In this document: piece after piece, positions 1 through 64,000 of the stretch
Numbering within the stretch: the stretch's first letter is position 1
How the letters are laid out: the number at the start of each line of letters is the position of its first letter
Assembly: GCA_963709295.1 (NCBI GenBank)
Contig: CAVPVW010000003.1
Coordinates: forward strand, 403,283-467,282
Direction: 5' to 3'
Source: an uncultured Chloroflexia bacterium
GTDB lineage: Bacteria > Chloroflexota > Anaerolineae > Anaerolineales > Villigracilaceae
DNA length: 64,000 nucleotides
Position numbers and translations under genes: made by a program
Notes under the pieces: model-generated
The model's database searches: none
What the model was told of the DNA's origin: nothing
The model's input: only the letters and a program-made list of their open reading frames with translations

Positions 1-3
1 GGG

Positions 4-414
4 ATGACTGGCGCTATCACCGCCCTGGGAGACACACTGTTTCCTGCCGAAAGCCTTGTCCAGGGACTTGAGCAAGATTCTGATGCCAACGCTCATTTTC
101 TTATCCGGTTAAGGATCTATCACCCGCTCATTGCAATCCTTGTGGGGGCATATATTTTATATCTCGCTAAATACTTACGAAACCGCGAGGCTGAAAATAC
201 TTCACGCAAGTTAGGTTCAGCATTGTTCGTTCTAATTCTGATACAATGGGCAGCCGGGCTCGTGAATGTCATCCTGCTTGCTCCTGTCCCGATGCAGATT
301 ATTCATCTCCTGATCGCAGACCTGGTCTGGATTACCCTGGTGCTATTTGCGGCTGCGACGCTTTCGCATATGCCCGGTGATAAGAAACCAGATCCGATTC
401 TTGAGGCTGTGTGA
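4..414 (+). CDS. Polytopic membrane protein, C-terminal fragment; possible heme A synthase (CtaA/COX15-like) with paired His-containing TM helices. The 5' end lies outside the window.
   Basis: ORF is open from the window edge. It is hydrophobic with His residues in predicted TM helices (RIYHPLIAIL, MQIIHLLIADL). Its stop overlaps the GTG start of the next gene (GTGA). Confidence 0.35.
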   Translation: MTGAITALGDTLFPAESLVQGLEQDSDANAHFLIRLRIYHPLIAILVGAYILYLAKYLRNREAENTSRKLGSALFVLILIQWAAGLVNVILLAPVPMQIIHLLIADLVWITLVLFAAATLSHMPGDKKPDPILEAV

Positions 415-1898
415 GAAAAAGAGAGACTTCCTACTTATCCCGCTGGTTTTCGCTTGCGCTAATTGTTATTGCAGTCGTGCTTTTAATATTCCAATTGGTG
501 ACTTATAGCAGGCTGCGGACCTACTACCCTCCCGGGATGACCATTGCCGGCATCAAAGTCGGCGGTACAGATCCGCAAACAGCTAGCCAGCGCATACTTC
601 AAGTGTACGCCAATACACCTGTTGAGATCCGCCTCGGGGATCAAATCGTTCAAATGGATCCATCAAGCGCGGGATATGAGATCAACCTGGATTCGATGCT
701 TGCAGCAGCGGATTATGAAAGAACAGGTGGCGCCTTTTGGCTCGGATTTTGGGACTACCTAATAAATCGCCAACCTGCCCCCGCTGTAATCCCTTTAATC
801 GATGCTCTCAACCGCGAACAACTTGACGCTTATCTTTTGAACGAAATCGCAGCGCGATACGATACGCCAGCCATTCCAGCTCAACCGGTGGCCGGGAGTA
901 CACAATTTCAAACCGGTGCCCCAGGCCAATCGCTAGATATTGAGCGTGCAGCAGTTTTGATCGAGGATGCATTGCGTTCGTCATCAAACCGCTCGGTTAC
1001 CTTGCCGTTTTCAGATGTCAGACCGCCTCGGCCATCGGTAGAAAACCTGCAAATACAAATACAGCAAATAATCGATCTGGCCGGATTCGACGGGATTGTT
1101 GGTTTCTATCTCAAAGATTTGCAGTCTGGCGAAGTTCTCCACTTCGCCTACCAGGATGGAGAATTTAAATCGGTCGACCCAGATGTGGCTTTCACCGCTT
1201 CGAGTACGATCAAAATTCCCATCATGATTTCGACTTACAAGAACTCAGGTCCAGCGTTGGATGAGCAAACAAGAGATCTCATCCTGGACATGATCACAAA
1301 ATCTGAGAATCCCCAATCTGATGCATTGATGGCCAAACTCGATGAATACCGTGGACCCCTGATCGTTACCGAGACCCTTAGGCAGCTTGGGATCGAAAAC
1401 ACTTATATTGCCGGTTACTTCAAGGAAGGCGCTTTCCTTCTCGAGAACATTACGACACCCGCGAATTCTCGAACGGATGTGTCCACTAATCCTGACGCTT
1501 ATAATCAGGTCACGCCTTCGGATATTGGAACCATCCTTGAAGACCTTTACCAATGCTCGGTAACGGGGGGAGGCGCACTAATCGCAGCCTTTCCGGGGAA
1601 AATTGATAAGGCAGCCTGCCAGGAAATGATCGATTTTCTAAAACAGGACAGGATCGGCGTTTTGATCGAAGCCGGCGTCCCAGAGGGGACTCAACTCGCC
1701 CACAAGCACGGCTGGATAAGCGGTCCATCGGGAATTATTCAAAACATCAGCGACGCTGCCATTGTTTATACTCCAGGCGGGAACTATATCCTTGCAATTT
1801 ATGTATACCATCCCGTTCAAGCCATCTGGGAGCCTGTGTCGGAAATGATTGCGAAGATTTCCGAAGCATCCTATAACTATTTTAATATTTCAGATTGA
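411..1898 (+). CDS. Membrane-anchored serine hydrolase with a class A beta-lactamase-like / PBP-like fold
   Basis: N-terminal TM anchor. S-x-x-K motif (ASSTIKIP), SxN-like motif (KSENPQS) and a KTG-like KHG motif. 495 aa ORF. Confidence 0.55.
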   Translation: MRKRETSYLSRWFSLALIVIAVVLLIFQLVTYSRLRTYYPPGMTIAGIKVGGTDPQTASQRILQVYANTPVEIRLGDQIVQMDPSSAGYEINLDSMLAAADYERTGGAFWLGFWDYLINRQPAPAVIPLIDALNREQLDAYLLNEIAARYDTPAIPAQPVAGSTQFQTGAPGQSLDIERAAVLIEDALRSSSNRSVTLPFSDVRPPRPSVENLQIQIQQIIDLAGFDGIVGFYLKDLQSGEVLHFAYQDGEFKSVDPDVAFTASSTIKIPIMISTYKNSGPALDEQTRDLILDMITKSENPQSDALMAKLDEYRGPLIVTETLRQLGIENTYIAGYFKEGAFLLENITTPANSRTDVSTNPDAYNQVTPSDIGTILEDLYQCSVTGGGALIAAFPGKIDKAACQEMIDFLKQDRIGVLIEAGVPEGTQLAHKHGWISGPSGIIQNISDAAIVYTPGGNYILAIYVYHPVQAIWEPVSEMIAKISEASYNYFNISD

Positions 1899-1907
1899 TA
1901 TCCTGCG

Positions 1908-2606
1908 ATGAGCGATGCATTAAACCTTTATCGTCTGCAACAATTGGACACACGCCTGGCTCAAATCGAATCCAGGCAAAAAACCATCGCTGAAGCCCTA
2001 ACTTCTAATGCGCAAATGCAGGAAGCAAAATCGATTTTGGAATCGACCGCCGGAAGGAAGCAAGCGGTTTCGCACGAATTAAAGCAAAAAGAAAATGATG
2101 CTGCCGAAAAAAGGGCAAAAATCGACCAGATTGAATCTAATCTTTATGCGGGGAACATCCATAATCCAAAGGAATTGCAGGGCTTGCAAGCGGAACTCGA
2201 CTCGCTGAAACGAAACCTTGCCTCGCTTGAAGACCAGGAACTCCAGGAAATGCTGGCCTTCGACACTTTACAGGATGAATACAAAATCGCATCTGAGAAA
2301 TATGCTGAAATTCTCAATCGAGTCACCCTGGAAAACAAGGACCTGTTAATTGAACAAAGTAATTTGCAGAAGGAAGCAGAGCGTTTAAACGTGGAGCGTC
2401 AAGCAACAACGCAGTCAATCGAAAACAAACATTTATCCCTCTATAATGAGATTCGAGAACAGCGGCATGGAATTGCAGTAACGACTATAACCGACAACTC
2501 CTGCGATTCCTGCGGAGCGGTATTGACCCCTGCGCAGCAGCAGTCTGCACACCATTCCCATCAATTGTACCGATGCCTTTCATGTGGAAGGTTCATTTAC
2601 TCGTAA
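1908..2606 (+). CDS. Coiled-coil protein with a C-terminal C4 zinc ribbon (COG1579-like)
   Basis: Long heptad-rich central region. C-terminal CDSCG...17...CLSCG zinc-ribbon pattern. Confidence 0.55.
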   Translation: MSDALNLYRLQQLDTRLAQIESRQKTIAEALTSNAQMQEAKSILESTAGRKQAVSHELKQKENDAAEKRAKIDQIESNLYAGNIHNPKELQGLQAELDSLKRNLASLEDQELQEMLAFDTLQDEYKIASEKYAEILNRVTLENKDLLIEQSNLQKEAERLNVERQATTQSIENKHLSLYNEIREQRHGIAVTTITDNSCDSCGAVLTPAQQQSAHHSHQLYRCLSCGRFIYS

Positions 2607-2689
2607 ACTGCTCCAGGGCGGACTAACAATCCCCTTTCAAGGGGGCAAAGTCAAAACACAACCGAATAATTCCATAATAAAATAGACCT

Positions 2690-3964
2690 ATGTTCCCGGG
2701 TTTCCGAGTCGAGTTTGATTTGCTTTCATTGATATTGGGTGCCATATTGGCCACGGTTTTTTGGTGGTTGATCCAATTCTTGCGCCCGCAATGGAAACAA
2801 TTTCGCGAAAGCCTTAGAAAGAAAAAGGGCAAGGAAGTCGAAAAGCCATCAAAGGGACTTGAGGACAGGTATCGCAAGCTTGTCATGAGACAAGTACAGT
2901 CGATGCACATGGCAGCATCCCTGTTTTCTTTGGATGAGATCGTCATCCCCCCATTACTTTTGGCACCGCCGGCCCGCATCGAACCAGGCATGACCCATGC
3001 AGAAGAGGATGTGGTCAGCCAAACGCTTCCATACATGCCAGCGTTTCCTGAACTTGCTGCCGCATACAGGGCATCGAGCTTCTCGCTTGCCCAGGCCCTA
3101 GCAGGGAATACAAATCTTGTGCTGATCGGACAACCTGGTTCTGGAAAAACTGTTGCATTAGCCCACTTCGCAAATCAGCTGATAAACCGAGCGCCTGAGA
3201 CCAGCCATCTCAGAGGATACCTTCCATTTATCGCTCACATCAGCGACCTTGATATTCCTCCAAAATCAAACGACTTGATTTATTCCATTACCGATATCCT
3301 TTCAGAGCAGGCATCGGTATTCGATGCAGGGCGGATGCCAAAATTTGTTAGGCAGATCTTCGAGAACGGACAGGCCATTCTTCTGCTTGACGGGCTCGAT
3401 GAGCTTGCCCCTGAAGCTCTCAGGCAGGTCAGCGATTATGTAAAGCAAGTAATAAAGAATTACCCAAAAACGAAGGTGGTAGCAACCGGTACGCCGGAGT
3501 ATATTGACGGGTTTTTCAACATGGGTTTTTCACCCCTCGTGGTCCTTCCCTGGGGCATTGATCAACAAAAAGATTTTCTCGATAAATGGGCCAATCTATG
3601 GACCAGATTTATTTCAAACGAGGCATGGGCACAATCCTCTGTCCTCAGTGTCGACCCGGTCCTTTTGAACCAATGGCTGAGAACCGACGTGGTCAATCTT
3701 ACGCCACTCGAATTCACATTAAAAACATGGGGGGCTTATGCAGGCGATATCCGCGGGTCGCGCCCCATGGACTTCGTGGAAACGCATGTCCGCCGAATGA
3801 TGCCCGCCGGGATTCCCCTCGAGGCATTGGGAGTCCTTGGGTATCAAGTCATCGCCAACACTTCAACGATTTTCGACAGCCACAAAGGAAAGTCGTGGAT
3901 AAAGTCCTTTGAGCCCGCCGATGAGGAAAATGCAAGTACATCCGATTTCTGCGGAAGCCAGTAA
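2690..3964 (+). CDS. STAND/NACHT-type P-loop NTPase with an N-terminal transmembrane helix (N-terminal part of the gene)
   Basis: TM helix at aa ~10-30. Walker A GQPGSGKT, Walker B ILLLDGLDEL, and a GTPEYIDGF segment. The ORF runs straight into the HEAT-repeat ORF in another frame. Confidence 0.6.
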   Translation: MFPGFRVEFDLLSLILGAILATVFWWLIQFLRPQWKQFRESLRKKKGKEVEKPSKGLEDRYRKLVMRQVQSMHMAASLFSLDEIVIPPLLLAPPARIEPGMTHAEEDVVSQTLPYMPAFPELAAAYRASSFSLAQALAGNTNLVLIGQPGSGKTVALAHFANQLINRAPETSHLRGYLPFIAHISDLDIPPKSNDLIYSITDILSEQASVFDAGRMPKFVRQIFENGQAILLLDGLDELAPEALRQVSDYVKQVIKNYPKTKVVATGTPEYIDGFFNMGFSPLVVLPWGIDQQKDFLDKWANLWTRFISNEAWAQSSVLSVDPVLLNQWLRTDVVNLTPLEFTLKTWGAYAGDIRGSRPMDFVETHVRRMMPAGIPLEALGVLGYQVIANTSTIFDSHKGKSWIKSFEPADEENASTSDFCGSQ

Positions 3965-5273
3965 TTCAGATACGCCACCTGTCAATCCGGACGAAATAAT
4001 CGTTGATCAATTTGAAAGCACACAACAAAAGAAAACGAAAAAGAAAGGCGGTGCAAAAGCGCCTGCACCTAAAGCCAGCTTGCTCTCCAAGCTGACGGAT
4101 AGCGGGCTGCTCGAAAACCGCCGTAATGGACGCATACGTTTTGTTCATCTGACCTTTGGAGGGATTCTTGCCGGGGAAGTAATGAATTCGGCCTCCGCGT
4201 CGGTTATCCTCAACCAGGAGCCATGGAGTGGGCGCAGCCTGGCGTTAAATTCTTTCGCAGCCAAGGGCGATGCGTCCGAGATGGTGACCACATTGCTTTC
4301 GCAACAAGATGAAATGCTGGATCGAAATAAATTAATCGCAGGGCGATTCTTACGAGATGCTCCCAGGCAGGCCTCCTGGCGTTCAAAGGTGATGTCCGCT
4401 CTGGTGGAGTTGATAAAGACTGACAAGCCGGTAGCACTTCGAATGCAGGCAATCGCTTCCATCGCCTTAAGCGAAGATCAAACCGGATCGATGCTGTTCA
4501 GGCAGCTCCTGCAATTATCAGATAAGGATATTCGGTGCATGGCCGTACTGGCCAGCGGCGCTATTCGAGATAATAAATCAACCGATCAATTGATAGCATT
4601 AATCGGAGACATCAACCCACAAGTTCAACATGCGGCATGCCTTGCGCTGGTATCCATTGGCACATCTCAATCCCTAGAGGCAGTCGCTCGTGCACTGCTT
4701 CGGGGAGACGAGGGTTTACGCAGAGCAGCTGCCGAATCACTCTCAAACAACCGCGTCGAAGGACATGCCGCCCTGATGGAAGGCAGCAGCGCCAAGGATA
4801 TTCTCCTCCGGCGAGCGGTGGTCTATGGACTGGCAAGACTCCACGAGAAGTGGGTCACTGAAATTCTTGAGAAAATCCAGGTGGAAGATGAGCAATGGGT
4901 GGTCAGAAATGCGGCTGTCGAGGTGCTTGAATCAAGGACCAGGGTAAGCCCGCGTGTCCCCAGAAAACTGCAATCACCCCACGAAGCCCCATGGCTGATA
5001 GAATATGCTGGCAAGTATGGCGTTGGGATTGCTCCCGGCGCGCCTACAACGGACCTGCTTCTTCGGGCACTGAAGAGTGAGAAGGAAGAAGAACGCCTGG
5101 CAGCCTTGGGTTACTTGAAGTACATGCCATCCGAGAGCGTTATGAGCGGGCTCTATCAAATCTTCTTCTCGACTGATGATGCGCCAATGAAGGAAACTAT
5201 ATACCTGATCCTATGGGAATTTGCACTGGGAGGGATTAAAATTCCTTCTCCGATGCAGTACGGGCTGGGCTAA
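3909..5273 (+). CDS. HEAT / PBS-lyase repeat region; most likely the C-terminal sensor half of the same NACHT gene, joined by an apparent frameshift at ~3909-3964
   Basis: RFVHLTFGGILAGE resembles the post-NTPase FxH..F.E.LAA winged-helix motif of NACHT proteins. It is followed by repeated HEAT-like units (e.g. NPQVQHAACLALVSIG, RRAAAESL). It overlaps the upstream ORF by 56 nt in a different frame. Confidence 0.5.
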   Translation: MSPPMRKMQVHPISAEASNSDTPPVNPDEIIVDQFESTQQKKTKKKGGAKAPAPKASLLSKLTDSGLLENRRNGRIRFVHLTFGGILAGEVMNSASASVILNQEPWSGRSLALNSFAAKGDASEMVTTLLSQQDEMLDRNKLIAGRFLRDAPRQASWRSKVMSALVELIKTDKPVALRMQAIASIALSEDQTGSMLFRQLLQLSDKDIRCMAVLASGAIRDNKSTDQLIALIGDINPQVQHAACLALVSIGTSQSLEAVARALLRGDEGLRRAAAESLSNNRVEGHAALMEGSSAKDILLRRAVVYGLARLHEKWVTEILEKIQVEDEQWVVRNAAVEVLESRTRVSPRVPRKLQSPHEAPWLIEYAGKYGVGIAPGAPTTDLLLRALKSEKEEERLAALGYLKYMPSESVMSGLYQIFFSTDDAPMKETIYLILWEFALGGIKIPSPMQYGLG

Positions 5274-5325
5274 GCCAAATTCTCTGCGGTGTGTTCCTCA
5301 GGGAATTCAGTCAAAGGATTTCAAT

Positions 5326-6678
5326 ATGCTTATAATCCATGCAACACTCGTAACCTGGGAAAAACCTAACCGGATCCTGGCGGATCATGGATTGTTCATC
5401 GGGCAGGATGGAAAAATTGAGGACATAGGTCCTTCTCGTGAAATCATAGCCCGCCATCCTGGGGCTCTTCTCCTGGATGCGCAATCTCAGCTTGTACTCC
5501 CTGGAAATATTTGCGCGCACACCCATTTTTATGGAGCTTTTGCAAGAGGCATGGCTGTACACGGGAAACCGCCCATTGCGTTTCCGGATATCCTTAAACA
5601 GCTATGGTGGCCTCTGGATCAAGCCCTGTCCGAAGATGACATCCGATATTCAACATTGGTATGCCTGGTAGATGCCATCAGGCATGGAACGACAACCTTA
5701 TTTGATCATCACGCATCCCCGAACTTTATAGACGGATCCTTGGATGTTATCGCCGAATCGGTTCAGCAATCCGGACTAAGGGCGGTGCTGTGTTATGAAG
5801 TAACCGATCGCGGAGGAAAAGAAAAAGCAAGTGCAGGTATAAATGAAAATGTGCGTTTTATAAAAAAGGTTGCCAACAACAGGACTCCGCATTTGGCTGC
5901 CACTTTCGGGCTTCATGCGCCGTTGACGTTATCAGATAGGACGCTTGATTCCTGCCTGGCAGCTCACCCGTCCCATGGCGGATTTCACACCCATCTCTCT
6001 GAGAGTCTCTGGGACGCCAGACAAGTGAAAAAGGACGGTCACGGGACGCCGACCGGTTGGTTTAAGAAGCATGGCATCTTGGGACCGAAATCCATCGCAG
6101 CGCATTTTGTCCACTCAACAAAAGCTGAGCGAAAAATGATTGCCGAATCGGGCACATGGATCACCCACCAGCCGCGGTCCAACATGAACAACGGTGTCGG
6201 AGTCGCACCGGTGGAGGAGTTACTTGACGCAGGGATTAAAGTCTGCCTAGGGAATGACGGATTTTCAAATAATATGTACGAGGAATGGAACGCTGCTTAT
6301 TTGCTCCCGAAATCCCATCAAAAAGACCCGCGCGCGATGCATGGTTATAAAATTGTGGATATCGGAATTTACAACAATGCTGCTCTGGCTAACACGTTTT
6401 TCCCCGTAGAACTTGGAGCCATTAAACCAGGCGCGGCTGCGGATCTGGTTTTCATAGACTACAACCCGTACACAGAATTGAGCGATGGGAATCTACCCTG
6501 GCACATCTTGTTCGGCTTTCGATCCGGGATGGTGACGACAACCATCGTCAACGGCAAGGTCTTGATGAGGAACAGAGAACTGACCACCCTGGATGAAGAT
6601 CAGATCATGCGGCGTTCCAGAGAATTGTCAGTCCAGGTCTGGAAAAGGTACGATAAGCAATTTAAATCATCTCGTTAG
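5326..6678 (+). CDS. ssnA: Putative aminohydrolase SsnA (amidohydrolase superfamily, selenium/purine-associated)
   Basis: Strong recognizable similarity to E. coli SsnA: HTHFYGAFARGM (E. coli HNHFYSGLSRGI), LWWPLDQALSEDD (LWWRLDRALDEE), DHHASP, ENVRF. The start at 5326 has an AAAGGA RBS. Confidence 0.7.
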   Translation: MLIIHATLVTWEKPNRILADHGLFIGQDGKIEDIGPSREIIARHPGALLLDAQSQLVLPGNICAHTHFYGAFARGMAVHGKPPIAFPDILKQLWWPLDQALSEDDIRYSTLVCLVDAIRHGTTTLFDHHASPNFIDGSLDVIAESVQQSGLRAVLCYEVTDRGGKEKASAGINENVRFIKKVANNRTPHLAATFGLHAPLTLSDRTLDSCLAAHPSHGGFHTHLSESLWDARQVKKDGHGTPTGWFKKHGILGPKSIAAHFVHSTKAERKMIAESGTWITHQPRSNMNNGVGVAPVEELLDAGIKVCLGNDGFSNNMYEEWNAAYLLPKSHQKDPRAMHGYKIVDIGIYNNAALANTFFPVELGAIKPGAAADLVFIDYNPYTELSDGNLPWHILFGFRSGMVTTTIVNGKVLMRNRELTTLDEDQIMRRSRELSVQVWKRYDKQFKSSR

Positions 6679-6687
6679 GATACTCAC

Positions 6688-7386
6688 ATGGAAACCGACA
6701 AACGATGGACCATAGCGGTACTGGGGGGAACAGGCAAAGAAGGCAAAGGACTCGCTTCAAGGTGGGCAAAAGCCGGGTTATCGGTGGTCATTGGCTCAAG
6801 GAACATTGACAGGGCCAAGGAGGCTGCAGCAGAAATTAATTCGGCCAAATGTCCCATTTCGGTGCAGGGAAAAGATAATTTAAATGCGGCACGCGCAGCC
6901 GATATTGTTGTTCTCTCGGTGCCCTATTCAGCCCATCGGGAGACACTCGAAACAGTAAAATCCGCCTTGCAGGGAAAAATTCTTGTTGACGTTACGGTGC
7001 CATTGGTGCCTCCCAAGGTAACCAAAGTCCAGATGCCGCCTGCGGGATCCGCCGCACTCGAAGCAAGAGAAATCCTTGGTGACACTGCCGAAATCGCATC
7101 TGCCTTCCAAAACATATCTTTCGAACACCTTCAAGGGGATCACGAGATCGGCTGCGATGTTCTTGTCACCGGTACAAGCAAAGAAACCCGGGCAGTTGCA
7201 TTGGACTTGGTCTCGCAAGCCGGATTGGCAGGCTGGGACGCAGGTCCTTTGGAGAACTCGATGGTGGCTGAAGGTCTCACCAGCATACTGATCCATATCA
7301 ATAAGATCTACGGCGCCAACCATGCCGGAATTAAAATTACCGGTGTGCCGGATAAAAATCAACCCTCTCGGGAAATCACAAAGTAA
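6688..7386 (+). CDS. npdG: NADPH-dependent F420 reductase (F420H2:NADP+ oxidoreductase)
   Basis: N-terminal Rossmann motif IAVLGGTGKEGKGLASRWAKAGLSVVIGSR, typical of the Fno/NpdG family. ~230 aa. Confidence 0.65.
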   Translation: METDKRWTIAVLGGTGKEGKGLASRWAKAGLSVVIGSRNIDRAKEAAAEINSAKCPISVQGKDNLNAARAADIVVLSVPYSAHRETLETVKSALQGKILVDVTVPLVPPKVTKVQMPPAGSAALEAREILGDTAEIASAFQNISFEHLQGDHEIGCDVLVTGTSKETRAVALDLVSQAGLAGWDAGPLENSMVAEGLTSILIHINKIYGANHAGIKITGVPDKNQPSREITK

Positions 7387-8155
7387 ATGGCTTTATCGCT
7401 AATCCCACTCAAGGGGATCCCGATTATCACCCCAGGCTTGGACCTTGCCGAGGTGATAATAAAGGGTATGAACTCCTCCAACCTTGAACTTCAAGGCAAT
7501 GACATAATCGTCATCGCACAAAAAATAGTAAGCAAGTCCGAAGGGAGGCTGGTTAATCTTGCAACCGTTACCCCTTCCAGAGTCTGCAATCGAGCTGGGG
7601 ATCAAAGCAGACAAGGATCCGCGGCTGGTTGAATTAATCCTGAGAGAAAGCAACAAGGTACTTCGCACGCGCCCGGGAACGATCATCGTCGAGCACAAAT
7701 TGGGCTTCATATGTGCCAGCGCAGGAATTGACCATTCCAACGTAAGAGGCGAAGGAAACGCAAACGAAGAGTGGGTTTTACTCCTCCCCGAGAATCCCGA
7801 CGAGACTGCTCGTATTATCAGAAAATCCTTGGAAAAAAAATACGGCGTGCCGATCGGTGTGCTCATCAACGATTCGCATGGTCGCGCATGGCGCATCGGA
7901 ACAGTCGGGATAACCGTCGGGATCAGCGGCATTCCCGCGGTCGTTGATGAACGGGGGTGGAAGGATCTCACTGGGTTTAAATTGAGGATAACGGAGGTCG
8001 GGGCTGCCGATGAGTTGGCTGCAGCAGCCTCCCTTGTGATGGGTCAGGCTGCTGAAGGGACCCCAATTGTCCATGTTCGTGGTTTTCCTTATCCCCTGCG
8101 GGAAAGCCATCTCGGAGAGCTCCTAAGACCGAAGGATCAAGACTTATTCAGGTAA
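7387..8155 (+). CDS. cofE: Coenzyme F420-0:L-glutamate ligase CofE (FbiB N-domain-like), interrupted by an apparent 1-nt frameshift at ~7575-7585
   Basis: Frame 1 (7387-7632) gives the CofE N-terminus ...IAQKIVSKSEGRLVNL. Frame 2 (from 7559) continues PESAIELGIKADKDPRLVELILRESNKVLRTRPGTIIVEHKLGFICASAGIDHSNV. The frame switch is at ACCCCTTCCAGAGTC. Confidence 0.6.
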
Positions 8156-8178
8156 TCCCCCGATTGAAGAGGATCAAA

Positions 8179-8577
8179 ATGACAAAAATTCCTGACAGCC
8201 ACCTGGATTTACTAAAAGACGAATCAAAAGCCATCGCCTACCTGGCCACGATCATGAAAGATGGCTCCCCTCAAGTCACACCCGTCTGGTTCAACTTCGA
8301 TGGCGAGAATATTTTTATTAATTCCGCAGAAGGTCGTATCAAGGACCGAAATATGCGCTCGCGCCCCATCATCGCCATAACCATTCAGGATCCTGCCACC
8401 TTTTACCGGTATTTACAATTGCGAGGCAAGGTGATCGGCTTTTCCCACGACGGCGCCGACGACCACATCGATGCGCTGTCGTTCAAATACACTGGCAAGC
8501 CTCAATACGAATGGCGAAACAAGAACGAAAAAAGGATCAAATACAAGGTCCAGATCGACAAAGTGGATGCGCACTAA
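8179..8577 (+). CDS. PPOX-class (pyridoxamine 5'-phosphate oxidase-like) F420-dependent enzyme family protein
   Basis: Small split-barrel protein. The motif QVTPVWFNFDGENIFINSAEGRIK is typical of PPOX-class F420/FMN-binding proteins. GAAGAGGA RBS before the ATG at 8179. Confidence 0.5.
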   Translation: MTKIPDSHLDLLKDESKAIAYLATIMKDGSPQVTPVWFNFDGENIFINSAEGRIKDRNMRSRPIIAITIQDPATFYRYLQLRGKVIGFSHDGADDHIDALSFKYTGKPQYEWRNKNEKRIKYKVQIDKVDAH

Positions 8578-9180
8578 GTGGACGCCCAACTCTTTCTTCG
8601 ATCACGGCGAAGCGTTAGAAGGTTCAGTGAACAGCCTGTAGACACCAACCTGCTCAAACGCATCATTGAAACGTCAACGTATGCCCCTTCGGCGCACAAC
8701 CGCCAACCCTGGCGATATGCTGTCATTGCCTCCCAGCGCATGAAAAAAGCATTGGCGGATGGCATGGCAGCAGAATTTGAACGCGACCTGTCAAAGGATG
8801 GTCTTGCGGAAGTTGAAATCCATCGCAGATTGGAGCGGTCCCGGAATCGAATCGAGCAGGCGCCGGTCGTGATCATTCTCTGCCTTGACGAATCAAATCT
8901 CGACCAATACAGTGACGACCGAAGGCAAGGCGCGGAAACGATCATGGGCATCCAGTCCATATCGATGGCAGGGCTTCAACTCCTGTTGGCAGCGACCGCC
9001 GAAGGGCTGGGGGGAGTCTGGACATGCGGTCCCCTCTTTGCGCAAGATTACGTCCGATCGGTTCTTCAACTTCCCGGGCCATGGAAACCGCAAGGCATGA
9101 TCCTTTTGGGTTATCCAGGCGAAACTCCTCAAGGCAAAGACATCAAATCCATCGAAGAAGTCGTGAAATTCATCGATTAA
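8578..9180 (+). CDS. Nitroreductase-family protein; stand-alone homolog of the FbiB C-terminal (dehydro-F420-0 reductase) domain
   Basis: RRSVRRF...PSAHNRQPWRY nitroreductase N-terminal signature. Sits between cofE and cofD. Confidence 0.5.
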   Translation: MDAQLFLRSRRSVRRFSEQPVDTNLLKRIIETSTYAPSAHNRQPWRYAVIASQRMKKALADGMAAEFERDLSKDGLAEVEIHRRLERSRNRIEQAPVVIILCLDESNLDQYSDDRRQGAETIMGIQSISMAGLQLLLAATAEGLGGVWTCGPLFAQDYVRSVLQLPGPWKPQGMILLGYPGETPQGKDIKSIEEVVKFID

Positions 9181-9200
9181 TTTCAAAAAACGGAGAGGCG

Positions 9201-10136
9201 ATGAAGATCGTTGCCCTGGCAGGTGGCGTGGGTGGAGCAAAGCTGGTGGATGGATTGGCGCAGATCCTGCCGGCTGAAGATTTAACCGTGGTGGTCAATA
9301 CAGGAGATGATTTTCACCACTGGGGATTGAAAATTTGCCCGGATTTGGATACCGTTTGTTACACCGTCGCCGGACTGGCTAACCCCGAAACAGGTTGGGG
9401 GCGCAATAATGAAACCTGGAATGTGATTTCCGAGATCTCCCGGTTGAACGGGGTTGACTGGTTCAGAATCGGGGACCGCGATCTCGCCACCCACATAGAA
9501 AGGACAGAACGGCTCGCATCCGGCCAGAGACTCTCTGAGATTGTTCACGACTTCTGCCAATCCTGGGGGATCGAAATCACGATTTTACCCATGTCCGACG
9601 ACCCCGTCGAGACCATTGTCATTACTGCCGAACATGGCGAATTGGCATTCCAGGAATATTTTGTTCACCAACATTGTGATCCAAAAGTCAAAGGTTTTAA
9701 GTTTGCCGGAGTTGAGTTCTCGAGACCGGCCATCGGAGTATTGGAATCAATTGCAGGTGCGGATGCCGTTATCTTATGCCCGTCCAACCCCTGGGTAAGT
9801 TTGGATCCAATTCTGTCCGTACCCGGCATCCTCCCGGCGATTAAATCCAGAAAAATTGTTGCAGGGGTCTCGTCCATCGTAGGTGGAGCCGCCATCAAAG
9901 GACCAGCTGCAAAAATGTTCTCGGAGTTGAACATCGAACCCTCTGCATTCGCGGTTGCTCAACAATACAAAGGGATGATTTCGCATTTCGTCATTGATTT
10001 AATCGACCACGATCTTGAGCGAAATATTTCCAGCCTGGGGATGAAAACGACTGCCGTCAACACGGTGATGAAAACCCGGGATGACCGACGCCAGCTTGCC
10101 TCAGATGTGCTAAACTTTGTGCAGAGAGCGGCATGA
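9201..10136 (+). CDS. cofD: 2-phospho-L-lactate transferase CofD (LPPG:FO transferase)
   Basis: MKIVALAGGVGGAKLVDGL...VVNTGDDFHHWGL..PDLDTVCYTVAG is the CofD family signature. GGAGAGG RBS. Stop overlaps the cofC start (ATGA). Confidence 0.75.
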   Translation: MKIVALAGGVGGAKLVDGLAQILPAEDLTVVVNTGDDFHHWGLKICPDLDTVCYTVAGLANPETGWGRNNETWNVISEISRLNGVDWFRIGDRDLATHIERTERLASGQRLSEIVHDFCQSWGIEITILPMSDDPVETIVITAEHGELAFQEYFVHQHCDPKVKGFKFAGVEFSRPAIGVLESIAGADAVILCPSNPWVSLDPILSVPGILPAIKSRKIVAGVSSIVGGAAIKGPAAKMFSELNIEPSAFAVAQQYKGMISHFVIDLIDHDLERNISSLGMKTTAVNTVMKTRDDRRQLASDVLNFVQRAA

Positions 10137-10756
10137 CCATTTGGGCAATCGTACCCGTTAAGCCATTGTTAGTTGGAAAATCCCGACTGGGCAGCGTCCT
10201 CTCCGGCGAGGAACGCGCCAGGCTGAGCCGGATGCTGCTCGAAAGAACGCTTGGAGTTTTGAAGGATACGCCCAGCATCGATGGTTCATTGGTCGTGAGC
10301 AGGGATCCCGAGGCACTGGCGATTGCACGCCAGTTTGGTTGCAGAACGGTGTTGGAACATGGACAAACTCAAACCGATCTAAACCTGGCTCTTTTACGGG
10401 CGACGACCGTCGCAAAGGCGTTCGAAATCAATGGGATACTGGTGCTTCCGGCCGATCTTCCGCTGATTTCCCCGGAGGATATCCAAGCCCTGGTGGATCA
10501 AACCGTAAAATCTCCGGTGGTCATCATCGCCCCGGACCGTCATAACGATGGGACGAATGCCATGCTCATGAGTCCGCCGGGATTGATTAAATTTGATTAC
10601 GGTCCGAATTCCTTCAATCGCCATTGCATGCACGCACTGGAGGCTGGCGCCAAGTTGGAGATCGTAAGGCGGGTGAATCTGGGTCTTGACCTGGATTTCC
10701 CGGATGACCTGGATTATTTCGAACAAATCCAAACTACAAGACAGGAGACGAAATGA
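10133..10756 (+). CDS. cofC: 2-phospho-L-lactate (or PEP) guanylyltransferase CofC/FbiD
   Basis: [19 protein letters not shown] is the classic CofC N-terminus. ~207 aa. Translationally coupled on both sides (ATGA overlaps). Confidence 0.65.
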
Positions 10757-11754
10757 CCAAGAGAGCAGCACTTTACTTGCAGGATTCGCACGACCTTCGA
10801 GACGGGCTCGACTACGTGAAATACGCCGAAGAGAAAGGTTTTGAGGCAGTCTGGCAGGCGGAATCGCGCCTGGTACGCGATGCCATCGTCCCCATGGCAG
10901 CGTACGCAGCCGTCACAAATCGGATCAAAGTCGGCTCAGGTGTCATCAACAACTGGACGCGAAACATCGGCCTGCTGGCCGCCACCTACCTGACGCTGGA
11001 TGACCTGGCTCCGAACCGAATTATCTGCGGAATTGGCGCCTGGTGGGATCCGCTTGCGAAAAATGTCGGCATTGACCGCCGCAAACCACTCACCGCGATG
11101 AAAGAAACCGTGTTGATCATGCGGCAGCTGCTCAAACTCGAGCGGGTCACCTTCCATGGTGAATTCATCCACGTGGACGGAATTGAATTGGACGTCGTTC
11201 ACGGCCGCAGGGAGCCTCGAAACGTGCCGCTCATGATCGGAGCGACAGGCGACCAGATGATGGAACTCACAGGTGAAATTGCCGACGGCGCGGTGCTCAA
11301 TTATTGCGTCCCACCCGACTACAACCACAAAGCTCTTGAGCTGCTCGAAAAAGGGGCTAAAAAAGCCGGACGCAGCCTGAACGACCTGGACCGGCCGCAA
11401 CTTATCGTCTGCTCGGTTGACCAGGATCACGACCGGGCCATCGAGACGTCCAAAATGCTGCTCTGCCAATATCTCGCGCAGCAGCCTCACATCGCCAAGG
11501 CCAGCGGAGTCGCCCAAGACGTTGTGACTGAAATCCAGTCGATCCTTGGGTGGCCAGCCACCAAGGAACAGATCAACAAGGCGAAATATCTCGTCCCTGA
11601 TGACCTGGTATTACGCATCACAGCTTCGGGTACGCCCGAAGAAGCCAAGCAGAAAGTTAAGGAATACGAAAACAATGGGTGCACTTGCCCGATCCTTTAC
11701 CCGGTCGGCGGAAATGTGAGACTCCTTATCGATACGTTTGGCACACCCGCGTAA
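10753..11754 (+). CDS. LLM-class (luciferase-like) flavin/F420-dependent oxidoreductase
   Basis: TIM-barrel LLM motifs ([44 protein letters not shown]). Position directly after cofC. Confidence 0.6.
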
Positions 11755-11864
11755 AGCTGCCTCAATACACGGTAAGACACCAGACTGAGAGCGGGCAGCC
11801 TTCAAGCTGGTTTGTGGTATGATATCCGATTTGCGGCTTATGCCGATTTCTTGAAGGATTGATT

Positions 11865-12974
11865 ATGACGACCGAAACATTGTCCGCCTCCCCCCACTTG
11901 AGAGAAGAGTACGAACGGATGGCAGCCCTCTTTGATGCGCAACCCGGCATCGTTCAGCGGTTTCTTGAAGCCCAGGCGCGTGTCATCGCAGAGGCGTTGA
12001 TCGAACACATGCCTCAAGTACGATTCTCGCTCCCCGATCGCGTGGTAGGGAATGTGGCACATCTTGGTGAGAATGCACCCATGTCGGTCCCTCAAAGTTC
12101 TCGGGAACAAGTCGTGGGTGGCGTGAGGAATCGGCTGCTCAACAAAGACGTCCGGCTGGAACTGCGTCAGCGGCTGAACGCACTTGAGCAATCCCCGGAC
12201 CAGGCAATCGCGAGCAGTACGAGCCTGATCCGCTTTTCCACAGTGAACCATATGGTGCATAACATACTGCCATCGGGCCGCAGCGTCACTTATACAGCCG
12301 ATGAAGATGACGAAATTCCCACGATTCCTCAAGTCGATACGTATGAGCCCGAATCGGCCATCACTGCTGCGACAGATGCCATCGCCGAGGAAGGAAAAGC
12401 GGAGGAAGGGCGAGGCGAGCTGCTCGTTCCATTTGTCCCGGCCGCGAGAAGGTTCTTCCTCCCGCAATGGGTCGCCTTCGATGAAAAGAATAACCTGCTG
12501 GTTGGCTCGATCGAAGAAGCGGAAGCCCACGTCGCCTCCATGCAGCGATTTATGACCGTCCTGCATTCCGCGATTGCGCTGACGTCGTATATCGTCGCTG
12601 ATGAGGAATACCAAAAGAAACGCTACGGTATCTTGGGGCAGTTGATCAACCAGGGACGTGCGCTATGCACCTATCAAACCAAGGCAATCATCAGCAAGAT
12701 CAAATCCCGGGCAAAAGCACATGATCTGAACAGAGGTTTAAGTTTAAGTCTGCCCTATTTTGATGACCAGGAATTGCGGGTGAACTTCAGTAAATTCGAA
12801 GTCATCCCGGCTGGGAGGATAATGTTTGTGCCCGCCTTCGTGGTGCGCGCGTCCCGTGAAGAACAGGCCAAAGTGGCACAGGATACACGGTTGAATTCCT
12901 CGACACGACGCCACCTGCTTGCCGAACTTCAGCTCCTGGAGGATGCGTTCAAGTCCTCCGAAGAGATTCGTTAA
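11865..12974 (+). CDS. Hypothetical protein, no recognizable family
   Basis: 370 aa ORF with GAAGGA RBS 6 nt before the ATG at 11865. Ends 8 nt before the KimA-like gene, so co-transcription is likely. Acidic central low-complexity region. Confidence 0.4.
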   Translation: MTTETLSASPHLREEYERMAALFDAQPGIVQRFLEAQARVIAEALIEHMPQVRFSLPDRVVGNVAHLGENAPMSVPQSSREQVVGGVRNRLLNKDVRLELRQRLNALEQSPDQAIASSTSLIRFSTVNHMVHNILPSGRSVTYTADEDDEIPTIPQVDTYEPESAITAATDAIAEEGKAEEGRGELLVPFVPAARRFFLPQWVAFDEKNNLLVGSIEEAEAHVASMQRFMTVLHSAIALTSYIVADEEYQKKRYGILGQLINQGRALCTYQTKAIISKIKSRAKAHDLNRGLSLSLPYFDDQELRVNFSKFEVIPAGRIMFVPAFVVRASREEQAKVAQDTRLNSSTRRHLLAELQLLEDAFKSSEEIR

Positions 12975-12982
12975 GGTTTCAA

Positions 12983-14833
12983 ATGTCAATCCTTTTTACA
13001 GCGGGTCTACTGATCGTTTTCTTCTTTCTTTCGCTCCGAGCTGCACCGCAAGAAAAAGCGGAAGATGCGCACATCCACGGCGCAGGGCAAGTGGGGCTAT
13101 TGGCCGCCCTGGCACTGTTTGGCGTGGACTATTTCACATCCTATTTCTACGCCACCGGCGAAATGATGCATGCTCTGCATCCCTTTGGCCTGGAGCATCT
13201 GGCCTATTACGCAGTGATGTTCATCGGCCTGGCCAATCTTGTCTTTGGCGCACTTTACATGTATTCGCTGGGGGTTTTTAGTGAAGGCGGCGGTGCGTTT
13301 ACTGCAGCGCTGCGATATCTTGGACCCTCTCTAAGCCTTGTTGCCGCTTTTATCCTTCTCCAGGATTATCTTTTCACAATCGTTGTGTCAACTCTTTCGG
13401 GCGTGGACCAACTCCTCTCTCTGCAGCAAGCAGGCGGAATAGCCTGGTATTGGCACTTCTTAATCGGAGCAGCCCTTGTCGGAATAACCTGGTACATTAC
13501 CATTCGTGGTCGCGGCGAATCAGCGCGGGTTGTATTCACGGGGCTTGGGCTTTTCGTGCTTCTGACACTCACCATGGCTATCGGTTTGATTATCGCAAAA
13601 TATACGAATGTACCGCCTCTGCCCACCGAAGAGGCGATCGTCGAGACGACATCCATTGCAGAAGCACTATTTCACTTACTGGGTGCTTCCATGAAAGGGC
13701 TGGTCGCTTTGTCAGGTCTGGAGGCCATGTCGAACGGCATCCAATTCGTTATGGATAAGGACCCTTCAGTTGTCGCATGGGGTCGTAGAGTCTTACCTAA
13801 ACTGGAGAAAGTCTGGCATTTTTATAGCGGTAAATCAGGCATCGGCCGAATTGTTCAGACTTCATTCCTTTTCTATGGTGCGATCACAACATTATTCCTG
13901 ACCTATTTTTCCATACATTTTAATGCCTTTGACGGCGTAGCAGGCCGAAGCCTGGTTGGGAACCTGGCCTTCATCGGCTTTAATTCAATTTCTGCGAATG
14001 GTGGTTTTGTCCTATTCTGGACGTATCAGATTTTGGCTGTCGCGCTGCTTACTGCGGCATCCATGACAGCTTTCCAGGATCTTCAGGCTATCACGTGGAG
14101 AAACGTCGCGATCGGCGAGCTTCCGGAAGTGGTTGTGTATCGAAATCCGAAGGGGACATTCACGCGTCCTGTCACGGCAGCAGCTATTGTGGCTATCATT
14201 ATTCAGCTTCTAGTACGAGGCGACACAAGTACAGCCATCCCTTATTACGGGGTAGGCGTATTCTTGCCCATTGCCATCATGGGTCTGGCCATGCGCGAAC
14301 ACGTAAAGGAAAAGGTAACTGGCAGAAATCGAACCTTGGGATTAATTGGTACAACTTTTGCGACAGCACTTGCCACCTTCATTTTTGTCGGTCAGATTGT
14401 CACTAAATGGAACGAAGGCGGTTGGGTGGTGCTGATCGTGTTCACCGCGTTGATCATTCTTGCACATCTTGTCCTTATGTCTCCCGCAGGATACCGTGAT
14501 CCGGAGGATATCCATCGGGTCATCAGGGAGAAGTCCCGGATCCAGGGTTCCGCCGGTAATGTTGTGGAATGGCAATCGTTGAAGATCCAGGAGTACCGGT
14601 ACAACTTGCTCATGGGATTTTCAAGAGTGGCGGGATGGTTCGGAATACTCAAACCGATGAAATATGACACACTTCAAGCACCTGCACCATTCGGCACATT
14701 TGAAGAGGCCGTGCATCATACCGGGGAAAAAACCTTCTTAGAGGAATATGTAGAAGAAAATCAACCCAAGCAGCAACCCCGTCTAGGTGGACCACCCCCC
14801 GAAGCAGGCCCGGTCGACCAGGAACCTGAATAA
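12983..14833 (+). CDS. APC-superfamily transporter, KimA-like K+ (H+-coupled) importer, with a C-terminal cytoplasmic tail
   Basis: ~12 TM segments. Recognizable similarity to B. subtilis KimA/YdaO: DYLFTIVVSTLSGVDQL versus DYILTVAVSISAGTDAI, and GLVALSGLEAMSNGI versus GCSALTGVEAISNAI. Neighbours are K+-related (P-type ATPase, TrkA pair). Confidence 0.5.
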   Translation: MSILFTAGLLIVFFFLSLRAAPQEKAEDAHIHGAGQVGLLAALALFGVDYFTSYFYATGEMMHALHPFGLEHLAYYAVMFIGLANLVFGALYMYSLGVFSEGGGAFTAALRYLGPSLSLVAAFILLQDYLFTIVVSTLSGVDQLLSLQQAGGIAWYWHFLIGAALVGITWYITIRGRGESARVVFTGLGLFVLLTLTMAIGLIIAKYTNVPPLPTEEAIVETTSIAEALFHLLGASMKGLVALSGLEAMSNGIQFVMDKDPSVVAWGRRVLPKLEKVWHFYSGKSGIGRIVQTSFLFYGAITTLFLTYFSIHFNAFDGVAGRSLVGNLAFIGFNSISANGGFVLFWTYQILAVALLTAASMTAFQDLQAITWRNVAIGELPEVVVYRNPKGTFTRPVTAAAIVAIIIQLLVRGDTSTAIPYYGVGVFLPIAIMGLAMREHVKEKVTGRNRTLGLIGTTFATALATFIFVGQIVTKWNEGGWVVLIVFTALIILAHLVLMSPAGYRDPEDIHRVIREKSRIQGSAGNVVEWQSLKIQEYRYNLLMGFSRVAGWFGILKPMKYDTLQAPAPFGTFEEAVHHTGEKTFLEEYVEENQPKQQPRLGGPPPEAGPVDQEPE

Positions 14834-14870
14834 TCCTTAACTCAAGCAGCATCCTTCGCTGTTTCCTTTT

Positions 14871-17669
14871 ATGCCTACCACGCCAATTCAGGTAATGAGC
14901 GTCAAAGAAGTCCTTCTTGCGATGGATTCATCGCAAGAAGGACTTTCCTCTACTGAGGCTGAATCAAGACTGTCTTTGTACAGCAAAAACACGCTGCATG
15001 AACAACCCAAGACGCCACTATGGCAAAAATTCATCGATCACTTCAGGCATCCTGTCATCTGGGTGACCGTCGGGGCAAGCCTTATCGCCGCCATCATCGG
15101 GGATTGGATACTTGCGCTGGTCATACTCGTCCTTTCCTTCGCCAATAGTATTTTTCTCTTCTGGCGGGAATACCGTGCGGAGCAGGCGATCCAAAAACTG
15201 CAACAGATCCTTCCTATCTATGCCCATATTATCCGCGATGGACAGGAGACACACGCCAACGCCCAGGATATCGTCCCTGGTGACGTTCTCATTCTGGAAG
15301 AAGGCGATAACATTCCTGCAGATGCACGGGTCATCGAAGAGTACGGCCTGCGAACCAACAACTCCACTTTAACCGGAGAAGCTGTGCCTTCCCGGAAAAC
15401 CGCAGACCCTTCCTTCCTTGAAGGGCGCAGCGAGCTCGAGCAGCCTAATCTCATCTTCGCCGGAACCTCCGTGGCAGCCGGGACAGGCAGAGCGGTCGTT
15501 TATGCCACAGGGATGTTGACCCAATTCGGCCGCATCGCCCACCTGACCCAATCCTCCCAGGAACCGCCATCCCGCTTGAAAGTTGAACTCGAGCGGACTA
15601 TCGGAATCATTACATGGGTCGCCATTGGAATTGCCGGGCTCATTCTCCTTGTGAGCTATACGGATCCCGTCGTGCGCAGCCGGCTCTCCGATCCGCGCTT
15701 GCTGGCGCTTGGCATTCTGGTGGCTGCCATCCCTGAAGGATTGCCGGTCACTCTGACTCTTTCCCTGGCCATGGCGGTTCAACGATTGGCGCAAAAAGGT
15801 GTTTTGGCCAAAAAGCTGAACATCGTTGAAACTCTTGGGAATGTCACTGTAATTTGCACGGATAAAAGCGGCACGCTTACCCAAAACCAGATGACCGTGC
15901 GCGAAGCCTGGGTGTCCCATCAGCGCATCAAGGTGACTGGAGCCGGCTATGAACCTCGAGGAGAATTCATCCCCTCGCCGGTCGGACAGTCGTTTGAAAA
16001 TGATTTTAAAACATTGCTGGAGGCGGCCGCCTGTTGCAACAACGCGCGGGTGATCGCACCTTCACTTGAACATCCCATGTGGACCAACCTCGGCGATCAG
16101 ACCGAGGCCGCACTAAAGGTCGCCGCGCTTAAATTCAACGTGAACGAAGACACACTGGAGCTTTCCCACCCAAGATTCCACGAAATACCGTTTGATGCAC
16201 GCCGAAAACGGATGACCACCATCCACAGGGTTCTCGATAAAGAAGTCGCCTTCGTCAAAGGCGCCCCTCGAGAAGTCTTGCAACTTTGCACCCAAATCCA
16301 AATCAACGATCAGGCGGTCCCACTGACCAACGCAATACGCGCTGAAATCCTGACCGCTAATGACGACTACGCCCGAAACGCGCTGCGCGTGCTGGCATTG
16401 GCTCGCCGGGAATTGCCTGCAAAATCCGCATCCTATGCGGGCGATTCCATCGAAAACGACCTGACTTTCCTCGGATTAATGGCTATGATGGATCCGCCTC
16501 GCCCCGAAGTGGAATCAGCCATCCGCACTTTCCGTGAGGCAGGCATCCGCATCGTCATGATCACCGGGGATTATGGGCTCACCGCCGAATCGCTCGCGCG
16601 ACGTGTGGGTATGCTGTCCACACCCAATCCGCGCATCGTCACCGGCCAGGATATGGAAGAAATGTCGGAAACGGACCTGGCAAAGACCCTGGAGCAGGAG
16701 GTTCTTTTTGCGCGAATGGCACCGGAGCACAAATTAAAGCTTGTTTCGATTTTTCAATCCAGGGGTGATGTGGTCGCGGTTACCGGAGACGGAGTGAATG
16801 ACGCCCCGGCGCTTCGCAAAGCGGATGTCGGCGTGGCAATGGGTATAATCGGAACAGACGTTGCCAAGGAAGCGGCGGATATCATCCTGACCAACGATAA
16901 TTTTGGCGCCATCGTTTCAGCCATAGAAGAAGGGCGTGCGGTCTACGATAATATCCGGAAATTTCTTACCTACATCTTTTCAAGTAATGTGCCCGAGTTG
17001 GTTCCGTTCCTGGTGACGGCTATATTCCCCATTCCGCTAGCCCTGACCGTCAGGCAAATCCTCGCCGTGGACCTTGGCACCGACCTCATGCCCGCCCTCG
17101 GGCTTGGCGTGGAACAACCTGAACCCGGTATCATGCAGAAACCGCCTCGCTCAAAAAATCAAGCTGTGGTCGACAGCGGATTGTTGTGGAGGTCCTTCGG
17201 CTGGCTGGGTGTGATCGAAGTCTTGTTATGTTATGCCGGTTTTTTTGCAGTATTTTTTGTGACCGGTAATCTGGGGATGTTTTTTCCATTCTTCGCCGGA
17301 ATAGCCGTTCCAGAAAATATTTACACACCGATGGGTTTGCTTGCAGCCTACGCCATCGCCAATACGGTTTATCATGCCGGTGTTGTGACCGCGCAGGTTG
17401 GCAACGTTTTTGCCTGTAGAACAGATACCGCTCACAACTCCCAGTTAGGCTGGTTCAGCAACAAATACATCTGGGTAGGAATTGGAATAGAATTAGTCAT
17501 CATTTTCCTTCTTATATACATCCCGTTTCTGGCAGGAGTTTTTAATCACGTCGAGATTCCGCTGTATTATTGGCCGGCCTTGTTCATGTACGCGTTGATC
17601 CTATATGGTCTTGAATGGCTTCGAAAAGCCGCAATGCGACGCAGATATCGGAATCAATCAGTTCGCTAA
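14871..17669 (+). CDS. P2-type cation-translocating P-type ATPase (E1-E2 ATPase; specificity unknown, K+/Na+/Ca2+ class)
   Basis: ICTDKSGTLTQN phosphorylation motif. TGDGVNDAPALRKADVGVAMG hinge. N-terminal cation-ATPase domain with a 10-TM layout. 932 aa. Confidence 0.8.
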   Translation: MPTTPIQVMSVKEVLLAMDSSQEGLSSTEAESRLSLYSKNTLHEQPKTPLWQKFIDHFRHPVIWVTVGASLIAAIIGDWILALVILVLSFANSIFLFWREYRAEQAIQKLQQILPIYAHIIRDGQETHANAQDIVPGDVLILEEGDNIPADARVIEEYGLRTNNSTLTGEAVPSRKTADPSFLEGRSELEQPNLIFAGTSVAAGTGRAVVYATGMLTQFGRIAHLTQSSQEPPSRLKVELERTIGIITWVAIGIAGLILLVSYTDPVVRSRLSDPRLLALGILVAAIPEGLPVTLTLSLAMAVQRLAQKGVLAKKLNIVETLGNVTVICTDKSGTLTQNQMTVREAWVSHQRIKVTGAGYEPRGEFIPSPVGQSFENDFKTLLEAAACCNNARVIAPSLEHPMWTNLGDQTEAALKVAALKFNVNEDTLELSHPRFHEIPFDARRKRMTTIHRVLDKEVAFVKGAPREVLQLCTQIQINDQAVPLTNAIRAEILTANDDYARNALRVLALARRELPAKSASYAGDSIENDLTFLGLMAMMDPPRPEVESAIRTFREAGIRIVMITGDYGLTAESLARRVGMLSTPNPRIVTGQDMEEMSETDLAKTLEQEVLFARMAPEHKLKLVSIFQSRGDVVAVTGDGVNDAPALRKADVGVAMGIIGTDVAKEAADIILTNDNFGAIVSAIEEGRAVYDNIRKFLTYIFSSNVPELVPFLVTAIFPIPLALTVRQILAVDLGTDLMPALGLGVEQPEPGIMQKPPRSKNQAVVDSGLLWRSFGWLGVIEVLLCYAGFFAVFFVTGNLGMFFPFFAGIAVPENIYTPMGLLAAYAIANTVYHAGVVTAQVGNVFACRTDTAHNSQLGWFSNKYIWVGIGIELVIIFLLIYIPFLAGVFNHVEIPLYYWPALFMYALILYGLEWLRKAAMRRRYRNQSVR

Positions 17670-17692
17670 TTTTCAAAAGGAGGGCACGCATT

Positions 17693-18352
17693 ATGAAAAT
17701 CATTGTGATGGGCTGCGGACGTGTCGGGTCTCAGGTCAGCCTGGTGATGTCAGCGCATGGGCATGATGTCACCGTGATCGACCATGATAACAATGCGGAA
17801 AACCGCCTCGGCGCGGACTTCAAGGGAAAGCTGCTGCGAGGGTTGGGGTTTGACAGAAACGTATTGATGGAGGCAGGCATTGAAAGCTGCGATGCCTTCA
17901 CGGCTGTCAGCTCTTCCGATAATGCCAATATCGTGGCTGCGCGCATTGCGCGAAATATTTTCAAAGTTCCTCGCGTGGTCGCTAGGCTTTACGATCCCCG
18001 GCGGGCTGAAATTTATCAAAGGCTTGGGTTGTTAACTATCTCGACAACGACCTGGGGTGCTGAACGGATCTTTGAATTGATCACCCATTCAGACCTGGAC
18101 GTGTTCTACTCATTTGGCCGGGGTGAAGTTTCCATGCTCACGTATGAAATATCGTCGCTGTTGACAGGACGAACAGCCAAGGATATCACTGTTCCCGGCG
18201 AAATCACGGTCGTCTCGGTCACCCGGGACGATAAGGCGTTCATTCCATCCAGCGGGACAACCTTCAAAGAGGGCGATGTCGTCCACCTGGCGGTACTATC
18301 AACGGCGATGCCCCGCCTGGAAGAAATGCTTGGCCTTGAAAGGAGGGTATAA
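17693..18352 (+). CDS. TrkA-family RCK protein (NAD-binding TrkA-N + TrkA-C); CeoB-like
   Basis: MKIIVMGCGRVGSQV Rossmann start. AAAGGAGGG RBS. ~220 aa, paired with a paralog downstream, as in the mycobacterial ceoB/ceoC pair. Confidence 0.7.
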   Translation: MKIIVMGCGRVGSQVSLVMSAHGHDVTVIDHDNNAENRLGADFKGKLLRGLGFDRNVLMEAGIESCDAFTAVSSSDNANIVAARIARNIFKVPRVVARLYDPRRAEIYQRLGLLTISTTTWGAERIFELITHSDLDVFYSFGRGEVSMLTYEISSLLTGRTAKDITVPGEITVVSVTRDDKAFIPSSGTTFKEGDVVHLAVLSTAMPRLEEMLGLERRV

Positions 18353-18354
18353 CG

Positions 18355-19035
18355 ATGTTCGTGATCATTGTCGGAGGTGGCAATACCGGTTCCTATCTAT
18401 CCAAGCTGTTGATCGACGCCGGCCATAAAGTGCGCGTCATCGAGGAACGTCCCAACCTACTCGAGAAACTCAAGGCTGAAATCCCCGAGGATTCCATCAT
18501 CGCTGGAGACGGGAGTTCCCCATCGGTGCTCGAACAGGCCGGCATTTTGCACGCCAATGTGTTGGCAGCCGTAACTGGTGCAGATGATACAAATCTTGTA
18601 ATTTCCTCGCTGGCTCGGTTTGAATTCAAAGTTCCGCGTGTGATCAGCCGTGTCAATAATCCCAAGAACGCCTGGTTGTTTACCCCTGAAATGGGAGTGG
18701 ACGTATCCCTTAATCAGGCGGAAATCCTTGCCCACCTGGTCGCGGAAGAAATGTCCCTGGGCGACATGATGACATTGCTCAAGTTGAGGCGAGGCGAGTA
18801 TTCATTGATCGAGGAGAAGGTTCATCCCGATTCCGTTGCGGCGAACAAGCCTCTGCGTGATTTAACCATGCCGCCGGAAACGACGATCGTGGCCATCATC
18901 CGAAAGAGCCAGCTCATCATCCCTAAAGGCGATACGATCCTGCTTCCCGCCGATGAGATCATTGCCCTGCTCCGTGACGCCCATCTCGCTGAGCTTGGTG
19001 CGCTGCTAAGCCCACCGGCAGCGATTACGCGATAA
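18355..19035 (+). CDS. TrkA-family RCK protein, second paralog (CeoC-like)
   Basis: MFVIIVGGGNTGSYLSKLL Rossmann start. TrkA-C-like C-terminus. 2-nt intergenic gap from the upstream paralog. Confidence 0.7.
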   Translation: MFVIIVGGGNTGSYLSKLLIDAGHKVRVIEERPNLLEKLKAEIPEDSIIAGDGSSPSVLEQAGILHANVLAAVTGADDTNLVISSLARFEFKVPRVISRVNNPKNAWLFTPEMGVDVSLNQAEILAHLVAEEMSLGDMMTLLKLRRGEYSLIEEKVHPDSVAANKPLRDLTMPPETTIVAIIRKSQLIIPKGDTILLPADEIIALLRDAHLAELGALLSPPAAITR

Positions 19036-19039
19036 CGAA

Positions 19040-19072
19040 AAAAAGGCAGGAGAAATTTCCTGCCTTTTTTTC
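19040..19072. terminator. Bidirectional rho-independent terminator between convergent genes
   Basis: AGGCAGGA / TCCTGCCT 8-bp stem with a 6-nt loop, flanked by an A-tract upstream and T-tract downstream (AAAAAAAGGCAGGAGAAATTTCCTGCCTTTTTTT). Confidence 0.75.
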
Positions 19073-19089
19073 TAATAATCCGATGCAGA

Positions 19090-21522
19090 TTACTCTAACT
19101 CAAACGTTTTCTTCAAGCGAATATCTCTGGATGAACTTCCAATCAACAGCTCGAATTTTCCCGATTCGGCCACCCAGGCTTTTTTATGGGGATCGTAGAA
19201 GGAAAGTGACCTTTCATCAAGCTGCAGCTCGACTTTATGTTTTTCCCCGGGTCGCAAGAAAACCTTGGCAAATGCTTTGAGTTCTTTCGCGGGACGCACA
19301 AGGGAGGATTTATCGTCATGCACATAGAGCTGTACAACTTCCGCGCCAGCCAGCTTGCCAACATTGGCAACCTCAACCGCGACCTTGATCTGCTGCCCTT
19401 TCTTTATCTTTTTTGGCGAGGTTAGATTCGTATACTTGAATTGAGTATAAGACAGGCCGTGCCCAAACGGGAATAACGGCTCGAGATTTACCTTGTCAAA
19501 ATAACGGTAACCGACAAATATCCCCTCGCCATAATTCACTTCACGGCAGCCCGGGTAAGATGCATTGATGTAGGCTGGGCTGTCCTGAAGCCGTCTGGGA
19601 AACGTGACCGGCAGTTTACCGGAAGGATTGACTTTCCCCAGAAGGACGTTTGCGATGGCATTTCCATTTTCCATACCCGGGAAAAAGGCCTCGACGATCC
19701 CGGCAACGTCATCCGCCCAGGGCATGCAGACAGGAGACCCCGTGTTCAGAATGACGACTGTGCGAGGATTTTCTCTGGTAATTGCTGCTATTAATTCGTT
19801 TTGCCTGCCCATCAACTCCATATCAGGTCTGTCATCCCCCTCGGTCTCAAATCCATCCGGCATCCCACCGAAGAATAACACTGCATCTGCACTCTTGGCG
19901 ACTTTTACTGCCTTGGCGAACCGCGGATCAGATCCCTTCCTGAAATGAATCCCCATTCCCAATCTGAAGAATATGACCTCCTGTCCTGGATGACGGGTAT
20001 ATTCGATCACCAACTTGTTGGTCATTCCACTTGAAAGACGAATTAATTGGGATGAGTTTCGAGATTTGTCAAAGGAAGAAGTCTTACTTTCCATCACCTG
20101 CTTCCCATCTAGAAGAATGCGCATCATCCCATTGTGCCCAAGCTGGAATCGGTACTCCCCTGTCGTGGGAACCATCAGTTCTCCTTCCCACCTGGCTGCC
20201 ATCGGCGCTTCAGACATGGCTGACCATTCGGTGTGAAACCAGAATTCAGGCCAAAAACCACCCTGTTGGATTATGGGGGCACCGGAAAAATCCTTATTAT
20301 TGAAGAATGAGCCCTTCAAACCCTCGGGATTTAACCATGATCGCGGGACATCAAAGGGTTCAATAAAATTATCGCACCCCTCTTCATAAACCAGATTGAC
20401 CTTGTCTCCGACCATTCTTTTCAAAGCTTCCAGAGGCGTTATGCGATAAGGTGGATTTACCCTTGAGGAGCCGCCGCCTTCAATTACTGCATTGGCAGCA
20501 TTAGGGCCGATCACCGCCAGAGTCTGCCCGGGTTTCAAGTTCAACGGGAGGATGCCGTTCTCATTCTTTAACAATGTGATCGATTCTTCAGCCAGCTTCC
20601 TTGCAAGTGTTTGGTGCCCTGCAGTGTTTACCGCACCTTTTTGTATTTTTCCGCCCATTCGGCCCGTTCGCGAAATCAAGCGAAGTATCCGCCGCACAGA
20701 ATCGTTCACGATTTCCTCGTCGATTTGCCAGTTTTGGATAGTCTCGTGAAGAAGCCGGTGGTATTTGGCTGGACCAGGCATCTCGAGGTCGAGCCCGTTC
20801 TTGATGGATTCGAAAATACTGTGAACAGCGCCCCAATCCGAAATCACGGCACCTTCATAACCCCATTCCTCCTTGAGAATCGTCCGGAGCATATAGGCAT
20901 TTTCACTCGCGTATACCCCGTTAATGCGGTTGTAGGAGCACATCACGGTCCACGGGTCAGCCTCCTTGACGGCCATCTCAAAGGCAGGCAGGTAGATTTC
21001 TCGCATGGTGCGCTCATCCACGCGCGTGCTGGCTCGAAATCGTTCGATTTCGTAATTGTTCAGCGCATAATGCTTCAGGGATGTCCCCACGCCGCGACTT
21101 TGGACGCCTTGGATATACGCGACGGCGATCCTCCCGGCAAGGTATGGATCTTCGGAATAAGTTTCGAAATTCCGCCCTCCCAGCGGATAACGCACAATAT
21201 TCACGCAAGGTCCCAGCAGGATATCGCATCCCATGCCACGAGTTTCCTCCCCGAGGGCTTGGCCAACTTGCTCGATCAACTTGGTATTCCACGAAGCACC
21301 CATCGAAATGCCCGTCGGGAACGCAGTCGTCGGTTCGACTTTCCGCCCCACCTCTGGGTTGCTGGCGCGCACACCATGCGGTCCATCCGTCATCACGATT
21401 GAAGGAATGCCTAAGCGGGCAATGGGTACTGTATTCCAAATGTCTTTACCGGACAATAGCGATGCTTTTTCTTTGAGAGTCAATTCATCAATCAGTTGGT
21501 TTATATTATTTTTTATTTCCAT
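19090..21522 (-). CDS. Glycoside hydrolase family 3 beta-glucosidase (BglX-like) with a PA14-like insert
   Basis: N-terminal GH3 motifs (KASLLSGKDIWNT, GIPSIVMTDGPHGVR), C-terminal GH3 domain and fibronectin-like tail. The second ATG (MEIKNN) has a GGAG RBS. Confidence 0.8.
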   Translation of the reverse strand: MEIKNNINQLIDELTLKEKASLLSGKDIWNTVPIARLGIPSIVMTDGPHGVRASNPEVGRKVEPTTAFPTGISMGASWNTKLIEQVGQALGEETRGMGCDILLGPCVNIVRYPLGGRNFETYSEDPYLAGRIAVAYIQGVQSRGVGTSLKHYALNNYEIERFRASTRVDERTMREIYLPAFEMAVKEADPWTVMCSYNRINGVYASENAYMLRTILKEEWGYEGAVISDWGAVHSIFESIKNGLDLEMPGPAKYHRLLHETIQNWQIDEEIVNDSVRRILRLISRTGRMGGKIQKGAVNTAGHQTLARKLAEESITLLKNENGILPLNLKPGQTLAVIGPNAANAVIEGGGSSRVNPPYRITPLEALKRMVGDKVNLVYEEGCDNFIEPFDVPRSWLNPEGLKGSFFNNKDFSGAPIIQQGGFWPEFWFHTEWSAMSEAPMAARWEGELMVPTTGEYRFQLGHNGMMRILLDGKQVMESKTSSFDKSRNSSQLIRLSSGMTNKLVIEYTRHPGQEVIFFRLGMGIHFRKGSDPRFAKAVKVAKSADAVLFFGGMPDGFETEGDDRPDMELMGRQNELIAAITRENPRTVVILNTGSPVCMPWADDVAGIVEAFFPGMENGNAIANVLLGKVNPSGKLPVTFPRRLQDSPAYINASYPGCREVNYGEGIFVGYRYFDKVNLEPLFPFGHGLSYTQFKYTNLTSPKKIKKGQQIKVAVEVANVGKLAGAEVVQLYVHDDKSSLVRPAKELKAFAKVFLRPGEKHKVELQLDERSLSFYDPHKKAWVAESGKFELLIGSSSRDIRLKKTFELE

Positions 21523-21634
21523 AGGGATCTCCATTTCTTTTAATTATCAGCGATTAATTCTACACCGGTAATAATATTCCCGTGCTGCACTATAATTGAT
21601 TTTACGCAACTAACAATCAGTCGGCAGAGGGCTT

Positions 21635-22111
21635 ATGACTTCAATAGAGAAGAAACAACCCAATTCAAGAATGTGCTTTATTTGTGGAGTGGAAAATCCG
21701 ATCGGTCTAAAGTTGAAGATTTATCAGACATCACCCGGTGTGATTGAGACCACCTACACAGCCCCCGACCATTTCCAGGGTTATCCTGGCATTCTCCACG
21801 GAGGGATCGTGGCATCGATCCTCGACGAAATTAGCGGTCGGGCTCTTATGGGTGAGCCATCATCCCCGAGATTTATGTTCACCGGAAAACTCCAAGTAAA
21901 ATATCGTAAAAATGTCCCGACTGGAAAACCACTCCGGATAGTTGGCAAGGCGATAAAGAGCAGAGGAAAGTCTGCGGAAGGCTGGGCGGGTATTTACGAC
22001 CTGGCAGGTGATTTACTTGCGGAAGCCTCAACCCTACTGATCGACCTTCCAAAGGAAACGATCGATACCGCCAACCTCGATGAACTGGGCTGGAAGGTAT
22101 ACCCTGATTAG
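21635..22111 (+). CDS. PaaI-family hotdog-fold thioesterase
   Basis: CFICGVENPIGLKL...ILHGGIVASILDEISG is typical of the PaaI/YbgC thioesterase family. Confidence 0.6.
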   Translation: MTSIEKKQPNSRMCFICGVENPIGLKLKIYQTSPGVIETTYTAPDHFQGYPGILHGGIVASILDEISGRALMGEPSSPRFMFTGKLQVKYRKNVPTGKPLRIVGKAIKSRGKSAEGWAGIYDLAGDLLAEASTLLIDLPKETIDTANLDELGWKVYPD

Positions 22112-22193
22112 CATCTAGAAAACTGAAGCCAATGTGCCGTATGTCTTGTATAATAGAGTTAAGCCGTCCAATTTGGATTCTACCGAGAGAGCT

Positions 22194-22967
22194 ATGAAAA
22201 TCGAATTTTTCCGACCAAATTCCATGTCAGAAGCCTTGGATTACCTGAACCAGCCAAATTCCATCCCATTGGCAGGTGGAACCTTTGTTAACACACCTGA
22301 CTATAAAACGAAGCTGGAGCAACAAAGCGGCAGCGCAGCCATTATTCTGGTGGATTTGCAACACCTGGGCCTGGGTCACATCCGAAAACACGGAAACACC
22401 CTTGAAATTGACGCCTGTGTCACTCTTCAACAGCTATGCGAGAACGCGCACACTTCTGAGGACTTAAAAAAGGCAATAAAACTGGAAGCCCCTTTGAATA
22501 TACGCAATATGGCGACCATTGCCGGAACTCTGGTTTCGAGCACCGGCCGCTCCGCATTTGCCTGTGCAATGCTGGCACTGGATGCCAAATTATCCATTGA
22601 ACCTGGAACAGAGGAAACCTCCCTTGGAAACTATCTGCTTCTGCGCGAGAAATCGATTCCCGGGAAATTGATCACAAGAATTACGATCCCAATGAATGCT
22701 CCTCTTGCCTTTGAGCATGTCGGAAGGACAAAGTTCGATCTCCCGATTGTCTGTGCAGCAGTCGCCAAGTGGGCTTCCGGAAGAACGAGACTGTCCCTCG
22801 GTGGTTACGGCTCATCCCCCCTCCTCGCGATGGACGGGACCGCAGCCGACGACATTAAATCCGCGGCTAGAAATGGGTATCACGAAGCGGCCGACGAATG
22901 GGCCTCTGCAGAGTATCGAGCGGATGTCGCAGCAACTCTTGCCGGGCGATGCCTCGATCGACTATAA
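22194..22967 (+). CDS. FAD-binding subunit of a molybdenum hydroxylase (YgfM/XdhB/CoxM-like)
   Basis: MKIEFFRPNSMSEALDYL...IPLAGGTF FAD-binding (CO dehydrogenase flavoprotein) N-terminus. ~258 aa. 22 nt upstream of the next gene. Confidence 0.65.
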   Translation: MKIEFFRPNSMSEALDYLNQPNSIPLAGGTFVNTPDYKTKLEQQSGSAAIILVDLQHLGLGHIRKHGNTLEIDACVTLQQLCENAHTSEDLKKAIKLEAPLNIRNMATIAGTLVSSTGRSAFACAMLALDAKLSIEPGTEETSLGNYLLLREKSIPGKLITRITIPMNAPLAFEHVGRTKFDLPIVCAAVAKWASGRTRLSLGGYGSSPLLAMDGTAADDIKSAARNGYHEAADEWASAEYRADVAATLAGRCLDRL

Positions 22968-22988
22968 AATAAACCAATTATTCATTCC

Positions 22989-24065
22989 ATGGCTGCATCT
23001 TTACCATTAAATCGTATTGTTCGAGGAGACTGCGTTGATATTCTGACGTCCTTTCCTGAGAGTTCAGTCGACGTAATTTTTGCAGACCCACCATACAACC
23101 TTCAGTTACAAAAAGACCTTTACCGCCCGAACTTAACAAAAGTTGATGCGGTGTCCGACCAGTGGGATAAGTTCTCCGGGTTTTCGGAGTATGACCACTT
23201 CACAACTCGATGGTTGTCCGCCTGTCGACGGGTGTTGAAAGATTCAGGCACCCTTTGGGTCATCGGCAGCTACCATAACATTTACAGAGTCGGAGCTATC
23301 CTTCAGAACTTGGAGTTTTGGATATTAAACGATGTCATCTGGATAAAGACCAATCCAATGCCAAATTTCCGAGGCGTGCGATTCTCAAATGCTCATGAGA
23401 CGATGATCTGGGCGCAAAAAAAGAAAGGTGCAAAATATACTTTCAACCACCTTGATGCAAAGTCTCTAAATGACAACCTGCAGATGAGAAGCGATTGGAC
23501 AATCCCTCTCACCAGCAGCAAGGAACGCATAAAAATTAACGGTTCAAAGCTGCACTCAACTCAGAAGCCATCTTCGCTTCTTTACAGAATATTGCTTACC
23601 TCTTCGAACCCCGGTGACATCATCCTCGATCCCTTCTTTGGGTCGGGAACAACAGGATACGTCGCCAAGATGCTGCATAGAAAATGGATCGGAATAGAAC
23701 GAGAGAATAAATACATCAAGTCAGCGCAAAAGAGAATTGACTCGGTCGAACCAATCCCGCTCGAATCTTTGTGCTGCGAAGATTACAACCGCCCTAAGCG
23801 AATACCTTTTGGATTATTGGTTGAAAGTGGTCTGCTATCCCCCGGTCAACAGCTTTGGGCTGTGAAGGGCAAAAATAAGGCGATGATCCTTTCCAACGGA
23901 AAAATTAAATGCGAGGATAGGATCGACACCATTCATGGGATGGCGAAAGCGTTGACGAATACTCCCGCAAATGGATGGGATTTTTGGCTTTTCGAAGATG
24001 CAGATGGCGTAAAAAGACCTATCGATGAATTGCGAACTCAATTCCGCAAAGAACTGGGATCGTAA
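22989..24065 (+). CDS. ccrM: CcrM-family beta-class N6-adenine DNA methyltransferase (predicted GANTC specificity), orphan
   Basis: Near-colinear similarity to Caulobacter CcrM along the whole length: FADPPYNLQL, DAVSDQWDKF, WVIGSYHNI(Y/F)RVG, NPMPNFRG, RFSNAHET, KPSSLLYRILL, ILDPFFGSGTTG, and the C-terminal nonspecific DNA-binding domain (LLSPGQQLW). The gene is clearly more AT-rich than its flanks. Confidence 0.8.
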   Translation: MAASLPLNRIVRGDCVDILTSFPESSVDVIFADPPYNLQLQKDLYRPNLTKVDAVSDQWDKFSGFSEYDHFTTRWLSACRRVLKDSGTLWVIGSYHNIYRVGAILQNLEFWILNDVIWIKTNPMPNFRGVRFSNAHETMIWAQKKKGAKYTFNHLDAKSLNDNLQMRSDWTIPLTSSKERIKINGSKLHSTQKPSSLLYRILLTSSNPGDIILDPFFGSGTTGYVAKMLHRKWIGIERENKYIKSAQKRIDSVEPIPLESLCCEDYNRPKRIPFGLLVESGLLSPGQQLWAVKGKNKAMILSNGKIKCEDRIDTIHGMAKALTNTPANGWDFWLFEDADGVKRPIDELRTQFRKELGS

Positions 24066-24086
24066 AGACTACATTTCGAGGACATT

Positions 24087-27066
24087 ATGAATATTACTTT
24101 GCACATTAATGGGAAAGACCATACCCTGGACATCCCCCCCGAGATGACATTGCTAAAAACACTCCGTCAATTGGGCTTTCACGGAGTCAAATTCGGGGAT
24201 GAACAAGGGATCAGTGGCGCAGATACCGTTCTCCTCGATGGCCGGCCAGTCAATGCCGGGCTGATGTTCGCTGCTCAAGCCGAAGGCCGCAAAATCGCCA
24301 CGATCGAAGCCCTTGGCGAACATCCGGACCAGGGCTGGCAAAAAACCGGCGGGTTGCATCCCATCCAGAAAGCATTCATAGAAAACGGGGCAATCCAATG
24401 TGGTTATTGCACCCCAGCCCAGGTGCTGGCTGCCAAGGCGCTACTGGACACAAATCCGAATCCTTCCGAAATCGAAGTGCGGGAAGCGCTGTCGGGAGTG
24501 CTTTGTCGCTGTACAGGTTACGCCAAGCCGGTACAGGCTGTCCTTAAAGCGGCTGCCGTGATGCGGGGGGAAGATCAATTCGATGGCAAGGAATACCTTA
24601 TTCCGGATGACAATCCTCCTTCTCCCTTACCCTCCAATGACGATTTGCCCGGAACAAACGGAGTGCAACTCAGCGTGATGCCCAAAGTCATCTTTGCGCC
24701 AAAGACATCGATTTACCAAACCGTGGGTAAGCCGGAAATTAAAGTGGATGCCATCAAGCTCGTGCAAGGGAAACCTGCCTTTGCTGCGGATATGGATCCC
24801 CGAGGGCTGCTGCATGCGAAGGTGCTCAGGTCACCGCATGCCCATGCCCGAATTAAAAGCATCGACACAACCAAAGCCAAGGCACTTCAGGGAGTCGCTG
24901 CAATCCTGACATGGAAAGACATCCCCCGGGTGGTGTACTCAACTGCCGGGCAGTCTGATCCAATCCCTGGCCCACTGGACACATTCTCTCTTGATAGCAA
25001 GGTCCGGTTTGTCGGTGATCGCGTGGCTTTTGTCGCGGCTGAATCGCCTGAAATCGCAGAGAAAGCCTGCAGGTTGATCGACGTCGAATACGAAGTGCTT
25101 GAACCGATTCTGGAATCGTCAAAAGCGCTGAACAATCAAGATAATCGCATCCATGATGAGTCTGAGTATGTCAATTTTGCGGGGTCGGATGCCGCCAGGA
25201 ACCTGGCCGCGGAAATCCGTATCGATATCGGTGACGTGGAAAAAGGATTCAGCGAGGCCGATGAGGTTTTTGAAGGCGTTTACGATGTGCCGAAGGTCCA
25301 GCAGGCGCATATCGAACCGCATGTCTGCATCACCTACTGGGACGAAGATGACCGCTTGGTCATACGTACATCGACGCAAGTCCCCTTCCACGTGCGGAGA
25401 ATGCTTGCTCCGGTTTTAGGCTTGCCGGTCAAGCGTATCCGCGTGATCAAGCCGCGAATAGGCGGCGGCTTCGGGGGAAAGCAGGAAGTCCTGATGGAAG
25501 ATGTGGCTGCGCACCTGACCATCGCCACAAAACGTCCGGTGCTTTACGAATATACCCGTGAAGAGGAGTTTATCGCAGCGCGCTCCCGTCATCCCATGAG
25601 GATTTGGATGAAAACCGGCGTAAAGCGCGATGGGACCTTGACGGCCAACGAGATGAAAGTACTCTCGGACACAGGCGCTTATGGCTGCCACGCTCTCACG
25701 GTGACCGGCAACACCGGGCACAAATCCATGGCGCTTTATGTTGGCGATGGCGCGTATCGCAAAGCGCCCAACATTCGTTTTTACGCGGACATCGTCTACA
25801 CCAACACTCCCCCGGCTGGAGCGTACCGAGGCTATGGCGTCCCTCAAGGATATTGGCCGGTCGAACGCCACATGGAAAAGATCGCCCGGGCGATGGGGTT
25901 AGATCCGCTCGAATTCAGGCTGAAAAATGCCATCCGTCCGGGCGAATACCATCCCTTCAGCACCGCCTGGAACGAAGGCCGGAAACCTCGTCCTGAGATC
26001 ATCCACACGGTCGGGTTGGAGCAATGCGTCCAGCAGGGAAAAGCAGCCATCGGTTGGGACGACAAAATTGACAATGCCGAATGGCACGACAACAAAACAT
26101 CAGGTAAGAGTTACTCTAAAAAAGGCATTGGTGTCGCGATGGTCATGCAAGGGACAGCCATCCCTTATCTGGACATGGGAGGCGCCTCCATCAAGATGAA
26201 CGACGACGGTTCCTTCAATCTCCTGGTCGGCGCAACCGACTTGGGGACCGGGTCAGATACCGTTCTTGCACAAATGGCGGCAGAAGTTTTGGGTGTGCCG
26301 TTGGATGACATCCTCACCTATTCGTCGGACACGGATTTCACCCCCTTCGACAAGGGGGCGTATGCATCCTCCACCACGTATATCTCCGGGACGGCCGTAG
26401 TGAAGGCGGCAGAAATCGCCGCGGATAAAATCAAGCAAAGGGCTGCCTTACTCCTTGATCTTGAAAGAGCATACCACTATCATCCTTAAAGATAAAAAAG
26501 CCAATGCTCCGGATGGGCGAAGCGTGACGCTTTCCGAAATCGCGCTCGATTCTCTTCACCGCCAGAAACAGGAACAAATCATGGGCGTGGCTTCGTACGT
26601 TTCACCTTCCTCGCCTCCTCCTTTTGCGGCCCAATTCGCAGAGGTTACTGTCGATCAGGAAACGGGCCAGGTCACTGTTGATAAACTCGTCATGGCCGTG
26701 GATTCCGGCATCATCGTCAATCCACTCACGGCTTCCGGACAAATTGAGGGCGGCATGATCCAGGCGCTTGGCTATGCGGTGTGTGAAGAGATGCGGTATG
26801 ATTCCCAAGGCAATGCCCGCGAGAAGGATTTCCTGGACTACCATATCTTCCGAGCCGACGAAGTTCCAGCCCTGGAGACGATCTTTGTGGAAACCTTCGA
26901 GCCCAGCCACCCCTTTGGGGTCAAAGCCGTGGCGGAAATCCCAATGGACGGAGTCGCTCCGGCAGTGGGGAATGCCATTTTGGATGCCGTGGGCGTAAAT
27001 ATCGATGAGAATCCAACCACGCCTGAGCGGGTGTGGAGAGCCTTGAAGAAATTAACACCGGCATAG
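24087..27066 (+). CDS. Molybdenum hydroxylase with fused [2Fe-2S] and molybdopterin-binding domains (XdhD-like xanthine dehydrogenase family), interrupted by an apparent frameshift at ~26465-26480
   Basis: N-terminus carries 2Fe-2S Cys clusters (IQCGYCTPAQV, LCRCTGY). It is followed by aldehyde oxidase/XDH a/b-hammerhead and MoCo domains. The ORF at 26455 in frame +1 continues the C-terminal MoCo dimerization domain (GVASYVSPSS...VNPLTASGQIEGG). Confidence 0.7.
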
Positions 27067-27077
27067 AAAGAGTTGGC

Positions 27078-28427
27078 ATGGCAGATAGAATATACGTGAT
27101 CGGACATGTTAATCCAGATACAGATTCCATCGCATCCGCCATGGGATATGCCTGGCTGTTGAAGCAGCGCGACGGACACGATACAGTTGCATCAAGAGCC
27201 GGTGCGGTGAACGCGCAGACGTCGTGGGTGTTAAAAAAACTTGAGCTGGATCCCCCATTTTTGTTAACAGATGCATCGCCGCGATTTGACTCTGTCACCC
27301 GTCAATTGGATACCATCCATCCCGACAGCCCGCTCACCGATGCCTGGACGCTTGCCAGCCGGACCGGAGGCGTTGCCCCCGTCGTCACAAAAGACGGCTT
27401 GCCTTACGGCATGATCGATGGCATGACCTTATTCAGTTTTTTCCAACAGACCATCGGTCCGCGTTTGGATTTAAGCAGCCAGAGCATCGGGAATGTGCTC
27501 TCTGCTCCCTGCAAGGATGCCGCGGATACGGGTGTTCCAAAATTCCAGGCCAATGGCCATATCCGCGATTCACTAAATCGCATTTTGCGCGAAGAACGCA
27601 ACGATTTTTTTGTAGTGGACGAAGTCGGGCACTATGTAGGGATTTGCCACCAGCGGGGTGTGCTCAACCCGCCGCGCTTGAAGATCATCCTGGTGGACCA
27701 TAATGAACCCCGGCAGGCGATCGCTGCGCTAGAGGAGGCGGAACTTCTTGAAATCCTTGATCACCACCGCCTGGGGAATCCTCACACGCATCAACCCATC
27801 CGCTTTACAGTGGATATCGTCGGCTCCACCAGCACGCTGGTTTCAGAATTGACCGCAGAAGCCGGTCTATCCATGCCGCCCGCCATATCGGGCATGCTGC
27901 TCGCCGGTCTGCTCGCGGATACGCTCATCTTAACTTCTCCGACAACGACTGCAAGGGACAAACAAGCAGCAGAAAGACTCGCCCGCTGGGCATTTGTCGG
28001 CAACGGTCCGTTGAAAGGTGAAACGATCGCCAGTTTTGGAAACCAGGTAATCTCTGCAGGAGCAGGGTTGGCGAACCGCGACCCCAAGGAAGTCGTCAGC
28101 ACAGATATCAAACCTTACGAAGCCGGTGGCTATAAATTTGCCGTTGCCCAGGCAGAAGTGACCGACGTGATGCAGATCAACGACTACCTCGACCAATTGA
28201 CGAAATCCTTGAATGACCTTCGCGATAAGCGAGGATTGGATTTTGCCATGCTTCTGATTACCGATGTGGTTCGAAATTCCAGCCGTCTGATCATCTCCTC
28301 CTCTCCACCTGCCGTCCTGGACGAACTTCCCTACCCACCGCTTCCAGATGGTACTCGTGATGCAGTCGGAGTGGTTTCACGCAAGAAACAGTTGCTCCCT
28401 TCGCTGCTGGGCATTCTCGAAAAATAA
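27078..28427 (+). CDS. CBS-domain-containing DHH/DHHA2 phosphoesterase (family II inorganic pyrophosphatase-like)
   Basis: IYVIGHVNPDTDSIASAMGYA DHH motif I, CBS pair insert, VDHNEPRQ/DHH motif, DHHA2 C-terminal domain. AGAAAGAG RBS. Confidence 0.6.
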   Translation: MADRIYVIGHVNPDTDSIASAMGYAWLLKQRDGHDTVASRAGAVNAQTSWVLKKLELDPPFLLTDASPRFDSVTRQLDTIHPDSPLTDAWTLASRTGGVAPVVTKDGLPYGMIDGMTLFSFFQQTIGPRLDLSSQSIGNVLSAPCKDAADTGVPKFQANGHIRDSLNRILREERNDFFVVDEVGHYVGICHQRGVLNPPRLKIILVDHNEPRQAIAALEEAELLEILDHHRLGNPHTHQPIRFTVDIVGSTSTLVSELTAEAGLSMPPAISGMLLAGLLADTLILTSPTTTARDKQAAERLARWAFVGNGPLKGETIASFGNQVISAGAGLANRDPKEVVSTDIKPYEAGGYKFAVAQAEVTDVMQINDYLDQLTKSLNDLRDKRGLDFAMLLITDVVRNSSRLIISSSPPAVLDELPYPPLPDGTRDAVGVVSRKKQLLPSLLGILEK

Positions 28428-28451
28428 CCAATTCGGATAAACAAACAGATC

Positions 28452-30518
28452 ATGGCGACGCACCTTTACCCTGAAGAGCGACGCTCTGCCACCGTCCTGT
28501 TCGCAGATGTACAGGGATTCACGATGCTCGCCGAGCAGCTGGACTTTGAAGCAGTGAGCGACCTGATCAAGGAACTTTGGTCCCGGTTGGATTCGGTGAT
28601 CGAGGACGCAGGTGGTTACATCGACAAACATATGGGTGATGGCGTGATGGCTATTTGGGGAGCGCCCTACGCCTCCGACCGGGATGCGGAAAAGGCAGTG
28701 CATGCCTCCCTCGCCATGATCGAGTCCCTGAATACATATACTCGAACAACAACCATTCCCGGCGCTGAAAGGTTAAAGCTCCGCGTCGGGGTGAATTCCG
28801 GCCAGGTATTCGCCGGTTACGTAGGCACCAAAAAAGAATATACGGTTATTGGAGACACTGTTAATATCGCCGCCCGATTGGAACAGGCTGCCGAACCCGG
28901 GACAGTCCTTGTTGGGGAAAATACTGCCCAGCTTATCAAATCCATATTTGAATTAAAAGACATTCCTCCCATTCATGCCAAAGGCAAGGCGGAGCCGCTG
29001 AAAGCCTTTCAAATCGCTGGAACCCGCCCATCCACATCCAAGGTCACTTACGACAGCATGGAGCGGCTTGAAACGCACATGGTTGGCCGCGATTCGGAAA
29101 TGACCAGGCTCAGGATGTACTTTGAACAAGCCCGCACATCAATCACACCCAATCTCCTTTTGGTGACGGGAGAAGTTGGTATTGGCAAATCCAGGTTGTT
29201 AATGGAATTTTCGCAAAAATTGCAGCGCGACACCGTGAACGCTCAGGTCTTCCAAACCAGGGCACTCGCCCAGACCGCACGTGTTCCCTACAACATCTGG
29301 AAACAAGTTCTTTTCAGATTCTTTGACCTGGTGGAGGAAACTCCCCACGATCAACTTGCCCTTCAATTCGAACACGAAGTCAGCCTGCTTTGGGAAAGAT
29401 CTCCCGGAAATCCTCCTGCAGAAGTTGTGGTCTCCACTCTGGGCAGGCTAATCGGGATCGATATTGAATCTGAAAAAATTAATCCGAGGCAACCGGAATC
29501 CGCAATCGACGAGCTGGAACAGGCCATGGAATCCGCCCGTGCATTGGTCAACAGGCTGGTAGTCAAAGGACCGCTGGTTCTCGTGATTGACGATCTGCAA
29601 TGGGCGGATAAGGAAAGCCTTGGTTTATTATTATCGCTAGTCAGACCGGGAATCGAGCCGCTGCCAGCTTTGATCATAGGTGGAACAAGGCTTGGTCTTC
29701 TTAAAGATTATCCACAATGGTGGAATGCCTCTCATATCCTGACGCTGAATCCGATCCCTTTTACTGCCGAAATGGTTGCCCTCGCGTACCCGGATTTGAA
29801 GACTCTGCCCGGGCATATCCTGGAAGAACTGGCAAATCGCGCAGAAGGGAATCCTTACTTCCTTGAGGAAATCATCAAGGGACTGGTCAAATCCGGCTTG
29901 GACGACCTTCGAACTGCCCCGGAAGAGACGATTGCCCACATTCAATCTCGTATTCCAGAGTCATTAAGGGCTATGCTGCAAGCCAGGCTCGATAATTTAA
30001 CACGGGAAGCGCGAACGGTCGCCTTGATGGCATCGGTCGTAGGCCGTGTTTTTTGGGTTGGAGCGATCAAAGAGATAGCCAGAGCCAATACCGGAACCGG
30101 AACACTCAGCACCCTCCCCGAACAGGTCATGGACCGCCTGCTCCAGGATGGATTAAGACAACTCGTCCGCGCAGAGATGGCATTTCCCCGCTCCGGCACG
30201 CAATTCTCCGACCAGCAGGAATATATCTTCAAGAACTCCTATCTGAGCGAAGTCGCGTATGGAATGATCCCCATCCGCAGCCGAAACACGTACCATAAAG
30301 CAGTCGCCTTCTGGTTGGCACAATTTGAAGGTACAATCCATAAAGTCATGTCAGCAGAACATTTCGAAAAAGCAGGCGAATTCAACCTGGCCGCAGATCA
30401 ATATGATCTCGCTTTGACATCCGCGAATACCAGACGAACTCTCGGAGAAATTGAGCACCTGACATCCCGTTCCCGTGCCGCACGAGAATCCGGCGAGAAG
30501 GCAGAAAACCATGACTAA
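28452..30518 (+). CDS. Class III adenylate/guanylate cyclase domain fused to an AAA/STAND-type ATPase domain
   Basis: Cyclase homology domain at the N-terminus (SATVLFADVQGFTMLAEQL, HMGDGVMAIWGAP). P-loop LLLVTGEVGIGKSRL and Walker B LVLVIDDLQWAD further downstream. No C-terminal HTH was seen. Confidence 0.65.
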   Translation: MATHLYPEERRSATVLFADVQGFTMLAEQLDFEAVSDLIKELWSRLDSVIEDAGGYIDKHMGDGVMAIWGAPYASDRDAEKAVHASLAMIESLNTYTRTTTIPGAERLKLRVGVNSGQVFAGYVGTKKEYTVIGDTVNIAARLEQAAEPGTVLVGENTAQLIKSIFELKDIPPIHAKGKAEPLKAFQIAGTRPSTSKVTYDSMERLETHMVGRDSEMTRLRMYFEQARTSITPNLLLVTGEVGIGKSRLLMEFSQKLQRDTVNAQVFQTRALAQTARVPYNIWKQVLFRFFDLVEETPHDQLALQFEHEVSLLWERSPGNPPAEVVVSTLGRLIGIDIESEKINPRQPESAIDELEQAMESARALVNRLVVKGPLVLVIDDLQWADKESLGLLLSLVRPGIEPLPALIIGGTRLGLLKDYPQWWNASHILTLNPIPFTAEMVALAYPDLKTLPGHILEELANRAEGNPYFLEEIIKGLVKSGLDDLRTAPEETIAHIQSRIPESLRAMLQARLDNLTREARTVALMASVVGRVFWVGAIKEIARANTGTGTLSTLPEQVMDRLLQDGLRQLVRAEMAFPRSGTQFSDQQEYIFKNSYLSEVAYGMIPIRSRNTYHKAVAFWLAQFEGTIHKVMSAEHFEKAGEFNLAADQYDLALTSANTRRTLGEIEHLTSRSRAARESGEKAENHD

Positions 30519-31326
30519 GCGGACATCCATCTTCTCACAAGTAGCTGAACTTGAAATGAGCGGAAATGCCGGGGCTTTATGCATGATCATTTCCAGCAAA
30601 GGGTCAACCCCTCGACGCGCGGGCGCAAAAATGATCGTTTACCACGACGGAAGCATCTCTGGGACCGTGGGAGGAGGCGAGCTTGAAAACCGTGTCCGCC
30701 ACGCGGCGCTCGAATCGATCAAGAATGGCCGCCCGGTTACTTTAAGTTATAACATGACGGATACCAAGCGAGGAGATCCTGGCATTTGCGGCGGCCAGGT
30801 GGAGGTCTATGTGGAGCCAATCCTTCCTGCACCAACCATCGTTGTCATCGGTGGCGGTCATGTCGGTAAGGCAGTGTCCCATCTGGCCAAATGGCTGGGA
30901 TACCGCGTGGTCGTCTCCGATGATAGAACTGAATTTTGCACCCTTAAGACAAACCCCGATGCGGATCTGCTTCTCCCAATTCCCATGAAGGATATCCCCA
31001 AGAAACTTGCCATTACGCCTCATACCTTTATTGTGTTAACCACGCGCGGTGTGGATGTTGACGTGGAAGGACTTCCAGTTTTAATCGCATCCCCAGCAGC
31101 GTACATCGGTGTGATCGGCTCCAGAAAAAGGTGGTCAATGACCGTCAGCAAGCTGCTGGCGGCAGGAATTTCCAAGAACGCCTTGAAGCGCATTCATTCT
31201 CCCATCGGGCTAAATATTAACGCCGAAACACCTGAAGAAATCGCTGTCAGCATCCTCGCCGAAATTATCATGGTTCAAAACGGAGGGACTGAAAAACCTT
31301 TGAAAGCTACGACGATCATCAAATGA
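30511..31326 (+). CDS. xdhC: XdhC/CoxI-family molybdenum hydroxylase maturation factor
   Basis: XdhC N-domain (ALCMIISSKGSTPRRAGAKM...GTVGGGELE) and Rossmann C-domain (VVIGGGHVGKAVSHLAKWLGYRVVVSDDR). The start overlaps the upstream stop by 8 nt. Confidence 0.7.
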   Translation: MTKRTSIFSQVAELEMSGNAGALCMIISSKGSTPRRAGAKMIVYHDGSISGTVGGGELENRVRHAALESIKNGRPVTLSYNMTDTKRGDPGICGGQVEVYVEPILPAPTIVVIGGGHVGKAVSHLAKWLGYRVVVSDDRTEFCTLKTNPDADLLLPIPMKDIPKKLAITPHTFIVLTTRGVDVDVEGLPVLIASPAAYIGVIGSRKRWSMTVSKLLAAGISKNALKRIHSPIGLNINAETPEEIAVSILAEIIMVQNGGTEKPLKATTIIK

Positions 31327-31406
31327 AAATCAATACCCTGCTGGATGTGTTGGTTCCCTCGATGCAACCTTCCATGGGTGGTTTCGTACATAAGCTAGAA
31401 AGCAAC

Positions 31407-31435
31407 TTGAAACACTGGGTTGCTTGGGCTATAAT
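31407..31435 (+). promoter_or_regulatory. Sigma70-like promoter: TTGAAA, 17-nt spacer, TATAAT
   Basis: Hexamers at 31407-31412 and 31430-31435. AAAGGAG RBS at 31465. ATG at 31478. Confidence 0.55.
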
Positions 31436-31477
31436 GAATCAAGCCAAATAACGATTAAGACTCAAAGGAGATTGACC

Positions 31478-32524
31478 ATGGCAAGGATTTTTGATGTTGT
31501 TGAATATCCCAACGAAATGGCAGGCGAGATTGTTCACCGATTTCCCGAGCAAGGTGCCGGAGATTTCCGCATCGGCTCGCAGGTCATTGTCCGCGAATCG
31601 CAAACTGCTGTGTTCTTCCGGGACGGCAATGCCTTGGATACCTTCGGACCCGGACGGCATACCATTGCCACCGCAAACATTCCACTGCTGATTGACTTCA
31701 TTGGGAAAGCCTTCAATGACCGCAGCCCATTTACGGCGGAAGTCTATTATGTCTCGCGGAAGGAATTTGCCAATGAAAAATGGGGCACCCCGCAACCCAT
31801 CATCGTTCGCAATCCAGGGATGGGACTGGGCGTCGCACTCCTGCAGGGATTTGGCACCTATTCGTTCCAGGTGACCGATCCCCAGCTTTTTGTTACAAAA
31901 ATCGTCGGTGCGACAGGCACTTATCGGACGACGGAAATTGAAGAGCGCTTGCGCAATATGCTTCTATCGAAACTCCAGGATTTGCTTGGAGAAACCACCG
32001 GAAAGAAGAGTGTGGTCGAACTGATCGGGTTGACCGAGGAGCTCGGAGCAGGTGTCCGCGCGAAAGCCCAGGACGACTTCACCGCCATCGGGATGACCCT
32101 AAAGTCATTCTACATCGGCAATCTCAAGCCATCAGATAAATCCGCGGAGGAACTTCGCGCCATGGGCATGTTGGATATGCAAACCTACACTCAACTCCAG
32201 GCTGCTGATGCCATGCGGGATGCCGCTCAGAACCCGGCCGGCGGCGCAGGCCTTACGGCAGGTATCGGCGCTGGCATCGGAATCGGTAACATCATGAACC
32301 AGTCTCTTCAGGGAACCATGCAGGGCGGACAGCAGCAGGCTGCCGGTGCCGCTGCTGCAGCAAGCATCCCTGACGTAATGACTCCTGCAGAAGCCGCTGC
32401 CATTCTCAAAGTCTCCGAAGAAGATGTCCTCGCCTCCATCACGACGGGCGATTTAAAAGCCAAGAAACTTGGAAACGCTTATCGAATCAGCAAAGGCTCG
32501 CTTGAGGAATTCCTCAAAGGCTAA
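31478..32524 (+). CDS. SPFH/band-7-like domain protein with a Gly/Ala/Gln-rich linker and a C-terminal excisionase/MerR-type HTH
   Basis: N-terminal ~250 aa SPFH-like region. Low-complexity AGGAGLTAGIGAGIGIG...QQQAAGAAAAA linker. C-terminal TPAEAAAILKVSEEDVL...NAYRISKGSLEEFL HTH. Confidence 0.5.
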   Translation: MARIFDVVEYPNEMAGEIVHRFPEQGAGDFRIGSQVIVRESQTAVFFRDGNALDTFGPGRHTIATANIPLLIDFIGKAFNDRSPFTAEVYYVSRKEFANEKWGTPQPIIVRNPGMGLGVALLQGFGTYSFQVTDPQLFVTKIVGATGTYRTTEIEERLRNMLLSKLQDLLGETTGKKSVVELIGLTEELGAGVRAKAQDDFTAIGMTLKSFYIGNLKPSDKSAEELRAMGMLDMQTYTQLQAADAMRDAAQNPAGGAGLTAGIGAGIGIGNIMNQSLQGTMQGGQQQAAGAAAAASIPDVMTPAEAAAILKVSEEDVLASITTGDLKAKKLGNAYRISKGSLEEFLKG

Positions 32525-32538
32525 GAATTAAAAGAAAA

Positions 32539-32571
32539 ATAGCCATCCAGTAAATTGGATGGCTATTTTTT
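32539..32571. terminator. Bidirectional rho-independent terminator
   Basis: ATAGCCATCCA / TGGATGGCTAT 11-bp stem, 6-nt loop, then TTTTTTAATT. A-rich on the other side. Confidence 0.7.
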
Positions 32572-32580
32572 AATTACCGA

Positions 32581-33048
32581 CTAATCTGTCAGTTCTCGCG
32601 GAATGTTACCACCGTTCTCCGCAATTTCCTTCAGCACGGCTTTATGGAGCCACATATTCATTTGGGCATAGTCGCCGCCAATCAGGTCCTTTGGGCAACC
32701 AAGCTCAGTGGCAAGTTCTTTTCGATTTTGCAGACTGCTGTCTATTCCCAGCACTTTTAAAAGGTCCACAATGGATACCTTCCATTCAAGATTTTTTCCT
32801 GCAGCCATTTTATCCAGCTTGCTAACTACATCCACCATCTCCATCGGAGCAGGCTTGACCGGTTCGGCAGGTTCTGAAGTCTTGGCGTATTGAATATTGC
32901 CTGACGATGCAACCGCTTTTGGAGGTGCGGCTGTTTTTGGGGCTACAGCCGGTTTCGGGGCTAGGGCCGATTTCGGTGCTGGCTTAGGCGCTGCTGCCTC
33001 TTTTTTCTTTAATCCTAATTTTTCGAAAATTGTCGATAGTATTCCCAT
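32581..33048 (-). CDS. DUF3597-like small protein with a Pro/Ala/Lys-rich linker
   Basis: ATG at 33046-33048 with an AGGAGAAA RBS. N-terminal MGILSTIFEKLG, then an (A/P)PK-rich linker and a conserved C-terminal globular part. The longer annotated ORF start lacks an RBS. Confidence 0.4.
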   Translation of the reverse strand: MGILSTIFEKLGLKKKEAAAPKPAPKSALAPKPAVAPKTAAPPKAVASSGNIQYAKTSEPAEPVKPAPMEMVDVVSKLDKMAAGKNLEWKVSIVDLLKVLGIDSSLQNRKELATELGCPKDLIGGDYAQMNMWLHKAVLKEIAENGGNIPRELTD

Positions 33049-33140
33049 GATATTTCTCCTTTTTATATTTTCAACTTGATATATAAAAAATCCACACCAC
33101 TCATTATACACTTGAAGAACCCAATTAATAATTAGTAACC

Positions 33141-33578
33141 TCATTTAGGCAAGATCGCTGTCAAGCTTTTGGTTAGACTCTGTAATTCATCGTTGAGACC
33201 CTGAAGTTTTGTAACATCGCCGGTCGTTAACCCAAGTTTTACATCATTAATTGTCCTTGTGGTCTCTGCCTGGTTATCGATAATCTTCTGGGTGACGCTT
33301 TCAAGGTTTACGAGCATTTCCACTATTTTCTTGGGAACAATTGGCAAATTTCGAACGATGGGCAACAGTCCATCAAGAATTCCATTAGCGATTCCTGCAT
33401 ACTTCACGGTCAAAGCATGCATTGTGCTGATGGACGTTGTCAGCTCCAGGGCTACTTCCTGTATCATATCGATTACCTTGGCATTCTCCTGAATGGTTTT
33501 ACTGATTTGATCAATTGATCCAGTCAACTTTCTTGAAAAAGGTGTATACCGTACAGCGGATTTGGCAGGTGCAGGCAT
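33141..33578 (-). CDS. Hypothetical coiled-coil protein
   Basis: 145 aa with heptad-like L/I/V periodicity. Directly upstream of the DUF3597 gene on the same strand. No family recognized. Confidence 0.35.
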   Translation of the reverse strand: MPAPAKSAVRYTPFSRKLTGSIDQISKTIQENAKVIDMIQEVALELTTSISTMHALTVKYAGIANGILDGLLPIVRNLPIVPKKIVEMLVNLESVTQKIIDNQAETTRTINDVKLGLTTGDVTKLQGLNDELQSLTKSLTAILPK

Positions 33579-33622
33579 TTCGTCCTCCTTGATATTGTTC
33601 CAATATAGTATCGCAGTTAAGC

Positions 33623-35254
33623 TTACATCAAATCACTCAACACATCGAAAATCGAATCCACCACATCGCTAGCCATTACGGAAGCGGGATTACCAACCCT
33701 GTCCAAAGCAAGCAGGCCCGCACGAGCATGAATCCAGGCAGCCGCGACTGCTGCCTGAAACGGCTCCATTCCTTGAGCCAGGAGCCCAACGATAATTCCC
33801 GCCAGCACGTCGCCGGTCCCAGCCCGGGCAAGCGACGAAGTGGCGATTGGGATGACTGTAACCTTGCCCCCCGGCTCAGCGATCACTGTGAACGCGCCTT
33901 TTAAGACAACAATATGCCCCCATGTCTTCGCAAAAGCCCGAGCGGTATTCATCCTGTCAGCTTGAATGTCCTCAACTGATTTTCCCGTTAATTCTGCCAT
34001 TTCTCCCGGGTGAGGCGTGAGGATTGTACGCGGAGGAAGTAATTTGTCCCAGCCGTCGATTTTCTTGATCAACCGCAGTCCATCTGCATCCACAACCATG
34101 GGAGGTAAAGAACCAATACGATGGCCTTCTGATTTCTTAGTCTCATTCACGAAACCGATACGCGAAGAGCCCTTCTTTCCATCCGGTCTCCGCTTGATCA
34201 GATTCTCAAGGAAATTTCTTGTTGTTTCTTCGCTGCCCAATCCCGGACCAACGAGGAACCCGGTGGCACGATTAAGATTCTTCAACAGCACATCGGCTGC
34301 TTCCGAAGAGATCACACCGATTTCGTGCGGCAACAAAATCCAAGTCGCTTCGGGGAATTGTCCCGCCAGCGCCAGGTGAAGGGGACTTGGAACTGCCATG
34401 GTCACCAAACCCGCTCCAACACGATAAGCCGATTTTCCTGCCAACATTGCCGCACCTGTGTAATTCACAGAACCCGCTGCGATCAAAGCGGTACCGAAGG
34501 TTCCTTTATGGGAATCATCCGGTCGTGCGGGGAGCATCTCATTCACCAAATATTCGTCCGCAACTTCGTCCCTAATCGCGGTCCAGGAAGCTATCTCGTC
34601 ACTCAATCCAATATCCGCCACCTGCAAATCACCCACCAACTCAAAAGCAGGGAAATTAATTAATCCATGCTTAACTGCGGCCATGGTCACGGTGACACTG
34701 GCAGGGATGGCTTCCTCCACCGCTTCACCGGTATCGCAATTAACTCCGGACGGGCAATCAACAGCCACGACGTACGGAGGCCATTCCAATTCGGTGATCG
34801 CTGCATTGACGGCTTGCATCACCTCGGAAAACTCTTTTTTTAACGGTAGCTTGAAACCGGTGCCCAGGATACCGTCCAGGATCACTGTAGCGGACCCAAT
34901 AAATGCGGATAGCATTTCGAGGCGTTCATCCTGCTTTGCCGCCGTGATCTCTCCGCCCGCAGCTCGTAACCGCTCAATAAGCGGATCTTTCTCCATGGGT
35001 CGATTGATCAGATATGCGCGTGTGCGCCACCCTTTAGCCGCCAAATGAGCCAATGCAACAAGAGCATCGCCGCCATTGTTGCCTGGTCCAACCAAGCCAA
35101 CCACTCCTGGCTGCTCATCTTCTTCGAAGACCATATCGAGTACCGCTTGTGCCAGGCCGGAGCCTGCATTTTCCATCATCCGAGAATATGTCAAGCCGGT
35201 AGAATCTGCTTCCTGCTCAATTGCTCTCATTTCAGCCACCGATACTAATTTCAT
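33623..35254 (-). CDS. nnr: Bifunctional NAD(P)H-hydrate epimerase / ADP-dependent dehydratase (YjeF N+C)
   Basis: N-terminal YjeF-N (MRAIEQEA...VGLVGPGNNGGDALVA). C-terminal carbohydrate-kinase-like domain (HKGTFGTALIAAGS...GTGDVLAGII). Confidence 0.75.
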   Translation of the reverse strand: MKLVSVAEMRAIEQEADSTGLTYSRMMENAGSGLAQAVLDMVFEEDEQPGVVGLVGPGNNGGDALVALAHLAAKGWRTRAYLINRPMEKDPLIERLRAAGGEITAAKQDERLEMLSAFIGSATVILDGILGTGFKLPLKKEFSEVMQAVNAAITELEWPPYVVAVDCPSGVNCDTGEAVEEAIPASVTVTMAAVKHGLINFPAFELVGDLQVADIGLSDEIASWTAIRDEVADEYLVNEMLPARPDDSHKGTFGTALIAAGSVNYTGAAMLAGKSAYRVGAGLVTMAVPSPLHLALAGQFPEATWILLPHEIGVISSEAADVLLKNLNRATGFLVGPGLGSEETTRNFLENLIKRRPDGKKGSSRIGFVNETKKSEGHRIGSLPPMVVDADGLRLIKKIDGWDKLLPPRTILTPHPGEMAELTGKSVEDIQADRMNTARAFAKTWGHIVVLKGAFTVIAEPGGKVTVIPIATSSLARAGTGDVLAGIIVGLLAQGMEPFQAAVAAAWIHARAGLLALDRVGNPASVMASDVVDSIFDVLSDLM

Positions 35255-35256
35255 CT

Positions 35257-37095
35257 TTAGCTCCAGTCCTTCGTTTCTGTTTTATCCAATGCGCCCAGAG
35301 TCCATCCCAGCCCGAGAGATTCCAATTTTTCATCGGATGGGATTCCTGTCTCTGGATTCCAACATCTTGCAAAGTAATAAGCTTCCATCATTCCACTAAA
35401 ATCAGGGACAAACCCAGCGCTTCCACCATCCTGCAAGGGTTGCAGAAGGGGCTTTGGCAATCGATCATTTGCCCTGGTCAGACCCAATCTATGGTTGATC
35501 ATCCGTTTTAAATTCCAGCCTCGTTCACCAGTGGTTATCAATTCATCAAGGGAAAGATCCATATCACAGGCAAGGTTCACCAAGTTTACAACCGCGTCAG
35601 GGTCAATGTTTCCAAATAGGCACATGATCAGGGAATCGTAGACCGCTCTCCAATCCTGATGCCTCGCGATGCTGGCTGATTTTTCACCACCTGCATGCCG
35701 GTCATGAAGCGATAAGCCGATTTTTGTTTCTACCTGTCCAATTTCAGCCAGGAAATAATCCGATTGATTATGGCAGGCGCCGCGAGGCGATGTGGCATAC
35801 ACCACCGCCATTCCGGATGCGCCGCGTGGATCATGATAGGCAAGTTCCAATCCGTTTACCTGGATCGCTTCATCTTCCACACCAAAATGCTTTGCAAGAG
35901 ACCGAGTCCCGTTGGAAAGGAGTGCGCCAATACCTTCTCTCCTGGCTATCAGGTGGATTAATTGACTGGCAGCCGCAACATTCCCCCACATCAACTCGAG
36001 GCCTTGAGTATGTTCGCTGGTGAGTATTCCCATTTCAAAAAGACGGAAGGCCAGACCAATAACTCCACTGGTGGAAATCGAATCCAAGCCGTATTGGTCG
36101 CATAATTCGCCCATCCGGGTAATTGCGTGAGTGTCGGTAATGCCCAGATTGGTCCCGAACCCGACCAGCGTTTCATATTCCGGGCCTTTTCTCTTGTTTC
36201 CGTCATCGAGCGTGACGACGCGCCCGCACGCCACCACGCAGGCATGACATGCACTCTTCCCGGTCAAAATGGTTTCAGCGATGCTAGAGCCGGTAATGGC
36301 ATTAGAATTTTCCAGGGTCCCAGCCGAGAAATATTTTTTGGGCATCATACCGAGGTAATCAAAATAATCCGCAGCACTGGCCGTACCCAGGTCAGTCAGC
36401 GCATTGGTTAGCGAATCTTTTTTTAGAGCCCGGTTGGATTCTCCACGCAGTTTTGCAAAATGATCAAGGTTTTTGACGGGTATCTTATTTGACCCCCGCA
36501 CAGCAATGGCCTTGAGGTTCTTGGACCCCATGACGGCGCCCATGCCAGTACGGCCGGCAACTCGACCATGGTCACACAACATCAGTGAAAAAGGAATCAA
36601 GGATTCGCCCGCTGGGCCTATTGCCAATACGCGCGTACCAGGATCTTGCACTTCCTCTTTGATCAATTCTTGAATTTTATAAGTATCCTGACCCCAGAGG
36701 TGAGAGGCTGGCCTGATTTCGACCTGGTCATTGGAAATGTGAATAATCACCGGTTGCGGAGCACGTCCTGTAATATAAACCCCATCCCAGCCAGCCATGC
36801 GGAGCTCAGGCCCCCAGAAACCGCCTATGTGGGCCTCTCCCCACAACCCTGTTGCGGGGGACTTGGCACAAACCACAAATCGTCCTGCAGTGGGAGCTGC
36901 GGTCCCAGTCAACGGACCTGTCATGCAAAGAAGAGGCGCCGAAGGAGACAATGGGTCCAAGTCAGCAGTCAGCGAATCAAACAAAATTCGAGCCGCCAAC
37001 GACGCTCCTCCGATAAAATCGAATTCCCAGCTCGAAGGAACGCTGAAGGAATCGATTAGATTATTGGATAGATCAATCCTCAATATGGGTTGCAT
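35257..37095 (-). CDS. Aldehyde:ferredoxin oxidoreductase family protein (tungsten/molybdopterin AOR)
   Basis: AOR N-terminal domain (ILRIDLSN...) and characteristic internal motifs (CHACVVACGR, GLELAYHDPRG). 612 aa. Stop 2 nt after the nnr start. Confidence 0.75.
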   Translation of the reverse strand: MQPILRIDLSNNLIDSFSVPSSWEFDFIGGASLAARILFDSLTADLDPLSPSAPLLCMTGPLTGTAAPTAGRFVVCAKSPATGLWGEAHIGGFWGPELRMAGWDGVYITGRAPQPVIIHISNDQVEIRPASHLWGQDTYKIQELIKEEVQDPGTRVLAIGPAGESLIPFSLMLCDHGRVAGRTGMGAVMGSKNLKAIAVRGSNKIPVKNLDHFAKLRGESNRALKKDSLTNALTDLGTASAADYFDYLGMMPKKYFSAGTLENSNAITGSSIAETILTGKSACHACVVACGRVVTLDDGNKRKGPEYETLVGFGTNLGITDTHAITRMGELCDQYGLDSISTSGVIGLAFRLFEMGILTSEHTQGLELMWGNVAAASQLIHLIARREGIGALLSNGTRSLAKHFGVEDEAIQVNGLELAYHDPRGASGMAVVYATSPRGACHNQSDYFLAEIGQVETKIGLSLHDRHAGGEKSASIARHQDWRAVYDSLIMCLFGNIDPDAVVNLVNLACDMDLSLDELITTGERGWNLKRMINHRLGLTRANDRLPKPLLQPLQDGGSAGFVPDFSGMMEAYYFARCWNPETGIPSDEKLESLGLGWTLGALDKTETKDWS

Positions 37096-37098
37096 TGC

Positions 37099-37506
37099 TT
37101 ATAGGATACCTTGTGTAACCTCTTTGGCACATCGGACAAACTCTAGAACCGTTGGGATGCTTCTCATCATGACAGCCATATTTCCCTTTACTTCCAGCTT
37201 TCGTGTCATCATGGCTTGCATGGGGTCGAGGGCGCCGGTAAGTACTCGTGAAAAATTTCCATAAGCAGCGCTCAAGGTGAAGGCGGGCGAGTGGGAGGAA
37301 ATATCCTTCACGACTTCTGTGCCTCGGCACTTTCCGTGCCATAGGTCCAGATAATAGACGACCTGTTCTTTTAGGTTTCCATCCGGTTGAATTACAAAAT
37401 AAAAATCTCCCTCCCACTTGTTTCCTATCTTTGCATATTTTTCATCGGAATTTAATTTGATTTCAAAAGCCTTCAGCCAATCAGATGTTGGGAATATTGC
37501 ATCCAT
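37099..37506 (-). CDS. SCP2 sterol-carrier-like domain protein
   Basis: 135 aa. SCP-2 fold signature (WLKAFEIKLNSDEKY...GDFYFVI...MMTRKLEVKG). 4 nt upstream of the AOR stop. Confidence 0.5.
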   Translation of the reverse strand: MDAIFPTSDWLKAFEIKLNSDEKYAKIGNKWEGDFYFVIQPDGNLKEQVVYYLDLWHGKCRGTEVVKDISSHSPAFTLSAAYGNFSRVLTGALDPMQAMMTRKLEVKGNMAVMMRSIPTVLEFVRCAKEVTQGIL

Positions 37507-37726
37507 GAATACCTCCTGAGTTTATTTTACCATTACGATAAAGTTCTCACTCCGGATAGGAATAAATTGTAGTCATGCCCGTCAATCTTCTGTCGCCCCA
37601 GGATTACCCTGGACGGAAAATTGCCGTTCATCGCCTCTTGCAATTTTGAGGTAATTGCTCTATCCTTAATGGCATGGATGGCAGTACGCATCAGAAGCGG
37701 CTTAATCTACCAAAGGAGAGAATGAG

Positions 37727-38524
37727 ATGAAAAAGATATTCCTTGTATTGGGTGCCCTGGTGATTGCCAGCATGGTTCTTGCAGCATGCGGATCGACCGC
37801 CGCAGAACAATCAGGCGGAACAGCCATGGAAGGTCTTCCTGACCTAAAGGGCCAGAAGGTTGTTGTCGCTGTTGAAAACGCCTACCCGCCTTTCAACATG
37901 ATTGACGAAGCGACGGGCAAAGGAGTTGGCTGGGACTACGATTCAGTCATCGAAATTTGCAAACGGATCAATTGCGTTCCTGAATTCCAGCAAGCCGCCT
38001 GGGATGGCATATTCCCCGCCATGGCAGCCGGCGAATATGATTGGCTGGCGGACGGTGTGACGTTCACCGAAGAAAGAGACAAGGAAGTGGATTTTTCCAC
38101 ACCCTATGTGACGATTGGACAAGTCCTTCTCGTTCGAGCCGATGAGACTGCCTCGCTTGAAGATTTCAAGAGCAACGCCGAAAAGTTGGTTGGCACGCAA
38201 CTCGGAACAACGAATGAGATCGTCGCCAAAGAAACATTCCCGGACAAGGAAATTCAATCTTTCGAAGATTTCCCCGGCGCCATATTGGCACTCCTATCGG
38301 GCGATATTGATGCCGTCGTTATAGACAACCTATCTGCAGGCGGTTTCATCGCTGAGAATGCCGGAAAAATCAAATCGGCTTCTCAAATAACGTCCGACGA
38401 ACAATTGGCTTTTGTCTTCCCCCCAGGGAGCGAACTGGTCGCCGCGGTCAACGCTGCGCTTGCCTCCATGGAAGCCGATGGCACCCTTGAAGCTCTCAAT
38501 AAAGAGTGGGGTCTTTCACAATAA
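37727..38524 (+). CDS. Polar amino-acid ABC transporter substrate-binding lipoprotein (family 3 SBP)
   Basis: Lipobox LAAC, then SBP_bac_3 motifs ([31 protein letters not shown]). AAAGGAGAGAATGAG RBS. Confidence 0.7.
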
Positions 38525-38570
38525 ATCCATACCCGCCGTTTCTGAATGCTCACGTAAAAGGGTGATATCT

Positions 38571-38603
38571 AACCGGATGGGGGCATGACTCTCCCATCCG
38601 GTT
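38571..38603 (+). other. Intercistronic stem-loop (11-bp perfect stem, 11-nt loop) between the SBP and permease genes
   Basis: AACCGGATGGG...CCCATCCGGTT followed by only a weak U-tract. Typical placement for a partial terminator or mRNA stabilizer giving SBP excess. Confidence 0.5.
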
Positions 38604-38622
38604 TATCCCTTCCCAGGAAATT

Positions 38623-39498
38623 TTGCGAGGAACGATGACAACCGAAACCCTTGAAACGCGTAAAACACCCGGAATGCTCAAGGATGGCGTAGACCCCTCA
38701 AAATGGCCGTGGTGGGCGATCATTCTGGTTTTTGCAGGAATTCTTTTTTCGGTTGTCCTGATTGTAAATCCCAAATACAATGAGACGTTTAAATACCTGA
38801 TCGATGGCGTTATTGTTACGCTGCGGGTTACCATCTCCGCCTATGTATTAGCGACAATCATCGGGTTGCTGGTGGGGTTAGCCCGTGTTTCAAAGAATGT
38901 CATTGTCTACAATATTGCGACTTTGTACGTCGAGGTCGTGCGTGGAATTCCAATGATTGTTCTGATTTTGTATTTTGCCTATGCACTTATCCCTCTGGTC
39001 GTTGACGGCGTACACGGTTTGGGCAACCTGGGTTTAGTGCTCCTACCCGGGAGTGGTTTTTTTACTGGATTAGCGAATATGAGTATTCGATCGATTCCAA
39101 CGGAGGTACGGGGCATCCTTGCGCTGGCCATTGGATATGGCGCTTTTGAAGCTGAGGTTTTTCGGGCAGGCATCGAATCCATCGGTAAGGGGCAGATGGA
39201 GGCCGCCAAATCCCTCGGTATGACCTACCTGCAATCGATGCGCTTTGTGATCCTGCCGCAAGCCATTCGCCGGGTCCTGCCCCCTTTGGGAAATGATTTC
39301 ATCGCCATGCTGAAAGACTCTGCCCTCCTGACCGTTCTGGCGATCAATGAGCTGACTCAGCTTAGCCGGTTGAGGCGGGCGAGCACTTTCCAGATCATGA
39401 TTACGTTCAATGTTACGGCTTTCTTGTACCTCTCAATGACGTTAATCCTGTCTGCAGCGGTAAGGTGGCTTGAGAAGAAAATGAGGATTGAGGAATAA
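38623..39498 (+). CDS. Polar amino-acid ABC transporter permease (His/Glu/Gln/Arg/opine family)
   Basis: BPD_transp_1 fold with the EAA-like loop (EAAKSLGMTYLQSMRFVILPQAIRRVLPPL). Start is ambiguous (TTG 38623 or ATG 38635). No ATPase gene adjacent. Confidence 0.7.
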   Translation: MRGTMTTETLETRKTPGMLKDGVDPSKWPWWAIILVFAGILFSVVLIVNPKYNETFKYLIDGVIVTLRVTISAYVLATIIGLLVGLARVSKNVIVYNIATLYVEVVRGIPMIVLILYFAYALIPLVVDGVHGLGNLGLVLLPGSGFFTGLANMSIRSIPTEVRGILALAIGYGAFEAEVFRAGIESIGKGQMEAAKSLGMTYLQSMRFVILPQAIRRVLPPLGNDFIAMLKDSALLTVLAINELTQLSRLRRASTFQIMITFNVTAFLYLSMTLILSAAVRWLEKKMRIEE

Positions 39499-39532
39499 AC
39501 CACATATTTCAGAAGGATTGAAAAATATATAA

Positions 39533-39558
39533 AGCCGCCCAAATGGCGGCTTTATTTC
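39533..39558. terminator. Bidirectional rho-independent terminator (serves the permease gene and the tRNA-Leu)
   Basis: AGCCGCC / GGCGGCT 7-bp GC stem, 5-nt loop, T-tract on the plus strand and TTTATATATTTTT on the minus strand. Confidence 0.65.
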
Positions 39559-39564
39559 AAAGAG

Positions 39565-39646
39565 TGCGCTGGGAGGGACTTGAACCCTCACGCCTTGCGG
39601 CACATGGCCCTCAACCATGCCTGTCTGCCAATTCCAGCACCAGCGC
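39565..39646 (-). tRNA. tRNA-Leu (anticodon GAG), class II with long variable arm. CCA not encoded.
   Basis: Minus-strand sequence GCGCTGG TG CTGGAATTGGCAGACAG GCATGG TTGAGGG CCATG TGCCGCAAGGCGT GAGGG TTCAAGT CCCTC CCAGCGC A. It folds into a cloverleaf with a 7-bp acceptor stem, 5-bp anticodon stem, U33, anticodon GAG, G37 and GTTCAAGTC T-loop. Close to E. coli tRNA-Leu. Confidence 0.8.
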
Positions 39647-39657
39647 GGGCAGGACGT

Positions 39658-39685
39658 ATTATAATCACGTTCGCTTGTCTGTCAA
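39658..39685 (-). promoter_or_regulatory. Consensus sigma70 promoter for tRNA-Leu: TTGACA, 16 nt, TATAAT
   Basis: Minus-strand reading TTGACAGACAAGCGAACGTGATTATAAT ends ~11 nt before tRNA position 1. Confidence 0.7.
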
Positions 39686-39727
39686 GCAATGATTCGTACG
39701 TTACCGCCGCAAAAAGGAGCACGCCGA

Positions 39728-40747
39728 ATGACACGAATAGTTGTGGATGCCATGGGAAGCGATACGCACCCCGTACCGGATGTTGAAGGTGCTGTATTAG
39801 CGGCTCGAGAATACGGTATCGAGATCACCCTGGTCGGTGACGAAATGAAAATCAAATCCGAACTAATGAAATATCAAACCAGCGGATTGAAAATCAATAC
39901 GGTTCATGCCCCGGAAATGTTGACGATGGAAGACAAAGGCATGGCGCTGGTATTGAAAGCCCGCCGGCCAAATTCAAGGAACTCCATGGCGGTCGGTATC
40001 GATCTGGTCAAAAATGGCGAAGCTGATGCTTTTGTAACCGCAGGGAATACCGGAGCCGCGACAGTGACCGCCTACTTTCGTTTAGAGACAATCCCTGGCG
40101 TGGAAAGACCCGCGTTGGCGCCAGCTTTTCCAACGGCAAAAGGCTCTTGTGTCGTATTGGATGTCGGCGCCAACCCTGATTGCAAGCCGGAAAACCTTTT
40201 TCAATTTGCAATTATGGGGGCTACCTATGCAGAAAAGGTTCGGAAGGTGAAGAATCCACTCGTCGGCCTGATTTCTAACGGCGAGGAGGCAGGCAAAGGA
40301 TCTCAACTGGTCAAGGATACTTATCCGCTTCTCAAAGGCTCGAATTTGAATTTCTACGGCAACGTGGAAGGCAAGGAAGTGATCGGCGGTGAAGTGGACG
40401 TGGCGGTAACGGATGGCTTCACCGGAAATGTAATGCTGAAATCCTCGGAAGCGGTTGCTAAACTGCTAACCGATAAAATCAAAGAACTGATCAAATCCGG
40501 TCCCCTCACAGCAAAAATCGGGGGAGTGCTTGTCAAACCGACACTTAAAAAACTCAAGAAATTGATGGACCCCAGCGAAGAGGGTGCAGCGCCTCTTCTG
40601 GGTATCAATGGTCTTGTTTTTATAGGGCACGGGCGATCCAATTCGGTCGCGATCAAGAATGCCATTAGAGTTGCCAAAGAAGCTGCCGAAGCCGGCGTCT
40701 TGGAATCGATGAAAATCGCCATAGAGCAGCAACTTGCAGGAAAGTAG
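39728..40747 (+). CDS. plsX: Phosphate acyltransferase PlsX
   Basis: MTRIVVDAMGSD...VDVAVTDGFTGNV family signature. AAAAAGGAG RBS. Followed directly by fabF. Confidence 0.8.
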   Translation: MTRIVVDAMGSDTHPVPDVEGAVLAAREYGIEITLVGDEMKIKSELMKYQTSGLKINTVHAPEMLTMEDKGMALVLKARRPNSRNSMAVGIDLVKNGEADAFVTAGNTGAATVTAYFRLETIPGVERPALAPAFPTAKGSCVVLDVGANPDCKPENLFQFAIMGATYAEKVRKVKNPLVGLISNGEEAGKGSQLVKDTYPLLKGSNLNFYGNVEGKEVIGGEVDVAVTDGFTGNVMLKSSEAVAKLLTDKIKELIKSGPLTAKIGGVLVKPTLKKLKKLMDPSEEGAAPLLGINGLVFIGHGRSNSVAIKNAIRVAKEAAEAGVLESMKIAIEQQLAGK

Positions 40748-42004
40748 ATGGGAATAATGAGTAATCGCCGTGTCGTAATCACAGGGATGGGAGCGGTATC
40801 CGTTCTCGGTACAGGTCTTCGAAAATTCTGGGATGGCTTGATTGCCGGTCGGTCAGGAATTCGGAAGATCACTCAATTTGATGCAAGTTTCCTTCCTTGC
40901 CAAATTGCCGGTGAAGTACCGGATTTTGATCCCGAACAGTTCATGGAGCGAAAAGAAGCCAGGCGGATGGCAAGGTCATCACAAATGGCGCTCGCATCTG
41001 CAAGAATGGCTATTGAAGACGCGGGAATTTCAATTCCCGTACCAGACAAGGAACGGACCGGAGTATCTTTCGGAACAAGCATCGGCGGGCTCGAAAAATT
41101 CGACGAAGGAATCAGCACCTTGCGCTCCCATGGACTTGCGCGGGTCAATCCATTCACCATACCATCCGGGCTCCCCAATGTCCCTGCTTTTCTCATTTCG
41201 CAGCAATTTCAATGTCTGGGACCGAATTCCACCGTAACCACTGCGTGTGCAACCGGGACCCAGGCAGTCGGCGACGGCTTTGAGTTCATCAGACAGGGAC
41301 GTGCAGATTTGGTCGTCGCTGGCGGAACAGAAGCCCTGGTCCAAGATTTTGCCTTAGCCGGTTTTTGCGCCATGCGCGCTTTACCGGTAAATTTCAACGA
41401 CAACCCCACAGAAGCATCGCGCCCATTTAACATTGACCGGGAGGGTTTTGTCTTTTCCGAAGGCAGCGGTTCATTGATCCTGGAAAACCTTGATCACGCC
41501 CTCAGTCGAAATGCGAGAATCTATGCCGAGGTGATTGGGCACGCTTCCTCATGCGATGGCTACAGTATTACCTCGCCGGACCCCGAAGGCGCTGGAGCAA
41601 TTCGAGCCATGCGCTGGGCCTTGGCCGATGGCCATATTGAACCGGCCGAAGTGGACTACATCAACGCGCATGGCACTTCCACGCCTTTGAATGATGCGGG
41701 TGAAACAAATTCCATCAAGAAGGTATTCGGCGATCACGCTTACAAGGTGGCGATCAGCTCCATCAAGTCAATGATCGGACATGCCCTGGGTGCCTCCGGG
41801 GCGTTGGAAGCAATAGCGTGCGCACTCACCATCTACGAGTTGATCATTCCTCCCACAATAAATTATCTAAATCCTGATCCGGTTCTTGACCTGGATTATG
41901 TCCCCAACACGGCACGCAGACAGGATGTTCGCGTGACGCTGTCCAACTCATTCGGCCTGGGAGGCCAAAACGCCTGCCTGGTCCTTAGGAAATACGAAGG
42001 CTAG
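40748..42004 (+). CDS. fabF: Beta-ketoacyl-ACP synthase II
   Basis: RRVVITGMGAVSVLG start. Cys-His-His catalytic layout (ACATGT, HGTST, HALGASG). 418 aa. Confidence 0.8.
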   Translation: MGIMSNRRVVITGMGAVSVLGTGLRKFWDGLIAGRSGIRKITQFDASFLPCQIAGEVPDFDPEQFMERKEARRMARSSQMALASARMAIEDAGISIPVPDKERTGVSFGTSIGGLEKFDEGISTLRSHGLARVNPFTIPSGLPNVPAFLISQQFQCLGPNSTVTTACATGTQAVGDGFEFIRQGRADLVVAGGTEALVQDFALAGFCAMRALPVNFNDNPTEASRPFNIDREGFVFSEGSGSLILENLDHALSRNARIYAEVIGHASSCDGYSITSPDPEGAGAIRAMRWALADGHIEPAEVDYINAHGTSTPLNDAGETNSIKKVFGDHAYKVAISSIKSMIGHALGASGALEAIACALTIYELIIPPTINYLNPDPVLDLDYVPNTARRQDVRVTLSNSFGLGGQNACLVLRKYEG

Positions 42005-42005
42005 C

Positions 42006-42728
42006 ATGAAAGTCATCACGAACGAGAAGCTGATTAAAAAATACAGCAACCTGGGGAAATATCTCAACATCGGCGCGATCGCGATTCTATTCGGCGGCAT
42101 GGCAATTTCATGGCTGCGAATTGACTTGTTTTACCTTGCGATGATCGCGCTCCTGGCTGGTTTTATCCTTTCACAGGTCAGTATATTTTTCATCAATCGT
42201 TGGGGTCGCCGACCGCGTCCGGATGAACGAATTACCAGCCAGCCTCAAAGGGCTGACAAACGATTACACGTTATATCACTACAACACACCTGTTTCACAT
42301 CTCCTGGTTGGACCAGCCGGTGTTTGGACAATTCTGCCTTACTTCCAGCGAGGGACGATCACGTACGAAAAAATCGATGGAAACAAAGAGGAGGCGGTCT
42401 CGGGCTGGCATATCTCAAGGTGTTTGCCCAGGAGGGACTTGGCCGACCTGATCTCAACTCAAAATCCGATGTTGACAAGTTGACCGAATTCTTCACCCAA
42501 GCCTTGGGAGCGGAAATTCCTGAAGTCAAATCTGTCCTGGTATTTACTGACAATCGTGCTGATCTGAAGGTGGAAGGGGCACCCATCCCCACCATGGCCG
42601 CAGAAGACTTAAAGGAATTTATCCGAAAACAGGCGAAGGAAAATTCCATGCCTGGAAGTTTACTCAGCTCGTTAAAATCCAATCTCCCGAAAGAAGAAAA
42701 ACCTGTCAAATCAGATAATGGAAAGTGA
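42006..42728 (+). CDS. Membrane-anchored NERD (nuclease-related domain) protein; the coding sense appears to leave and re-enter frame (two compensating 1-nt indels at ~42230 and ~42395)
   Basis: Two N-terminal TM helices in frame 0. The NERD-like core LKGLTNDYTLYHYNTPVSHLLVGPAGVWTILPYF is readable only in frame +1 (42223-42400). The C-terminal part (EIPEVKSVLVFTDN...) is again in frame 0. Confidence 0.45.
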   Translation: MKVITNEKLIKKYSNLGKYLNIGAIAILFGGMAISWLRIDLFYLAMIALLAGFILSQVSIFFINRWGRRPRPDERITSQPQRADKRLHVISLQHTCFTSPGWTSRCLDNSALLPARDDHVRKNRWKQRGGGLGLAYLKVFAQEGLGRPDLNSKSDVDKLTEFFTQALGAEIPEVKSVLVFTDNRADLKVEGAPIPTMAAEDLKEFIRKQAKENSMPGSLLSSLKSNLPKEEKPVKSDNGK

Positions 42729-42805
42729 TCGACGGGATTTCCACAATACTTGAAAGTCATTAAAATCTTCCCACTTAATTAAAAGCATCCAGGTATATAT
42801 TCGTC

Positions 42806-45602
42806 ATGGCTTCCATTGTATCGATCGATATCGAAACCACCGGGCTCGATTCCAATAAAGATGTCATTATTGAGATCGGAGCGGTGAAATTTAAAGATCA
42901 TCGCATTGAAGATGAGTTCTCGACCCTGATTAACCCGGGAAGACATATCCCTGAATTCATCACTCAGCTGACTGGGATATCGGATGAAATGGTCCGCCAG
43001 GCACCGCGTATTCAGGAGGTCATAGACGAACTTGAGGCATTTGTCGGCGATTCAATTATCCTGGGTCACAATGTACGTTTCGATCTGGGTTTTCTCCAAA
43101 AGCACAAGATATTGCAATTCAATGAGGTCATTGATACTTACGAACTGGCCTCTGTCTTGCTGCCGACAGCCAGCAGATACAACCTCGGTGCCTTAGGGCA
43201 GCTGCTTGCGATTCCGCTTCCCGCAACGCATCGCGCACTGGATGACGCGCGTGTGACCCATCGCGCCTACGTATGCCTACACGAATACGGAAGGGAGCTC
43301 CCGCTCGATGTGCTTGCTGAAATCACTCGACTTGGCGAGCCGCTCGACTGGGATGCAAATCCCTTTTTTCAACAACTGATGAGGCTCCGCGCCAAGGAAG
43401 GCATCGCCAAGAAATCCGTCAGGCGCAGTACGCAAGAAAAACTGTTGGCGAATCTGGATTACGTCCGCCAGGAAGTGCTGAAGCCGGTTGATGAACCAAT
43501 TCCCCTCGACCCTGACGAGACTGCATCAATTCTCGAATACGGCGGTCCATTCTCAAAACATTTCGAAGCATTCGAACAACGGCCCGAACAGATCGAGATG
43601 CTGCGCGCCGTAACCGCCGCCCTTTCGCAAGGCCAATCATCTGATGGTTGAAGCCGGCACAGGCGTTGGAAAATCGTTTGCGTACCTTGTCCCGGCTGCC
43701 CTGTTCGCAACGCAGAACAACACGCGCGTGATCGTGTCTACCAACACCATCAACCTGCAGGATCAACTCATTCAGAAGGATATCCCCGCTTTGCGGGAAG
43801 CGCTGCAACTGGATCTGCGCGCAGCGGTACTCAAAGGACGCTCAAATTACCTGTGTCCGCGCCGCTTGGAGATTCTTCGCCACAATGGACCGCGGGATTC
43901 AGAAGAGATGCGTGTGCTTGCGAAGGTCCTGGTCTGGCTGGACGGAGGCGCCAGCGGTGACCGGAATGATATCAATCTCACCCGGCCTGCGGAGAAAGAT
44001 GTCTGGACCAAGATCTCGGCGGAGGACGATGCCTGCACCACCGAAACCTGCCTCGGACGCGAAGGCGGCGCCTGCCCTTTCTACCGGGCAAAACAAGCCG
44101 CTCTCACCTCGCATATCCTTGTTGTGAACCATGCCCTTCTCCTGGCGGACGTCGCTACGGGGAGCAAGGTGCTGCCCGAATACAACTATCTCATCGTTGA
44201 CGAAGCGCACCACCTCGAAGCGGCGACAACAGGTGCCTTGAGCTTCAAACTCACCCAGAATGACCTGGAGCGGATGCTCCGCGAAGTCGGCAGCCATCAG
44301 TCCGGGGTCCTTGGCTTTCTGCTGACTACGATCAAGGACACCATGCGCCCTTCTGATTTTGCGCATTTGAGCCAGGCCGTGCATCGGGCGGGAGAAATGG
44401 CTTTTCGTCTTGAGAATCAGGCCAGGGATTTTTTCTCCACGCTGCAGTATTTCATCAGCCAGCAAAGGGAGGGGAAACCGCAGAGTCAGTATGCCTATCA
44501 GGAACGGATCCTTCCTTCATCGCGAACACTTCCCGGTTGGGACGAAGTGGAAATTGCCTGGAGCGGCTCCGGTGAAACGCTTCGGTTGTTGTTGAATTTG
44601 ATGGCGGAAATTTATAAAACAGCCAGTGATCTTTACGCTGAAGGGCACGACGAACTCGAGGATGTTAATGGAAGTATCAGTTCCATTTTTCGCCGGTTGT
44701 CCGAAGCGGAAAACAACATCAGCGGGATGATCCACGAGCCTTCGCCGGAGATGATCTATTGGATCGAGATCCAGCCGAACGGTAATCGCTTGTCCCTGCA
44801 AGCTGCCCCGTTAAGAGTAGGGCCTCTCATTGAAAAATATCTATGGCACGAGAAGAACAGTGTCATCCTCGCTTCCGCCACACTGACGGCCGGCGGGGAT
44901 TTCAACTACATCCGCAACACGCTCAATGCCGATGAGGCCGACGAGCTATTCCTTGGTTCACCGTTTGACTACGAAAACTCGACACTCTTATACCTTGCCA
45001 AGGACGTGCCCGAACCCAATGCGCACGGATATCAACAGGCAGTGGACAGGACCCTACTTCATCTTTGTAAAGCCACAGGCGGGCGGACGTTGGTGTTGTT
45101 TACATCGTACGCGCAGTTGAAGCGGACATCCCAGAACATCACCGGTCCTCTCGCAGACGATGGCATTCTTGTTTACGAACAAGGCGAAGGCGCTTCACCC
45201 AACACGCTCCTCGATGCTTTCAAGACCACCGACCGCGCCGTGCTGCTGGGCACCCGCTCCTTCTGGGAAGGCGTGGATATTCCCGGAGAGCAGCTCTCCG
45301 TCGTGGTATTGGTCAAGCTGCCCTTTGATGTCCCTTCAGACCCTCTAATTGCTGCCAGATCCGAGACTTTCGAGGACCCGTTCAACGAATACCAACTCCC
45401 TGAGGCAATTCTCAAATTTAGACAGGGATTCGGGCGCCTGATCCGAACGGCATCCGACCGAGGGGTTGTGGTTGTCCTCGACCGCCGGCTGCTCACCAAG
45501 CCCTACGGGCGATCATTTATCGAATCATTGCCGCAATGCACATTACGGCAGGGGTCGCTTTCAGACTTGCCAAAACAAGCTGCCAAGTGGCTAAATCTCT
45601 GA
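42806..45602 (+). CDS. dinG: DinG-family ATP-dependent helicase with N-terminal DnaQ-like 3'-5' exonuclease domain (Gram-positive-type DinG); apparent 1-nt frameshift at ~43637-43641
   Basis: Exonuclease motifs (VSIDIETTGLD, HNVRFDLGFL, HRALDDAR) in frame 2. The helicase starts MVEAGTGVGKS (Walker A) in frame 0 immediately after the stop. Includes the DEAH-like box (LIVDEAHHLE), the Fe-S cysteine region (CPRR...C...C..C) and the C-terminal helicase domain. Confidence 0.75.
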
Positions 45603-45764
45603 TCACCGCCTTCCGAAACCAGCCCCCTAACGCTAAAAACTTAAAAAAAGTGCAAATTCCCACAATTTTGTGAAGAATTGCGCTATAATCATTAAGGTTT
45701 CATTAATCTAATGACTTTTGTCATAAGTGTTCGTGATAAATGTGCTTGTCCCTTCATCCCGCGA

Positions 45765-45792
45765 TTGTTTATCATTAAGGGTGGATTATAAT
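45765..45792 (+). promoter_or_regulatory. Sigma70-like promoter TTGTTT, 16 nt, TATAAT in an AT-rich 280-nt leader region upstream of the hexaheme lipoprotein gene
   Basis: Hexamers at 45765-45770 and 45787-45792. ~90-nt 5' UTR, then TAAGGAGA RBS and ATG at 45882. The spacer contains one copy of a TCATTAAGG repeat. Confidence 0.5.
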
Positions 45793-45881
45793 AATATTAA
45801 TCATTTATAAGGAGGAGCGTATAAGAGCACTCACCTGACCTTTACATAGTTTTGCCCAAACTTAACTAAGGAGAATGTAAA

Positions 45882-46895
45882 ATGCATAAGAAAATGTTGT
45901 TGCTCGCAGCTGTTGTTGTAGCCCTTTCGTTCGTCCTGGTTGCCTGCGCCGGCCCCGAAGGCCCGCAAGGACCTGATGGCCCGCAAGGCCCTGCCGGCCC
46001 GCAAGGCGAGCCTGGAGTGATGCCTGCTGCCACTGACCTAACCTGCGCCGAATGCCATAACGATACCCACCTCATTGCCAGCAAGACAGCCGCCTGGGAA
46101 TTGGAAGCGCACGGAAACGGTGGAGCCATGGTAGAAGAATATGGCAATAAAAGCTGCGCGGGCTGCCACTCCGGTAACTCGTTCAGCGCCATGATCGCCG
46201 CAGGCCAGAACTTCAGCCAGGTCGAAGCTGGTGCTACTGAGCCTGCCCGCCAGGACTGCCGCGCCTGCCATCAGGTCCATACCACCTACACCGGTGAGGA
46301 CTGGGCGCTTGAGACCACTGCCCCGGTCACGATGGTCGTGAGTGGTTTGACTTTCGACAAAGGTAACAGCAACCTGTGCGCCAACTGCCATCAGGCACGC
46401 CGTTACATGGCCAATTTCGTCGACAAGACCGATGCGACCAAGTACACGCTCACCAATCCGCGTTTTAATCCTCACCTGAGCGTTCAAGCCGACTTCCTTA
46501 TGGGATCCGGCGGCTCAGGCGTGGAAGGCAAACCCGGCGCGCATTATGCCATGCTTGAAGACTCCTGCGTGGCGTGCCACCTTGGTGAAGGCAACAATCA
46601 CCTCTTTGAGGCGCAGCTTGCCACCTGCGTGGCCTGCCATACCGATGCCGAGAGCCTCGACGTCAACGGCGCTGTAACCAAGATCGAAGAGAGAATGGCC
46701 GAACTCAAGACTGCTCTCCAAGCCGCTGGACTTCTTGATGCGGATGGCGCTGCAGTCCCCGGAACCTACACTGAGGCACAGGCTATTGCACTGTGGAACT
46801 ATGGTGCGATCGAAGAAGACGGAAGCAACGGTGTTCATAATCCGAACTACGTCAATGCCTTGCTTGATGCGGCGTTCGCAGCATTAGGCCAATAA
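45882..46895 (+). CDS. Hexaheme c-type cytochrome lipoprotein with N-terminal collagen-like (Gly-Pro-X) tether
   Basis: Lipobox LVAC at aa 19-22, then GPEGPQGPDGPQGPAGPQGEPG. Six CxxCH motifs (CAECH, CAGCH, CRACH, CANCH, CVACH, CVACH). Confidence 0.75.
   Translation: MHKKMLLLAAVVVALSFVLVACAGPEGPQGPDGPQGPAGPQGEPGVMPAATDLTCAECHNDTHLIASKTAAWELEAHGNGGAMVEEYGNKSCAGCHSGNSFSAMIAAGQNFSQVEAGATEPARQDCRACHQVHTTYTGEDWALETTAPVTMVVSGLTFDKGNSNLCANCHQARRYMANFVDKTDATKYTLTNPRFNPHLSVQADFLMGSGGSGVEGKPGAHYAMLEDSCVACHLGEGNNHLFEAQLATCVACHTDAESLDVNGAVTKIEERMAELKTALQAAGLLDADGAAVPGTYTEAQAIALWNYGAIEEDGSNGVHNPNYVNALLDAAFAALGQ
45951..46016 (+). repeat. Collagen-like coding tandem repeat (7 Gly-Pro-X triplets; near-perfect 9-nt DNA repeat GGCCCGCAAGGNCCT)
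   Basis: Read directly from the sequence. The antisense strand gives a spurious GPCGPSGP ORF. Confidence 0.8.
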
Positions 46896-46933
46896 GCCAT
46901 CCGGGCGCCAGCGACAATTAGCAATTAACAAAA

Positions 46934-46970
46934 TAAAAAAACGGATGCTTCTGCATCCGTTTTTTTATTT
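46934..46970. terminator. Bidirectional rho-independent terminator between convergent genes
   Basis: AAAAAAACGGATGCTTCTGCATCCGTTTTTTTATTT: 8-bp stem, 4-nt loop, A and T tracts on both sides. Confidence 0.8.
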
Positions 46971-46975
46971 ATCGC

Positions 46976-47584
46976 TCAATCGGTCTCTTTCCAATGTTTC
47001 CCCAGCGCCTTACTGCTTTCTGCATGATCGGAGATGATGATCAATGCCGTAGTGACATTCCCTCCAGAACTTCTCCAACTATGCTTTAACTGTGCAGCAA
47101 ATAACAAGCTGTCTCCCGATTCCAAGATATAGTTTTGTTTTTCGACACGATATTCCAGCTTGCCCCGCAAACAAAACACAAACTCGTGCCCGGTGTGAGA
47201 CATCGGAACCAGTCCGCTGCTGGCGCCATTCTCCAGGTTCACCAGGAAGGGCGATACCTTTCCAACAAACTGCTCCCCGCCCAATCCTTCCATGTTGCCG
47301 CGATTAAACGCAATGTGAGTTCGTTCATTCGACTTGAGAAAAACCACTTCCTGCTTCTCAAGCTGATGACTGAAAAACTCCGTGATTGGCACACCCAATG
47401 CATCCGACAACTTATACAACGTGCTCACTGAAGGAGATGTCTTTCCGCGCTCGATCATGCTGAGCGCATTCGCGGATAATCCGCTCTTGACGGCCAACCC
47501 GCGCATGGAGATATTTTGTTCTTCGCGCAGCTGCTTCAGCCGCTGGCCAACATCCACCGACAAAGCTTCTTTTTCGTAGACCAT
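46976..47584 (-). CDS. XRE-family HTH transcriptional regulator with C-terminal cupin domain
   Basis: N-terminal HTH_3 (LKQLREEQNISMRGLAVKSGLSANALSMIERGKTSPSVSTL). C-terminal cupin beta-barrel (GHEFVFCLRGKLEY...GDSLLF). GGGAGG RBS. Confidence 0.65.
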   Translation of the reverse strand: MVYEKEALSVDVGQRLKQLREEQNISMRGLAVKSGLSANALSMIERGKTSPSVSTLYKLSDALGVPITEFFSHQLEKQEVVFLKSNERTHIAFNRGNMEGLGGEQFVGKVSPFLVNLENGASSGLVPMSHTGHEFVFCLRGKLEYRVEKQNYILESGDSLLFAAQLKHSWRSSGGNVTTALIIISDHAESSKALGKHWKETD

Positions 47585-47640
47585 GGTACCTCCCGGTATT
47601 CGTAATTAGTCAAATAATATCCCAATTGTACTACAAGTTT

Positions 47641-47666
47641 ATGTGACGAAATACTACTTTTCACAT
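47641..47666. promoter_or_regulatory. Candidate operator: inverted repeat ATGTGA-N14-TCACAT, plus repeated TTTCACA motifs in the divergent promoter region
   Basis: Inverted repeat at 47641-47646 / 47661-47666. TTTCACA at 47659 and 47683. Lies between the divergently transcribed XRE-cupin and ArsR-family genes. Confidence 0.35.
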
Positions 47667-47749
47667 GACACTTTGCACTACATTTCACAATACCCCAAGG
47701 GATATTATTGCTTTGTATATTCGTTTATTCGTATATAGGCCAAGACAAA

Positions 47750-48085
47750 ATGATTACACCTACTCTCGCTCAAGAAGTCTCCCGTTTGGAAGCAGATCTT
47801 TGCTTTGCACTATCGGACCCTACCCGGATTCTGATTCTCTATGCTTTGGATGAAAGGCCTCAAAACGTAAACGAGATCACTGCGGCACTCGCCATTTCAC
47901 AGCCCACCACCTCCAGGCATTTAAAAATCCTGCGCGATAGAGGTCTCGTTACAACGAACAGATTGGGTACGACCATCACCTACCATCTGGTCGACCGTCG
48001 CCTGATCCAGGCATTGGACCTGCTCCGAAGCGTTTTAAGGGACAGTCTTGTTCGCCGCGCCAGCCTGGTTGAAGAACTCGAATAA
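47750..48085 (+). CDS. ArsR/SmtB-family metalloregulator-type HTH repressor
   Basis: LSDPTRILILYALDERPQNVNEITAALAISQPTTSRHLKILRDRGLV is the canonical ArsR winged-helix signature. The start at 47750 was chosen over the upstream AT-rich extension. Confidence 0.65.
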   Translation: MITPTLAQEVSRLEADLCFALSDPTRILILYALDERPQNVNEITAALAISQPTTSRHLKILRDRGLVTTNRLGTTITYHLVDRRLIQALDLLRSVLRDSLVRRASLVEELE

Positions 48086-48114
48086 CCCCACCCTCCCCAC
48101 TTGGAGAAGCGACA

Positions 48115-49554
48115 ATGAAGAATAATAGACCCTATTGGATACTGGGAGCCATCGCCATCTTTATCATCATCATCCTCCCGGTGTTTTATTTCTTGCCCAA
48201 GGACGCACAAGCCAAAGATGACCCCTGGGCACATATGCCTGTCAAGGCTGTGCATGTCGATCACAAGGACATCGTCCAGGGACCATTCGAAACCTCGCAA
48301 GAAGTCACTTTGCGCTGCCTGGAGTGCCACCCGGAAGCCGCAGAACAGGTCATGGCAACCTCGCACTGGACCTGGGAAAGTGAACCCTTCGACGTACCCT
48401 GGCGCGATGAACCCGTCACGATTGGCAAGATCAACCAACTTAACAACTTTTGCATCAGCGCACAAGGTAACCAAAAGAAATGCATGTCCTGCCATATCGG
48501 AGTTGGCTGGCAGGAAGGCGAGCAGCCTTTCGATTTCACAAAAACCGAAAACATTGACTGCCTGGCCTGTCATGCAGACAAGTCAACTTACGCAAAAGGC
48601 GAATATGGCAATCCGGCCGAGGGCATCGACCTCCTGGCTGCTGCACAAAGCGTGAAGGCACCCGACCGGACCAACTGCGGCTCCTGCCACTTCAACGGCG
48701 GCGGCGGCAACAACGTCAAGCACGGAGACCTTGATGAAAGTCTTTACAACCCGACCGAGACCACCGACGTTCATATGGGCCGCTATGATTTTCTATGCAC
48801 TGATTGCCACCAGACCAACGATCATGCCGTCAAAGGAAAACTCGTAGCGGACAATTACGAAGTGGATCCTTCCGAACAGGTCGCTTGCACAGATTGCCAC
48901 AACCAGGAACCACACGGCGATGAGCGCTTGAATGGACATACTGCGTCCGTGGCATGCCAAACCTGTCACATTCCATCGATGGCAGTAAAGAATCCAACAA
49001 AACTGAACTGGGACTGGTCCACTTCCGGGCAGGACAAGCCGGAGGATCATTATACTTATCTCAAGATCAAAGGCGATTTTGTATACGACGAAGATGTCCC
49101 GCCGGTTTACAGGTGGTCAAACGGAAACCTCACCTATAGATACCTTTTGGGCGACAAGATCGATCCTTCAGTGCCTACGGTCATCGACCAACCTGCAGGT
49201 GACATAGACGACTCCCAGGCGAAGATCATGCCCTTCAAACTTCACGTCGCCAGTCAACCGTATGACACGGGGTTCAACTATTTACTCGCGCCTATCACTG
49301 CCGGTCCGGATGGTTATTGGACTAACTTTGATTGGGATAATGCCTTTGAGCTGGCAGAACCCATAACCGGCCTCGAGTATAGTGGAGACTTCAGTTTCGC
49401 CGAGACCTGGATGTACTGGCCGACCACTCACATGGTCCAGCCGAAGGAAAACGCCCTGCAGTGCGACGAATGCCACAGCGAAAGCGGCCGTCTCGACTGG
49501 GAAAGCCTGGGATACCCCGGCGACCCGATCGAATGGGGCGGGCGCTCAGAGTAG
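48115..49554 (+). CDS. Octaheme c-type cytochrome, Otr (octaheme tetrathionate reductase) family-like, N-terminally membrane-anchored
   Basis: N-terminal TM/signal anchor. Eight CxxCH motifs (CLECH, CMSCH, CLACH, CGSCH, CTDCH, CTDCH, CQTCH, CDECH). SHWTW after heme 1, as recalled for the Otr family. GGAGA RBS. Confidence 0.65.
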   Translation: MKNNRPYWILGAIAIFIIIILPVFYFLPKDAQAKDDPWAHMPVKAVHVDHKDIVQGPFETSQEVTLRCLECHPEAAEQVMATSHWTWESEPFDVPWRDEPVTIGKINQLNNFCISAQGNQKKCMSCHIGVGWQEGEQPFDFTKTENIDCLACHADKSTYAKGEYGNPAEGIDLLAAAQSVKAPDRTNCGSCHFNGGGGNNVKHGDLDESLYNPTETTDVHMGRYDFLCTDCHQTNDHAVKGKLVADNYEVDPSEQVACTDCHNQEPHGDERLNGHTASVACQTCHIPSMAVKNPTKLNWDWSTSGQDKPEDHYTYLKIKGDFVYDEDVPPVYRWSNGNLTYRYLLGDKIDPSVPTVIDQPAGDIDDSQAKIMPFKLHVASQPYDTGFNYLLAPITAGPDGYWTNFDWDNAFELAEPITGLEYSGDFSFAETWMYWPTTHMVQPKENALQCDECHSESGRLDWESLGYPGDPIEWGGRSE

Positions 49555-49611
49555 CAATAGTATTTCATCATGAGAATTCCAGCATCACTTTCACACCAGG
49601 TGGATATCACC

Positions 49612-52418
49612 ATGACCCATTGGAAAAAAATATCAACTGCGAGAAGGTTAGTTATTACAGGGGTTGCAATTCTGGCAGCGGCCAGCTTGGCGCTATTTGT
49701 CCAGAATGTTTTCGCACAAGTTGGCGCAACCAAGGACGAACAACCCTCCCCTCTCCATCCCACATTTGCGATGCTGGATGAAAACGGGGTCAGTGTCATC
49801 GAGAGCGGCGAGGCTGTATCCACCTTGAAGACCTGCGGACAATGCCATGACACAGAATTCATCACAAGTCACAGCTACCATTCAGATGCAGGGCTTGGAA
49901 GCATGGGAATGCCCGGGCAGGAAACAGACGGAATGCCTTGGGACTCAAGCGATGGGCTGTTTGGGAAGTGGGATCCATTGCTCTATCGTTACCTGACTGT
50001 CACAGGGTGACCAGAACCTTGACCTGAGTACAGCCGAATGGATAAAAACCTACGGCTTGCGGCACGCGGGCAGCGGTCCCGCGGAAATGAGCAGGGATGG
50101 TCAACCACTCGAATCACTTGATCCTTCCATTCAGGACCCCGAAGCGAGTATCTTGAATGAAAACTCCGGGAAAGCGCAACGCTGGAACTGGGACGAATCC
50201 GGTACCATCGAGATGAATTGTTTCCTCTGCCATTTCACATCGCCGAATAACGATGCGCGTATCGCGGCGATTTCGGATGGAGAGTTTGCCTGGGCCAACA
50301 CCGCCACGCTGATCGGAACCGGCCTGGTTGAAAAGGTCGCTGGCGGATACGAATGGAATATCGGGGCATTTGAGCAGGATGGCAAGCTCAAGACAAGACT
50401 TTGTACTGGTGCAGGACCCAAAAAACGAGAATTGTGCCCAGTGCCACGGATTGGTCCAAGCCGACCCTGCCACACCAGTGGTACTTTCCGGCTGTGAACT
50501 CGAATACCCCGAATCGGCCACAACCGGGCAGATCATCTCTTCGCAGCAAATATCTGAATCGGGCATGAATATTCAGGACAAAGCCAGCCTGACCCGCTCC
50601 TGGGATATTCACGCTGAACGAGCTTTATCCTGCACGGATTGCCACTACTCAATTAACAACCCCGTTTATGCCTTGCCGGATGAACAAGCGCCGGAACATC
50701 TCCTCTTCGATCCCAGAACACTGGATCTCGGTGCTTACTTAAAACAGCCCGATCATAATTTTGCCCGAGGGCAAAGTGATTCGAACGAAATCAGCGCTGC
50801 ACCCGAAATGCGCCGGTGCGATTCCTGCCACGATTCACAATCAAGTCACGAAGACTGGCTTCCTTACGTCCAGCGGCATATGGAAACCGTTGCCTGCGAA
50901 ACCTGTCACATCCCCGAAATGTATGCGCCCGCCATCCAAAGCTACGATTGGACGGTCATTCATCAGGATGGCACACCGGTCGCTACCTGCCGAGGTGTTG
51001 AAGGCGACACGGGGACCATCAACGACCTCGTGACGGGATATCAACCGGTCATTCTTCAGCGCACAGAAGCTGACGGCGGTAAATTTCTCGCTCCGTACAA
51101 CCTGATCACCTCCTTCTTCTGGGTTTATACGGATGACAACGGAAACGAACGCCCCGTCCGTTCGTTCGACCTCGAAGAAGCCTACCTGGAGGATGGCAAC
51201 TATTCACAAGGCGTTATCGCTGCATTCGACGCTAACGGAAACCAGCAACTCGAGAAGTCAGAATTGCTGATCGACAACGATGTAAAGCAATCTTTGATTG
51301 CATCCAAGCTTTTGGAACAGGGCATCCACGAGCCCCGCATCCAGGGATATGTTCAAGCTTATGGGGCAAGCCACGGCGTCACATCGAGTGAGTACGCTAT
51401 CAATGATTGCGCTGTCTGCCATAACCGGGACTCTCGGATAGCGTCGTCCATTTTACTTGCGGACCATACGCCGGGTAATGAAATTCCATCGCTCGAATCG
51501 GACAATGCAGTTACCGCCAGCGGAGAAATCGCCCTCAACGAGAACGGCTCTGTCAGCTTCACCCCTCAGCCGGAGAATGAGCAGGTTTACATTCTTGGTT
51601 ACAGCTATGTCTACTGGGTGGATGCATTTGGAGCCATCATGTTCGTGGGTGTGCTGCTGGCCATCCTGGCACACGCGACAATACGCATTATTTCTAACCT
51701 TCGTCACAAGCCTGCCAAAACCGATGTTCACAAAGTCTACATGTACGACTCTTATGAACGGTTATGGCACTGGTTGCAGACCGCCGCCATCGTCATTCTC
51801 CTGTTCACCGGCCTGGTCATCCATCGTCCGGACCTGTTTGGAGCCTTCTCATTCCGAAATATGGTGTATGTCCATAATATCATCTGGATGCTGCTAGCGA
51901 TTAACGCAGCTTTATCGCTCTTTTACCACCTCGCCAGTGGAAGAATCAAGCAATTTATCCCGCGGCCGTATGGATTTTTTGATGAGGCGATTATCCAGGC
52001 GAAATATTACATCAAGGGAATTTTTAAACACGAGTCTCACCCGTTTGAGAAGAACCCTGATAAGAAAATGAACCCGCTTCAGCAGGTTACTTACTTCGGG
52101 ATCCTTAATATCCTGCTGCCTCTGCAAGGATTGACCGGGATTGCCATGTGGGGCCTGCAGAGATGGCCGGATATTTCAACTGCGCTTGGCGGGTTGGTCT
52201 GGCTTGCTCCCTTCCACACCCTCATCGCCTGGACGTTTGCCACCTTTATCCTGGGGCATGTGTATCTCACGACCACCGGCTCAAAACCTCTTGACGGGAT
52301 CAAGGGGATGGTGACGGGCTGGGAGGACGTTGAGGTTCATCACGAACAACCCAACCCTGAGGATGTATCTCAGGATCAAACAACCAATAACGATCAAGCT
52401 CCCACTAAGGAGGATTAA
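49612..52418 (+). CDS. CbcL-like fusion: periplasmic heptaheme c-type cytochrome domain + C-terminal diheme cytochrome b (HydC/FdnI-type) membrane domain; two apparent 1-nt frameshifts (~49995 and ~50390)
   Basis: Signal peptide. Seven CxxCH motifs spread over three frames (CGQCH; CFLCH; CAQCH, CTDCH, CDSCH, CETCH, CAVCH). C-terminal 4-TM cytochrome b domain with conserved His (WHWLQTAAIVILLFTGLVIH, HNIIWML, FHTLIAWTFATFILGHVYL). The reading sense is continuous across the frame switches. Confidence 0.6.
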
Positions 52419-52421
52419 TCC

Positions 52422-52995
52422 ATGACTACTGCAGATATGCCTGCGCAAAAACCTTCAAAATTCAAACAATTTCTGTTTGGTCGCCCGGTAAAGCCCTACG
52501 TACACCCCTACCTGGGCGGCACACTCCTGGGAATTGTGTTATTCCTGGCGTTTTTCCTAACCGGCAACGGCCTCGGCGCATCCGGTGGCATGAACAGGAT
52601 CGTAGTCTTCTTTGAAGATCTCATCGCTCCTGCTCACATCGACCAGGTAGCTTACTTGCTCAAGATGGCGGGCGGGGTCGAAGAATCCGCTGGACGATTG
52701 GATCATTCCTGTTGTCATTGGCGCCCTGCTTGGGGGCTTTGTGTCCGGGTGGTTTAACGGACGCTTAAAAGTGGAAACCAATAAGGGTCCGCAAATCACA
52801 GTAAAAACCCGCTGGATGATGGCTTTCATCGGCGGGACGATCATGGGGTATGGCGCCCGATTCGCTCGCGGCTGCACATCCGGACAGGCACTCTCAGGAG
52901 GCGCCACGCTTGCCGCCGGGTCATGGGTATTGATGTTCTGCATTTTCGGCAGTGGGTATGCACTCGCATATTTTGTGCGCAGGCTTTGGTTGTAA
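52422..52995 (+). CDS. YeeE/YedE-family sulfur-compound transporter, first half-unit (TsuA-like); apparent 1-nt frameshift at ~52685
   Basis: AAGGAGG RBS. N-terminal TM pair in frame 0. Continues in frame +1 as LDDWIIPVVIGALLGGFVSGW...FARGCTSGQALSGG (the conserved GCTSG Cys motif of the family). Confidence 0.55.
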
Positions 52996-53007
52996 AAGGA
53001 GGATGAG

Positions 53008-54249
53008 ATGAATTTTCCCCTTGCAGCTTTTACTAATGTGTCCGCTCTCAACCCCTGGACCTATTTGGTCTTTGGATTGATCGGCTTTGGGTTTGGGTTC
53101 GTACTCGAAATTTCCGGATTTGGTAATTCAAAGAAACTTGCCGCCCAGTTTTATTTTACAGAGATGACGGTTCTCAAGGTCATGTTCACGGCAATTGTCG
53201 TCGCGATGGTATTGCTTGCCATCGCCACAGGCTTGGGAATTCTGGACATCAACCAGGTATGGATTAATCCAACTTACCTTTGGCCTGGAATAGTCGGTGG
53301 ACTCATCATGGGAGTTGGGTTCATTATCGGCGGCTTCTGCCCCGGGACGTCCCTGGTTTCCATGGCGACATTCAGGGTGGATGGTCTTTTCTTTGTTCTC
53401 GGGAGTCTTTTTGGGATCTTCCTTTTCGGAGAGACCGTCCAGTATTTTGAGGGGTTCTGGGAAAGCAGTAATTACGGCCGATTGACGCTTATGGATTGGC
53501 TGGGATTAACCACCGGACAGGTGGTGCTCATCATCGTTCTGATGGCATTGTTGATGTTTGCATTTGCCGAACTGATGGAATCGTTTATTGGAAAAAGGGA
53601 CTTAAAAGCAGAGCCTAAGCTTCGAATAGCCGGCGCAGCACTGTTGATAGCGGGAGCTGTGGCAGTATTGATCATCGGCCAGCCCACTCTTTCAGAGAAA
53701 TGGGCAAAGATATCATCCGTAAAAGAAGCCTCGTTGGCAGCCAGGGAAGTTCAAATTTCACCCGCTGAATTGTTGTCCACGAAGGCGAATGACGGATTGC
53801 GATTGGTAATGCTCGATATTCGACCCGAATCCGAGTACAACCTCTTCCACATCGATGGAGCAGCAAATGTACAGCCGGAGGCACTTGAAAAGGTCGCCGC
53901 AGACATCATTTCCCAGTCTGCGCCGAACCTGGTCGTGGCGGTTATGAGCAACGACGAGGATGCTGCGACTGAAGCCTGGAAAGTTCTAACCGCGGCAAGT
54001 GTCGCGAATGTTTACATCCTCGAGGGTGGAATCAATAACTGGATATCCGCCTTTGGCAAGGAGGAATCGGAGATTACACCGATTGCCTCCGACCAAGTCG
54101 AAAATGACTCTCTGCGCTATCTTTTTGATTCGGCACTGGGCAACCGTTACGAATGTTCAGATCCCAATCCGCACGAATACGATCTCGAATTCGAACCAAA
54201 GATCAAGCTCGAGCTCAAACGCGATAAAAGTGGTGGTGGCTGCGGCTAA
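53008..54249 (+). CDS. YeeE/YedE-family transporter, second half-unit, fused to a C-terminal rhodanese domain
   Basis: GGFCPGTSLV Cys motif in the TM domain. C-terminal LRLVMLDIRPESEYNLFHIDGAANV rhodanese fold. AAAGGAGG RBS. Confidence 0.6.
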   Translation: MNFPLAAFTNVSALNPWTYLVFGLIGFGFGFVLEISGFGNSKKLAAQFYFTEMTVLKVMFTAIVVAMVLLAIATGLGILDINQVWINPTYLWPGIVGGLIMGVGFIIGGFCPGTSLVSMATFRVDGLFFVLGSLFGIFLFGETVQYFEGFWESSNYGRLTLMDWLGLTTGQVVLIIVLMALLMFAFAELMESFIGKRDLKAEPKLRIAGAALLIAGAVAVLIIGQPTLSEKWAKISSVKEASLAAREVQISPAELLSTKANDGLRLVMLDIRPESEYNLFHIDGAANVQPEALEKVAADIISQSAPNLVVAVMSNDEDAATEAWKVLTAASVANVYILEGGINNWISAFGKEESEITPIASDQVENDSLRYLFDSALGNRYECSDPNPHEYDLEFEPKIKLELKRDKSGGGCG

Positions 54250-54283
54250 CATCCATGCGCGCGGTCTGATATTCATTCGGGCT

Positions 54284-54327
54284 AAATCAACTGTCCCTGC
54301 GACACCATTCGCAGGGACAGTTGATTT
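54284..54327 (+). terminator. Terminator-like element: 18-bp perfect inverted repeat with 8-nt loop, weak T-tract
   Basis: AAATCAACTGTCCCTGCG ACACCATT CGCAGGGACAGTTGATTT then ATAATTTG. Unusually long stem. Confidence 0.5.
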
Positions 54328-54403
54328 ATAATTTGATAGTGAAAACTCGCCAGCTCCAAGTAAGCAGTCTGTCACATTGTTTTTTTGTCACCCGGAGGTA
54401 AAC

Positions 54404-54664
54404 ATGGATGAATTGAAATGGGAGCTTCTGACAGAATCCTCAGGTCGTTTTGAGGCTGACCTATTAAAGTCATACCTCGAAGCGGAGGGGATTGAGGTGC
54501 AGCTTTTCCAGGAAGGAGCCGGGCAGGACATCTACCCGCTGACTTTTGGCCCCTTGGCAATGGTGCAGGTCTTTGTCCCAAACGATAAGATCAATGACGC
54601 TCGATCCATTTTGGAAAACTTTAATTCGCAAGGAGATGATTCTTCTGCCGAAGAAGAGAATTGA
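54404..54664 (+). CDS. DUF2007-like small protein (putative signal-transducing/PII-like fold)
   Basis: GGAGGT RBS. ~86 aa, acidic C-terminus. Upstream of and overlapping the acyl-CoA dehydrogenase ORF. Confidence 0.4.
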   Translation: MDELKWELLTESSGRFEADLLKSYLEAEGIEVQLFQEGAGQDIYPLTFGPLAMVQVFVPNDKINDARSILENFNSQGDDSSAEEEN

Positions 54665-54705
54665 CAATTATTATTCCTTGTTTCGATCAAAGAGGAGGCG
54701 GACAG

Positions 54706-55848
54706 ATGGACTTTGAATTGAATTCAGAACAAAAGATGTGGCAGCACACGGTCCATGAGTTCGTAGCCAAGGAGGTCCAGCCCAAGGCTCACGAAGTGGA
54801 CGAAACTGCGGAATTCAACTGGAATGCATTTCGAAAAATGGGGGTGATCGGGTTGCTCGCGCTGAACCTGCCTGAGGAGGCAGGCGGGCCGGGAGTTGAC
54901 GCGATTAGCGCTGCGATTGGGATTGAAGAACTCGGCTGGGGATGCGGGTCCACGGCTCTTGCCATAGCCGCCCACAACGGGCTTGGCCTGACGCCATTAA
55001 TTGTCTATGGTTCAGAAGAGTTAAGGCAGACCTGGCTTCCGAAAGTGATCAGCGGGCAGGGTAGGTTGGCCTCACTCGCACTCACTGAACCAGGAGCTGG
55101 TTCGGACCTTCACGGGATAATAACCAGGGCGGAAAAAAGCGGTAACGACTGGATCATCAACGGCGCAAAAGCCTGGACAACCAATGCCTCGATTGCTGAA
55201 TATATCATTACCTTTGCCAGAACGAGCAAGGATGAAGACAAGCATTCCTTCAGCATGATTTTGGTCCCCACCAATACGCCTGGCTTGAGAATCGGTCCTC
55301 CTGAAAAGAAAATGGGACTCCGTGGATCCCCAACAAATGGTGTCACTTACGAAGACGTTCGAGTCCCACTGGGCAACCTGGTCGGCGAGGAAGGACTCGG
55401 AATGTCGCAGACACTGAGAACCCTGGATGGAGGCCGTATCAGCATCGGAGCTCTATCGGTTGGTCTGGCCCAAGCTGCCTTTGAAGTCGCTATAGAATAT
55501 GCCAAGAATCGAAAGACATTTGGAATCCCTATCGCTCAGCATCAGGCTATTCAGTGGATGGTCGCCGATGCCGCAACCGAGATCTCAGCGGCTAGACATC
55601 TCATTTACCGGGCAGCTTGGCTAAAACAACAGGGACGATCCTACACGTTGGAAGCATCACAAGGGAAACTCTACGCCACTGAAATGGCCGAGCGTGTCTG
55701 CCGAAATGCGATTCAGATTCTGGGCGGATATGGGTACAGCCGGGAATACTCCGTCGAGAGGATGTACAGGGATGCGAGGCTTATGACAATTGGAGAGGGA
55801 ACCAGCGAGGTCCAAAGGATGGTGATCGCGCGCCATGTCCTCCAATAA
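54706..55848 (+). CDS. Acyl-CoA dehydrogenase
   Basis: All three ACAD domains. Catalytic C-terminal region (ILGGYGYSREYSVERMYRDARLMTIGEGTSEVQR). AGAGGAGG RBS. Confidence 0.75.
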   Translation: MDFELNSEQKMWQHTVHEFVAKEVQPKAHEVDETAEFNWNAFRKMGVIGLLALNLPEEAGGPGVDAISAAIGIEELGWGCGSTALAIAAHNGLGLTPLIVYGSEELRQTWLPKVISGQGRLASLALTEPGAGSDLHGIITRAEKSGNDWIINGAKAWTTNASIAEYIITFARTSKDEDKHSFSMILVPTNTPGLRIGPPEKKMGLRGSPTNGVTYEDVRVPLGNLVGEEGLGMSQTLRTLDGGRISIGALSVGLAQAAFEVAIEYAKNRKTFGIPIAQHQAIQWMVADAATEISAARHLIYRAAWLKQQGRSYTLEASQGKLYATEMAERVCRNAIQILGGYGYSREYSVERMYRDARLMTIGEGTSEVQRMVIARHVLQ

Positions 55849-55885
55849 TTTACACTGACCCGCAAGCGAATCGGATCAAAACTGG

Positions 55886-64000: not shown

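What the first reader, a model, noticed from the sequence alone, without database searches (positions are those of the whole stretch)
2690..5273. Membrane-anchored NACHT-HEAT STAND NTPase: candidate bacterial NACHT (antiviral/signalling) protein
The architecture is an N-terminal TM helix plus ~100-aa head, a NACHT-type P-loop NTPase (Walker A, Walker B, post-NTPase FxH-like motif) and C-terminal HEAT repeats. The ORF is split 2690-3964 / 3909-5273 by an apparent frameshift. Bacterial NACHT proteins with repeat sensors and diverse N-terminal effectors are now known as anti-phage systems. A TM helix as effector would fit an abortive-infection membrane disruptor. It is preceded by a COG1579-type zinc-ribbon coiled-coil gene.
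Basis: partly seen in the sequence, partly recalled or inferred. Interest (0 to 1): 0.55.

Follow-up and report, generated by a model that had tools for sequence, protein, structure and literature searches.

The report
Conserved membrane-anchored NACHT-HEAT ATPase, probably not antiviral
This is a real gene for a membrane-tethered NLR-like (NACHT) ATPase with a HEAT-repeat tail, but it sits at the same housekeeping locus in every Anaerolineales genome sampled, so it looks like a lineage-conserved cellular switch rather than an anti-phage system, and its "frameshift" is most likely an assembly error.

Summary
Window 2690-5273 (+) encodes one 860-aa protein: N-terminal TM helix, NACHT NTPase module, disordered insert, about 11 HEAT repeats. 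It is interrupted by one extra base at about 3951.

The break is probably an assembly error.
- The closest relative (L004) and 78 of 81 orthologous loci have one uninterrupted ORF.
- At least three other window genes are split the same way, including gatA, which I take to be essential.
- dN/dS against L004 is below 0.1 on both sides of the break.

The antiviral reading is not supported.
- The gene was found only in Anaerolineales/Chloroflexota genomes: 175 species genomes and at least 555 clusters at 50% identity, with lengths of 830-870 aa.
- In the 80 loci retrieved it occurs once per genome.
- It lies in fixed synteny: beta-lactamase-like, CT398-like zinc ribbon, NACHT-HEAT, amidohydrolase, then F420 genes.
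- Its divergence tracks that of its neighbours.
- The HEAT part is as conserved as the ATPase.
- No effector domain, no defence-model match, no defence neighbours and no viral-contig relatives were found.

Best reading: an uncharacterised, vertically inherited, cytoplasm-facing STAND switch or scaffold for an endogenous process. A link to the CT398-like RNA-polymerase-binding neighbour is possible but untested. It is a new member of a known kind, of modest interest.

The parts
1908..2606 (+). CT398/CdsZ-like coiled-coil hairpin plus C4 zinc-ribbon gene (232 aa). It is the conserved gene immediately upstream.
   Evidence: Pfam CT398_CC E 1.1e-16; Zn_ribbon_9 at 21.9 bits, below its cut-off. It lies directly upstream on the same strand in 59 of 62 full-length loci, with a median intergenic distance of 9 nt.
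2690..3950 (+). First part of the NACHT-HEAT gene (frame 2): residues 1-420. It covers the TM anchor, the pre-NACHT segment, the NBD, the helical domain and the start of the winged helix.
2720..2785 (+). N-terminal transmembrane helix (residues about 11-32), followed by a K/R-rich stretch. The inferred topology puts a short N-terminus outside and the rest of the protein in the cytoplasm.
   Evidence: Hydrophobicity is conserved in 62 of 67 orthologues, with a net charge of +2 in the 20 residues after the helix. AF2 predicts one long helix, 11-49. The topology follows from the positive-inside rule and is an inference.
3116..3499 (+). NACHT P-loop NTPase core (Pfam match to residues 143-270), with Walker A at 3128-3151 and Walker B DGLDE at 3377-3403.
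   Evidence: Pfam NACHT 32.6 bits, above the gathering score of 26.7. GxxGxGK[TS] and DGxDE are invariant in 67 of 67. The best Foldseek PDB matches are NOD2, NLRC4 and NLRP3.
3951..3951 (+). Single extra base that shifts the frame from 2 to 0. The exact position can only be placed between about 3933 and 3955. It lies inside the variable, disordered insert.
   Evidence: Alignment to L004 and L005. P0028 (90% identical) reads through the site.
3923..4076 (+). Disordered, acidic then lysine-rich insert in the winged-helix region (residues 412-462), variable in length and sequence.
   Evidence: pLDDT 26-34. Column conservation is 0.27, against about 0.65 elsewhere. In P0126 it is expanded to several hundred residues.
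3952..5273 (+). Second part of the gene (frame 0): residues 421-860 plus the stop codon. It covers the rest of the winged helix, including RFVH (4137-4148), and the HEAT solenoid.
4206..5270 (+). HEAT/ARM-type alpha-solenoid (residues about 506-860, about 22 helices), with a conserved C-terminal motif PWxIxxA..G.G..P..P.T.
   Evidence: Pfam HEAT_2 E 4e-21. AF2 pLDDT is 80-94. Foldseek matches alphaRep, the PP2A A subunit and CpcE/F. Conservation is 0.67 and dN/dS is 0.087.
411..1898 (+). Membrane-anchored beta-lactamase-fold (PF13354) protein. It is a frequent but not universal upstream neighbour.
   Evidence: Pfam Beta-lactamase2 E 8e-20. It is present upstream in most loci and absent in about a dozen that keep the CT398 gene.

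Best explanation
The region encodes one intact gene for an 860-aa, single-pass, membrane-tethered NACHT-clade STAND NTPase with a C-terminal HEAT solenoid. The apparent split is a one-base insertion error of the assembly.

The protein belongs to an uncharacterised orthologous family that I found only in Anaerolineales/Chloroflexota genomes. Its divergence tracks that of its neighbours, as expected for vertical inheritance. Its locus is fixed, immediately downstream of a CT398-like coiled-coil zinc-ribbon gene.

The mechanism is inferred from what is established for NACHT/STAND proteins. The N-terminal helix holds the protein on the cytoplasmic face of the membrane. In the resting state the winged-helix histidine (RFxH) and the P-loop hold ADP, and the HEAT solenoid folds back on the NTPase. 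Binding of a conserved endogenous ligand or partner protein to the HEAT solenoid permits nucleotide exchange and oligomerisation at the membrane. No enzymatic effector is present, so the output would be recruitment or scaffolding of other proteins. The co-transcribed CT398-like factor is one candidate partner.

Shown here: the architecture, the intact catalytic motifs, the conservation, the synteny and the purifying selection. Inferred: the topology, the switch cycle, the endogenous ligand and the partner.
For: One gene and an assembly error:
- 78 of 81 orthologous loci have a single ORF, including L004, the closest relative.
- The window carries a +1 base at 3951 relative to L004.
- At least three other genes in the same 64 kb are split within a Pfam domain: cofE, a xanthine-dehydrogenase Mo subunit and gatA.
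- dN/dS against L004 is 0.072 upstream and 0.091 downstream of the break.

NACHT membership:
- The Pfam NACHT match is above its gathering score.
- DGxDE, the P-loop and RFxH are invariant or nearly so.
- The AF2 model has pLDDT 76.8 and pTM 0.78, and its best PDB matches are ADP-bound NOD2, autoinhibited NLRC4 and NLRP3.

Lineage-conserved and not defence-like:
- 175 relatives in GTDB species genomes. The 80 retrieved are all Anaerolineales, Anaerolineae or Chloroflexota, one per genome.
- 555 representatives of 50%-identity clusters score E <= 1e-30, and nearly all of the best 150 are 830-870 aa.
- The gene order Blac - CT398 - NACHT-HEAT - amidohydrolase - npdG - cofE is constant.
- Pairwise identities correlate with those of the neighbours, rho 0.47-0.71.
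- HEAT conservation is 0.67 against 0.64 for the NBD.
- No PADLOC or NCBIfam defence model matches, and no viral-contig relatives were found.

Link to CT398:
- It lies directly upstream in 59 of 62 loci, with a median gap of 9 nt.
- CT398-family proteins are reported to bind sigma-54/RNAP and are predicted to bind RNAP beta' (bioRxiv 10.64898/2026.07.15.738315).
Against: - No experiment or expression data exist for any member, so the endogenous ligand and the output are unknown.
- Tight gene spacing is not specific to the CT398/NACHT pair. The downstream amidohydrolase often abuts the NACHT-HEAT stop as well, so operon packing alone may explain the adjacency.
- One genome has an intact orthologue elsewhere, without the CT398 gene (L060). 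Another has lost everything after residue 352 while keeping CT398 (L002). The pair is therefore separable and the gene is not strictly essential.
- Conserved, chromosomally fixed immune genes do exist, so conservation lowers the probability of a defence role but does not exclude it.
- Without reads, a genuine recent frameshift cannot be excluded. Neither inserted base lies in a long homopolymer.
Confidence: 0.62

Rival explanations
1. Anti-phage bNACHT or Avs-like abortive-infection protein. The HEAT solenoid recognises a phage protein, the NACHT module oligomerises, and the clustered N-terminal TM helices disrupt the membrane.
For: The layout is a NACHT module with a C-terminal repeat sensor and an N-terminal TM segment. 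Kibby et al. list TM and HEAT/TPR/LRR architectures among bacterial NACHT proteins. STAND conflict systems are enriched in multicellular bacteria such as Chloroflexi (PMC7159879).
Against: - Locus and architecture are fixed across the 80 species-level loci retrieved, and divergence tracks the neighbours.
- The sensor is as conserved as the ATPase, with dN/dS 0.087. Kibby et al. instead describe effector domains that vary between close relatives.
- A single TM helix is the only candidate 'effector'.
- No defence HMM matches beyond the P-loop: EruA scores 19.5 bits against a cut-off of 1000, and PDC-S60 has E 1e-3.
- Neighbours are CtaA, a beta-lactamase-like protein, an amidohydrolase and F420 biosynthesis genes, with no defence genes within 5-10 kb. 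This fails the context criterion used in PMC13581612.
- No relatives were found in IMG/VR.
Confidence: 0.12
2. The frameshift is genuine. In this organism the gene is a recent pseudogene, or is expressed as two polypeptides: a TM-NBD fragment that lacks the winged-helix His, and a separate WHD-HEAT fragment starting at TTG 3909, ATG 3921 or ATG 3930.
For: The extra base is present in the sequence and is not in a long homopolymer. Start codons exist in frame 0 just upstream of the break. The family can be lost: L002 keeps only residues 1-352.
Against: At least four genes in 64 kb carry the same kind of break, including gatA next to gatC. Glu-tRNA(Gln) amidotransferase subunit A is essential as far as I know, and that rests on my own knowledge. 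cofE carries a +1 base relative to L004 in the same way. Other long-read MAGs of the family (L001, L003, L043) show breaks at different positions, amid many other broken genes. There is no relaxation of constraint downstream of the break, where dN/dS is 0.091.
Confidence: 0.12
3. A static membrane scaffold. The NACHT fold is retained, but the protein does not cycle as a ligand-gated switch. The HEAT solenoid simply anchors a cytoplasmic partner, for example an envelope or division factor, at the membrane.
For: There is no effector domain. The HEAT domain is highly conserved. The position where many STAND proteins carry a sensor-1 arginine is G/A/S in all 67 orthologues, reading TT[GA].
Against: Walker A Lys, Walker B Asp/Glu and the winged-helix His are invariant or nearly so in 67 orthologues, which argues that nucleotide binding and hydrolysis are used. 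NLRC4, a working NACHT switch, also lacks that arginine (TTTTE). This is from my recollection of its sequence, supported only by a weak profile match to 5aj2 over this stretch.
Confidence: 0.1

Closest known systems
Bacterial NACHT (bNACHT) anti-phage proteins (Kibby et al., bioRxiv 10.1101/2022.07.19.500537)
   Same: It has a NACHT NTPase module with the DGxDE Walker B and a winged-helix His. It carries a C-terminal superstructure-forming repeat domain. TM segments and HEAT repeats are among the architectures listed for bNACHT proteins.
   Different: There is no enzymatic or adaptor effector. The architecture and locus are fixed across the 80 species-level loci retrieved, rather than patchy with variable effectors. 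The repeat domain is under strong purifying selection. Neither PADLOC nor NCBIfam anti-phage NACHT models match it.
Animal NLRs NOD2, NLRC4 and NLRP3
   Same: These are the best structural matches to the predicted model over the NBD-HD1-WHD region: Foldseek E 4e-8 to 5e-7, against the ADP-bound or autoinhibited forms. The P-loop, Walker B and WHD-His logic is the same.
   Different: Sequence identity is 11-13%. The C-terminal solenoid is HEAT rather than LRR. The N-terminus is a membrane anchor rather than a CARD or PYD. Sequence searches against the PDB find almost only the P-loop.
Non-immune signal-transduction STANDs (MalT, AfsR/GutR-type regulators; the 'non-defence STAND clades' of PMC13581612)
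   Same: It is a chromosomally conserved STAND with a repeat sensor that presumably reads an endogenous signal. The published STAND phylogeny shows non-defence clades interspersed with defence clades.
   Different: Those regulators carry DNA-binding output domains and belong to other STAND clades, which I state from my own knowledge. Here there is no DNA-binding domain, the protein is membrane-anchored and the module is NACHT-type.
CT398/CdsZ, HP0958 and MSMEG_4306 family (the upstream neighbour, not the finding itself)
   Same: Gene 1908-2606 has the same coiled-coil hairpin plus C4 zinc ribbon.
   Different: Known members are linked to sigma-54/RNAP and to flagellar or T3SS export. I found no report of an association with a STAND NTPase.

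Membership tests
NACHT clade of STAND P-loop NTPases (Pfam PF05729) | The profile match reaches the curated gathering score. | tested here: met
   32.6 bits against a cut-off of 26.7, residues 143-270. Precomputed PF05729 hits are recorded on most of the homologues listed.
NACHT clade of STAND P-loop NTPases (Pfam PF05729) | Walker A GxxGxGK[ST], and a Walker B with a tiny residue after the Asp and a second acidic pair two positions on (hhhhDGxDE). This definition follows Koonin and Aravind 2000 and Leipe et al. 2004 as I recall them. | tested here: met
   GQPGSGKT and LLLDGLDE. G147, G150, G152, K153, D234, G235, D237 and E238 are invariant in 67 of 67 orthologues.
NACHT clade of STAND P-loop NTPases (Pfam PF05729) | NBD-HD1-WHD fold with a conserved winged-helix histidine. 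| tested here: met
   The AF2 model's best PDB matches are NOD2, NLRC4 and NLRP3. RFxH has His in 64 of 67, followed by an invariant LAG.
NACHT clade of STAND P-loop NTPases (Pfam PF05729) | Sensor-1 arginine after strand beta-4 (the TSR/TTR motif). | tested here: not met
   The position is G, A or S in all 67 orthologues, reading TT[GA]xPE. This is not disqualifying, because NLRC4 also lacks it (from my memory of its sequence; weak alignment).
HEAT repeat proteins (Pfam PF13646 HEAT_2) | The profile match is above its cut-off and the fold is an alpha-solenoid. | tested here: met
   E 4.3e-21, 75.4 bits against a cut-off of 27.7. The model has about 22 helices at pLDDT 80-94, and Foldseek matches alphaRep, PP2A-A and CpcE/F.
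Anti-phage bNACHT / Avs-type defence STANDs | A recognisable effector domain (nuclease, protease, TIR, sirtuin, EAD/Death-like, multi-TM and so on) fused to the STAND. | tested here: not met
   Pfam, NCBIfam and PADLOC find nothing outside NACHT and HEAT. The N-terminus is one TM helix plus a conserved 80-aa pre-NACHT segment with no family match.
Anti-phage bNACHT / Avs-type defence STANDs | Defence-island context or proximity to known defence genes (the criterion used in PMC13581612). | tested here: not met
   Neighbours in the window and in L001-L003 are housekeeping or metabolic genes. PADLOC on 10 neighbours gave only a generic oxidoreductase model 5.4 kb away. The same synteny holds in about 80 genomes.
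Anti-phage bNACHT / Avs-type defence STANDs | Match to a curated defence-protein model. | tested here: not met
   The best PADLOC hit is PDC-S60 at E 1.2e-3. NCBIfam EruA scores 19.5 bits against a cut-off of 1000, over the P-loop only.
Anti-phage bNACHT / Avs-type defence STANDs | Patchy, horizontally mobile distribution and a rapidly diversifying sensor. | tested here: not met
   There is one copy at one locus in each of the 80 loci retrieved. Identities correlate with those of the neighbours. HEAT dN/dS is 0.087. No IMG/VR relatives were found. Strain-level presence or absence was not tested.
Anti-phage bNACHT / Avs-type defence STANDs | Protection against phage, or phage-protein-triggered cell death. 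| not testable with these tools
   This needs an experiment.

The most novel reading that the evidence does not exclude
The family is a housekeeping NLR-like signalling device of filamentous Chloroflexota. It would be a membrane-tethered NACHT-HEAT switch that, depending on nucleotide state, captures or releases the co-transcribed CT398-like RNA-polymerase-binding protein, in the manner of an anti-sigma factor. It might respond to an envelope signal relayed by the neighbouring membrane-anchored beta-lactamase-fold, peptidoglycan-binding protein. This would be a bacterial, non-immune counterpart of peptidoglycan sensing by NOD2. Nothing here tests the interaction. It rests only on the conserved adjacency (median gap 9 nt in 59 of 62 loci) and on reports that CT398-type proteins bind RNAP.
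Probability: 0.1. Interest if true: 0.7.

Novelty: new member of a known kind. Interest (0 to 1): 0.3.

Why it matters
NACHT/NLR-like proteins in bacteria are now usually read as immune sensors. This family is a counter-example worth recording. In every genome sampled it is a full-length NACHT-repeat protein at one housekeeping locus. Its 'sensor' is under purifying selection and it has no effector.

For annotation pipelines and defence-system hunters, the lesson is that a NACHT domain plus repeats plus a TM segment is not enough to call defence. For Chloroflexota biology, it marks an uncharacterised conserved membrane-associated ATPase that may act with a CT398-type RNAP-associated factor.

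For this assembly, at least four genes in 64 kb are broken by single-base indels. Split ORFs in this window should therefore not be read as biology.

Tried and rejected
- Programmed frameshift: rejected. 78 of 81 orthologous loci are single ORFs. The few breaks in other MAGs lie at different positions. The window's site sits in a non-conserved linker.
- CT398-NACHT gene fusion as 'Rosetta stone' evidence: rejected. P0083 (1078 aa) starts with a CT398-like sequence, but its second CxxC is replaced by out-of-frame-looking residues. This looks like a read-through artefact.
- Missing sensor-1 arginine as a sign of an inactive ATPase: considered and down-weighted. All other nucleotide-binding motifs are invariant, and NLRC4 has the same feature.
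- The first word-indexed protein search found only 42 partial or broken homologues, none over 709 aa. That briefly suggested recurrent breakage. The exhaustive HMM search and the genome loci showed that full-length proteins of 830-870 aa are the norm.
- The genome scan with the 13-sequence alignment A1 failed because no stretch was conserved enough. A trimmed 6-sequence alignment worked.
- The profile search against PDB sequences gave essentially only P-loop matches, to midasin.
- The afdb50 fold library was not available.
- The promoter and terminator scan of 1-7500 was at chance level, and no + strand terminator separates the genes.
- Rfam found nothing in the window.
- Co-folding CT398 with NACHT-HEAT was not attempted. 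The structure tool returns no inter-domain error or contact information, and a paired alignment from genome loci would not be accepted.
Full report
**What is in the sequence.** ORF1 matches Pfam NACHT above its gathering score (32.6 against 26.7 bits) and also AAA_22. ORF2 matches HEAT_2 at E 4e-21. The upstream gene 1908-2606 is a CT398-type coiled-coil hairpin with a CxxC...CxxC zinc ribbon.

**The two ORFs are one gene.**
- P0028, a 90%-identical metagenomic protein, reads continuously across the junction.
- Deleting any one base between about 3946 and 3951 gives an 860-aa protein. It is collinear with its homologues over its whole length.
- A DNA alignment with the closest genome locus, L004, places one uncompensated extra base in the window at 3951 (CTGCGG versus CT-CGG). 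L004 is 90.5% identical to the window over 11.9 kb.

**Is the frameshift real?** Probably not.
- 78 of 81 orthologous loci carry the gene as a single uninterrupted ORF, including L004 and L005.
- The window contains at least three further genes split inside a Pfam domain:
  - cofE, 7387-7632 | 7559-8155, again a +1 base relative to L004.
  - A xanthine-dehydrogenase-type Mo subunit, 24066-26489 | 26404-27066.
  - gatA, 62926-63519 | 61895-63058 on the minus strand, next to gatC.
- Four breaks in 64 kb, one of them in gatA (which I take to be essential, from my own knowledge), point to indel errors of the assembly.
- The other split orthologues (L001, L003, L043) are in long-read MAGs. In L001 and L003, where gene calls were retrieved, many neighbouring genes are also broken. 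Their breaks lie at different positions.
- dN/dS between the window and L004 is 0.072 upstream and 0.091 downstream of the break. There is no relaxation of constraint.
- The break lies in a disordered, poorly conserved insert. Without reads, a very recent genuine mutation cannot be excluded. I put it at about 0.1.

**Anatomy of the merged protein.** The AF2 model has pLDDT 76.8 and pTM 0.78.
- Residues about 11-32 form a hydrophobic helix followed by a K/R-rich stretch. This is conserved in 62 of 67 orthologues. By the positive-inside rule, the bulk of the protein should be cytoplasmic.
- Residues 56-135 are the best-conserved segment (0.70). They have no family match.
- Residues 136-290 are the NTPase core. 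G-x-x-G-x-G-K-[TS] and D-G-x-D-E are invariant in 67 of 67.
- A helical domain and a winged helix follow, carrying R-F-x-H (His in 64 of 67) and an invariant LAG.
- The winged-helix region is interrupted by a disordered acidic and lysine-rich insert, residues 412-462. Its pLDDT is about 30 and its conservation 0.27. In one homologue it is expanded to several hundred residues.
- Residues about 506-860 are a HEAT solenoid of about 22 helices (pLDDT 80-94).
- Foldseek against the PDB puts ADP-bound NOD2, autoinhibited NLRC4 and NLRP3 first (E 4e-8 to 5e-7). HEAT proteins follow: alphaRep, the PP2A A subunit and CpcE/F.
- The usual sensor-1 arginine position is G/A/S throughout the family. I do not weigh this heavily, because NLRC4 is similar (from memory; weak alignment).

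**Distribution and context.**
- A pattern scan of one genome per GTDB species found 175 relatives. The 80 loci retrieved are all from Anaerolineales, Anaerolineae or Chloroflexota assemblies, one per assembly.
- An exhaustive profile search of 1.84 billion cluster representatives found 555 with E <= 1e-30. Nearly all of the best 150 are 830-870 aa and align from residue about 1-8.
- tblastn with the window's neighbours shows the same order and strand almost everywhere: (CtaA) - beta-lactamase-fold protein - CT398-like - NACHT-HEAT - (amidohydrolase) - npdG - cofE. Three loci with precomputed Pfam calls confirm this and extend it to the rest of an F420 biosynthesis cluster.
- The CT398-like gene is directly upstream in 59 of 62 full-length loci, with a median gap of 9 nt. 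Spacing to the downstream amidohydrolase is often just as tight, so tight packing is not specific to that pair.
- Pairwise identities of the NACHT-HEAT proteins correlate with those of the flanking proteins: rho 0.71 for Blac, 0.69 for CT398, 0.51 for npdG and 0.47 for cofE. This is as expected for vertical co-inheritance.
- There are exceptions. L060 has an intact 860-aa copy in a different neighbourhood. L002 keeps only residues 1-352, after a rearrangement.

**Defence or not.** Every test available here goes against a defence role.
- No effector domain is present.
- No PADLOC or NCBIfam anti-phage model matches beyond the P-loop.
- There are no defence genes among the neighbours in the window, or in L001-L003, where precomputed Pfam calls were available. 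This fails the context criterion used in the published STAND survey (PMC13581612).
- No relatives were found among 2.9 million viral contigs.
- The putative sensor is as conserved as the ATPase: 0.67 against 0.64 column conservation. HEAT dN/dS is 0.087 against 0.131 for the NBD. Kibby et al. instead describe effector variability between close relatives.
- That STAND survey explicitly notes non-defence clades interspersed among defence clades.
A conserved immune gene is still conceivable, and I leave it at about 0.12.

**Most likely function.** The protein is a cytoplasm-facing, membrane-tethered STAND switch or scaffold that reads a conserved endogenous ligand or partner through its HEAT solenoid. 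It would signal by nucleotide-dependent oligomerisation or recruitment, since it has no enzymatic output. The intact, invariant nucleotide-binding motifs argue that it cycles.

The upstream CT398-like protein is a candidate partner. Family members are reported to bind sigma-54/RNAP and are predicted to lie across RNAP beta'. This link is only an inference from adjacency. The two genes can also be separated.

**Novelty.** The kind is known: a NACHT-clade STAND with repeats. The specific orthologous family has no curated model and no characterised member in the libraries and literature I could search. I file it as a new member of a known kind, of modest interest. Its main value is as a caution against reading every NACHT-repeat protein as antiviral, and as a pointer to a conserved unknown in Chloroflexota.

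Noticed in passing
window 7387-8155 (+): cofE (F420-0:gamma-glutamyl ligase) is split into 7387-7632 and 7559-8155 by one extra base at about 7579 relative to L004. This is the same kind of break as in the finding.
   Followed up: yes
window 24066-27066 (+): A xanthine-dehydrogenase/aldehyde-oxidase-type molybdopterin subunit is split inside its MoCoBD_2 domain. Profile positions 5-143 fall in 24066-26489 and 149-283 in 26404-27066.
   Followed up: partly
window 61895-63836 (-): gatA (Amidase family) is split. Profile positions 9-140 fall in 62926-63519 and 144-444 in 61895-63058, downstream of gatC (63477-63836). A break in this gene, which I take to be essential, points to assembly indel errors at roughly 1 per 16 kb.
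   Followed up: partly
window 6688-11754 (+): A conserved F420 cluster lies downstream of the finding: npdG, cofE, a PNPOx-like protein, a nitroreductase-like protein, cofD and cofC. Most related loci share the npdG-cofE part, and L001 and L003 show the full cluster.
   Followed up: partly
L002 10001-11467 (GCA_041301925.1, 4.4-Mb contig): The orthologue ends after residue about 352 and a GH38 alpha-mannosidase gene follows. The HEAT part and the downstream F420 synteny are gone while the CT398-like gene remains. This looks like a genuine loss by rearrangement in one lineage.
   Followed up: partly
L060 7299-9881: An intact 860-aa orthologue lies in a different neighbourhood, with a phosphotransferase-like gene and a GAF histidine kinase upstream. 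No CT398-like or beta-lactamase-like gene lies nearby.
   Followed up: partly
protein P0126 (1124 aa), insert corresponding to window 3923-4076: The disordered insert in the winged-helix region is expanded to several hundred residues of repetitive E/K-rich sequence (repeated 'KKETRAEKKARKQREKEEKK' units) in one homologue.
   Followed up: no
protein P0083 (1078 aa): This is an apparent fusion of the CT398-like protein to the NACHT-HEAT protein. The second CxxC of the zinc ribbon is missing, so it looks like a frameshift read-through rather than a true fusion.
   Followed up: partly
window 2607-2689: The CT398-to-NACHT spacer is about 84 nt here and in L004 and L005, against a median of 9 nt elsewhere. 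It contains a small hairpin (CCCCTT-TCA-AAGGGG, about 2631-2644) without a T-run on the + strand.
   Followed up: no

What the first reader, a model, noticed from the sequence alone, without database searches (positions are those of the whole stretch)
22989..24065. AT-rich CcrM-family orphan adenine methyltransferase inserted inside a molybdenum hydroxylase operon
The protein is colinear with Caulobacter CcrM (GANTC methylase), including the C-terminal DNA-binding extension. No restriction partner is nearby. It sits with 22-nt gaps between the FAD subunit and the XdhD-like large subunit, so it is co-transcribed with a catabolic operon. Its base composition is visibly lower in GC than both flanks, which suggests recent acquisition. 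An orphan cell-cycle-type methylase outside Alphaproteobacteria, in this lineage and in this position, is unusual. It could provide epigenetic regulation or protect against a GANTC-cutting enzyme.
Basis: partly seen in the sequence, partly recalled or inferred. Interest (0 to 1): 0.6.

Follow-up and report, generated by a model that had tools for sequence, protein, structure and literature searches.

The report
Ordinary, long-resident CcrM-type DNA methylase
The gene is a real CcrM-type adenine DNA methylase with no restriction partner in the window, but it is an old, vertically inherited gene of this Anaerolineales (Chloroflexota) lineage, not a recent AT-rich insertion, and such methylases with GANTC methylation are already documented in Anaerolineae.

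Summary
ORF 22989-24065 (+) encodes a 358-aa CcrM-family beta-class N6-adenine DNA methyltransferase. It matches Caulobacter CcrM (PDB 6PBD) at E 1.9e-127 and is colinear through the C-terminal DNA-binding domain. All G, A, T and C contact residues are kept; only the pocket for the variable base differs (G39G40 to QK). It lies 21 nt from a FAD subunit and from an XdhD-like Fe-S/Mo subunit. No restriction enzyme, integrase or transposase is in the 64 kb.

The "recent acquisition" reading fails. The order FAD-methylase-Mo subunit is kept in 18 related loci, down to 58% methylase identity. These loci form one clade inside a Chloroflexota branch separate from Alphaproteobacteria. Synonymous divergence equals that of neighbours (dS 0.92; dN/dS 0.059). 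GC3 (z -0.8) and codon usage (rank 28 of 52) are typical; the low GC is mainly at codon position 1. CcrM homologues in "some Chloroflexi" were listed in 2014. Near-complete m6A at GANTC alongside an orphan homologue was shown in Anaerolineae MAGs in 2019.

Most likely it is an orphan GANTC maintenance methylase, read through with co-directional neighbours by position only. This is an ordinary new member of a known kind.

The parts
22989..24065 (+). CcrM-family beta-class N6-adenine DNA methyltransferase gene (358 aa plus stop)
   Evidence: Pfam N6_N4_Mtase E 2e-62 plus RAMA E 1e-13. 6pbd_A CcrM E 1.9e-127. PADLOC MTase_II 520 bits and oMTase 503 bits. NCBIfam CcrM equivalog NF050803 scores 510 bits, below its 830-bit cutoff.
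23067..23732 (+). Catalytic methyltransferase domain (aa 27-248). It holds the DPPY motif IV at aa 33-36 (nt 23085-23096) and the SAM-binding DPFFGSGTT motif.
   Evidence: Pfam coordinates. Motifs read directly from the translation and from the alignment to 6PBD.
23106..23120 (+). Loop forming the pocket for the variable third base: L40-Q41-K42-D43-L44, equivalent to CcrM L38-G39-G40-D41-L42. Both glycines are replaced by Q and K.
   Evidence: alignment. The role of the loop comes from PMC6787082. A Gly40-to-K/D replacement is seen in GAWTC-specific homologues in PMC8919816.
23790..24056 (+). C-terminal non-specific DNA-binding domain (RAMA / SAND-like; aa 268-356)
   Evidence: Pfam RAMA E 1e-13. 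CcrM residues H317, N330, G331, W332, D347, L349 and R350 are kept; S315 is T.
22968..22988 (+). 21-nt spacer between the FAD-subunit stop and the methylase ATG. It has no Shine-Dalgarno-like purine run and is not conserved in relatives.
   Evidence: No promoter- or terminator-like site lies here.
24066..24086 (+). 21-nt spacer between the methylase stop and the Mo-subunit ATG. It contains a GAGGA Shine-Dalgarno-like motif.
22194..22967 (+). FAD-binding subunit of a molybdenum hydroxylase (YgfM / CoxM-like). It is a neighbour, not a functional partner of the methylase. The start is probably ATG 22194 rather than GTG 22134.
   Evidence: Pfam FAD_binding_5 E 1.1e-22. Best NCBIfam hit is TIGR03312, below cutoff. 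Relatives are 256-257 aa. Sequence.
24087..27066 (+). XdhD-like fused 2Fe-2S / molybdopterin-binding large subunit. In the window it is split into 800-aa and 203-aa ORFs by a 1-nt insertion near 26463-26466.
   Evidence: Relatives have one intact ORF of 992-993 aa.
21635..22111 (+). 4HBT-fold thioesterase, first gene of the co-directional cluster. It follows the 100-nt divergent intergenic region 21535-21634.
27033..31326 (+). Rest of the co-directional cluster: CBS-domain family II (DHH) pyrophosphatase 27033-28427, class III cyclase + AAA_16 28452-30518, and XdhC maturation factor 30475-31326.
   Evidence: The same order is found in L001-L004.

Best explanation
The gene encodes a functional CcrM-family (beta-class, DPPY) N6-adenine DNA methyltransferase with no restriction partner in the window. 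It has been inherited vertically at this chromosomal position within an Anaerolineales (Chloroflexota) lineage. By homology to Caulobacter CcrM it should act as a homodimer. One subunit's catalytic domain reads the target strand of GANTC after pulling the strands apart, flips the adenine into the DPPY pocket and methylates N6 from SAM. The other subunit's C-terminal domain holds the non-target strand. Its likely role is genome-wide maintenance methylation of GANTC (epigenetic marking), not defence. Its position between the FAD and Fe-S/Mo subunit genes is an old accident of gene order. It is probably transcribed by read-through with its co-directional neighbours, without any functional link to the hydroxylase.

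Shown: family identity, conserved contact residues, conserved synteny, purifying selection, and typical codon usage.
Inferred: GANTC specificity, dimeric strand-separation mechanism, orphan status genome-wide, and co-transcription.
For: Family and mechanism.
- 6pbd_A E 1.9e-127 across 346 residues; Pfam N6_N4_Mtase plus RAMA.
- Of 43 CcrM residues described in PMC6787082 as base, phosphate, dimer or structural contacts, 38 are identical. These include R44 (G1); D31/P32/P33/Y34/T191/K193 (A2); F63/Y93/H94/R129/I110 (T4); M122/P123/F125 (C5); and H317/N330/W332/R350.

Vertical residence.
- Synteny is kept in L001-L004 and in 14 GTDB species representatives, down to 58% methylase identity.
- In an NJ tree the syntenic loci are monophyletic inside a Chloroflexota clade that is separate from Alphaproteobacteria.
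- dN/dS is 0.059 and dS 0.92, against 0.86-1.13 for the neighbours.
- Methylase GC3 follows host GC3 in the syntenic relatives.
- Codon-usage rank is 28 of 52 and GC3 z is -0.8.

Orphan status within the window.
- No REase, integrase or transposase was found among the ORFs scanned across the 64 kb.
- It scores 503 bits on PADLOC's orphan-MTase model, close to 520 bits on its best Type II MTase model.

Precedent: m6A at 93-99% of GANTC sites, together with an orphan CcrM homologue, in Anaerolineae CL500-11 MAGs (PMC6329791).
Against: - No methylome data exist for this organism.
- The two glycines of the variable-base pocket are replaced (G39Q, G40K). Gly40-to-K/D accompanies GAWTC specificity in some alphaproteobacterial homologues, so the middle-base tolerance is uncertain.
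- The alphaproteobacterial genome signature is weak or absent. GANTC O/E is 0.72-0.77 under dinucleotide and Markov-3 nulls, but only 0.88 (z -2.4) under a synonymous-codon shuffle.
- There is no intergenic enrichment: 3.06 sites per kb intergenic against 3.63 per kb coding.
- Relatives' loci show no consistent depletion.
- The protein scores below NCBIfam's CcrM equivalog cutoff (510 against 830 bits).
- There is no Shine-Dalgarno sequence before the ATG.
- Only 64 kb of the genome was searched for a restriction enzyme.
Confidence: 0.8

Rival explanations
1. One reading: a recently acquired, AT-rich foreign methylase gene inserted into a pre-existing molybdenum hydroxylase operon.
For: Gene GC is 0.453, against 0.508 and 0.546 for the flanking genes. 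It interrupts two subunit genes of one enzyme with 21-nt gaps.
Against: The same placement is found in 18 related loci, down to 58% methylase identity. dS equals that of the neighbours. GC3 and codon usage are typical. Methylase GC3 tracks each host. The GC deficit is largest at codon position 1, and lower GC1/GC2 than the Mo gene is seen in all syntenic relatives. There are no mobile-element genes, and no close phage homologue (at most 35% identity).
Confidence: 0.03
2. The methylase half of a HinfI-like type II restriction-modification system whose endonuclease is encoded elsewhere in the genome, so its role is defence or self-protection.
For: The top PADLOC hit is a Type II MTase model (520 bits). 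GANTC R-M systems exist in Gamma- and Epsilonproteobacteria (PMC3973325). GANTC is mildly depleted in the window.
Against: No REase was found in 64 kb, nor among the genes checked next to the gene in relatives. R-M genes are normally adjacent and patchily distributed. This gene is stably syntenic, under strong purifying selection and deeply conserved. The Anaerolineae homologue in PMC6329791 was scored as not part of an R-M system. The depletion largely disappears under a codon-aware null.
Confidence: 0.08
3. The placement is functional: methylase expression is deliberately coupled to the hydroxylase / cyclase cluster, linking DNA methylation to a catabolic or signalling state.
For: Tight 21-nt gaps with no internal promoter- or terminator-like sites in them. 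The arrangement is identical in L001-L004. Regional synteny has been kept over long divergence.
Against: In more distant syntenic relatives, 0.06-7.6 kb of unrelated genes separate the methylase from the FAD and Mo genes. These include an M16C peptidase, a Na+/H+ exchanger, a phosphodiesterase, an AbiEii-like nucleotidyltransferase (toxin-antitoxin type) and some opposite-strand ORFs. Other Anaerolineae carry the methylase without these neighbours. In the window the Mo subunit is frameshifted while the methylase is intact. The cluster is also interleaved with other unrelated genes (CBS-pyrophosphatase, cyclase).
Confidence: 0.07
4. A CcrM-family enzyme with narrowed or shifted specificity at the middle base (for example GAWTC or GADTC rather than GANTC), because the G39-G40 pocket is replaced by Q-K.
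For: G39Q and G40K in the window. Only 2 of the 45 Chloroflexota loci recovered from the genome collection (L021, L039) keep Gly at position 40, while nearly all alphaproteobacterial ones do. Lys or Asp at this position occurs in all GAWTC-specific homologues tested in PMC8919816.
Against: The D49G back-mutation did not restore GANTC specificity in that study. Anaerolineae CL500-11 MAGs with a homologue show full GANTC methylation, though their loop sequence could not be retrieved. In the window GAWTC is not depleted (O/E 1.00) whereas GASTC is (0.64) under the codon-aware null. This is the opposite of the GAWTC-methylation signature.
Confidence: 0.15

Closest known systems
Caulobacter crescentus CcrM (M.CcrMI; PDB 6PBD), the orphan cell-cycle-regulated GANTC m6A methyltransferase of Alphaproteobacteria
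   Same: Same length (358 aa) and same two-domain architecture. About 56% identity over the full length. The DPPY and FGSG motifs and essentially all G1, A2, T4 and C5 contacts, dimer residues (F130, H134, D113) and C-terminal DNA-binding residues are conserved. No restriction partner is nearby. It is vertically inherited within its clade.
   Different: A different phylum, and a separate clade in the NJ tree. The variable-base pocket is QK instead of GG, S315 is T, and K126 is R. It is below NCBIfam's equivalog cutoff. The genome lacks the strong GANTC depletion and intergenic enrichment typical of CcrM-bearing Alphaproteobacteria. Nothing is known here about cell-cycle control (CtrA / GcrA / Lon circuitry).
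Orphan GANTC methyltransferase of Anaerolineae CL500-11 MAGs (EMGBS3_04270; Hiraoka et al. 2019, PMC6329791)
   Same: Same class (Anaerolineae). CcrM-type enzyme, with 58.9% identity to an alphaproteobacterial GANTC methylase. Scored as not part of an R-M system. It is associated with m6A at 93-99% of GANTC sites.
   Different: It comes from a different lineage (a lake-water planktonic clade), and its genomic context is unknown.
M.HinfI / M.HpyAIV (GANTC methylases of type II R-M systems in Gamma- and Epsilonproteobacteria)
   Same: Same family and predicted target. Helicobacter homologues also have the C-terminal domain.
   Different: Those are encoded next to an endonuclease. Here there is none in 64 kb, and the gene behaves as a stable core gene.
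GAWTC/GADTC-specific CcrM homologues of SAR11 and a Rhizobiales MAG (Hiraoka et al. 2022, PMC8919816)
   Same: Position 40 is not glycine; it is Lys here.
   Different: Those nest inside the alphaproteobacterial clade and their genomes are depleted in GAWTC. The window shows no GAWTC depletion.

Membership tests
CcrM family (beta-class N6-adenine DNA MTase with C-terminal DNA-binding domain) | Beta-class motif order with catalytic DPPY (motif IV) near the N-terminus and the SAM-binding FxGxG motif near the end of the catalytic domain | tested here: met
   DPPY at aa 33-36 and DPFFGSGTTG at aa 213-222. Full-length Pfam N6_N4_Mtase, profile positions 1-221 of 221.
CcrM family (beta-class N6-adenine DNA MTase with C-terminal DNA-binding domain) | Roughly 90-residue C-terminal domain colinear with that of CcrM, needed there for activity | tested here: met
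   Pfam RAMA at aa 268-356. The alignment to 6pbd_A runs to residue 354. H317, N330, G331, W332, D347, L349 and R350 are conserved; S315 is T.
CcrM family (beta-class N6-adenine DNA MTase with C-terminal DNA-binding domain) | Residues that read G1, A2, T4 and C5 of GANTC in the 6PBD complex | tested here: met
   R44, D31/P32/P33/Y34, T191, K193, F63, Y93, H94, I110, R129, M122, P123 and F125 are all identical; K126 is R, a main-chain contact.
CcrM family (beta-class N6-adenine DNA MTase with C-terminal DNA-binding domain) | Gly39-Gly40 flexible pocket that accepts any base at the N position | tested here: not met
   QK in the window. Non-Gly at position 40 in 43 of the 45 Chloroflexota loci from the genome collection. 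The consequence for specificity is unknown.
CcrM family (beta-class N6-adenine DNA MTase with C-terminal DNA-binding domain) | m6A at GANTC in native DNA | not testable with these tools
   This needs SMRT or nanopore data or an enzyme assay. The only support is precedent in Anaerolineae MAGs.
CcrM family (beta-class N6-adenine DNA MTase with C-terminal DNA-binding domain) | NCBIfam equivalog NF050803 (CcrM) curated score cutoff | tested here: not met
   510 bits against a cutoff of 830. It is the best-scoring family by far, but the protein is not an NCBI-defined equivalog of the Caulobacter protein.
Alphaproteobacterial-style CcrM epigenetic system | Genome-wide GANTC under-representation (more than 2-fold) with more than 1.5-fold intergenic over-representation | tested here: not met
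   O/E is 0.72-0.88 depending on the null model. Intergenic density is 3.06 per kb against 3.63 per kb in coding sequence. Power is low: 64 kb and 13 intergenic sites.
Alphaproteobacterial-style CcrM epigenetic system | Cell-cycle-restricted expression and proteolysis (CtrA / GcrA / Lon control) | not testable with these tools
   No expression data are available, and the regulators were not searched for outside the window.
Orphan (solitary) methyltransferase | No cognate restriction endonuclease | tested here: inconclusive
   None was found among the ORFs scanned in the 64-kb window, or among the flanking genes checked in relatives. The rest of the genome was not seen, and REases are hard to recognise by profile.
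Type II restriction-modification system (HinfI-like) | Adjacent endonuclease gene | tested here: not met
   The neighbours are a FAD subunit and an Fe-S/Mo subunit. The same holds in L001-L004.
Recently acquired genomic islet | Atypical synonymous composition, presence/absence polymorphism among relatives, and mobility genes | tested here: not met
   GC3 z is -0.8 and codon-usage rank is 28 of 52. The gene is present at the same site in 18 relatives. dS equals that of the neighbours. There is no integrase or transposase.

The most novel reading that the evidence does not exclude
CcrM may be a class-wide, vertically inherited core epigenetic enzyme of the Anaerolineae, a second CcrM lineage parallel to the Alphaproteobacteria. 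Its variable-base pocket is systematically remodelled (G39G40 to Q/K/R/S-K/N/Q/H), which could give a different middle-base preference or different kinetics. It may serve replication-linked regulation in these filamentous bacteria without the alphaproteobacterial pattern of GANTC avoidance.
Probability: 0.25. Interest if true: 0.45.

Novelty: new member of a known kind. Interest (0 to 1): 0.15.

Why it matters
It matters little on its own. The gene is another member of the already documented CcrM-type orphan methylases of Anaerolineae. The useful outcome is corrective. A methylase wedged between two subunit genes, with lower GC than its flanks, looked like a fresh insertion. Comparative data show instead that it is an old, ameliorated resident, and that its low GC reflects the protein's amino-acid composition. 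A modest open point remains. The whole Chloroflexota clade lacks the two glycines that Caulobacter CcrM uses to tolerate any middle base. Enzymology on one of these proteins would therefore test what actually sets the 'N' in GANTC.

Tried and rejected
- Recent-HGT hypothesis. I tested it with GC, GC1-3, leave-one-out codon likelihood, synteny in 84 loci, dN/dS and dS, and a phage search. All went against it.
- GANTC avoidance as a proxy for activity or specificity. The dinucleotide-shuffle and Markov-3 nulls suggested depletion, with GANTC the lowest of 16 XYNY'X' motifs. A synonymous-codon shuffle that preserves proteins and codon usage reduced this to z -2.4, with GAWTC at O/E 1.00 and GASTC at 0.64. 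Other motifs (GGNCC, CTNAG, TANTA) were more depleted. Relatives' loci showed no consistent depletion. I judged this inconclusive and did not use it as positive evidence.
- Intergenic enrichment of GANTC. None was found, but power is low.
- A conserved promoter or motif in the spacer upstream of the methylase. The spacer is not conserved among L001-L004.
- The CL500-11 methylase sequence, wanted to see its residue-40 state. It is not in the supplements held.
- Restriction enzymes among the genes intercalated next to the methylase in relatives. Those scanned and recognised are housekeeping or toxin-antitoxin genes.
- Structure prediction and fold search were not run. At about 56% full-length identity to a solved complex they were unnecessary.
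Full report
**What is there**

ORF 22989-24065 (+) starts with ATG and encodes 358 aa.
- It has a complete Pfam N6_N4_Mtase domain (aa 27-248, E 2e-62) followed by a RAMA domain (aa 268-356, E 1e-13).
- Against all PDB chains the best match is Caulobacter CcrM, 6pbd_A. E is 1.9e-127 at 428 bits, with query 9-354 aligned to chain 15-363 in one block. The next match, DpnA, covers only the catalytic domain (E 6e-30).
- NCBIfam's best model is the CcrM equivalog NF050803 at 510 bits, below its strict 830-bit cutoff.
- PADLOC scores it almost equally on a Type II MTase model (520 bits) and on the orphan-MTase model (503 bits).

**Neighbourhood**

- Upstream lie a 4HBT thioesterase (21635-22111) and a FAD_binding_5 subunit. 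The listed ORF is 22134-22967, but relatives' lengths point to the ATG at 22194.
- Downstream lies an Fe-S + hammerhead + MoCoBD protein with the XdhD-type architecture. Its best NCBIfam models are XdhA and TIGR03313.
- Next come a CBS-domain DHH pyrophosphatase, a class III cyclase fused to AAA_16, and XdhC.
- The gaps flanking the methylase are 21 nt each.
- No promoter-like or terminator-like site falls in these gaps. Co-transcription is therefore plausible but unproven.
- The methylase ATG has no Shine-Dalgarno-like sequence, and the spacer is not conserved among close relatives.
- The rest of the 64 kb is ordinary chromosome: F420 biosynthesis, PlsX/FabF, YjeF, aldehyde:ferredoxin oxidoreductase, multihaem cytochromes, DinG plus a DEDDh exonuclease, and GatCAB.
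- Among the ORFs scanned there is no recognisable restriction endonuclease, integrase or transposase.

**Is it a recent, AT-rich insertion? No.**

(i) Composition.
- Gene GC is 0.453, against 0.507 +/- 0.031 for 58 window ORFs (z -1.7). Four ORFs are as low or lower.
- GC3 is 0.499 against 0.542 +/- 0.056 (z -0.8). The largest deficit is at codon position 1 (GC1 0.465), which points to amino-acid composition.
- A leave-one-out synonymous-codon likelihood ranks it 28th of 52 genes (-1.188 against a mean of -1.184 +/- 0.042).
- In all 18 syntenic relatives the methylase has lower GC1 and GC2 than the Mo-subunit gene. Its GC3 follows the host, from 0.36 in a 40%-GC genome to 0.72 in a 57%-GC genome. 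That is the signature of a fully ameliorated, long-resident gene.

(ii) Synteny.
- The closest database homologues (89, 81, 72 and 71% identity) sit in exactly the same order: 4HBT - FAD - methylase - Fe-S/Mo - DHH - cyclase - XdhC.
- A scan of one genome per GTDB species returned 80 loci.
- tblastn with the window's proteins shows the order FAD ... methylase ... Mo subunit ... DHH ... XdhC ... SPFH in 14 further Anaerolineales species representatives. These include Ca. Villigracilis propinquus and have 58-67% methylase identity.
- In those genomes 0.06-7.6 kb of unrelated genes lie between the three. Examples are an M16C PreP-type peptidase, a Na+/H+ exchanger, a phosphodiesterase, an AbiEii-like nucleotidyltransferase and an aldehyde dehydrogenase.
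- The tight packing in the window therefore looks like compaction of an old order, not an insertion into an intact operon.

(iii) Evolutionary rate. Against L001 the methylase has dS 0.92 and dN/dS 0.059. Its neighbours have dS 0.86-1.13 and dN/dS 0.03-0.12.

(iv) Phylogeny. In an NJ tree of the 85 proteins, Chloroflexota sequences separate from alphaproteobacterial ones, and the syntenic loci form one sub-clade.

(v) Phages. No phage homologue exceeds 35% identity.

**Is a CcrM outside Alphaproteobacteria unusual? Not in this class.**

- The protein search returned 8000 scored homologues. More than 100 have 64% identity or better, and those that carry organism names are from Anaerolineales or Chloroflexi MAGs.
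- Gonzalez et al. 2014 explicitly included 'some Chloroflexi' among CcrM homologues with the conserved C-terminal domain. They found endonuclease neighbours only in Epsilon- and Gammaproteobacteria (PMC3973325).
- Hiraoka et al. 2019 detected m6A at 93-99% of GANTC sites in two Anaerolineae CL500-11 MAGs (88% in a third, low-completeness Chloroflexi MAG). The two carry a CcrM-type methylase scored as not part of an R-M system (PMC6329791).
- A 2026 preprint finds GANTC to be the second most frequent methylated motif across hot-spring MAGs and SAGs.

**Specificity and mechanism**

- I mapped the residues described for the CcrM-DNA complex (PMC6787082) onto an alignment with a Caulobacter sequence.
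- Every side chain that reads G1 (R44), A2 (DPPY, T191, K193), T4 (F63, Y93, H94, I110, R129) and C5 (loop-45 M122, P123, F125) is identical.
- The same holds for the relay, dimer and phosphate residues (K118, E135, F130, H134, D113, R179, K187).
- It also holds for the C-terminal residues whose mutation cripples CcrM (H317, N330, W332, R350). S315 is conservatively T.
- The one systematic difference is the pocket for the variable base. CcrM L38-G39-G40-D41-L42 becomes L-Q-K-D-L.
- Only 2 of the 45 Chloroflexota loci from the genome collection keep Gly40, whereas alphaproteobacterial sequences almost always do.
- Hiraoka et al. 2022 found Lys or Asp at this position in GAWTC-specific homologues, but a D-to-G back-mutation did not change specificity (PMC8919816).
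- I therefore predict GANTC, with residual uncertainty about the middle base.
- Site statistics do not settle it. GANTC O/E is 0.72 (dinucleotide shuffles) and 0.77 (Markov-3, lowest of 16 related motifs). Under a protein- and codon-usage-preserving shuffle it is only 0.88 (z -2.4), with GAWTC at 1.00 and GASTC at 0.64.
- There is no intergenic enrichment and no consistent depletion in relatives.
- The strong alphaproteobacterial signature is thus absent.

**Verdict**

This is a genuine CcrM-family methylase with no restriction partner in the window. It is most likely an active GANTC m6A enzyme working by the CcrM dimer and strand-separation mechanism. It was inherited vertically and sits at an old position between two hydroxylase subunit genes. 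The 'AT-rich, recently acquired, unusual lineage' interpretation is not supported. It is a new member of a known kind and of low interest. The remodelled variable-base pocket of the whole Chloroflexota clade is the only mildly open question.

Noticed in passing
window 26455-26489 (indel near 26463-26466): The XdhD-like Fe-S/Mo large-subunit gene is split into 800-aa and 203-aa overlapping ORFs by a 1-nt insertion relative to L001 and L002. Their genes, and those of L003 and L004, are intact at 992-993 aa. This is either a real pseudogene or split gene, or an assembly error. The inserted base is not in a long homopolymer.
   Followed up: partly
window 24087-31326: The 'hydroxylase operon' is a mosaic. 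A CBS-domain family II pyrophosphatase and a class III nucleotide cyclase fused to an AAA_16/STAND-like ATPase lie between the Mo subunit and its XdhC maturation factor. This order is conserved in L001-L004. The cyclase domain also hits PADLOC Pycsar cyclase models (E 2.7e-29), probably a generic cyclase-fold similarity.
   Followed up: partly
window, whole: Other 5-mer palindromic motif biases appear under the codon-aware null. GGNCC is at O/E 0.73 (z -5.2), CTNAG at 0.66 and TANTA at 0.67, all depleted. CCNGG is at 1.37 (z +8.6), enriched. GGNCC avoidance might reflect another R-M system or methylase elsewhere in the genome.
   Followed up: no
L040 4536-5528 (JBMZCV010000025.1, Chitinophagales MAG): A 34%-GC contig assigned to Chitinophagales (Bacteroidota) encodes a CcrM homologue with the Anaerolineae-type QK loop (58% identity). 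In the NJ tree it pairs with an Anaerolineae sequence (L061), between the main Chloroflexota and alphaproteobacterial groups. This could be inter-phylum transfer or mis-binning.
   Followed up: no
L072 and L084 (Rhodobacterales MAG; SAR116 single-cell genome): Two low-GC alphaproteobacterial CcrM homologues carry K-K at positions 39-40 instead of x-G. They are candidates for the GAWTC-specific subtype described by Hiraoka et al. 2022.
   Followed up: no
L005 1486-4395, L006 11134-14043, L007 999-3899, L008 11101-14010, L009 11094-14033: An ORF of 966-979 aa lies immediately beside the methylase gene in five distant syntenic relatives. The two scanned (L005, L007) are M16C (PreP-type) peptidases. 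The ORF is absent from this position in the window's lineage.
   Followed up: partly
window 22134-22200: The mechanical ORF for the FAD subunit starts at GTG 22134 (277 aa). Relatives are 256-257 aa, and an ATG at 22194 is preceded by a GAGAGAG purine run, so 22194 is the likelier start. A GATTC site (22176) lies just upstream of it.
   Followed up: partly
window 6688-11754: A cofactor F420 biosynthesis and use cluster: F420-dependent NADP oxidoreductase, CofE ligase, CofD, CofC, and a luciferase-like monooxygenase.
   Followed up: no
window 45882-52418: A cluster of multihaem c-type cytochromes (MtrC/MtrF-like domains and paired CXXCH motifs). One is fused to a cytochrome b561-type membrane domain, which suggests an extracellular or periplasmic electron-transfer module.
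   Followed up: no
L045 (Luminiphilus MAG, 2.8-kb contig): A short contig binned to a gammaproteobacterium carries a CcrM that nests among Rhodobacterales sequences. This is probably a binning artefact.
   Followed up: no

Follow-up and report, generated by a model that had tools for sequence, protein, structure and literature searches.

Several described systems each share a part of what is encoded at the locus reported here. The octaheme cytochrome Otr of Shewanella oneidensis also reduces nitrite and hydroxylamine in vitro (PMC10949509, PMC7887784), and its physiological role has been called unclear (PMC10949509, PMC7887784, PMC6896113). In Shewanella and Desulfuromonadia the otr gene stands alone, or beside a small cytochrome c and DUF3373. 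A cluster of Otr and cytochrome b561 has been described in an Ignavibacteria MAG (PMC7509429). CbcL of Geobacter sulfurreducens, an inner-membrane cytochrome of c and b type, packs nine hemes into a compact domain of 29 kDa and has six TM helices (PMC9129911). Finally, YeeE has a 9-TM topology with a cytoplasmic C-terminus (8J4C; PMC11582611), and one proposal has the carrier arm of SoxY, a C-terminal GGCGG (PMC6067878), handing over to SoxT channels, which are YeeE-like (PMC11582611).

The locus brings such elements together in one operon. Its genes encode, in this order, an ArsR regulator, an Otr octaheme cytochrome, a heptaheme-c/diheme-b fusion, YeeE half A, and YeeE half B with a rhodanese-like domain; the intergenic gaps of 29, 57, 3 and 12 nt are tight, and hairpins at 46931-46970 and 54284-54327 bound the operon on either side. 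By the window we mean the full 64-kb stretch of DNA that was analysed, whose whole length is covered by the frameshift counts and the GC reference given below. The order is collinear in all 88 of 88 related loci, as far as each contig reaches, and the flanking genes are unrelated and differ from genome to genome. The claim of an earlier note on this DNA that these genes occur in combination is thereby borne out, and the combination is non-random; the possibility that homologs are never co-localized was tested, and the outcome was the opposite, with the operon order kept across the related loci. The operon occurs across several hundred Anaerolineae (Chloroflexota) genomes. The fusion family counts more than 1,800 clusters at 90% identity, and in a one-genome-per-species set a relative is encoded by 527 pattern-matched stretches, of which a single gene accounts for no more than two. 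The locus is a self-contained operon, widespread in Anaerolineae and often accompanied by a divergent XRE-cupin regulator, for which gene content, homology, conservation of gene order and motifs, and operon boundaries are all demonstrated. A literature search yielded no published description of the five-gene operon, in agreement with the earlier impression that the type is undescribed. The heme counts given in the earlier note (six, eight and seven CxxCH for a hexaheme protein, Otr and the fusion) were correct as well. Its four-gene module needs amending: Otr, the fusion and the YeeE pair are present, but the hexaheme lipoprotein lies outside the conserved unit.

The Otr-family cytochrome (48115-49554, plus strand; 479 aa) carries an N-terminal hydrophobic anchor or signal and eight CxxCH heme motifs, all of which are conserved in the homolog alignment. 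In a profile search it reaches 549 bits against TIGR04315 (cutoff 375), and the alignment with S. oneidensis Otr (1SP3; E=3.5e-134, about 49% identity) spans the whole protein, so that its earlier assignment to the Otr family stands. Lys105 is the counterpart of the heme ligand Lys56 of 1SP3, and Cys113 lies in the motif NNFC; each is kept in at least 95% of 74 Otr homologs. While the protein is like S. oneidensis Otr in its full-length homology, its eight motifs, its catalytic-heme lysine and the adjoining NNFC cysteine, it differs in its long hydrophobic segment at the N-terminus, suggestive of a membrane anchor. The genomic setting is different too, as the otr genes of Shewanella and Desulfuromonadia have neither a fused c7/b partner nor a YeeE pair. 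As in the Ignavibacteria cluster, Otr is paired here with a membrane cytochrome b, a presumed quinol link; however, the b561 of that cluster is described as a separate protein, whereas here b is fused to c7, and a c7 fusion, YeeE pair, rhodanese arm and ArsR were not reported there (PMC7509429).

The fusion gene (49612-52418, plus strand) is interrupted by two 1-nt insertions, at 50004 and at 50396; corrected, it encodes 934 aa. Behind a signal peptide lies an outside domain, about 650 aa long and bearing seven CxxCH, then one TM helix and finally a cytochrome b domain of the FdnI/HyaC type with 4 TM helices. The b domain matches PF01292 (Ni_hydr_CYTB) and a PhsC-like profile, FdnI and HyaC are the best structural matches, and four invariant histidines (His719, His754, His868 and His882) show FdnI-like spacing. 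The seven CxxCH recur in 84 of 86 homologs. An insert of about 170 aa in the outside domain carries no hemes. Where the c-domain shows detectable homology, its likeness is to Otr itself (hhalign 96%). AF2 gives a low-quality model for the fusion (pLDDT 55). As in CbcL, a periplasmic multiheme c domain and an FdnI/HydC-type diheme b membrane domain are joined in a single polypeptide (PMC9129911), an architecture that implies quinol oxidation. The earlier label of a CbcL-type fusion holds for this architecture, but not for the c-domain, whose seven hemes are distributed along some 650 aa, against nine in 29 kDa (PMC9129911), and for which homology was detected only to Otr. The partners also differ, an enzyme here and PpcA in the case of CbcL. 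Likewise, the seven-heme c/b gene proposed earlier is real in that a seven-CxxCH domain is joined to Ni_hydr_CYTB, but it is not a single ORF in this sequence, where it occupies three frames.

The last two genes encode a split YeeE/YedE. Half A (PmpA-like; 52422-52995, plus strand) has 190 aa once the 1-nt insertion at 52679 is corrected. Though it is encoded first, its match in full-length YeeE is the C-terminal half; its invariant Cys152, in ARGCTSGQ, falls in the alignment on Cys293 of the thiosulfate transporter whose structure is solved. Half B (PmpB-like; 53008-54249, plus strand) is encoded second and corresponds to the N-terminal half; its invariant Cys111, in GGFCPGTS, is assigned to Cys91 from the description of PmpB (PMC11582611). 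The pair is thus like the PmpA/PmpB pairs and TsuA/SoxT (6LEO, 8J4C), with adjacent genes for the C- and N-terminal halves and one invariant cysteine per half (PMC11582611). Both halves, however, exceed the length of PmpA and PmpB, reported as roughly 130 aa (PMC11582611), and half B, unlike PmpB, continues after the channel part with an H7-like helix, an extra TM helix (residues 207-226), a rhodanese-like domain (about 230-400) and a cysteine arm. Against the TsuA equivalog the halves reach 31 bits, far under the cutoff of 400, and no TsuB/YeeD partner gene is encoded with the pair, both of which count against the reading that we favour below; a TusA-like TsuB/PmpC partner is likewise missing, in contrast to the PmpAB/TsuA systems. 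The earlier call of a split YeeE/YedE with a rhodanese on the second gene is confirmed for both genes, except that the first is itself interrupted by the insertion at 52679.

A catalytic role for the rhodanese, on the other hand, is not supported. Met313 takes the position of the catalytic cysteine and is followed by a conserved S-N-D-E loop; lacking the active-site cysteine, the domain cannot act as a classical sulfurtransferase. The SNDE loop is acidic and offers no obvious anion-binding site, a further point against a sulfur reading. The only conserved cysteine in the soluble part of half B is Cys412, in the C-terminal tail KRDKSGGGCG-COOH, which is invariant in 72 homologs and recurs in independent database hits; it is disordered in the AF2 model. 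The earlier note had overlooked this arm. Loop 188-206 of half B (5.7 K+R) is cytoplasmic by the positive-inside pattern, and together with the extra TM helix that follows and the 9-TM topology of YeeE this places the rhodanese-like domain and the arm, as predicted, on the outside. The tail resembles that of SoxY in being glycine-rich, C-terminal and predicted extracytoplasmic, with one invariant cysteine (PMC6067878), and in standing beside a c-type cytochrome enzyme and a YeeE-like channel (PMC11582611). Unlike in SoxY, the SGGGCG tail sits on a channel-fused rhodanese fold rather than on a SoxY/SoxZ protein, and no Sox genes lie alongside; a carrier role would be by analogy. Structural matches also point to Wolinella Sud, a periplasmic rhodanese-like transferase of polysulfide sulfur that works alongside a respiratory sulfur reductase, and to E. 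coli YgaP. In E. coli, YgaV and YgaP are an ArsR regulator and a membrane rhodanese paired in an operon, and the locus is similar in its ArsR-type regulator and membrane-anchored rhodanese. Sud and YgaP have their cysteine in the active-site loop, whereas half B has SNDE in the loop and its conserved cysteine in the tail.

Both regulators noted earlier, an XRE-cupin and an ArsR/SmtB protein, are indeed within the locus. The former (46976-47584, minus strand; 202 aa, HTH_3 plus Cupin_2) is divergent from the operon, is found in the same place in roughly half the related loci, and scores 75 bits against a PuuR-like model, under its cutoff. Between the two lies a divergent promoter/operator region (47585-47749) of 34.5% GC, compared with 51% for the window, in which the direct repeat ACTAC(T/A)TTTCACA occurs twice together with an 11-nt inverted repeat (AATAATATCCC/GGGATATTATT). 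The ArsR/SmtB-family regulator (47750-48085, plus strand; 111 aa from the ATG at 47750) is the first gene of the operon, passes NF033788 with 78.6 bits (cutoff 55), and precedes otr in most loci whose contig extends far enough. Two cysteines define the ArsR regulators that sense sulfane sulfur, and YgaV is counted among the ArsR-type sulfur sensors (PMC12423496); the operon's ArsR has one invariant cysteine, Cys18, which again counts against a sulfur reading. The likely operon 3' terminator (54284-54327, plus strand) is a strong hairpin with an 18-20 bp stem (-35.8 kcal/mol, z = -9.1) followed by a U-rich stretch.

Upstream of the operon, the lipid-anchored, collagen-tethered hexaheme cytochrome of the earlier note was recovered as described: the gene (45882-46895, plus strand) encodes a 337-aa c-type lipoprotein with lipobox LVAC, a collagen-like tether of seven GXY triplets, (GXY)7, and six CxxCH. 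Its family counts about 628 clusters at 50% identity (E<=1e-10), and a lipobox followed by GXY repeats was found in six of seven relatives read, making it a family trait. The gene is a separate transcription unit and an accessory neighbour rather than a core part, since a bidirectional intrinsic terminator (46931-46970; 18-bp stem with A and T runs on either side, -23.5 kcal/mol, z = -8.3) and the convergent XRE gene stand between it and the operon. Only one of the other 87 loci (L075) has a clear homolog, and extra multiheme genes lie beside the cassette in 9 of 84 loci, being absent in about 90%. The hexaheme shuttle once proposed for the electron-transfer chain therefore does not belong to the conserved module, being neither conserved with the cassette nor on the same side of the terminator. 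The supposed promoter region before the locus (45603-45881, plus strand) is AT-rich as claimed, with 36% GC (0.358) against 51% for the window and a single weak sigma-70-like match at 45746-45775, but it belongs with the hexaheme unit and not with the conserved cassette.

The earlier chain from quinol through the c/b fusion to Otr remains the natural reading of the gene set. We consider it somewhat probable, at a little better than even chances, that the operon serves the reduction of a sulfur compound by a quinol-fed Otr, coupled to a cysteine-arm YeeE channel. Menaquinol would be oxidised at the FdnI/HyaC-type diheme b domain of the fusion, and electrons would pass over the seven c-hemes of its outside domain to membrane-anchored Otr with its Lys-ligated catalytic heme. 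Otr may then reduce an oxidised inorganic sulfur compound at the outer membrane face, tetrathionate being the leading candidate by homology only. The two YeeE halves would form a PmpAB-type heterodimeric channel, with half B displaying its non-catalytic rhodanese-like domain and the flexible, glycine-rich, cysteine-bearing tail on the same outer face. Between Otr and the channel, this tail may bind or carry the sulfur species, be it thiosulfate, thiosulfonate or sulfane sulfur, and the imported species could go to assimilation, act as a signal for the ArsR-type repressor, or both. In all this we infer the membrane topology, the direction of electron flow, the carrier role of the arm, and tetrathionate or thiosulfate as the substrate.

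Other readings of the same genes have to be weighed. Otr could be a quinol-linked nitrite or hydroxylamine (or NO) reductase for detoxification or ammonification, with YeeE transport unrelated or loosely coupled. While the in vitro activities of S. oneidensis Otr and its unclear role (PMC10949509, PMC7887784, PMC6896113) speak for it, we find a nitrogen-oxide function rather improbable: the YeeE/YedE pair and the rhodanese-like domain with its arm are strictly co-linear with otr at every locus, the regulator is of the ArsR type, and nap, nrf, hcp and amt were not found in the annotated flanks. The chemistry might also run in the oxidative direction. Like SoxXA acting on SoxY, Otr would then conjugate or oxidise thiosulfate or sulfide onto the arm; electrons would flow through c7/b to the quinone pool, and the channel would import the arm-bound sulfur. 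The likeness of the tail to the SoxY arm (PMC6067878) and the published SoxY-to-SoxT import model (PMC11582611) count in its favour, but it is a long shot. Otr is known as a reductase, and SoxB, SoxZ and sHdr genes were not found in the annotated flanks. Moreover, by general bioenergetics the reduction of quinone would be uphill, given that menaquinone, which Anaerolineae are assumed to use, lies far below the tetrathionate/thiosulfate couple in potential.

It is very unlikely that c7/b and Otr, joined in some genomes by extra multiheme lipoproteins, are a conduit across a monoderm-type envelope to Fe(III), electrodes or humics. Such a conduit would parallel the architecture of CbcL (PMC9129911) and suit the wealth of Otr-group cytochromes in Desulfuromonadia (PMC11492766), and a further multiheme cytochrome is nearby in the window, as in the 9 of 84 loci mentioned above. 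Yet some 90% of loci have none and a terminator separates the one here; Otr retains a Lys-ligated catalytic heme, as would be expected in an enzyme, and the obligatory partnership with YeeE and the rhodanese arm would serve no purpose. Least probable of all, in our judgement, is the reduction of selenite or tellurite with the arm trafficking selenium. There is a link between YedE-type channels and selenium metabolism, and the regulator belongs to the ArsR/SmtB metalloregulators, but half A matches the selenium YedE/FdhT model only weakly, its 24 bits falling far short of the cutoff of 350; selD, yedF and selenoprotein genes were not found beside the cassette in the annotated flanks, and the nearest solved homolog is a thiosulfate transporter.

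A different question is whether the cassette is functional in this particular genome. The fusion is thrown into three frames by the insertions at 50004 and 50396, and half A is split by that at 52679, frameshifts which the earlier note had passed over. Compared with a 91.5%-identical contig, these are exactly three 1-nt insertions across 6 kb; with them removed, full ORFs without stop codons are restored, and dN/dS of 0.03-0.11 indicates strong purifying selection. We think it unlikely that the insertions are real and mark a recently inactivated pseudogene cluster, although three of the five frameshifts of the 64-kb window fall within 2.7 kb at the cassette and the fusion is intact in 88 of 88 related loci. 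That every one of the five is a +1 insertion speaks for a technical artefact, natural decay being expected to bring deletions as well; housekeeping genes are affected too, namely DinG and the Mo subunit of xanthine dehydrogenase. Most likely, then, the three insertions are sequencing or assembly errors and not biological inactivation, and the same cassette is similarly broken in L092, a long-read contig.

The ORF listing of the window, together with HMM scans against Pfam and NCBIfam, contains the gene types that the earlier note had named for this locus. On the plus strand these are a hexaheme lipoprotein (45882-46895; 337 aa, with a LVAC lipobox, seven GXY triplets and six CxxCH motifs), an ArsR/SmtB regulator (47750-48085), an Otr octaheme cytochrome (48115-49554; 479 aa, TIGR04315), a 7-CxxCH cytochrome with a C-terminal Ni_hydr_CYTB domain (about 49612-52418), and two YeeE/YedE-family membrane proteins, half A (YeeE-A, 52422-52995) and half B (YeeE-B, 53008-54249), the latter carrying a rhodanese domain. 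An XRE-HTH/cupin regulator is encoded on the minus strand (46976-47584). The intergenic gaps within the operon, from arsR to half B, are 29, 57, 3 and 12 nt, and the operon ends at a strong hairpin (54284-54327; −35.8 kcal/mol, z −9.1).

The co-localization of these genes in related genomes was examined with the proteins of the window as tblastn queries on each of the 88 loci retrieved. In every one of them, as far as the contigs extend, the genes run ArsR → Otr → fusion → YeeE-A → YeeE-B/rhodanese, while the flanking genes are unrelated between genomes; the five genes are therefore a self-contained cassette. The XRE-cupin gene is found in divergent orientation upstream of the cassette in about half of the loci. 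Relatives of the fusion protein (as corrected below) number more than 1,800 at the 90%-cluster level and measure 900-940 aa; nearly all of them belong to MAGs of Anaerolineales and other Chloroflexota. When one genome per species was scanned, at least 527 pattern-matched stretches were confirmed, and with at most two stretches per gene this means that several hundred species carry the cassette. A few cassette genes also occur on short contigs binned outside the Chloroflexota (L078, labelled a Gammaproteobacteria MAG; P0087, Bacteroidota; P0126, Acidobacteriota); at 53-59% identity to the window proteins, these look like mis-binned Chloroflexota contigs rather than cases of horizontal transfer.

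The c/b fusion claimed for the window is present in its architecture, if not as a single ORF: it spans three frames, and YeeE-A spans two. Alignment to the related contig L003 (91.5% identity over 6,045 nt) reveals exactly three indels, each of them one extra nucleotide on the side of the window (50004, 50396 and 52679). Once these are removed, the fusion and YeeE-A read through without a stop codon, to 934 and 190 aa. The corrected genes have dN/dS values against L003 of 0.05 (otr), 0.11 (fusion), 0.03 (YeeE-A) and 0.06 (YeeE-B), and the fusion is intact in 88/88 related loci. Two more frameshifts lie in the window outside the cassette, and all five shifts are +1. The uniform insertion bias, the housekeeping genes affected and the strong purifying selection together speak for an error of sequencing or assembly and against decay. 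A real and very recent inactivation in this strain, which would leave the cassette dead here, is quite unlikely; in L092, a long-read contig, the cassette has similar breaks. Single-base insertion errors are thus the best explanation of the apparent split genes, and the gene calls of this assembly should be treated cautiously.

The two shifts outside the cassette deserve a brief description. The DnaQ-exonuclease/DinG helicase gene (42806-45602) has a +1 shift near 43640 (43636-43644) which divides it into ORFs of 281 and 652 aa, and the same protein is whole (931 aa) in L001, a 77%-related contig. A molybdopterin subunit of the xanthine-dehydrogenase/aldehyde-oxidase type (24087-27066) appears split by a +1 shift near 26460 (26455-26489), with a 203-aa ORF that covers no more than the end of the MoCoBD_2 domain. 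Pfam matches marked most of the other overlapping ORF pairs in the window as separate genes, the Mo subunit being the only split one among them, and the ORF at 42006-42728 was rejected as frameshifted since its L001 homolog aligns in a single frame. In L092 (ENA ERZ25039459 contig_90740, 124 kb, positions 2204-8573) the cassette is broken into many short gene calls: an Otr of 309 aa, YeeE-A as 96 and 94 aa, YeeE-B of 235 aa and, as a call of its own, the rhodanese part of 190 aa. These breaks look like indel errors of that assembly. Broken calls of this kind account for the 'stand-alone rhodanese' entries in databases; the short matches (170-314 aa) considered as a stand-alone rhodanese-arm domain were in fact calls cut short, or copies of the cassette with frameshifts.

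The assignment of the octaheme protein to the Otr family is borne out by a score of 549 bits against TIGR04315 (cutoff 375) and by PF11783 at 1e-55. Residues 50-473 align to residues 4-434 of the Otr of Shewanella oneidensis (1SP3) with E=3.5e-134, and all eight CxxCH motifs are kept in 74/74 homologs from related loci. Lys105, conserved in at least 95% of these 74 homologs, aligns with the GK of RGKKNS in 1SP3, where the lysine, Lys56, is reportedly the ligand of the catalytic heme (Mowat 2004). Cys113 in the motif NNFC is conserved among the homologs too. At the N-terminus lies a hydrophobic stretch of some 20 residues, from which we infer that the protein is anchored in the membrane on its outer face. 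The setting of the gene differs from that of other otr genes: in Shewanella algae, Malonomonas and another genome, otr has neither a c7/b fusion partner nor YeeE genes beside it, and in an Ignavibacteria MAG the Otr was reported to adjoin a cytochrome b561 (PMC7509429).

The fusion consists of a signal peptide, an outside domain of ~650 aa, one TM helix and a four-helix cytochrome b. Seven CxxCH motifs lie in the outside domain, and the same count is found in 84/86 homologs. The b domain matches PF01292 at 2.4e-21; its nearest family model is PhsC, whose cutoff it does not reach (133 bits vs 204). Throughout the family His719, His754, His868 and His882 are invariant at FdnI-like positions, and these are the expected ligands of two b-hemes. 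The AF2 model of the 934-aa protein is poor (pLDDT 55.5), and only its b domain gave interpretable Foldseek matches, the best being FdnI (1KQF_C) and HyaC (6G94_A). Two further histidines, His737 and His772 (P0001 numbering; TM1 and TM2, window about 51700-51900), are also invariant among 22 homologs in the family alignment A1; they may belong to a quinol site or bind an additional cofactor.

As for the c-domain, residues 323-452, with three hemes, are homologous to Otr hemes 5-7 (hhalign, 96% probability, E=2.4e-9). Beyond this and a weak match to the MmcA model TIGR04314 (36 bits, below cutoff), no homology of the c-domain was found in the HMM scans and the profile-profile comparison. The earlier note had placed the protein in the type of Geobacter CbcL, a comparison that holds for the design, since both proteins join an FdnI/HydC-type diheme b membrane domain to a periplasmic multiheme c domain. 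In heme number and packing the two differ: CbcL, taken here by its published description, packs nine bis-His c-hemes into a compact domain of ~29 kDa and has six TM helices (PMC9129911), whereas the fusion spreads seven CxxCH motifs over ~650 aa, part of them homologous to Otr. We therefore describe it as CbcL-like in design, and as no member of the CbcL family.

Both YeeE genes are present, as the earlier note had it, and so is the rhodanese fold. Half A aligns with residues 236-327 of StYeeE, the thiosulfate transporter of Spirochaeta thermophila whose structure has been solved, including the Cys293 motif, and half B matches the Pfam model Sulf_transp over its positions 4-185. A single Cys is invariant in either half, in ARGC152TSGQ (A) and GGFC111PGTS (B). 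The TsuA/YeeE equivalog is, in contrast, a single chain with nine TM helices and three conserved Cys, and at 31 and 19.5 bits the halves fall below the TsuA/YeeE NCBIfam cutoffs of 400 and 645; no gene for a TusA-like partner (TsuB/YeeD) was found within the cassette in any annotated locus. The pair resembles instead PmpA/PmpB, short YeeE proteins for which a heterodimer has been proposed (PMC11582611), in having adjacent genes for the C- and N-terminal halves with one conserved Cys each (Cys293 and Cys91 equivalents), although both exceed the length of roughly 130 aa given for PmpA/PmpB in the same work.

The rhodanese fold of half B is well supported (PF00581 at 2.7e-13; AF2 domain pLDDT >90), and Foldseek matches it to rhodaneses including Sud and YgaP. 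What the domain lacks is the catalytic Cys: the active-site position is Met313, followed by the conserved S314-N315-D316-E317, and no Cys is found in the active-site loop in 72 homologs, so that by its sequence the domain is no classical sulfurtransferase. Half B ends in an invariant tail, KRDKSGGGC412G-COOH, which AF2 leaves disordered. This tail, known here from sequence, is similar, not identical, to the GGCGG arm at the C-terminus of SoxY, on whose cysteine sulfur intermediates are carried (PMC6067878). The SoxY fold itself is absent, the domain here being a rhodanese fold, and no sox genes, for a SoxZ partner or for Sox enzymes, occur in the annotated flanks of the loci.

On which side of the membrane the arm lies can be approached from topology. 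For full-length YeeE, nine TM helices and a C-terminus in the cytoplasm are described (PMC11582611), in agreement with the YeeD fusion structure 8J4C; this implies an N-terminal half that starts and ends outside, with the central helix crossing inward. Applied to half B, this makes TM5 the equivalent of the central helix and TM6 an added helix crossing outward. The K+R counts over the alignments alternate out/in, with a strongly positive loop at 188-206 (5.7 K+R) and the extra helix at 207-226 after it. From these lines of evidence, the rhodanese-like domain and its arm probably face outside, on the side where Otr and the c7 domain also lie.

The reading that we consider most likely, at somewhat better than an even chance, runs from menaquinol through the fusion, Otr and the arm to the channel. 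Menaquinol would be oxidised at the b domain of the fusion, and the electrons would pass its seven c-hemes to Otr, which would reduce an oxidised sulfur compound outside the membrane. The Cys arm and the rhodanese-like domain would bind or carry sulfur species between Otr and the PmpAB-type channel, and the channel would import them for assimilation, as a signal to the repressor, or both. Homology alone makes tetrathionate the foremost candidate for the substrate. A related scheme has been proposed for SoxT, in which sulfur passes from the SoxY arm into a YeeE-like channel that supplies ArsR-type repressors (PMC11582611); in the cassette the arm would be fused to the channel. The rivals to the reductive sulfur reading are that the cassette reduces nitrogen oxides, works in the oxidative, Sox-like direction, serves extracellular electron transfer, or handles selenium.

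A more specific version, which we hold to be rather doubtful, would have the invariant Cys arm act as a covalent substrate carrier tethered to the channel, capturing an oxidised sulfur species, presenting it to Otr and passing the remainder into the channel. The arm might react, e.g., with tetrathionate to give an arm-bound thiosulfonate, which the Otr active site would cleave reductively, and the remaining sulfane sulfur or thiosulfate would then enter the PmpAB-type channel. If true, the scheme would mirror the Sox carrier system in the reductive direction, with quinol as the driving force, and would give Otr a natural protein-bound substrate. Every component of the cassette is from a known family; a channel-tethered carrier Cys serving a multiheme reductase could, if confirmed, be new in kind.

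In sediments, aquifers, anaerobic digesters and activated sludge, few bacteria are as abundant as the Anaerolineae, and few are as poorly understood. Their 'otr' is scored in metagenome surveys simply as tetrathionate reduction, and the literature searched on Chloroflexota/Anaerolineae gave only presence/absence calls of otr in bins, with no description of the operon, the fused partner or the Cys arm. In Anaerolineae, otr is always within a fixed operon that also encodes a dedicated cytochrome, predicted to oxidise quinol, and a sulfur channel whose Cys arm is predicted to lie outside. The cassette thus offers a concrete, testable electron path and a genomic marker better than otr alone, and it gives a lead on what Otr enzymes, and short YeeE proteins of the PmpAB type, do physiologically.

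Against the general ArsR/SmtB model the ArsR protein scores above the cutoff; with the BigR model it reaches 44 bits (cutoff 155). Only Cys18 is conserved among 66 homologs, whereas the sulfane-sulfur sensors SqrR, BigR and SoxR are defined by two conserved cysteines forming a sulfur bridge (PMC12423496). The NCBIfam ArsR equivalog TsoR was considered as a clue to the effector and set aside at 56 bits, below its cutoff of 115, with nothing relevant in the literature searched. The divergent XRE-cupin/ArsR intergenic region (47585-47749, 165 bp) has short direct and inverted repeats: ACTAC(T/A)TTTCACA occurs twice with a spacing of 24 nt, and a perfect 11-nt inverted repeat, AATAATATCCC/GGGATATTATT, is spaced by 75 nt. 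These could be operator sites.

The hexaheme lipoprotein, which the earlier note had counted as part of the module, is outside the conserved cassette. A bidirectional terminator with an 18-bp stem (46931-46970; −23.5 kcal/mol, z −8.3) intervenes 3' of its gene, with the XRE gene convergent beyond it, and L075 (49% identity) has the only clear homolog among the other 87 loci. In the 77%-related L001 its slot is taken by a different multiheme protein of 733 aa; an extra gene with at least three hemes lies within the flanks of 9/84 loci, and such genes are heterogeneous. Its collagen triple-helix repeat, with seven GXY triplets only, scores 17.6 bits against a Pfam cutoff of 27.2, and collagen peptides were the only matches to the protein in a PDB sequence search. 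The family is uncharacterised and has about 628 50%-identity clusters at E<=1e-10. A short Gly-X-Y run, mostly Gly-Pro-X, directly follows the lipobox Cys in six of the seven relatives read (among P0361-P0378), and it looks like a conserved collagen-like tether between the lipid anchor and the heme domain.

At the other end of the locus, a small ORF of about 86-95 aa (54404-54661, listed as 54377-54664) lies 3' of the operon terminator, with no Pfam match recorded in related loci. It is collinear in L001 and L002 (77% identity), has weaker matches several kb off the cassette in a few other loci, and is followed by an acyl-CoA dehydrogenase gene.

Follow-up and report, generated by a model that had tools for sequence, protein, structure and literature searches.

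Among the closest described systems to the gene analysed here is CbcL of Geobacter sulfurreducens (GSU0274), in which an N-terminal multihaem cytochrome c and a C-terminal HydC/FdnI-like dihaem cytochrome b are joined in one polypeptide with nine CX2CH motifs and six transmembrane helices (PMC6295460; bioRxiv 10.1101/2022.08.31.506072). The wider CbcL/MtrH/MtoC group spans 416-1034 aa and 3-23 haems, and c-b fusions of this kind are already known from 15 phyla, with zero CbcL homologues listed for Chloroflexi in the 2018 survey (PMC6295460). In the literature on CbcL in Chloroflexota we found no description of the family treated below. To our knowledge, neither a member of this family nor any Otr from Chloroflexota has been studied.

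The gene lies in a stretch of 64,000 nucleotides, analysed as a whole and here called the window, and its product was originally predicted to match Geobacter CbcL. The domain order is indeed the same, and as in the CbcL/MtrH/MtoC group there are no FeS, Mo or NiFe subunits; with 934 aa and seven haems the protein also falls inside the published range of that group. The likeness ends there. Compared with CbcL by its published description, the fusion has seven CxxCH motifs and five C-terminal helices instead of nine motifs and six transmembrane helices, its c-domain is Otr-like, and its genetic context consists of Otr and sulfur-handling genes and not of an extracellular electron-transfer system.

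Results

Gene structure and reading frames

Positions 49612-52418 of the forward strand encode a single protein of 934 aa, the coding sense of which is spread over three frames. Frame 1 is open as far as a TGA at 50008, frame 2 from 49997 to 50495 and frame 0 from 50313 to 52416. Shift 1 must be confined to 49997-50007, because frame 1 ends at that TGA and frame 2 opens at 49997, and alignment to relatives locates shift 2 at 50395/50396. Deleting one base per site gives the junction sequences ...YRYLTVTGDQNLDLS... and ...GKLKTDFVLVQDPK... The first site (50002-50008) has one surplus base in GTCACAGGGTGA, either the A at 50004 or one G of the GGG run, which is absent from the close assemblies L001, L003, L014 and L015, and after correction it reads GTC ACx GGT GAC (V T G D). 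The second site (50393-50397) has one surplus A, GACAAGAC as compared with GACAGAC, and its corrected sequence at about 50396 is AAG ACA GAC TTT (K T D F). Both corrected junctions align free of gaps to intact homologues of 934 aa, one of which (P0001) reads YRYLSATGDQILDLS and GKLKTDYVLV, and the sequence freed of the two bases shows no in-frame stop, deletion or other lesion. Intact orthologues are 934-938 aa long and share 92-95% aa identity with the corrected protein. The original prediction had put the frame changes at about 49995 and 50390 and held the protein to be continuous across them; it was right on both counts, with one surplus base at each place (about 50004 and 50396), and only the proposed junction residues, T/SQG and KT/RQDF, were off by 1-2 residues.

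From the N-terminus, the protein consists of a signal or anchor helix, a seven-haem extracytoplasmic domain of about 620 residues, a linking transmembrane helix and a four-helix dihaem cytochrome b.

The seven-haem domain

The seven CxxCH motifs predicted ahead of the cytochrome b domain are all present on the forward strand, CGQCH (49834-49848), CFLCH (50219-50233), CAQCH (50433-50447), CTDCH (50631-50645), CDSCH (50817-50831), CETCH within VACETCHIP (50895-50909) and CAVCH (51408-51422), and every one of them is invariant in the 125 homologues (the first in 125/125 sequences). The count of seven is found in 123 of 124 full-length homologues, and a rough composition-based estimate puts the chance expectation at about 0.01 per protein. 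Outside the motifs, eight His of the c-domain are conserved, seven of them without exception and His422 at 99%.

Structure superposition shows that the c-domain resembles the octahaem fold of Otr, which is shared over 306 residues, and motifs 5 and 6 align to the Otr paralogue encoded next to the fusion with an hhalign probability of 96%. The domain is nevertheless not an Otr in the strict sense. Compared with Otr of Shewanella oneidensis (PDB 1sp3) it has one haem motif fewer (seven against eight), reaches 27 bits on TIGR04315, the Otr model, for which the cut-off is 375, is joined to a cytochrome b in the membrane and carries extra inserted beta-rich regions. A phmmer search against PDB sequences gave a weak match to Otr alone (E=0.002), and the b domain went undetected by sequence in that search. 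The number of CxxCH motifs is the same as in MmcA of Methanosarcina, and there is a weak but significant local match to its model TIGR04314 (45.8 bits, E=3.7e-12), which covers only about 190 residues and is far below the cut-off of 250, so that membership in that family is not indicated either. MmcA is archaeal and has no fused cytochrome b. Of 146 representative clusters, 54 have the seven-haem module but no b domain.

The membrane cytochrome b domain

The linking helix (51612-51704, forward strand, residues ~667-697) is a helix in the AF2 model and carries the invariant His687. It is followed by the dihaem cytochrome b domain (51744-52319, forward strand), which matched Pfam Ni_hydr_CYTB (PF01292) well above the cut-off (E=2.4e-21, 76.7 bits against 30.1, model positions 2-179 of 179). 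The haem-ligating His on which the original prediction had staked its reading of this part, His719, His754, His868 and His882, are all present and invariant in 125 sequences. Helices 1 and 2 carry one each, and helix 4 carries two, 14 residues apart. In a MAFFT alignment they fall together with His22, His63, His184 and His198 of HyaC and with His18 and His57 of FdnI, and the His155/His169 pair of FdnI has the same 14-residue spacing as His868/His882; the FdnI ligands are those of PDB 1KQF. An hhalign comparison of the family profile with E. coli FdnI placed helices 1-2 on FdnI helices 3-4 with a probability of 50%, and was useless for assigning the ligands.

The four-helix fold superposes on a solved member of the FdnI/HydC/PhsC type, and the domain is closest to PhsC and FdnI. 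A HydC/FdnI-type domain with four transmembrane helices had been predicted; the type agrees with the Ni_hydr_CYTB match, and the helix number has to be raised, as the AF2 model has five long C-terminal helices (667-697, 713-737, 747-775, 821-850 and 860-887), the linking helix and four FdnI-like ones, as in PhsC, in addition to the N-terminal anchor. The model for PhsC, the cytochrome b of Salmonella thiosulfate reductase (NF011582), gave 132.6 bits over residues 671-903, below the curated cut-off of 204, and the fusion can not be called an equivalog of PhsC. It differs from PhsC also in its partners: a haem c domain is fused to it, and its surroundings encode neither a molybdoenzyme nor an FeS subunit of the PhsA/PhsB type. 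Genes for PhsA (molybdopterin) or PhsB (FeS) are missing from the cassette described below, in the window as well as at the eight relative loci listed. The membrane part has three more invariant His (His687, His737 and His772), which are without an aligned counterpart in FdnI or HyaC and distinguish the fusion from PhsC as well.

Gene neighbourhood and distribution

The fusion is the third gene of a cassette that runs from an ArsR regulator over an Otr-family octahaem cytochrome and the fusion to a YeeE half-protein and a YeeE-rhodanese protein, with intergenic gaps of 3-57 nt. The same cassette is found in 8 of the 8 relative loci for which the genes are listed; their identity goes as low as about 55%, and their flanks differ. 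The ArsR-family HTH regulator (47750-48085, forward strand; Pfam HTH_5, 8.5e-18) is conserved in position, and its start was inferred from orthologues of 111 aa. Beside it, and likewise conserved in position, is a divergent XRE-HTH/cupin regulator (46976-47584, reverse strand; Pfam HTH_3 and Cupin_2). The Otr-family octahaem cytochrome c directly upstream of the fusion (48115-49554, forward strand) is intact with 479 aa, scores 549 bits on TIGR04315 against the cut-off of 375, and adjoins the fusion in all eight of the loci listed. Downstream on the forward strand, the YeeE/YedE-type sulfur-transport half-protein (52422-52995) is split in the window by a surplus base at 52679/52680; in relatives it is a single gene of 185-212 aa, typically about 190. 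The last gene (53008-54249, forward strand), also conserved in position, encodes an intact protein of 413 aa in which a YeeE-type membrane domain is fused to rhodanese (Pfam Sulf_transp and Rhodanese). The cassette contains no outer-surface conduit and no further large multihaem cytochromes.

The family has 1709 database matches, nearly all the named ones of which belong to Anaerolineales or other Chloroflexota, and at E<=1e-30 it comprises 385 clusters at 50% identity. This, and the many phyla in which c-b fusions were found by the earlier survey, contradicts the original view that such an architecture is rare outside metal reducers. The fusion gene is a genuine gene for membrane electron transfer, well conserved among soil Chloroflexota.

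The frame breaks

The gene is intact in six independent assemblies (L001, L003, L014, L015, L004 and L005), the first four of which have 90-94% nt identity to the window and the last two about 75%. In each of the four close ones this gene lacks, relative to the window, exactly one base at either site. Single-base frameshifts are not restricted to this gene. The window contains at least five more, in YeeE-like, DinG-like helicase, ComEA-like, xanthine-dehydrogenase-like and gatA genes, which makes at least seven in six genes within 64 kb. Over the 23 kb shared with relatives, those in the YeeE gene (52679), the DinG-like gene (43636) and the ComEA-like gene (56542) are seen in the window alone. 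The xanthine-dehydrogenase-like gene is split at about 26.4 kb according to Pfam, and gatA, a gene that is normally essential, is split at about 62.93 kb inside its GGSSGG...LGTDT signature. Substitutions on the branch of the window are mostly synonymous (N:S = 32:122, compared with 17:33 and 16:34 on the branches of two close relatives), which indicates purifying selection.

In the database the frameshifted fragments occur only on one NCBI/ENA contig of 1.02 Mb. A search with the N-terminal 358 residues gave no near-identical fragment; all that it returned were numerous copies, split or partial, on other contigs, of which some are long. Exact-sequence look-ups of the proteins of the window gave no independent assembly of the same strain over 50004 or 50396; they yielded two short contigs only, both from run ERR11561443, that cover 50652-52678 and 52684-54812. 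The contigs of this run are 99.6% identical to the window, bear other indels of their own, and break and resume exactly at the indel at 52679. The closest relatives in the genome collection are Microflora Danica MAGs, and the Microflora Danica assemblies are Nanopore-only with a single round of Medaka polishing (PMC12313526); a platform of that kind may be presumed for run ERR11561443 and for the project of the window itself.

Discussion

The two frame breaks are in all likelihood single-base assembly indels, and reflect neither a pseudogene nor recoding, as far as can be judged from sequence comparison. This reading, which is also that of the original prediction (an intact gene with sequencing indels), is supported by the intact relatives, by the other frameshifts in the window, gatA included, and by the mostly synonymous substitutions. 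A rather unlikely alternative is that this lineage is losing its Otr/cytochrome/YeeE operon, in which case the frameshifts would be real mutations. Three of them fall into a 2.7-kb section of a single operon, in two genes that adjoin each other; for such clustering a Poisson estimate with a uniform error rate gives a chance of about 1%, which leaves some room for recent decay of the operon. Against this alternative, the Otr and YeeE-rhodanese genes are intact, the fusion bears no other lesion than the two bases, selection on it appears to be purifying, and it is whole in six of six related assemblies, while frameshifts of the same one-base kind break the gatA, DinG-like, ComEA-like and xanthine-dehydrogenase-like genes elsewhere in the window. 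Programmed +1 ribosomal frameshifting at both sites, by which the full protein would be made through recoding, was also considered, as both shifts are +1 and site 1 ends in GGG-UGA-C. Such an end loosely resembles the stop-codon-stimulated +1 site of prfB. We rejected it as next to impossible, because none of the six related assemblies has the shift sites; in all of them the gene is read in one frame, and a conserved slippery or stimulatory element can then not exist. Site 2 moreover has no stop or rare-codon context, and similar surplus bases interrupt unrelated genes of the window. The frame breaks carry no biological message, and with an indel about every 9 kb the contig gives no safe ground for calling any pseudogene.

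We find it somewhat more probable than otherwise that the intact gene, freed of its two spurious insertions, encodes a menaquinol dehydrogenase that serves sulfur-oxyanion metabolism by feeding an extracytoplasmic reductase of the Otr type. From gene context and homology we infer in which direction the electrons flow, which partner receives them and what the substrate is. Menaquinol would be oxidised at the membrane domain, and electrons would pass the membrane through two b haems, held by His719/His882 and His754/His868, and then travel along the seven-haem chain outside the cell. The chain would deliver them to the co-transcribed Otr-family octahaem reductase, which would reduce a soluble oxyanion. 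The Otr family, whose prototype substrate is tetrathionate, also reduces nitrite and hydroxylamine. Import and processing of the sulfur product would then fall to the two proteins of the YeeE type and to the rhodanese fused to one of them.

The original prediction had instead named low-potential extracellular acceptors as the electron sink, and the gene context of Otr, YeeE and rhodanese speaks against that. It is improbable that the fusion is a true functional equivalent of CbcL, that is, a quinol dehydrogenase for the reduction of extracellular metals or electrodes in Chloroflexota. The order of an N-terminal multihaem c and a C-terminal FdnI/HydC-like b is that of CbcL (PMC6295460), and the haem domain is outside the membrane, but there are seven haems and not nine in a c-domain that is Otr-like, the invariant neighbours are a member of a reductase family of soluble substrates together with sulfur-transport and rhodanese genes, and the cassette has neither an outer-surface conduit nor more large multihaem cytochromes. 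Slightly less improbable, and still doubtful, is that the seven-haem domain acts as a reductase or oxidase in its own right, on its own quinol-oxidising anchor, and that the neighbouring Otr paralogue does something else. Such a catalytic role would fit the Otr fold over 306 residues, the conserved haem-pair motif shared with the paralogue, and the 54 of 146 representative clusters in which the module stands without a b domain. Against it, one haem of the octahaem set is absent, the score of 27 bits on the Otr model is remote from 375, and the eight invariant or nearly invariant His outside the motifs suffice for bis-His ligation of all seven haems, which suits an electron wire. A quinol dehydrogenase that serves the neighbouring Otr-type reductase is what we prefer.

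A c-b fusion quinol dehydrogenase is of a kind already known, and the finding is thus an extension rather than a surprise; the family in Chloroflexota is large, strictly conserved and unstudied. If the proposed wiring is right, it would give a name to the missing quinol dehydrogenase of Otr-type reductases in organisms without CymA, and would suggest that tetrathionate or thiosulfate is turned over by Anaerolineae, the respiration of which is poorly known. We hypothesize, tentatively, that the cassette is a self-contained and undescribed respiratory module, in which the c-b fusion takes the place of quinol dehydrogenases of the CymA/NrfH type and drives the extracytoplasmic reduction of tetrathionate or a related oxyanion, in direct coupling with import of the resulting thiosulfate and its processing by rhodanese, and it is conceivable, on a similarly speculative footing, that this holds for Anaerolineae and other Chloroflexota alike. 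Should it be true, the abundant Chloroflexota of soils and sediments would have an unrecognised role in the intermediate sulfur cycle.

Results

On the plus strand, 49561-52418 is open in three consecutive frames according to the frame analysis: frame 1 up to a TGA at 50008, frame 2 over 49997-50495 and frame 0 over 50313-52416. The extents of the first two confine the first frame change to the 11 bases 49997-50007. The ATG at 49612, with GGTGGA ahead of it, is a plausible start for the fusion gene (49612-52418, +). The joined frames give a protein of 934 aa with seven CxxCH motifs, at residues 75, 203, 274, 340, 402, 428 and 599, and a Ni_hydr_CYTB domain at the C-terminus (Pfam, E=2.4e-21), so the original prediction was right in both position and content.

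A database search with the joined protein returned 1709 homologues, and the best of them, P0001, also has 934 aa and is 92% identical. After the one-base removals the alignment to it is gapless across both junctions, which bears out the expected continuity of the protein, and further intact proteins, 92-95% identical, share its 90% cluster. Six related loci were compared with the window at the DNA level: L001 (a Microflora Danica MAG, 90% nucleotide identity), L003 and L014 (Logan assemblies, 91.5% and 93.7%), L015 (JGI, 93.9%), and the more distant L004 and L005 (about 75%). Over the 6 kb from the Otr-family gene to the rhodanese gene, window and L003 differ by exactly three indels; in each case the window has one base more, at 50004, 50396 and 52679, and the same bases are extra against L001, L014 and L015. 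Removing one base at 50004 and one at 50396 yields LTVTGDQ and GKLKTDFVLV, where P0001 has LSATGDQ and GKLKTDYVLV, and leaves a gene without internal stops. The third extra base splits a YeeE/YedE-type half-transporter (52422-52995, +) at 52679/52680 into the ORF fragments 52422-52757 and 52741-52995; in every relative this gene is undivided and encodes 185-212 aa.

In a collection of 15 billion proteins, the window's fragments came up on a single NCBI/ENA contig only, 1,021,900 bp long. Two Logan contigs from run ERR11561443, each 99.6% identical to the window, cover 50652-52678 (L007) and 52684-54812 (L006), so the third indel marks precisely where one ends and the other resumes. In L007 the cytochrome gene is broken elsewhere, by two private one-base deletions at window 51751 and 52026, and L001 likewise has a frameshift of its own, at window 61301. 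The nearest relatives in the genome collection are Microflora Danica MAGs, and that project describes assembly of Nanopore reads alone with Flye, polished by a single Medaka round (PMC12313526).

With gatA included, the 64 kb hold at least seven frameshifts, spread over six genes. A gene for a DinG-like RNase T exonuclease-helicase fusion (42797-45599, +) has an extra A at 43636 and is undivided, at 931-934 aa, in the related loci L001, L002 and L004, and a ComEA-like gene (SLBB and HHH_3; 56455-56995, -) is truncated by an indel at 56539-56542, where an A-run has one A more than in L001 and L014. By tblastn of the relatives' ORFs, both one-base frameshifts (43636 and 56542) are confined to the window. 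In a xanthine-dehydrogenase/aldehyde-oxidase-type molybdopterin subunit (24066-27063, +) Pfam places MoCoBD_2 positions 5-143 and 149-283 in different frames, with the break within 26404-26489 probably caused by an extra A in GAAAGAG. The same holds for Amidase positions 9-140 and 144-444 in gatA, the Glu-tRNA(Gln) amidotransferase subunit A gene (61898-63519, -), whose break near 62930-62945 interrupts the amidase signature, GGSSGGSAAAVAA...LGTDT; a GGGG run there seems to have lost one G and become GGG. This gene is normally essential, and its being broken marks the contig as error-prone. The ORF at 42006-42728 (+) has +1 and -1 indels against L001 at 42237 and 42372, 135 nt apart, likely a compensating pair, which leaves the ORF open but probably puts the roughly 45 codons in between out of frame; L004 aligns to that stretch in a different frame.

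The fusion gene lies in a cassette in the order ArsR-type regulator, Otr-family octahaem cytochrome (TIGR04315, 549 bits against a cut-off of 375), fusion gene, YeeE-type half-transporter and YeeE-rhodanese fusion, with gaps of 3-57 nt and a divergent XRE-cupin regulator upstream. All eight relative loci with genes listed keep this order, with different genes on either side; the closest share about 94% DNA identity with the window, the most distant about 55% protein identity. The window's ArsR-family regulator (47750-48085, +) has a single Cys (ADLCFALSDP); BigR and SqrR, ArsR relatives that sense persulfide, do so with a pair of Cys. Elsewhere the window has the F420 biosynthesis genes cofD and cofC with a luciferase-like monooxygenase after them (8916-11754, +), and an aldehyde:ferredoxin oxidoreductase (35260-37098, -), which fit an anaerobic or facultative Chloroflexota genome.

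Nearly all named homologues of the fusion protein belong to Chloroflexota, among them Anaerolineales and Caldilineaceae. When 1.84 billion cluster representatives were searched exhaustively with HMMER, 385 clusters came up at E<=1e-30; among the best 146 of these, 60 combine seven haems with the b domain and 54 have the seven haems but no b domain, and some of these 54 may be further assembly breaks. In the wider family (P0250-P0395) the seven-haem module is the constant unit, and some b-domain fusions are compact, about 650-800 aa.

None of the seven CxxCH motifs varies across 125 full-length homologues, nor do His49, 87, 90, 333, 381, 412 and 587, and His422 is conserved in 99%; these His suffice for bis-His ligation of every c haem. 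An AlphaFold2 model of P0001 (92% identical; pLDDT 77.5, pTM 0.73) has an N-terminal helix (9-35), a mixed alpha/beta extracytoplasmic domain and five long C-terminal helices (667-697, 713-737, 747-775, 821-850 and 860-887). Both the c-b fusion and the haem-ligating His of its b domain had been read correctly. His687, His737 and His772 of the membrane domain (window ~51670, ~51820 and ~51925) are invariant too and have no aligned His in FdnI or HyaC. One sits on the extra linking helix, and helices 1 and 2 each carry one at an end, at a distance from His719 and His754, which ligate haem. The three might make up a third haem site or bind quinol.

Discussion

The frame breaks in the fusion gene are very probably assembly errors. 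The proposal of an intact gene with sequencing indels is supported by the intact relatives, the extra bases seen in the window only, the further frameshifts, and the window-branch substitutions in the cytochrome gene, of which 32 are non-synonymous and 122 synonymous, making this branch more constrained than those of two close relatives (17:33 and 16:34). The single contig bearing the fragments, the Nanopore-only project behind the nearest relatives and the ERR11561443 contigs agree with this. One-base breaks are not special to this gene, since unrelated genes in the window carry the same kind. The rival is real decay of the operon by true mutations, and what doubt is left comes in part from three errors falling within 2.7 kb, which by our own estimate has a chance of about 1% under a uniform rate. 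Programmed frameshifting at 50004 and 50396 is excluded for practical purposes because the shifts are absent from all relatives.

The protein had been matched to Geobacter CbcL, and identity with CbcL is not supported: CbcL is described as joining a dihaem b to a nine-haem c, with six transmembrane helices, and the fusion protein differs in the two specific features compared, haem number and helix number, and has a c domain of the Otr type. Nor is the architecture rare outside metal reducers, given the 1709 homologues, the 385 clusters and a wider CbcL/MtrH/MtoC group spread over 15 phyla, with 3-23 haems and 416-1034 aa and none recorded from Chloroflexi in 2018 (PMC6295460). In size and haem count the fusion protein is within that published range, and it would work like this class. 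It is best called an Otr-like seven-haem / PhsC-like cytochrome b fusion, typical of Chloroflexota, of which our literature search found no published description.

We propose that the membrane domain would oxidise menaquinol, that its two b haems would take the electrons across the membrane, and that outside the cell the seven bis-His c haems would relay them on to the Otr-family enzyme, the presumed reductase of a soluble oxyanion, with tetrathionate as the prototype substrate. The YeeE pair would import any thiosulfate formed, and the rhodanese domain would process it. The potentials, about +0.2 V for tetrathionate/thiosulfate and about -0.07 V for menaquinone, favour this direction from quinol to acceptor. 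If FdnI and PhsC are a guide, oxidising quinol close to the haem on the cytoplasmic side would add nothing to the proton-motive force, as has likewise been argued for CbcL (bioRxiv 10.1101/2022.08.31.506072). Two rivals to transfer through the separate Otr-family enzyme are that the Otr-like domain of the fusion is itself catalytic, against which stand the conserved His that suffice for every c haem, and a CbcL-like role in metal reduction, which has the shared domain order on its side and the haem number and Otr-type c domain against it. The frameshifts are very probably ordinary artefacts, and the fusion gene belongs to a family that is conserved and unstudied, yet of a familiar type.
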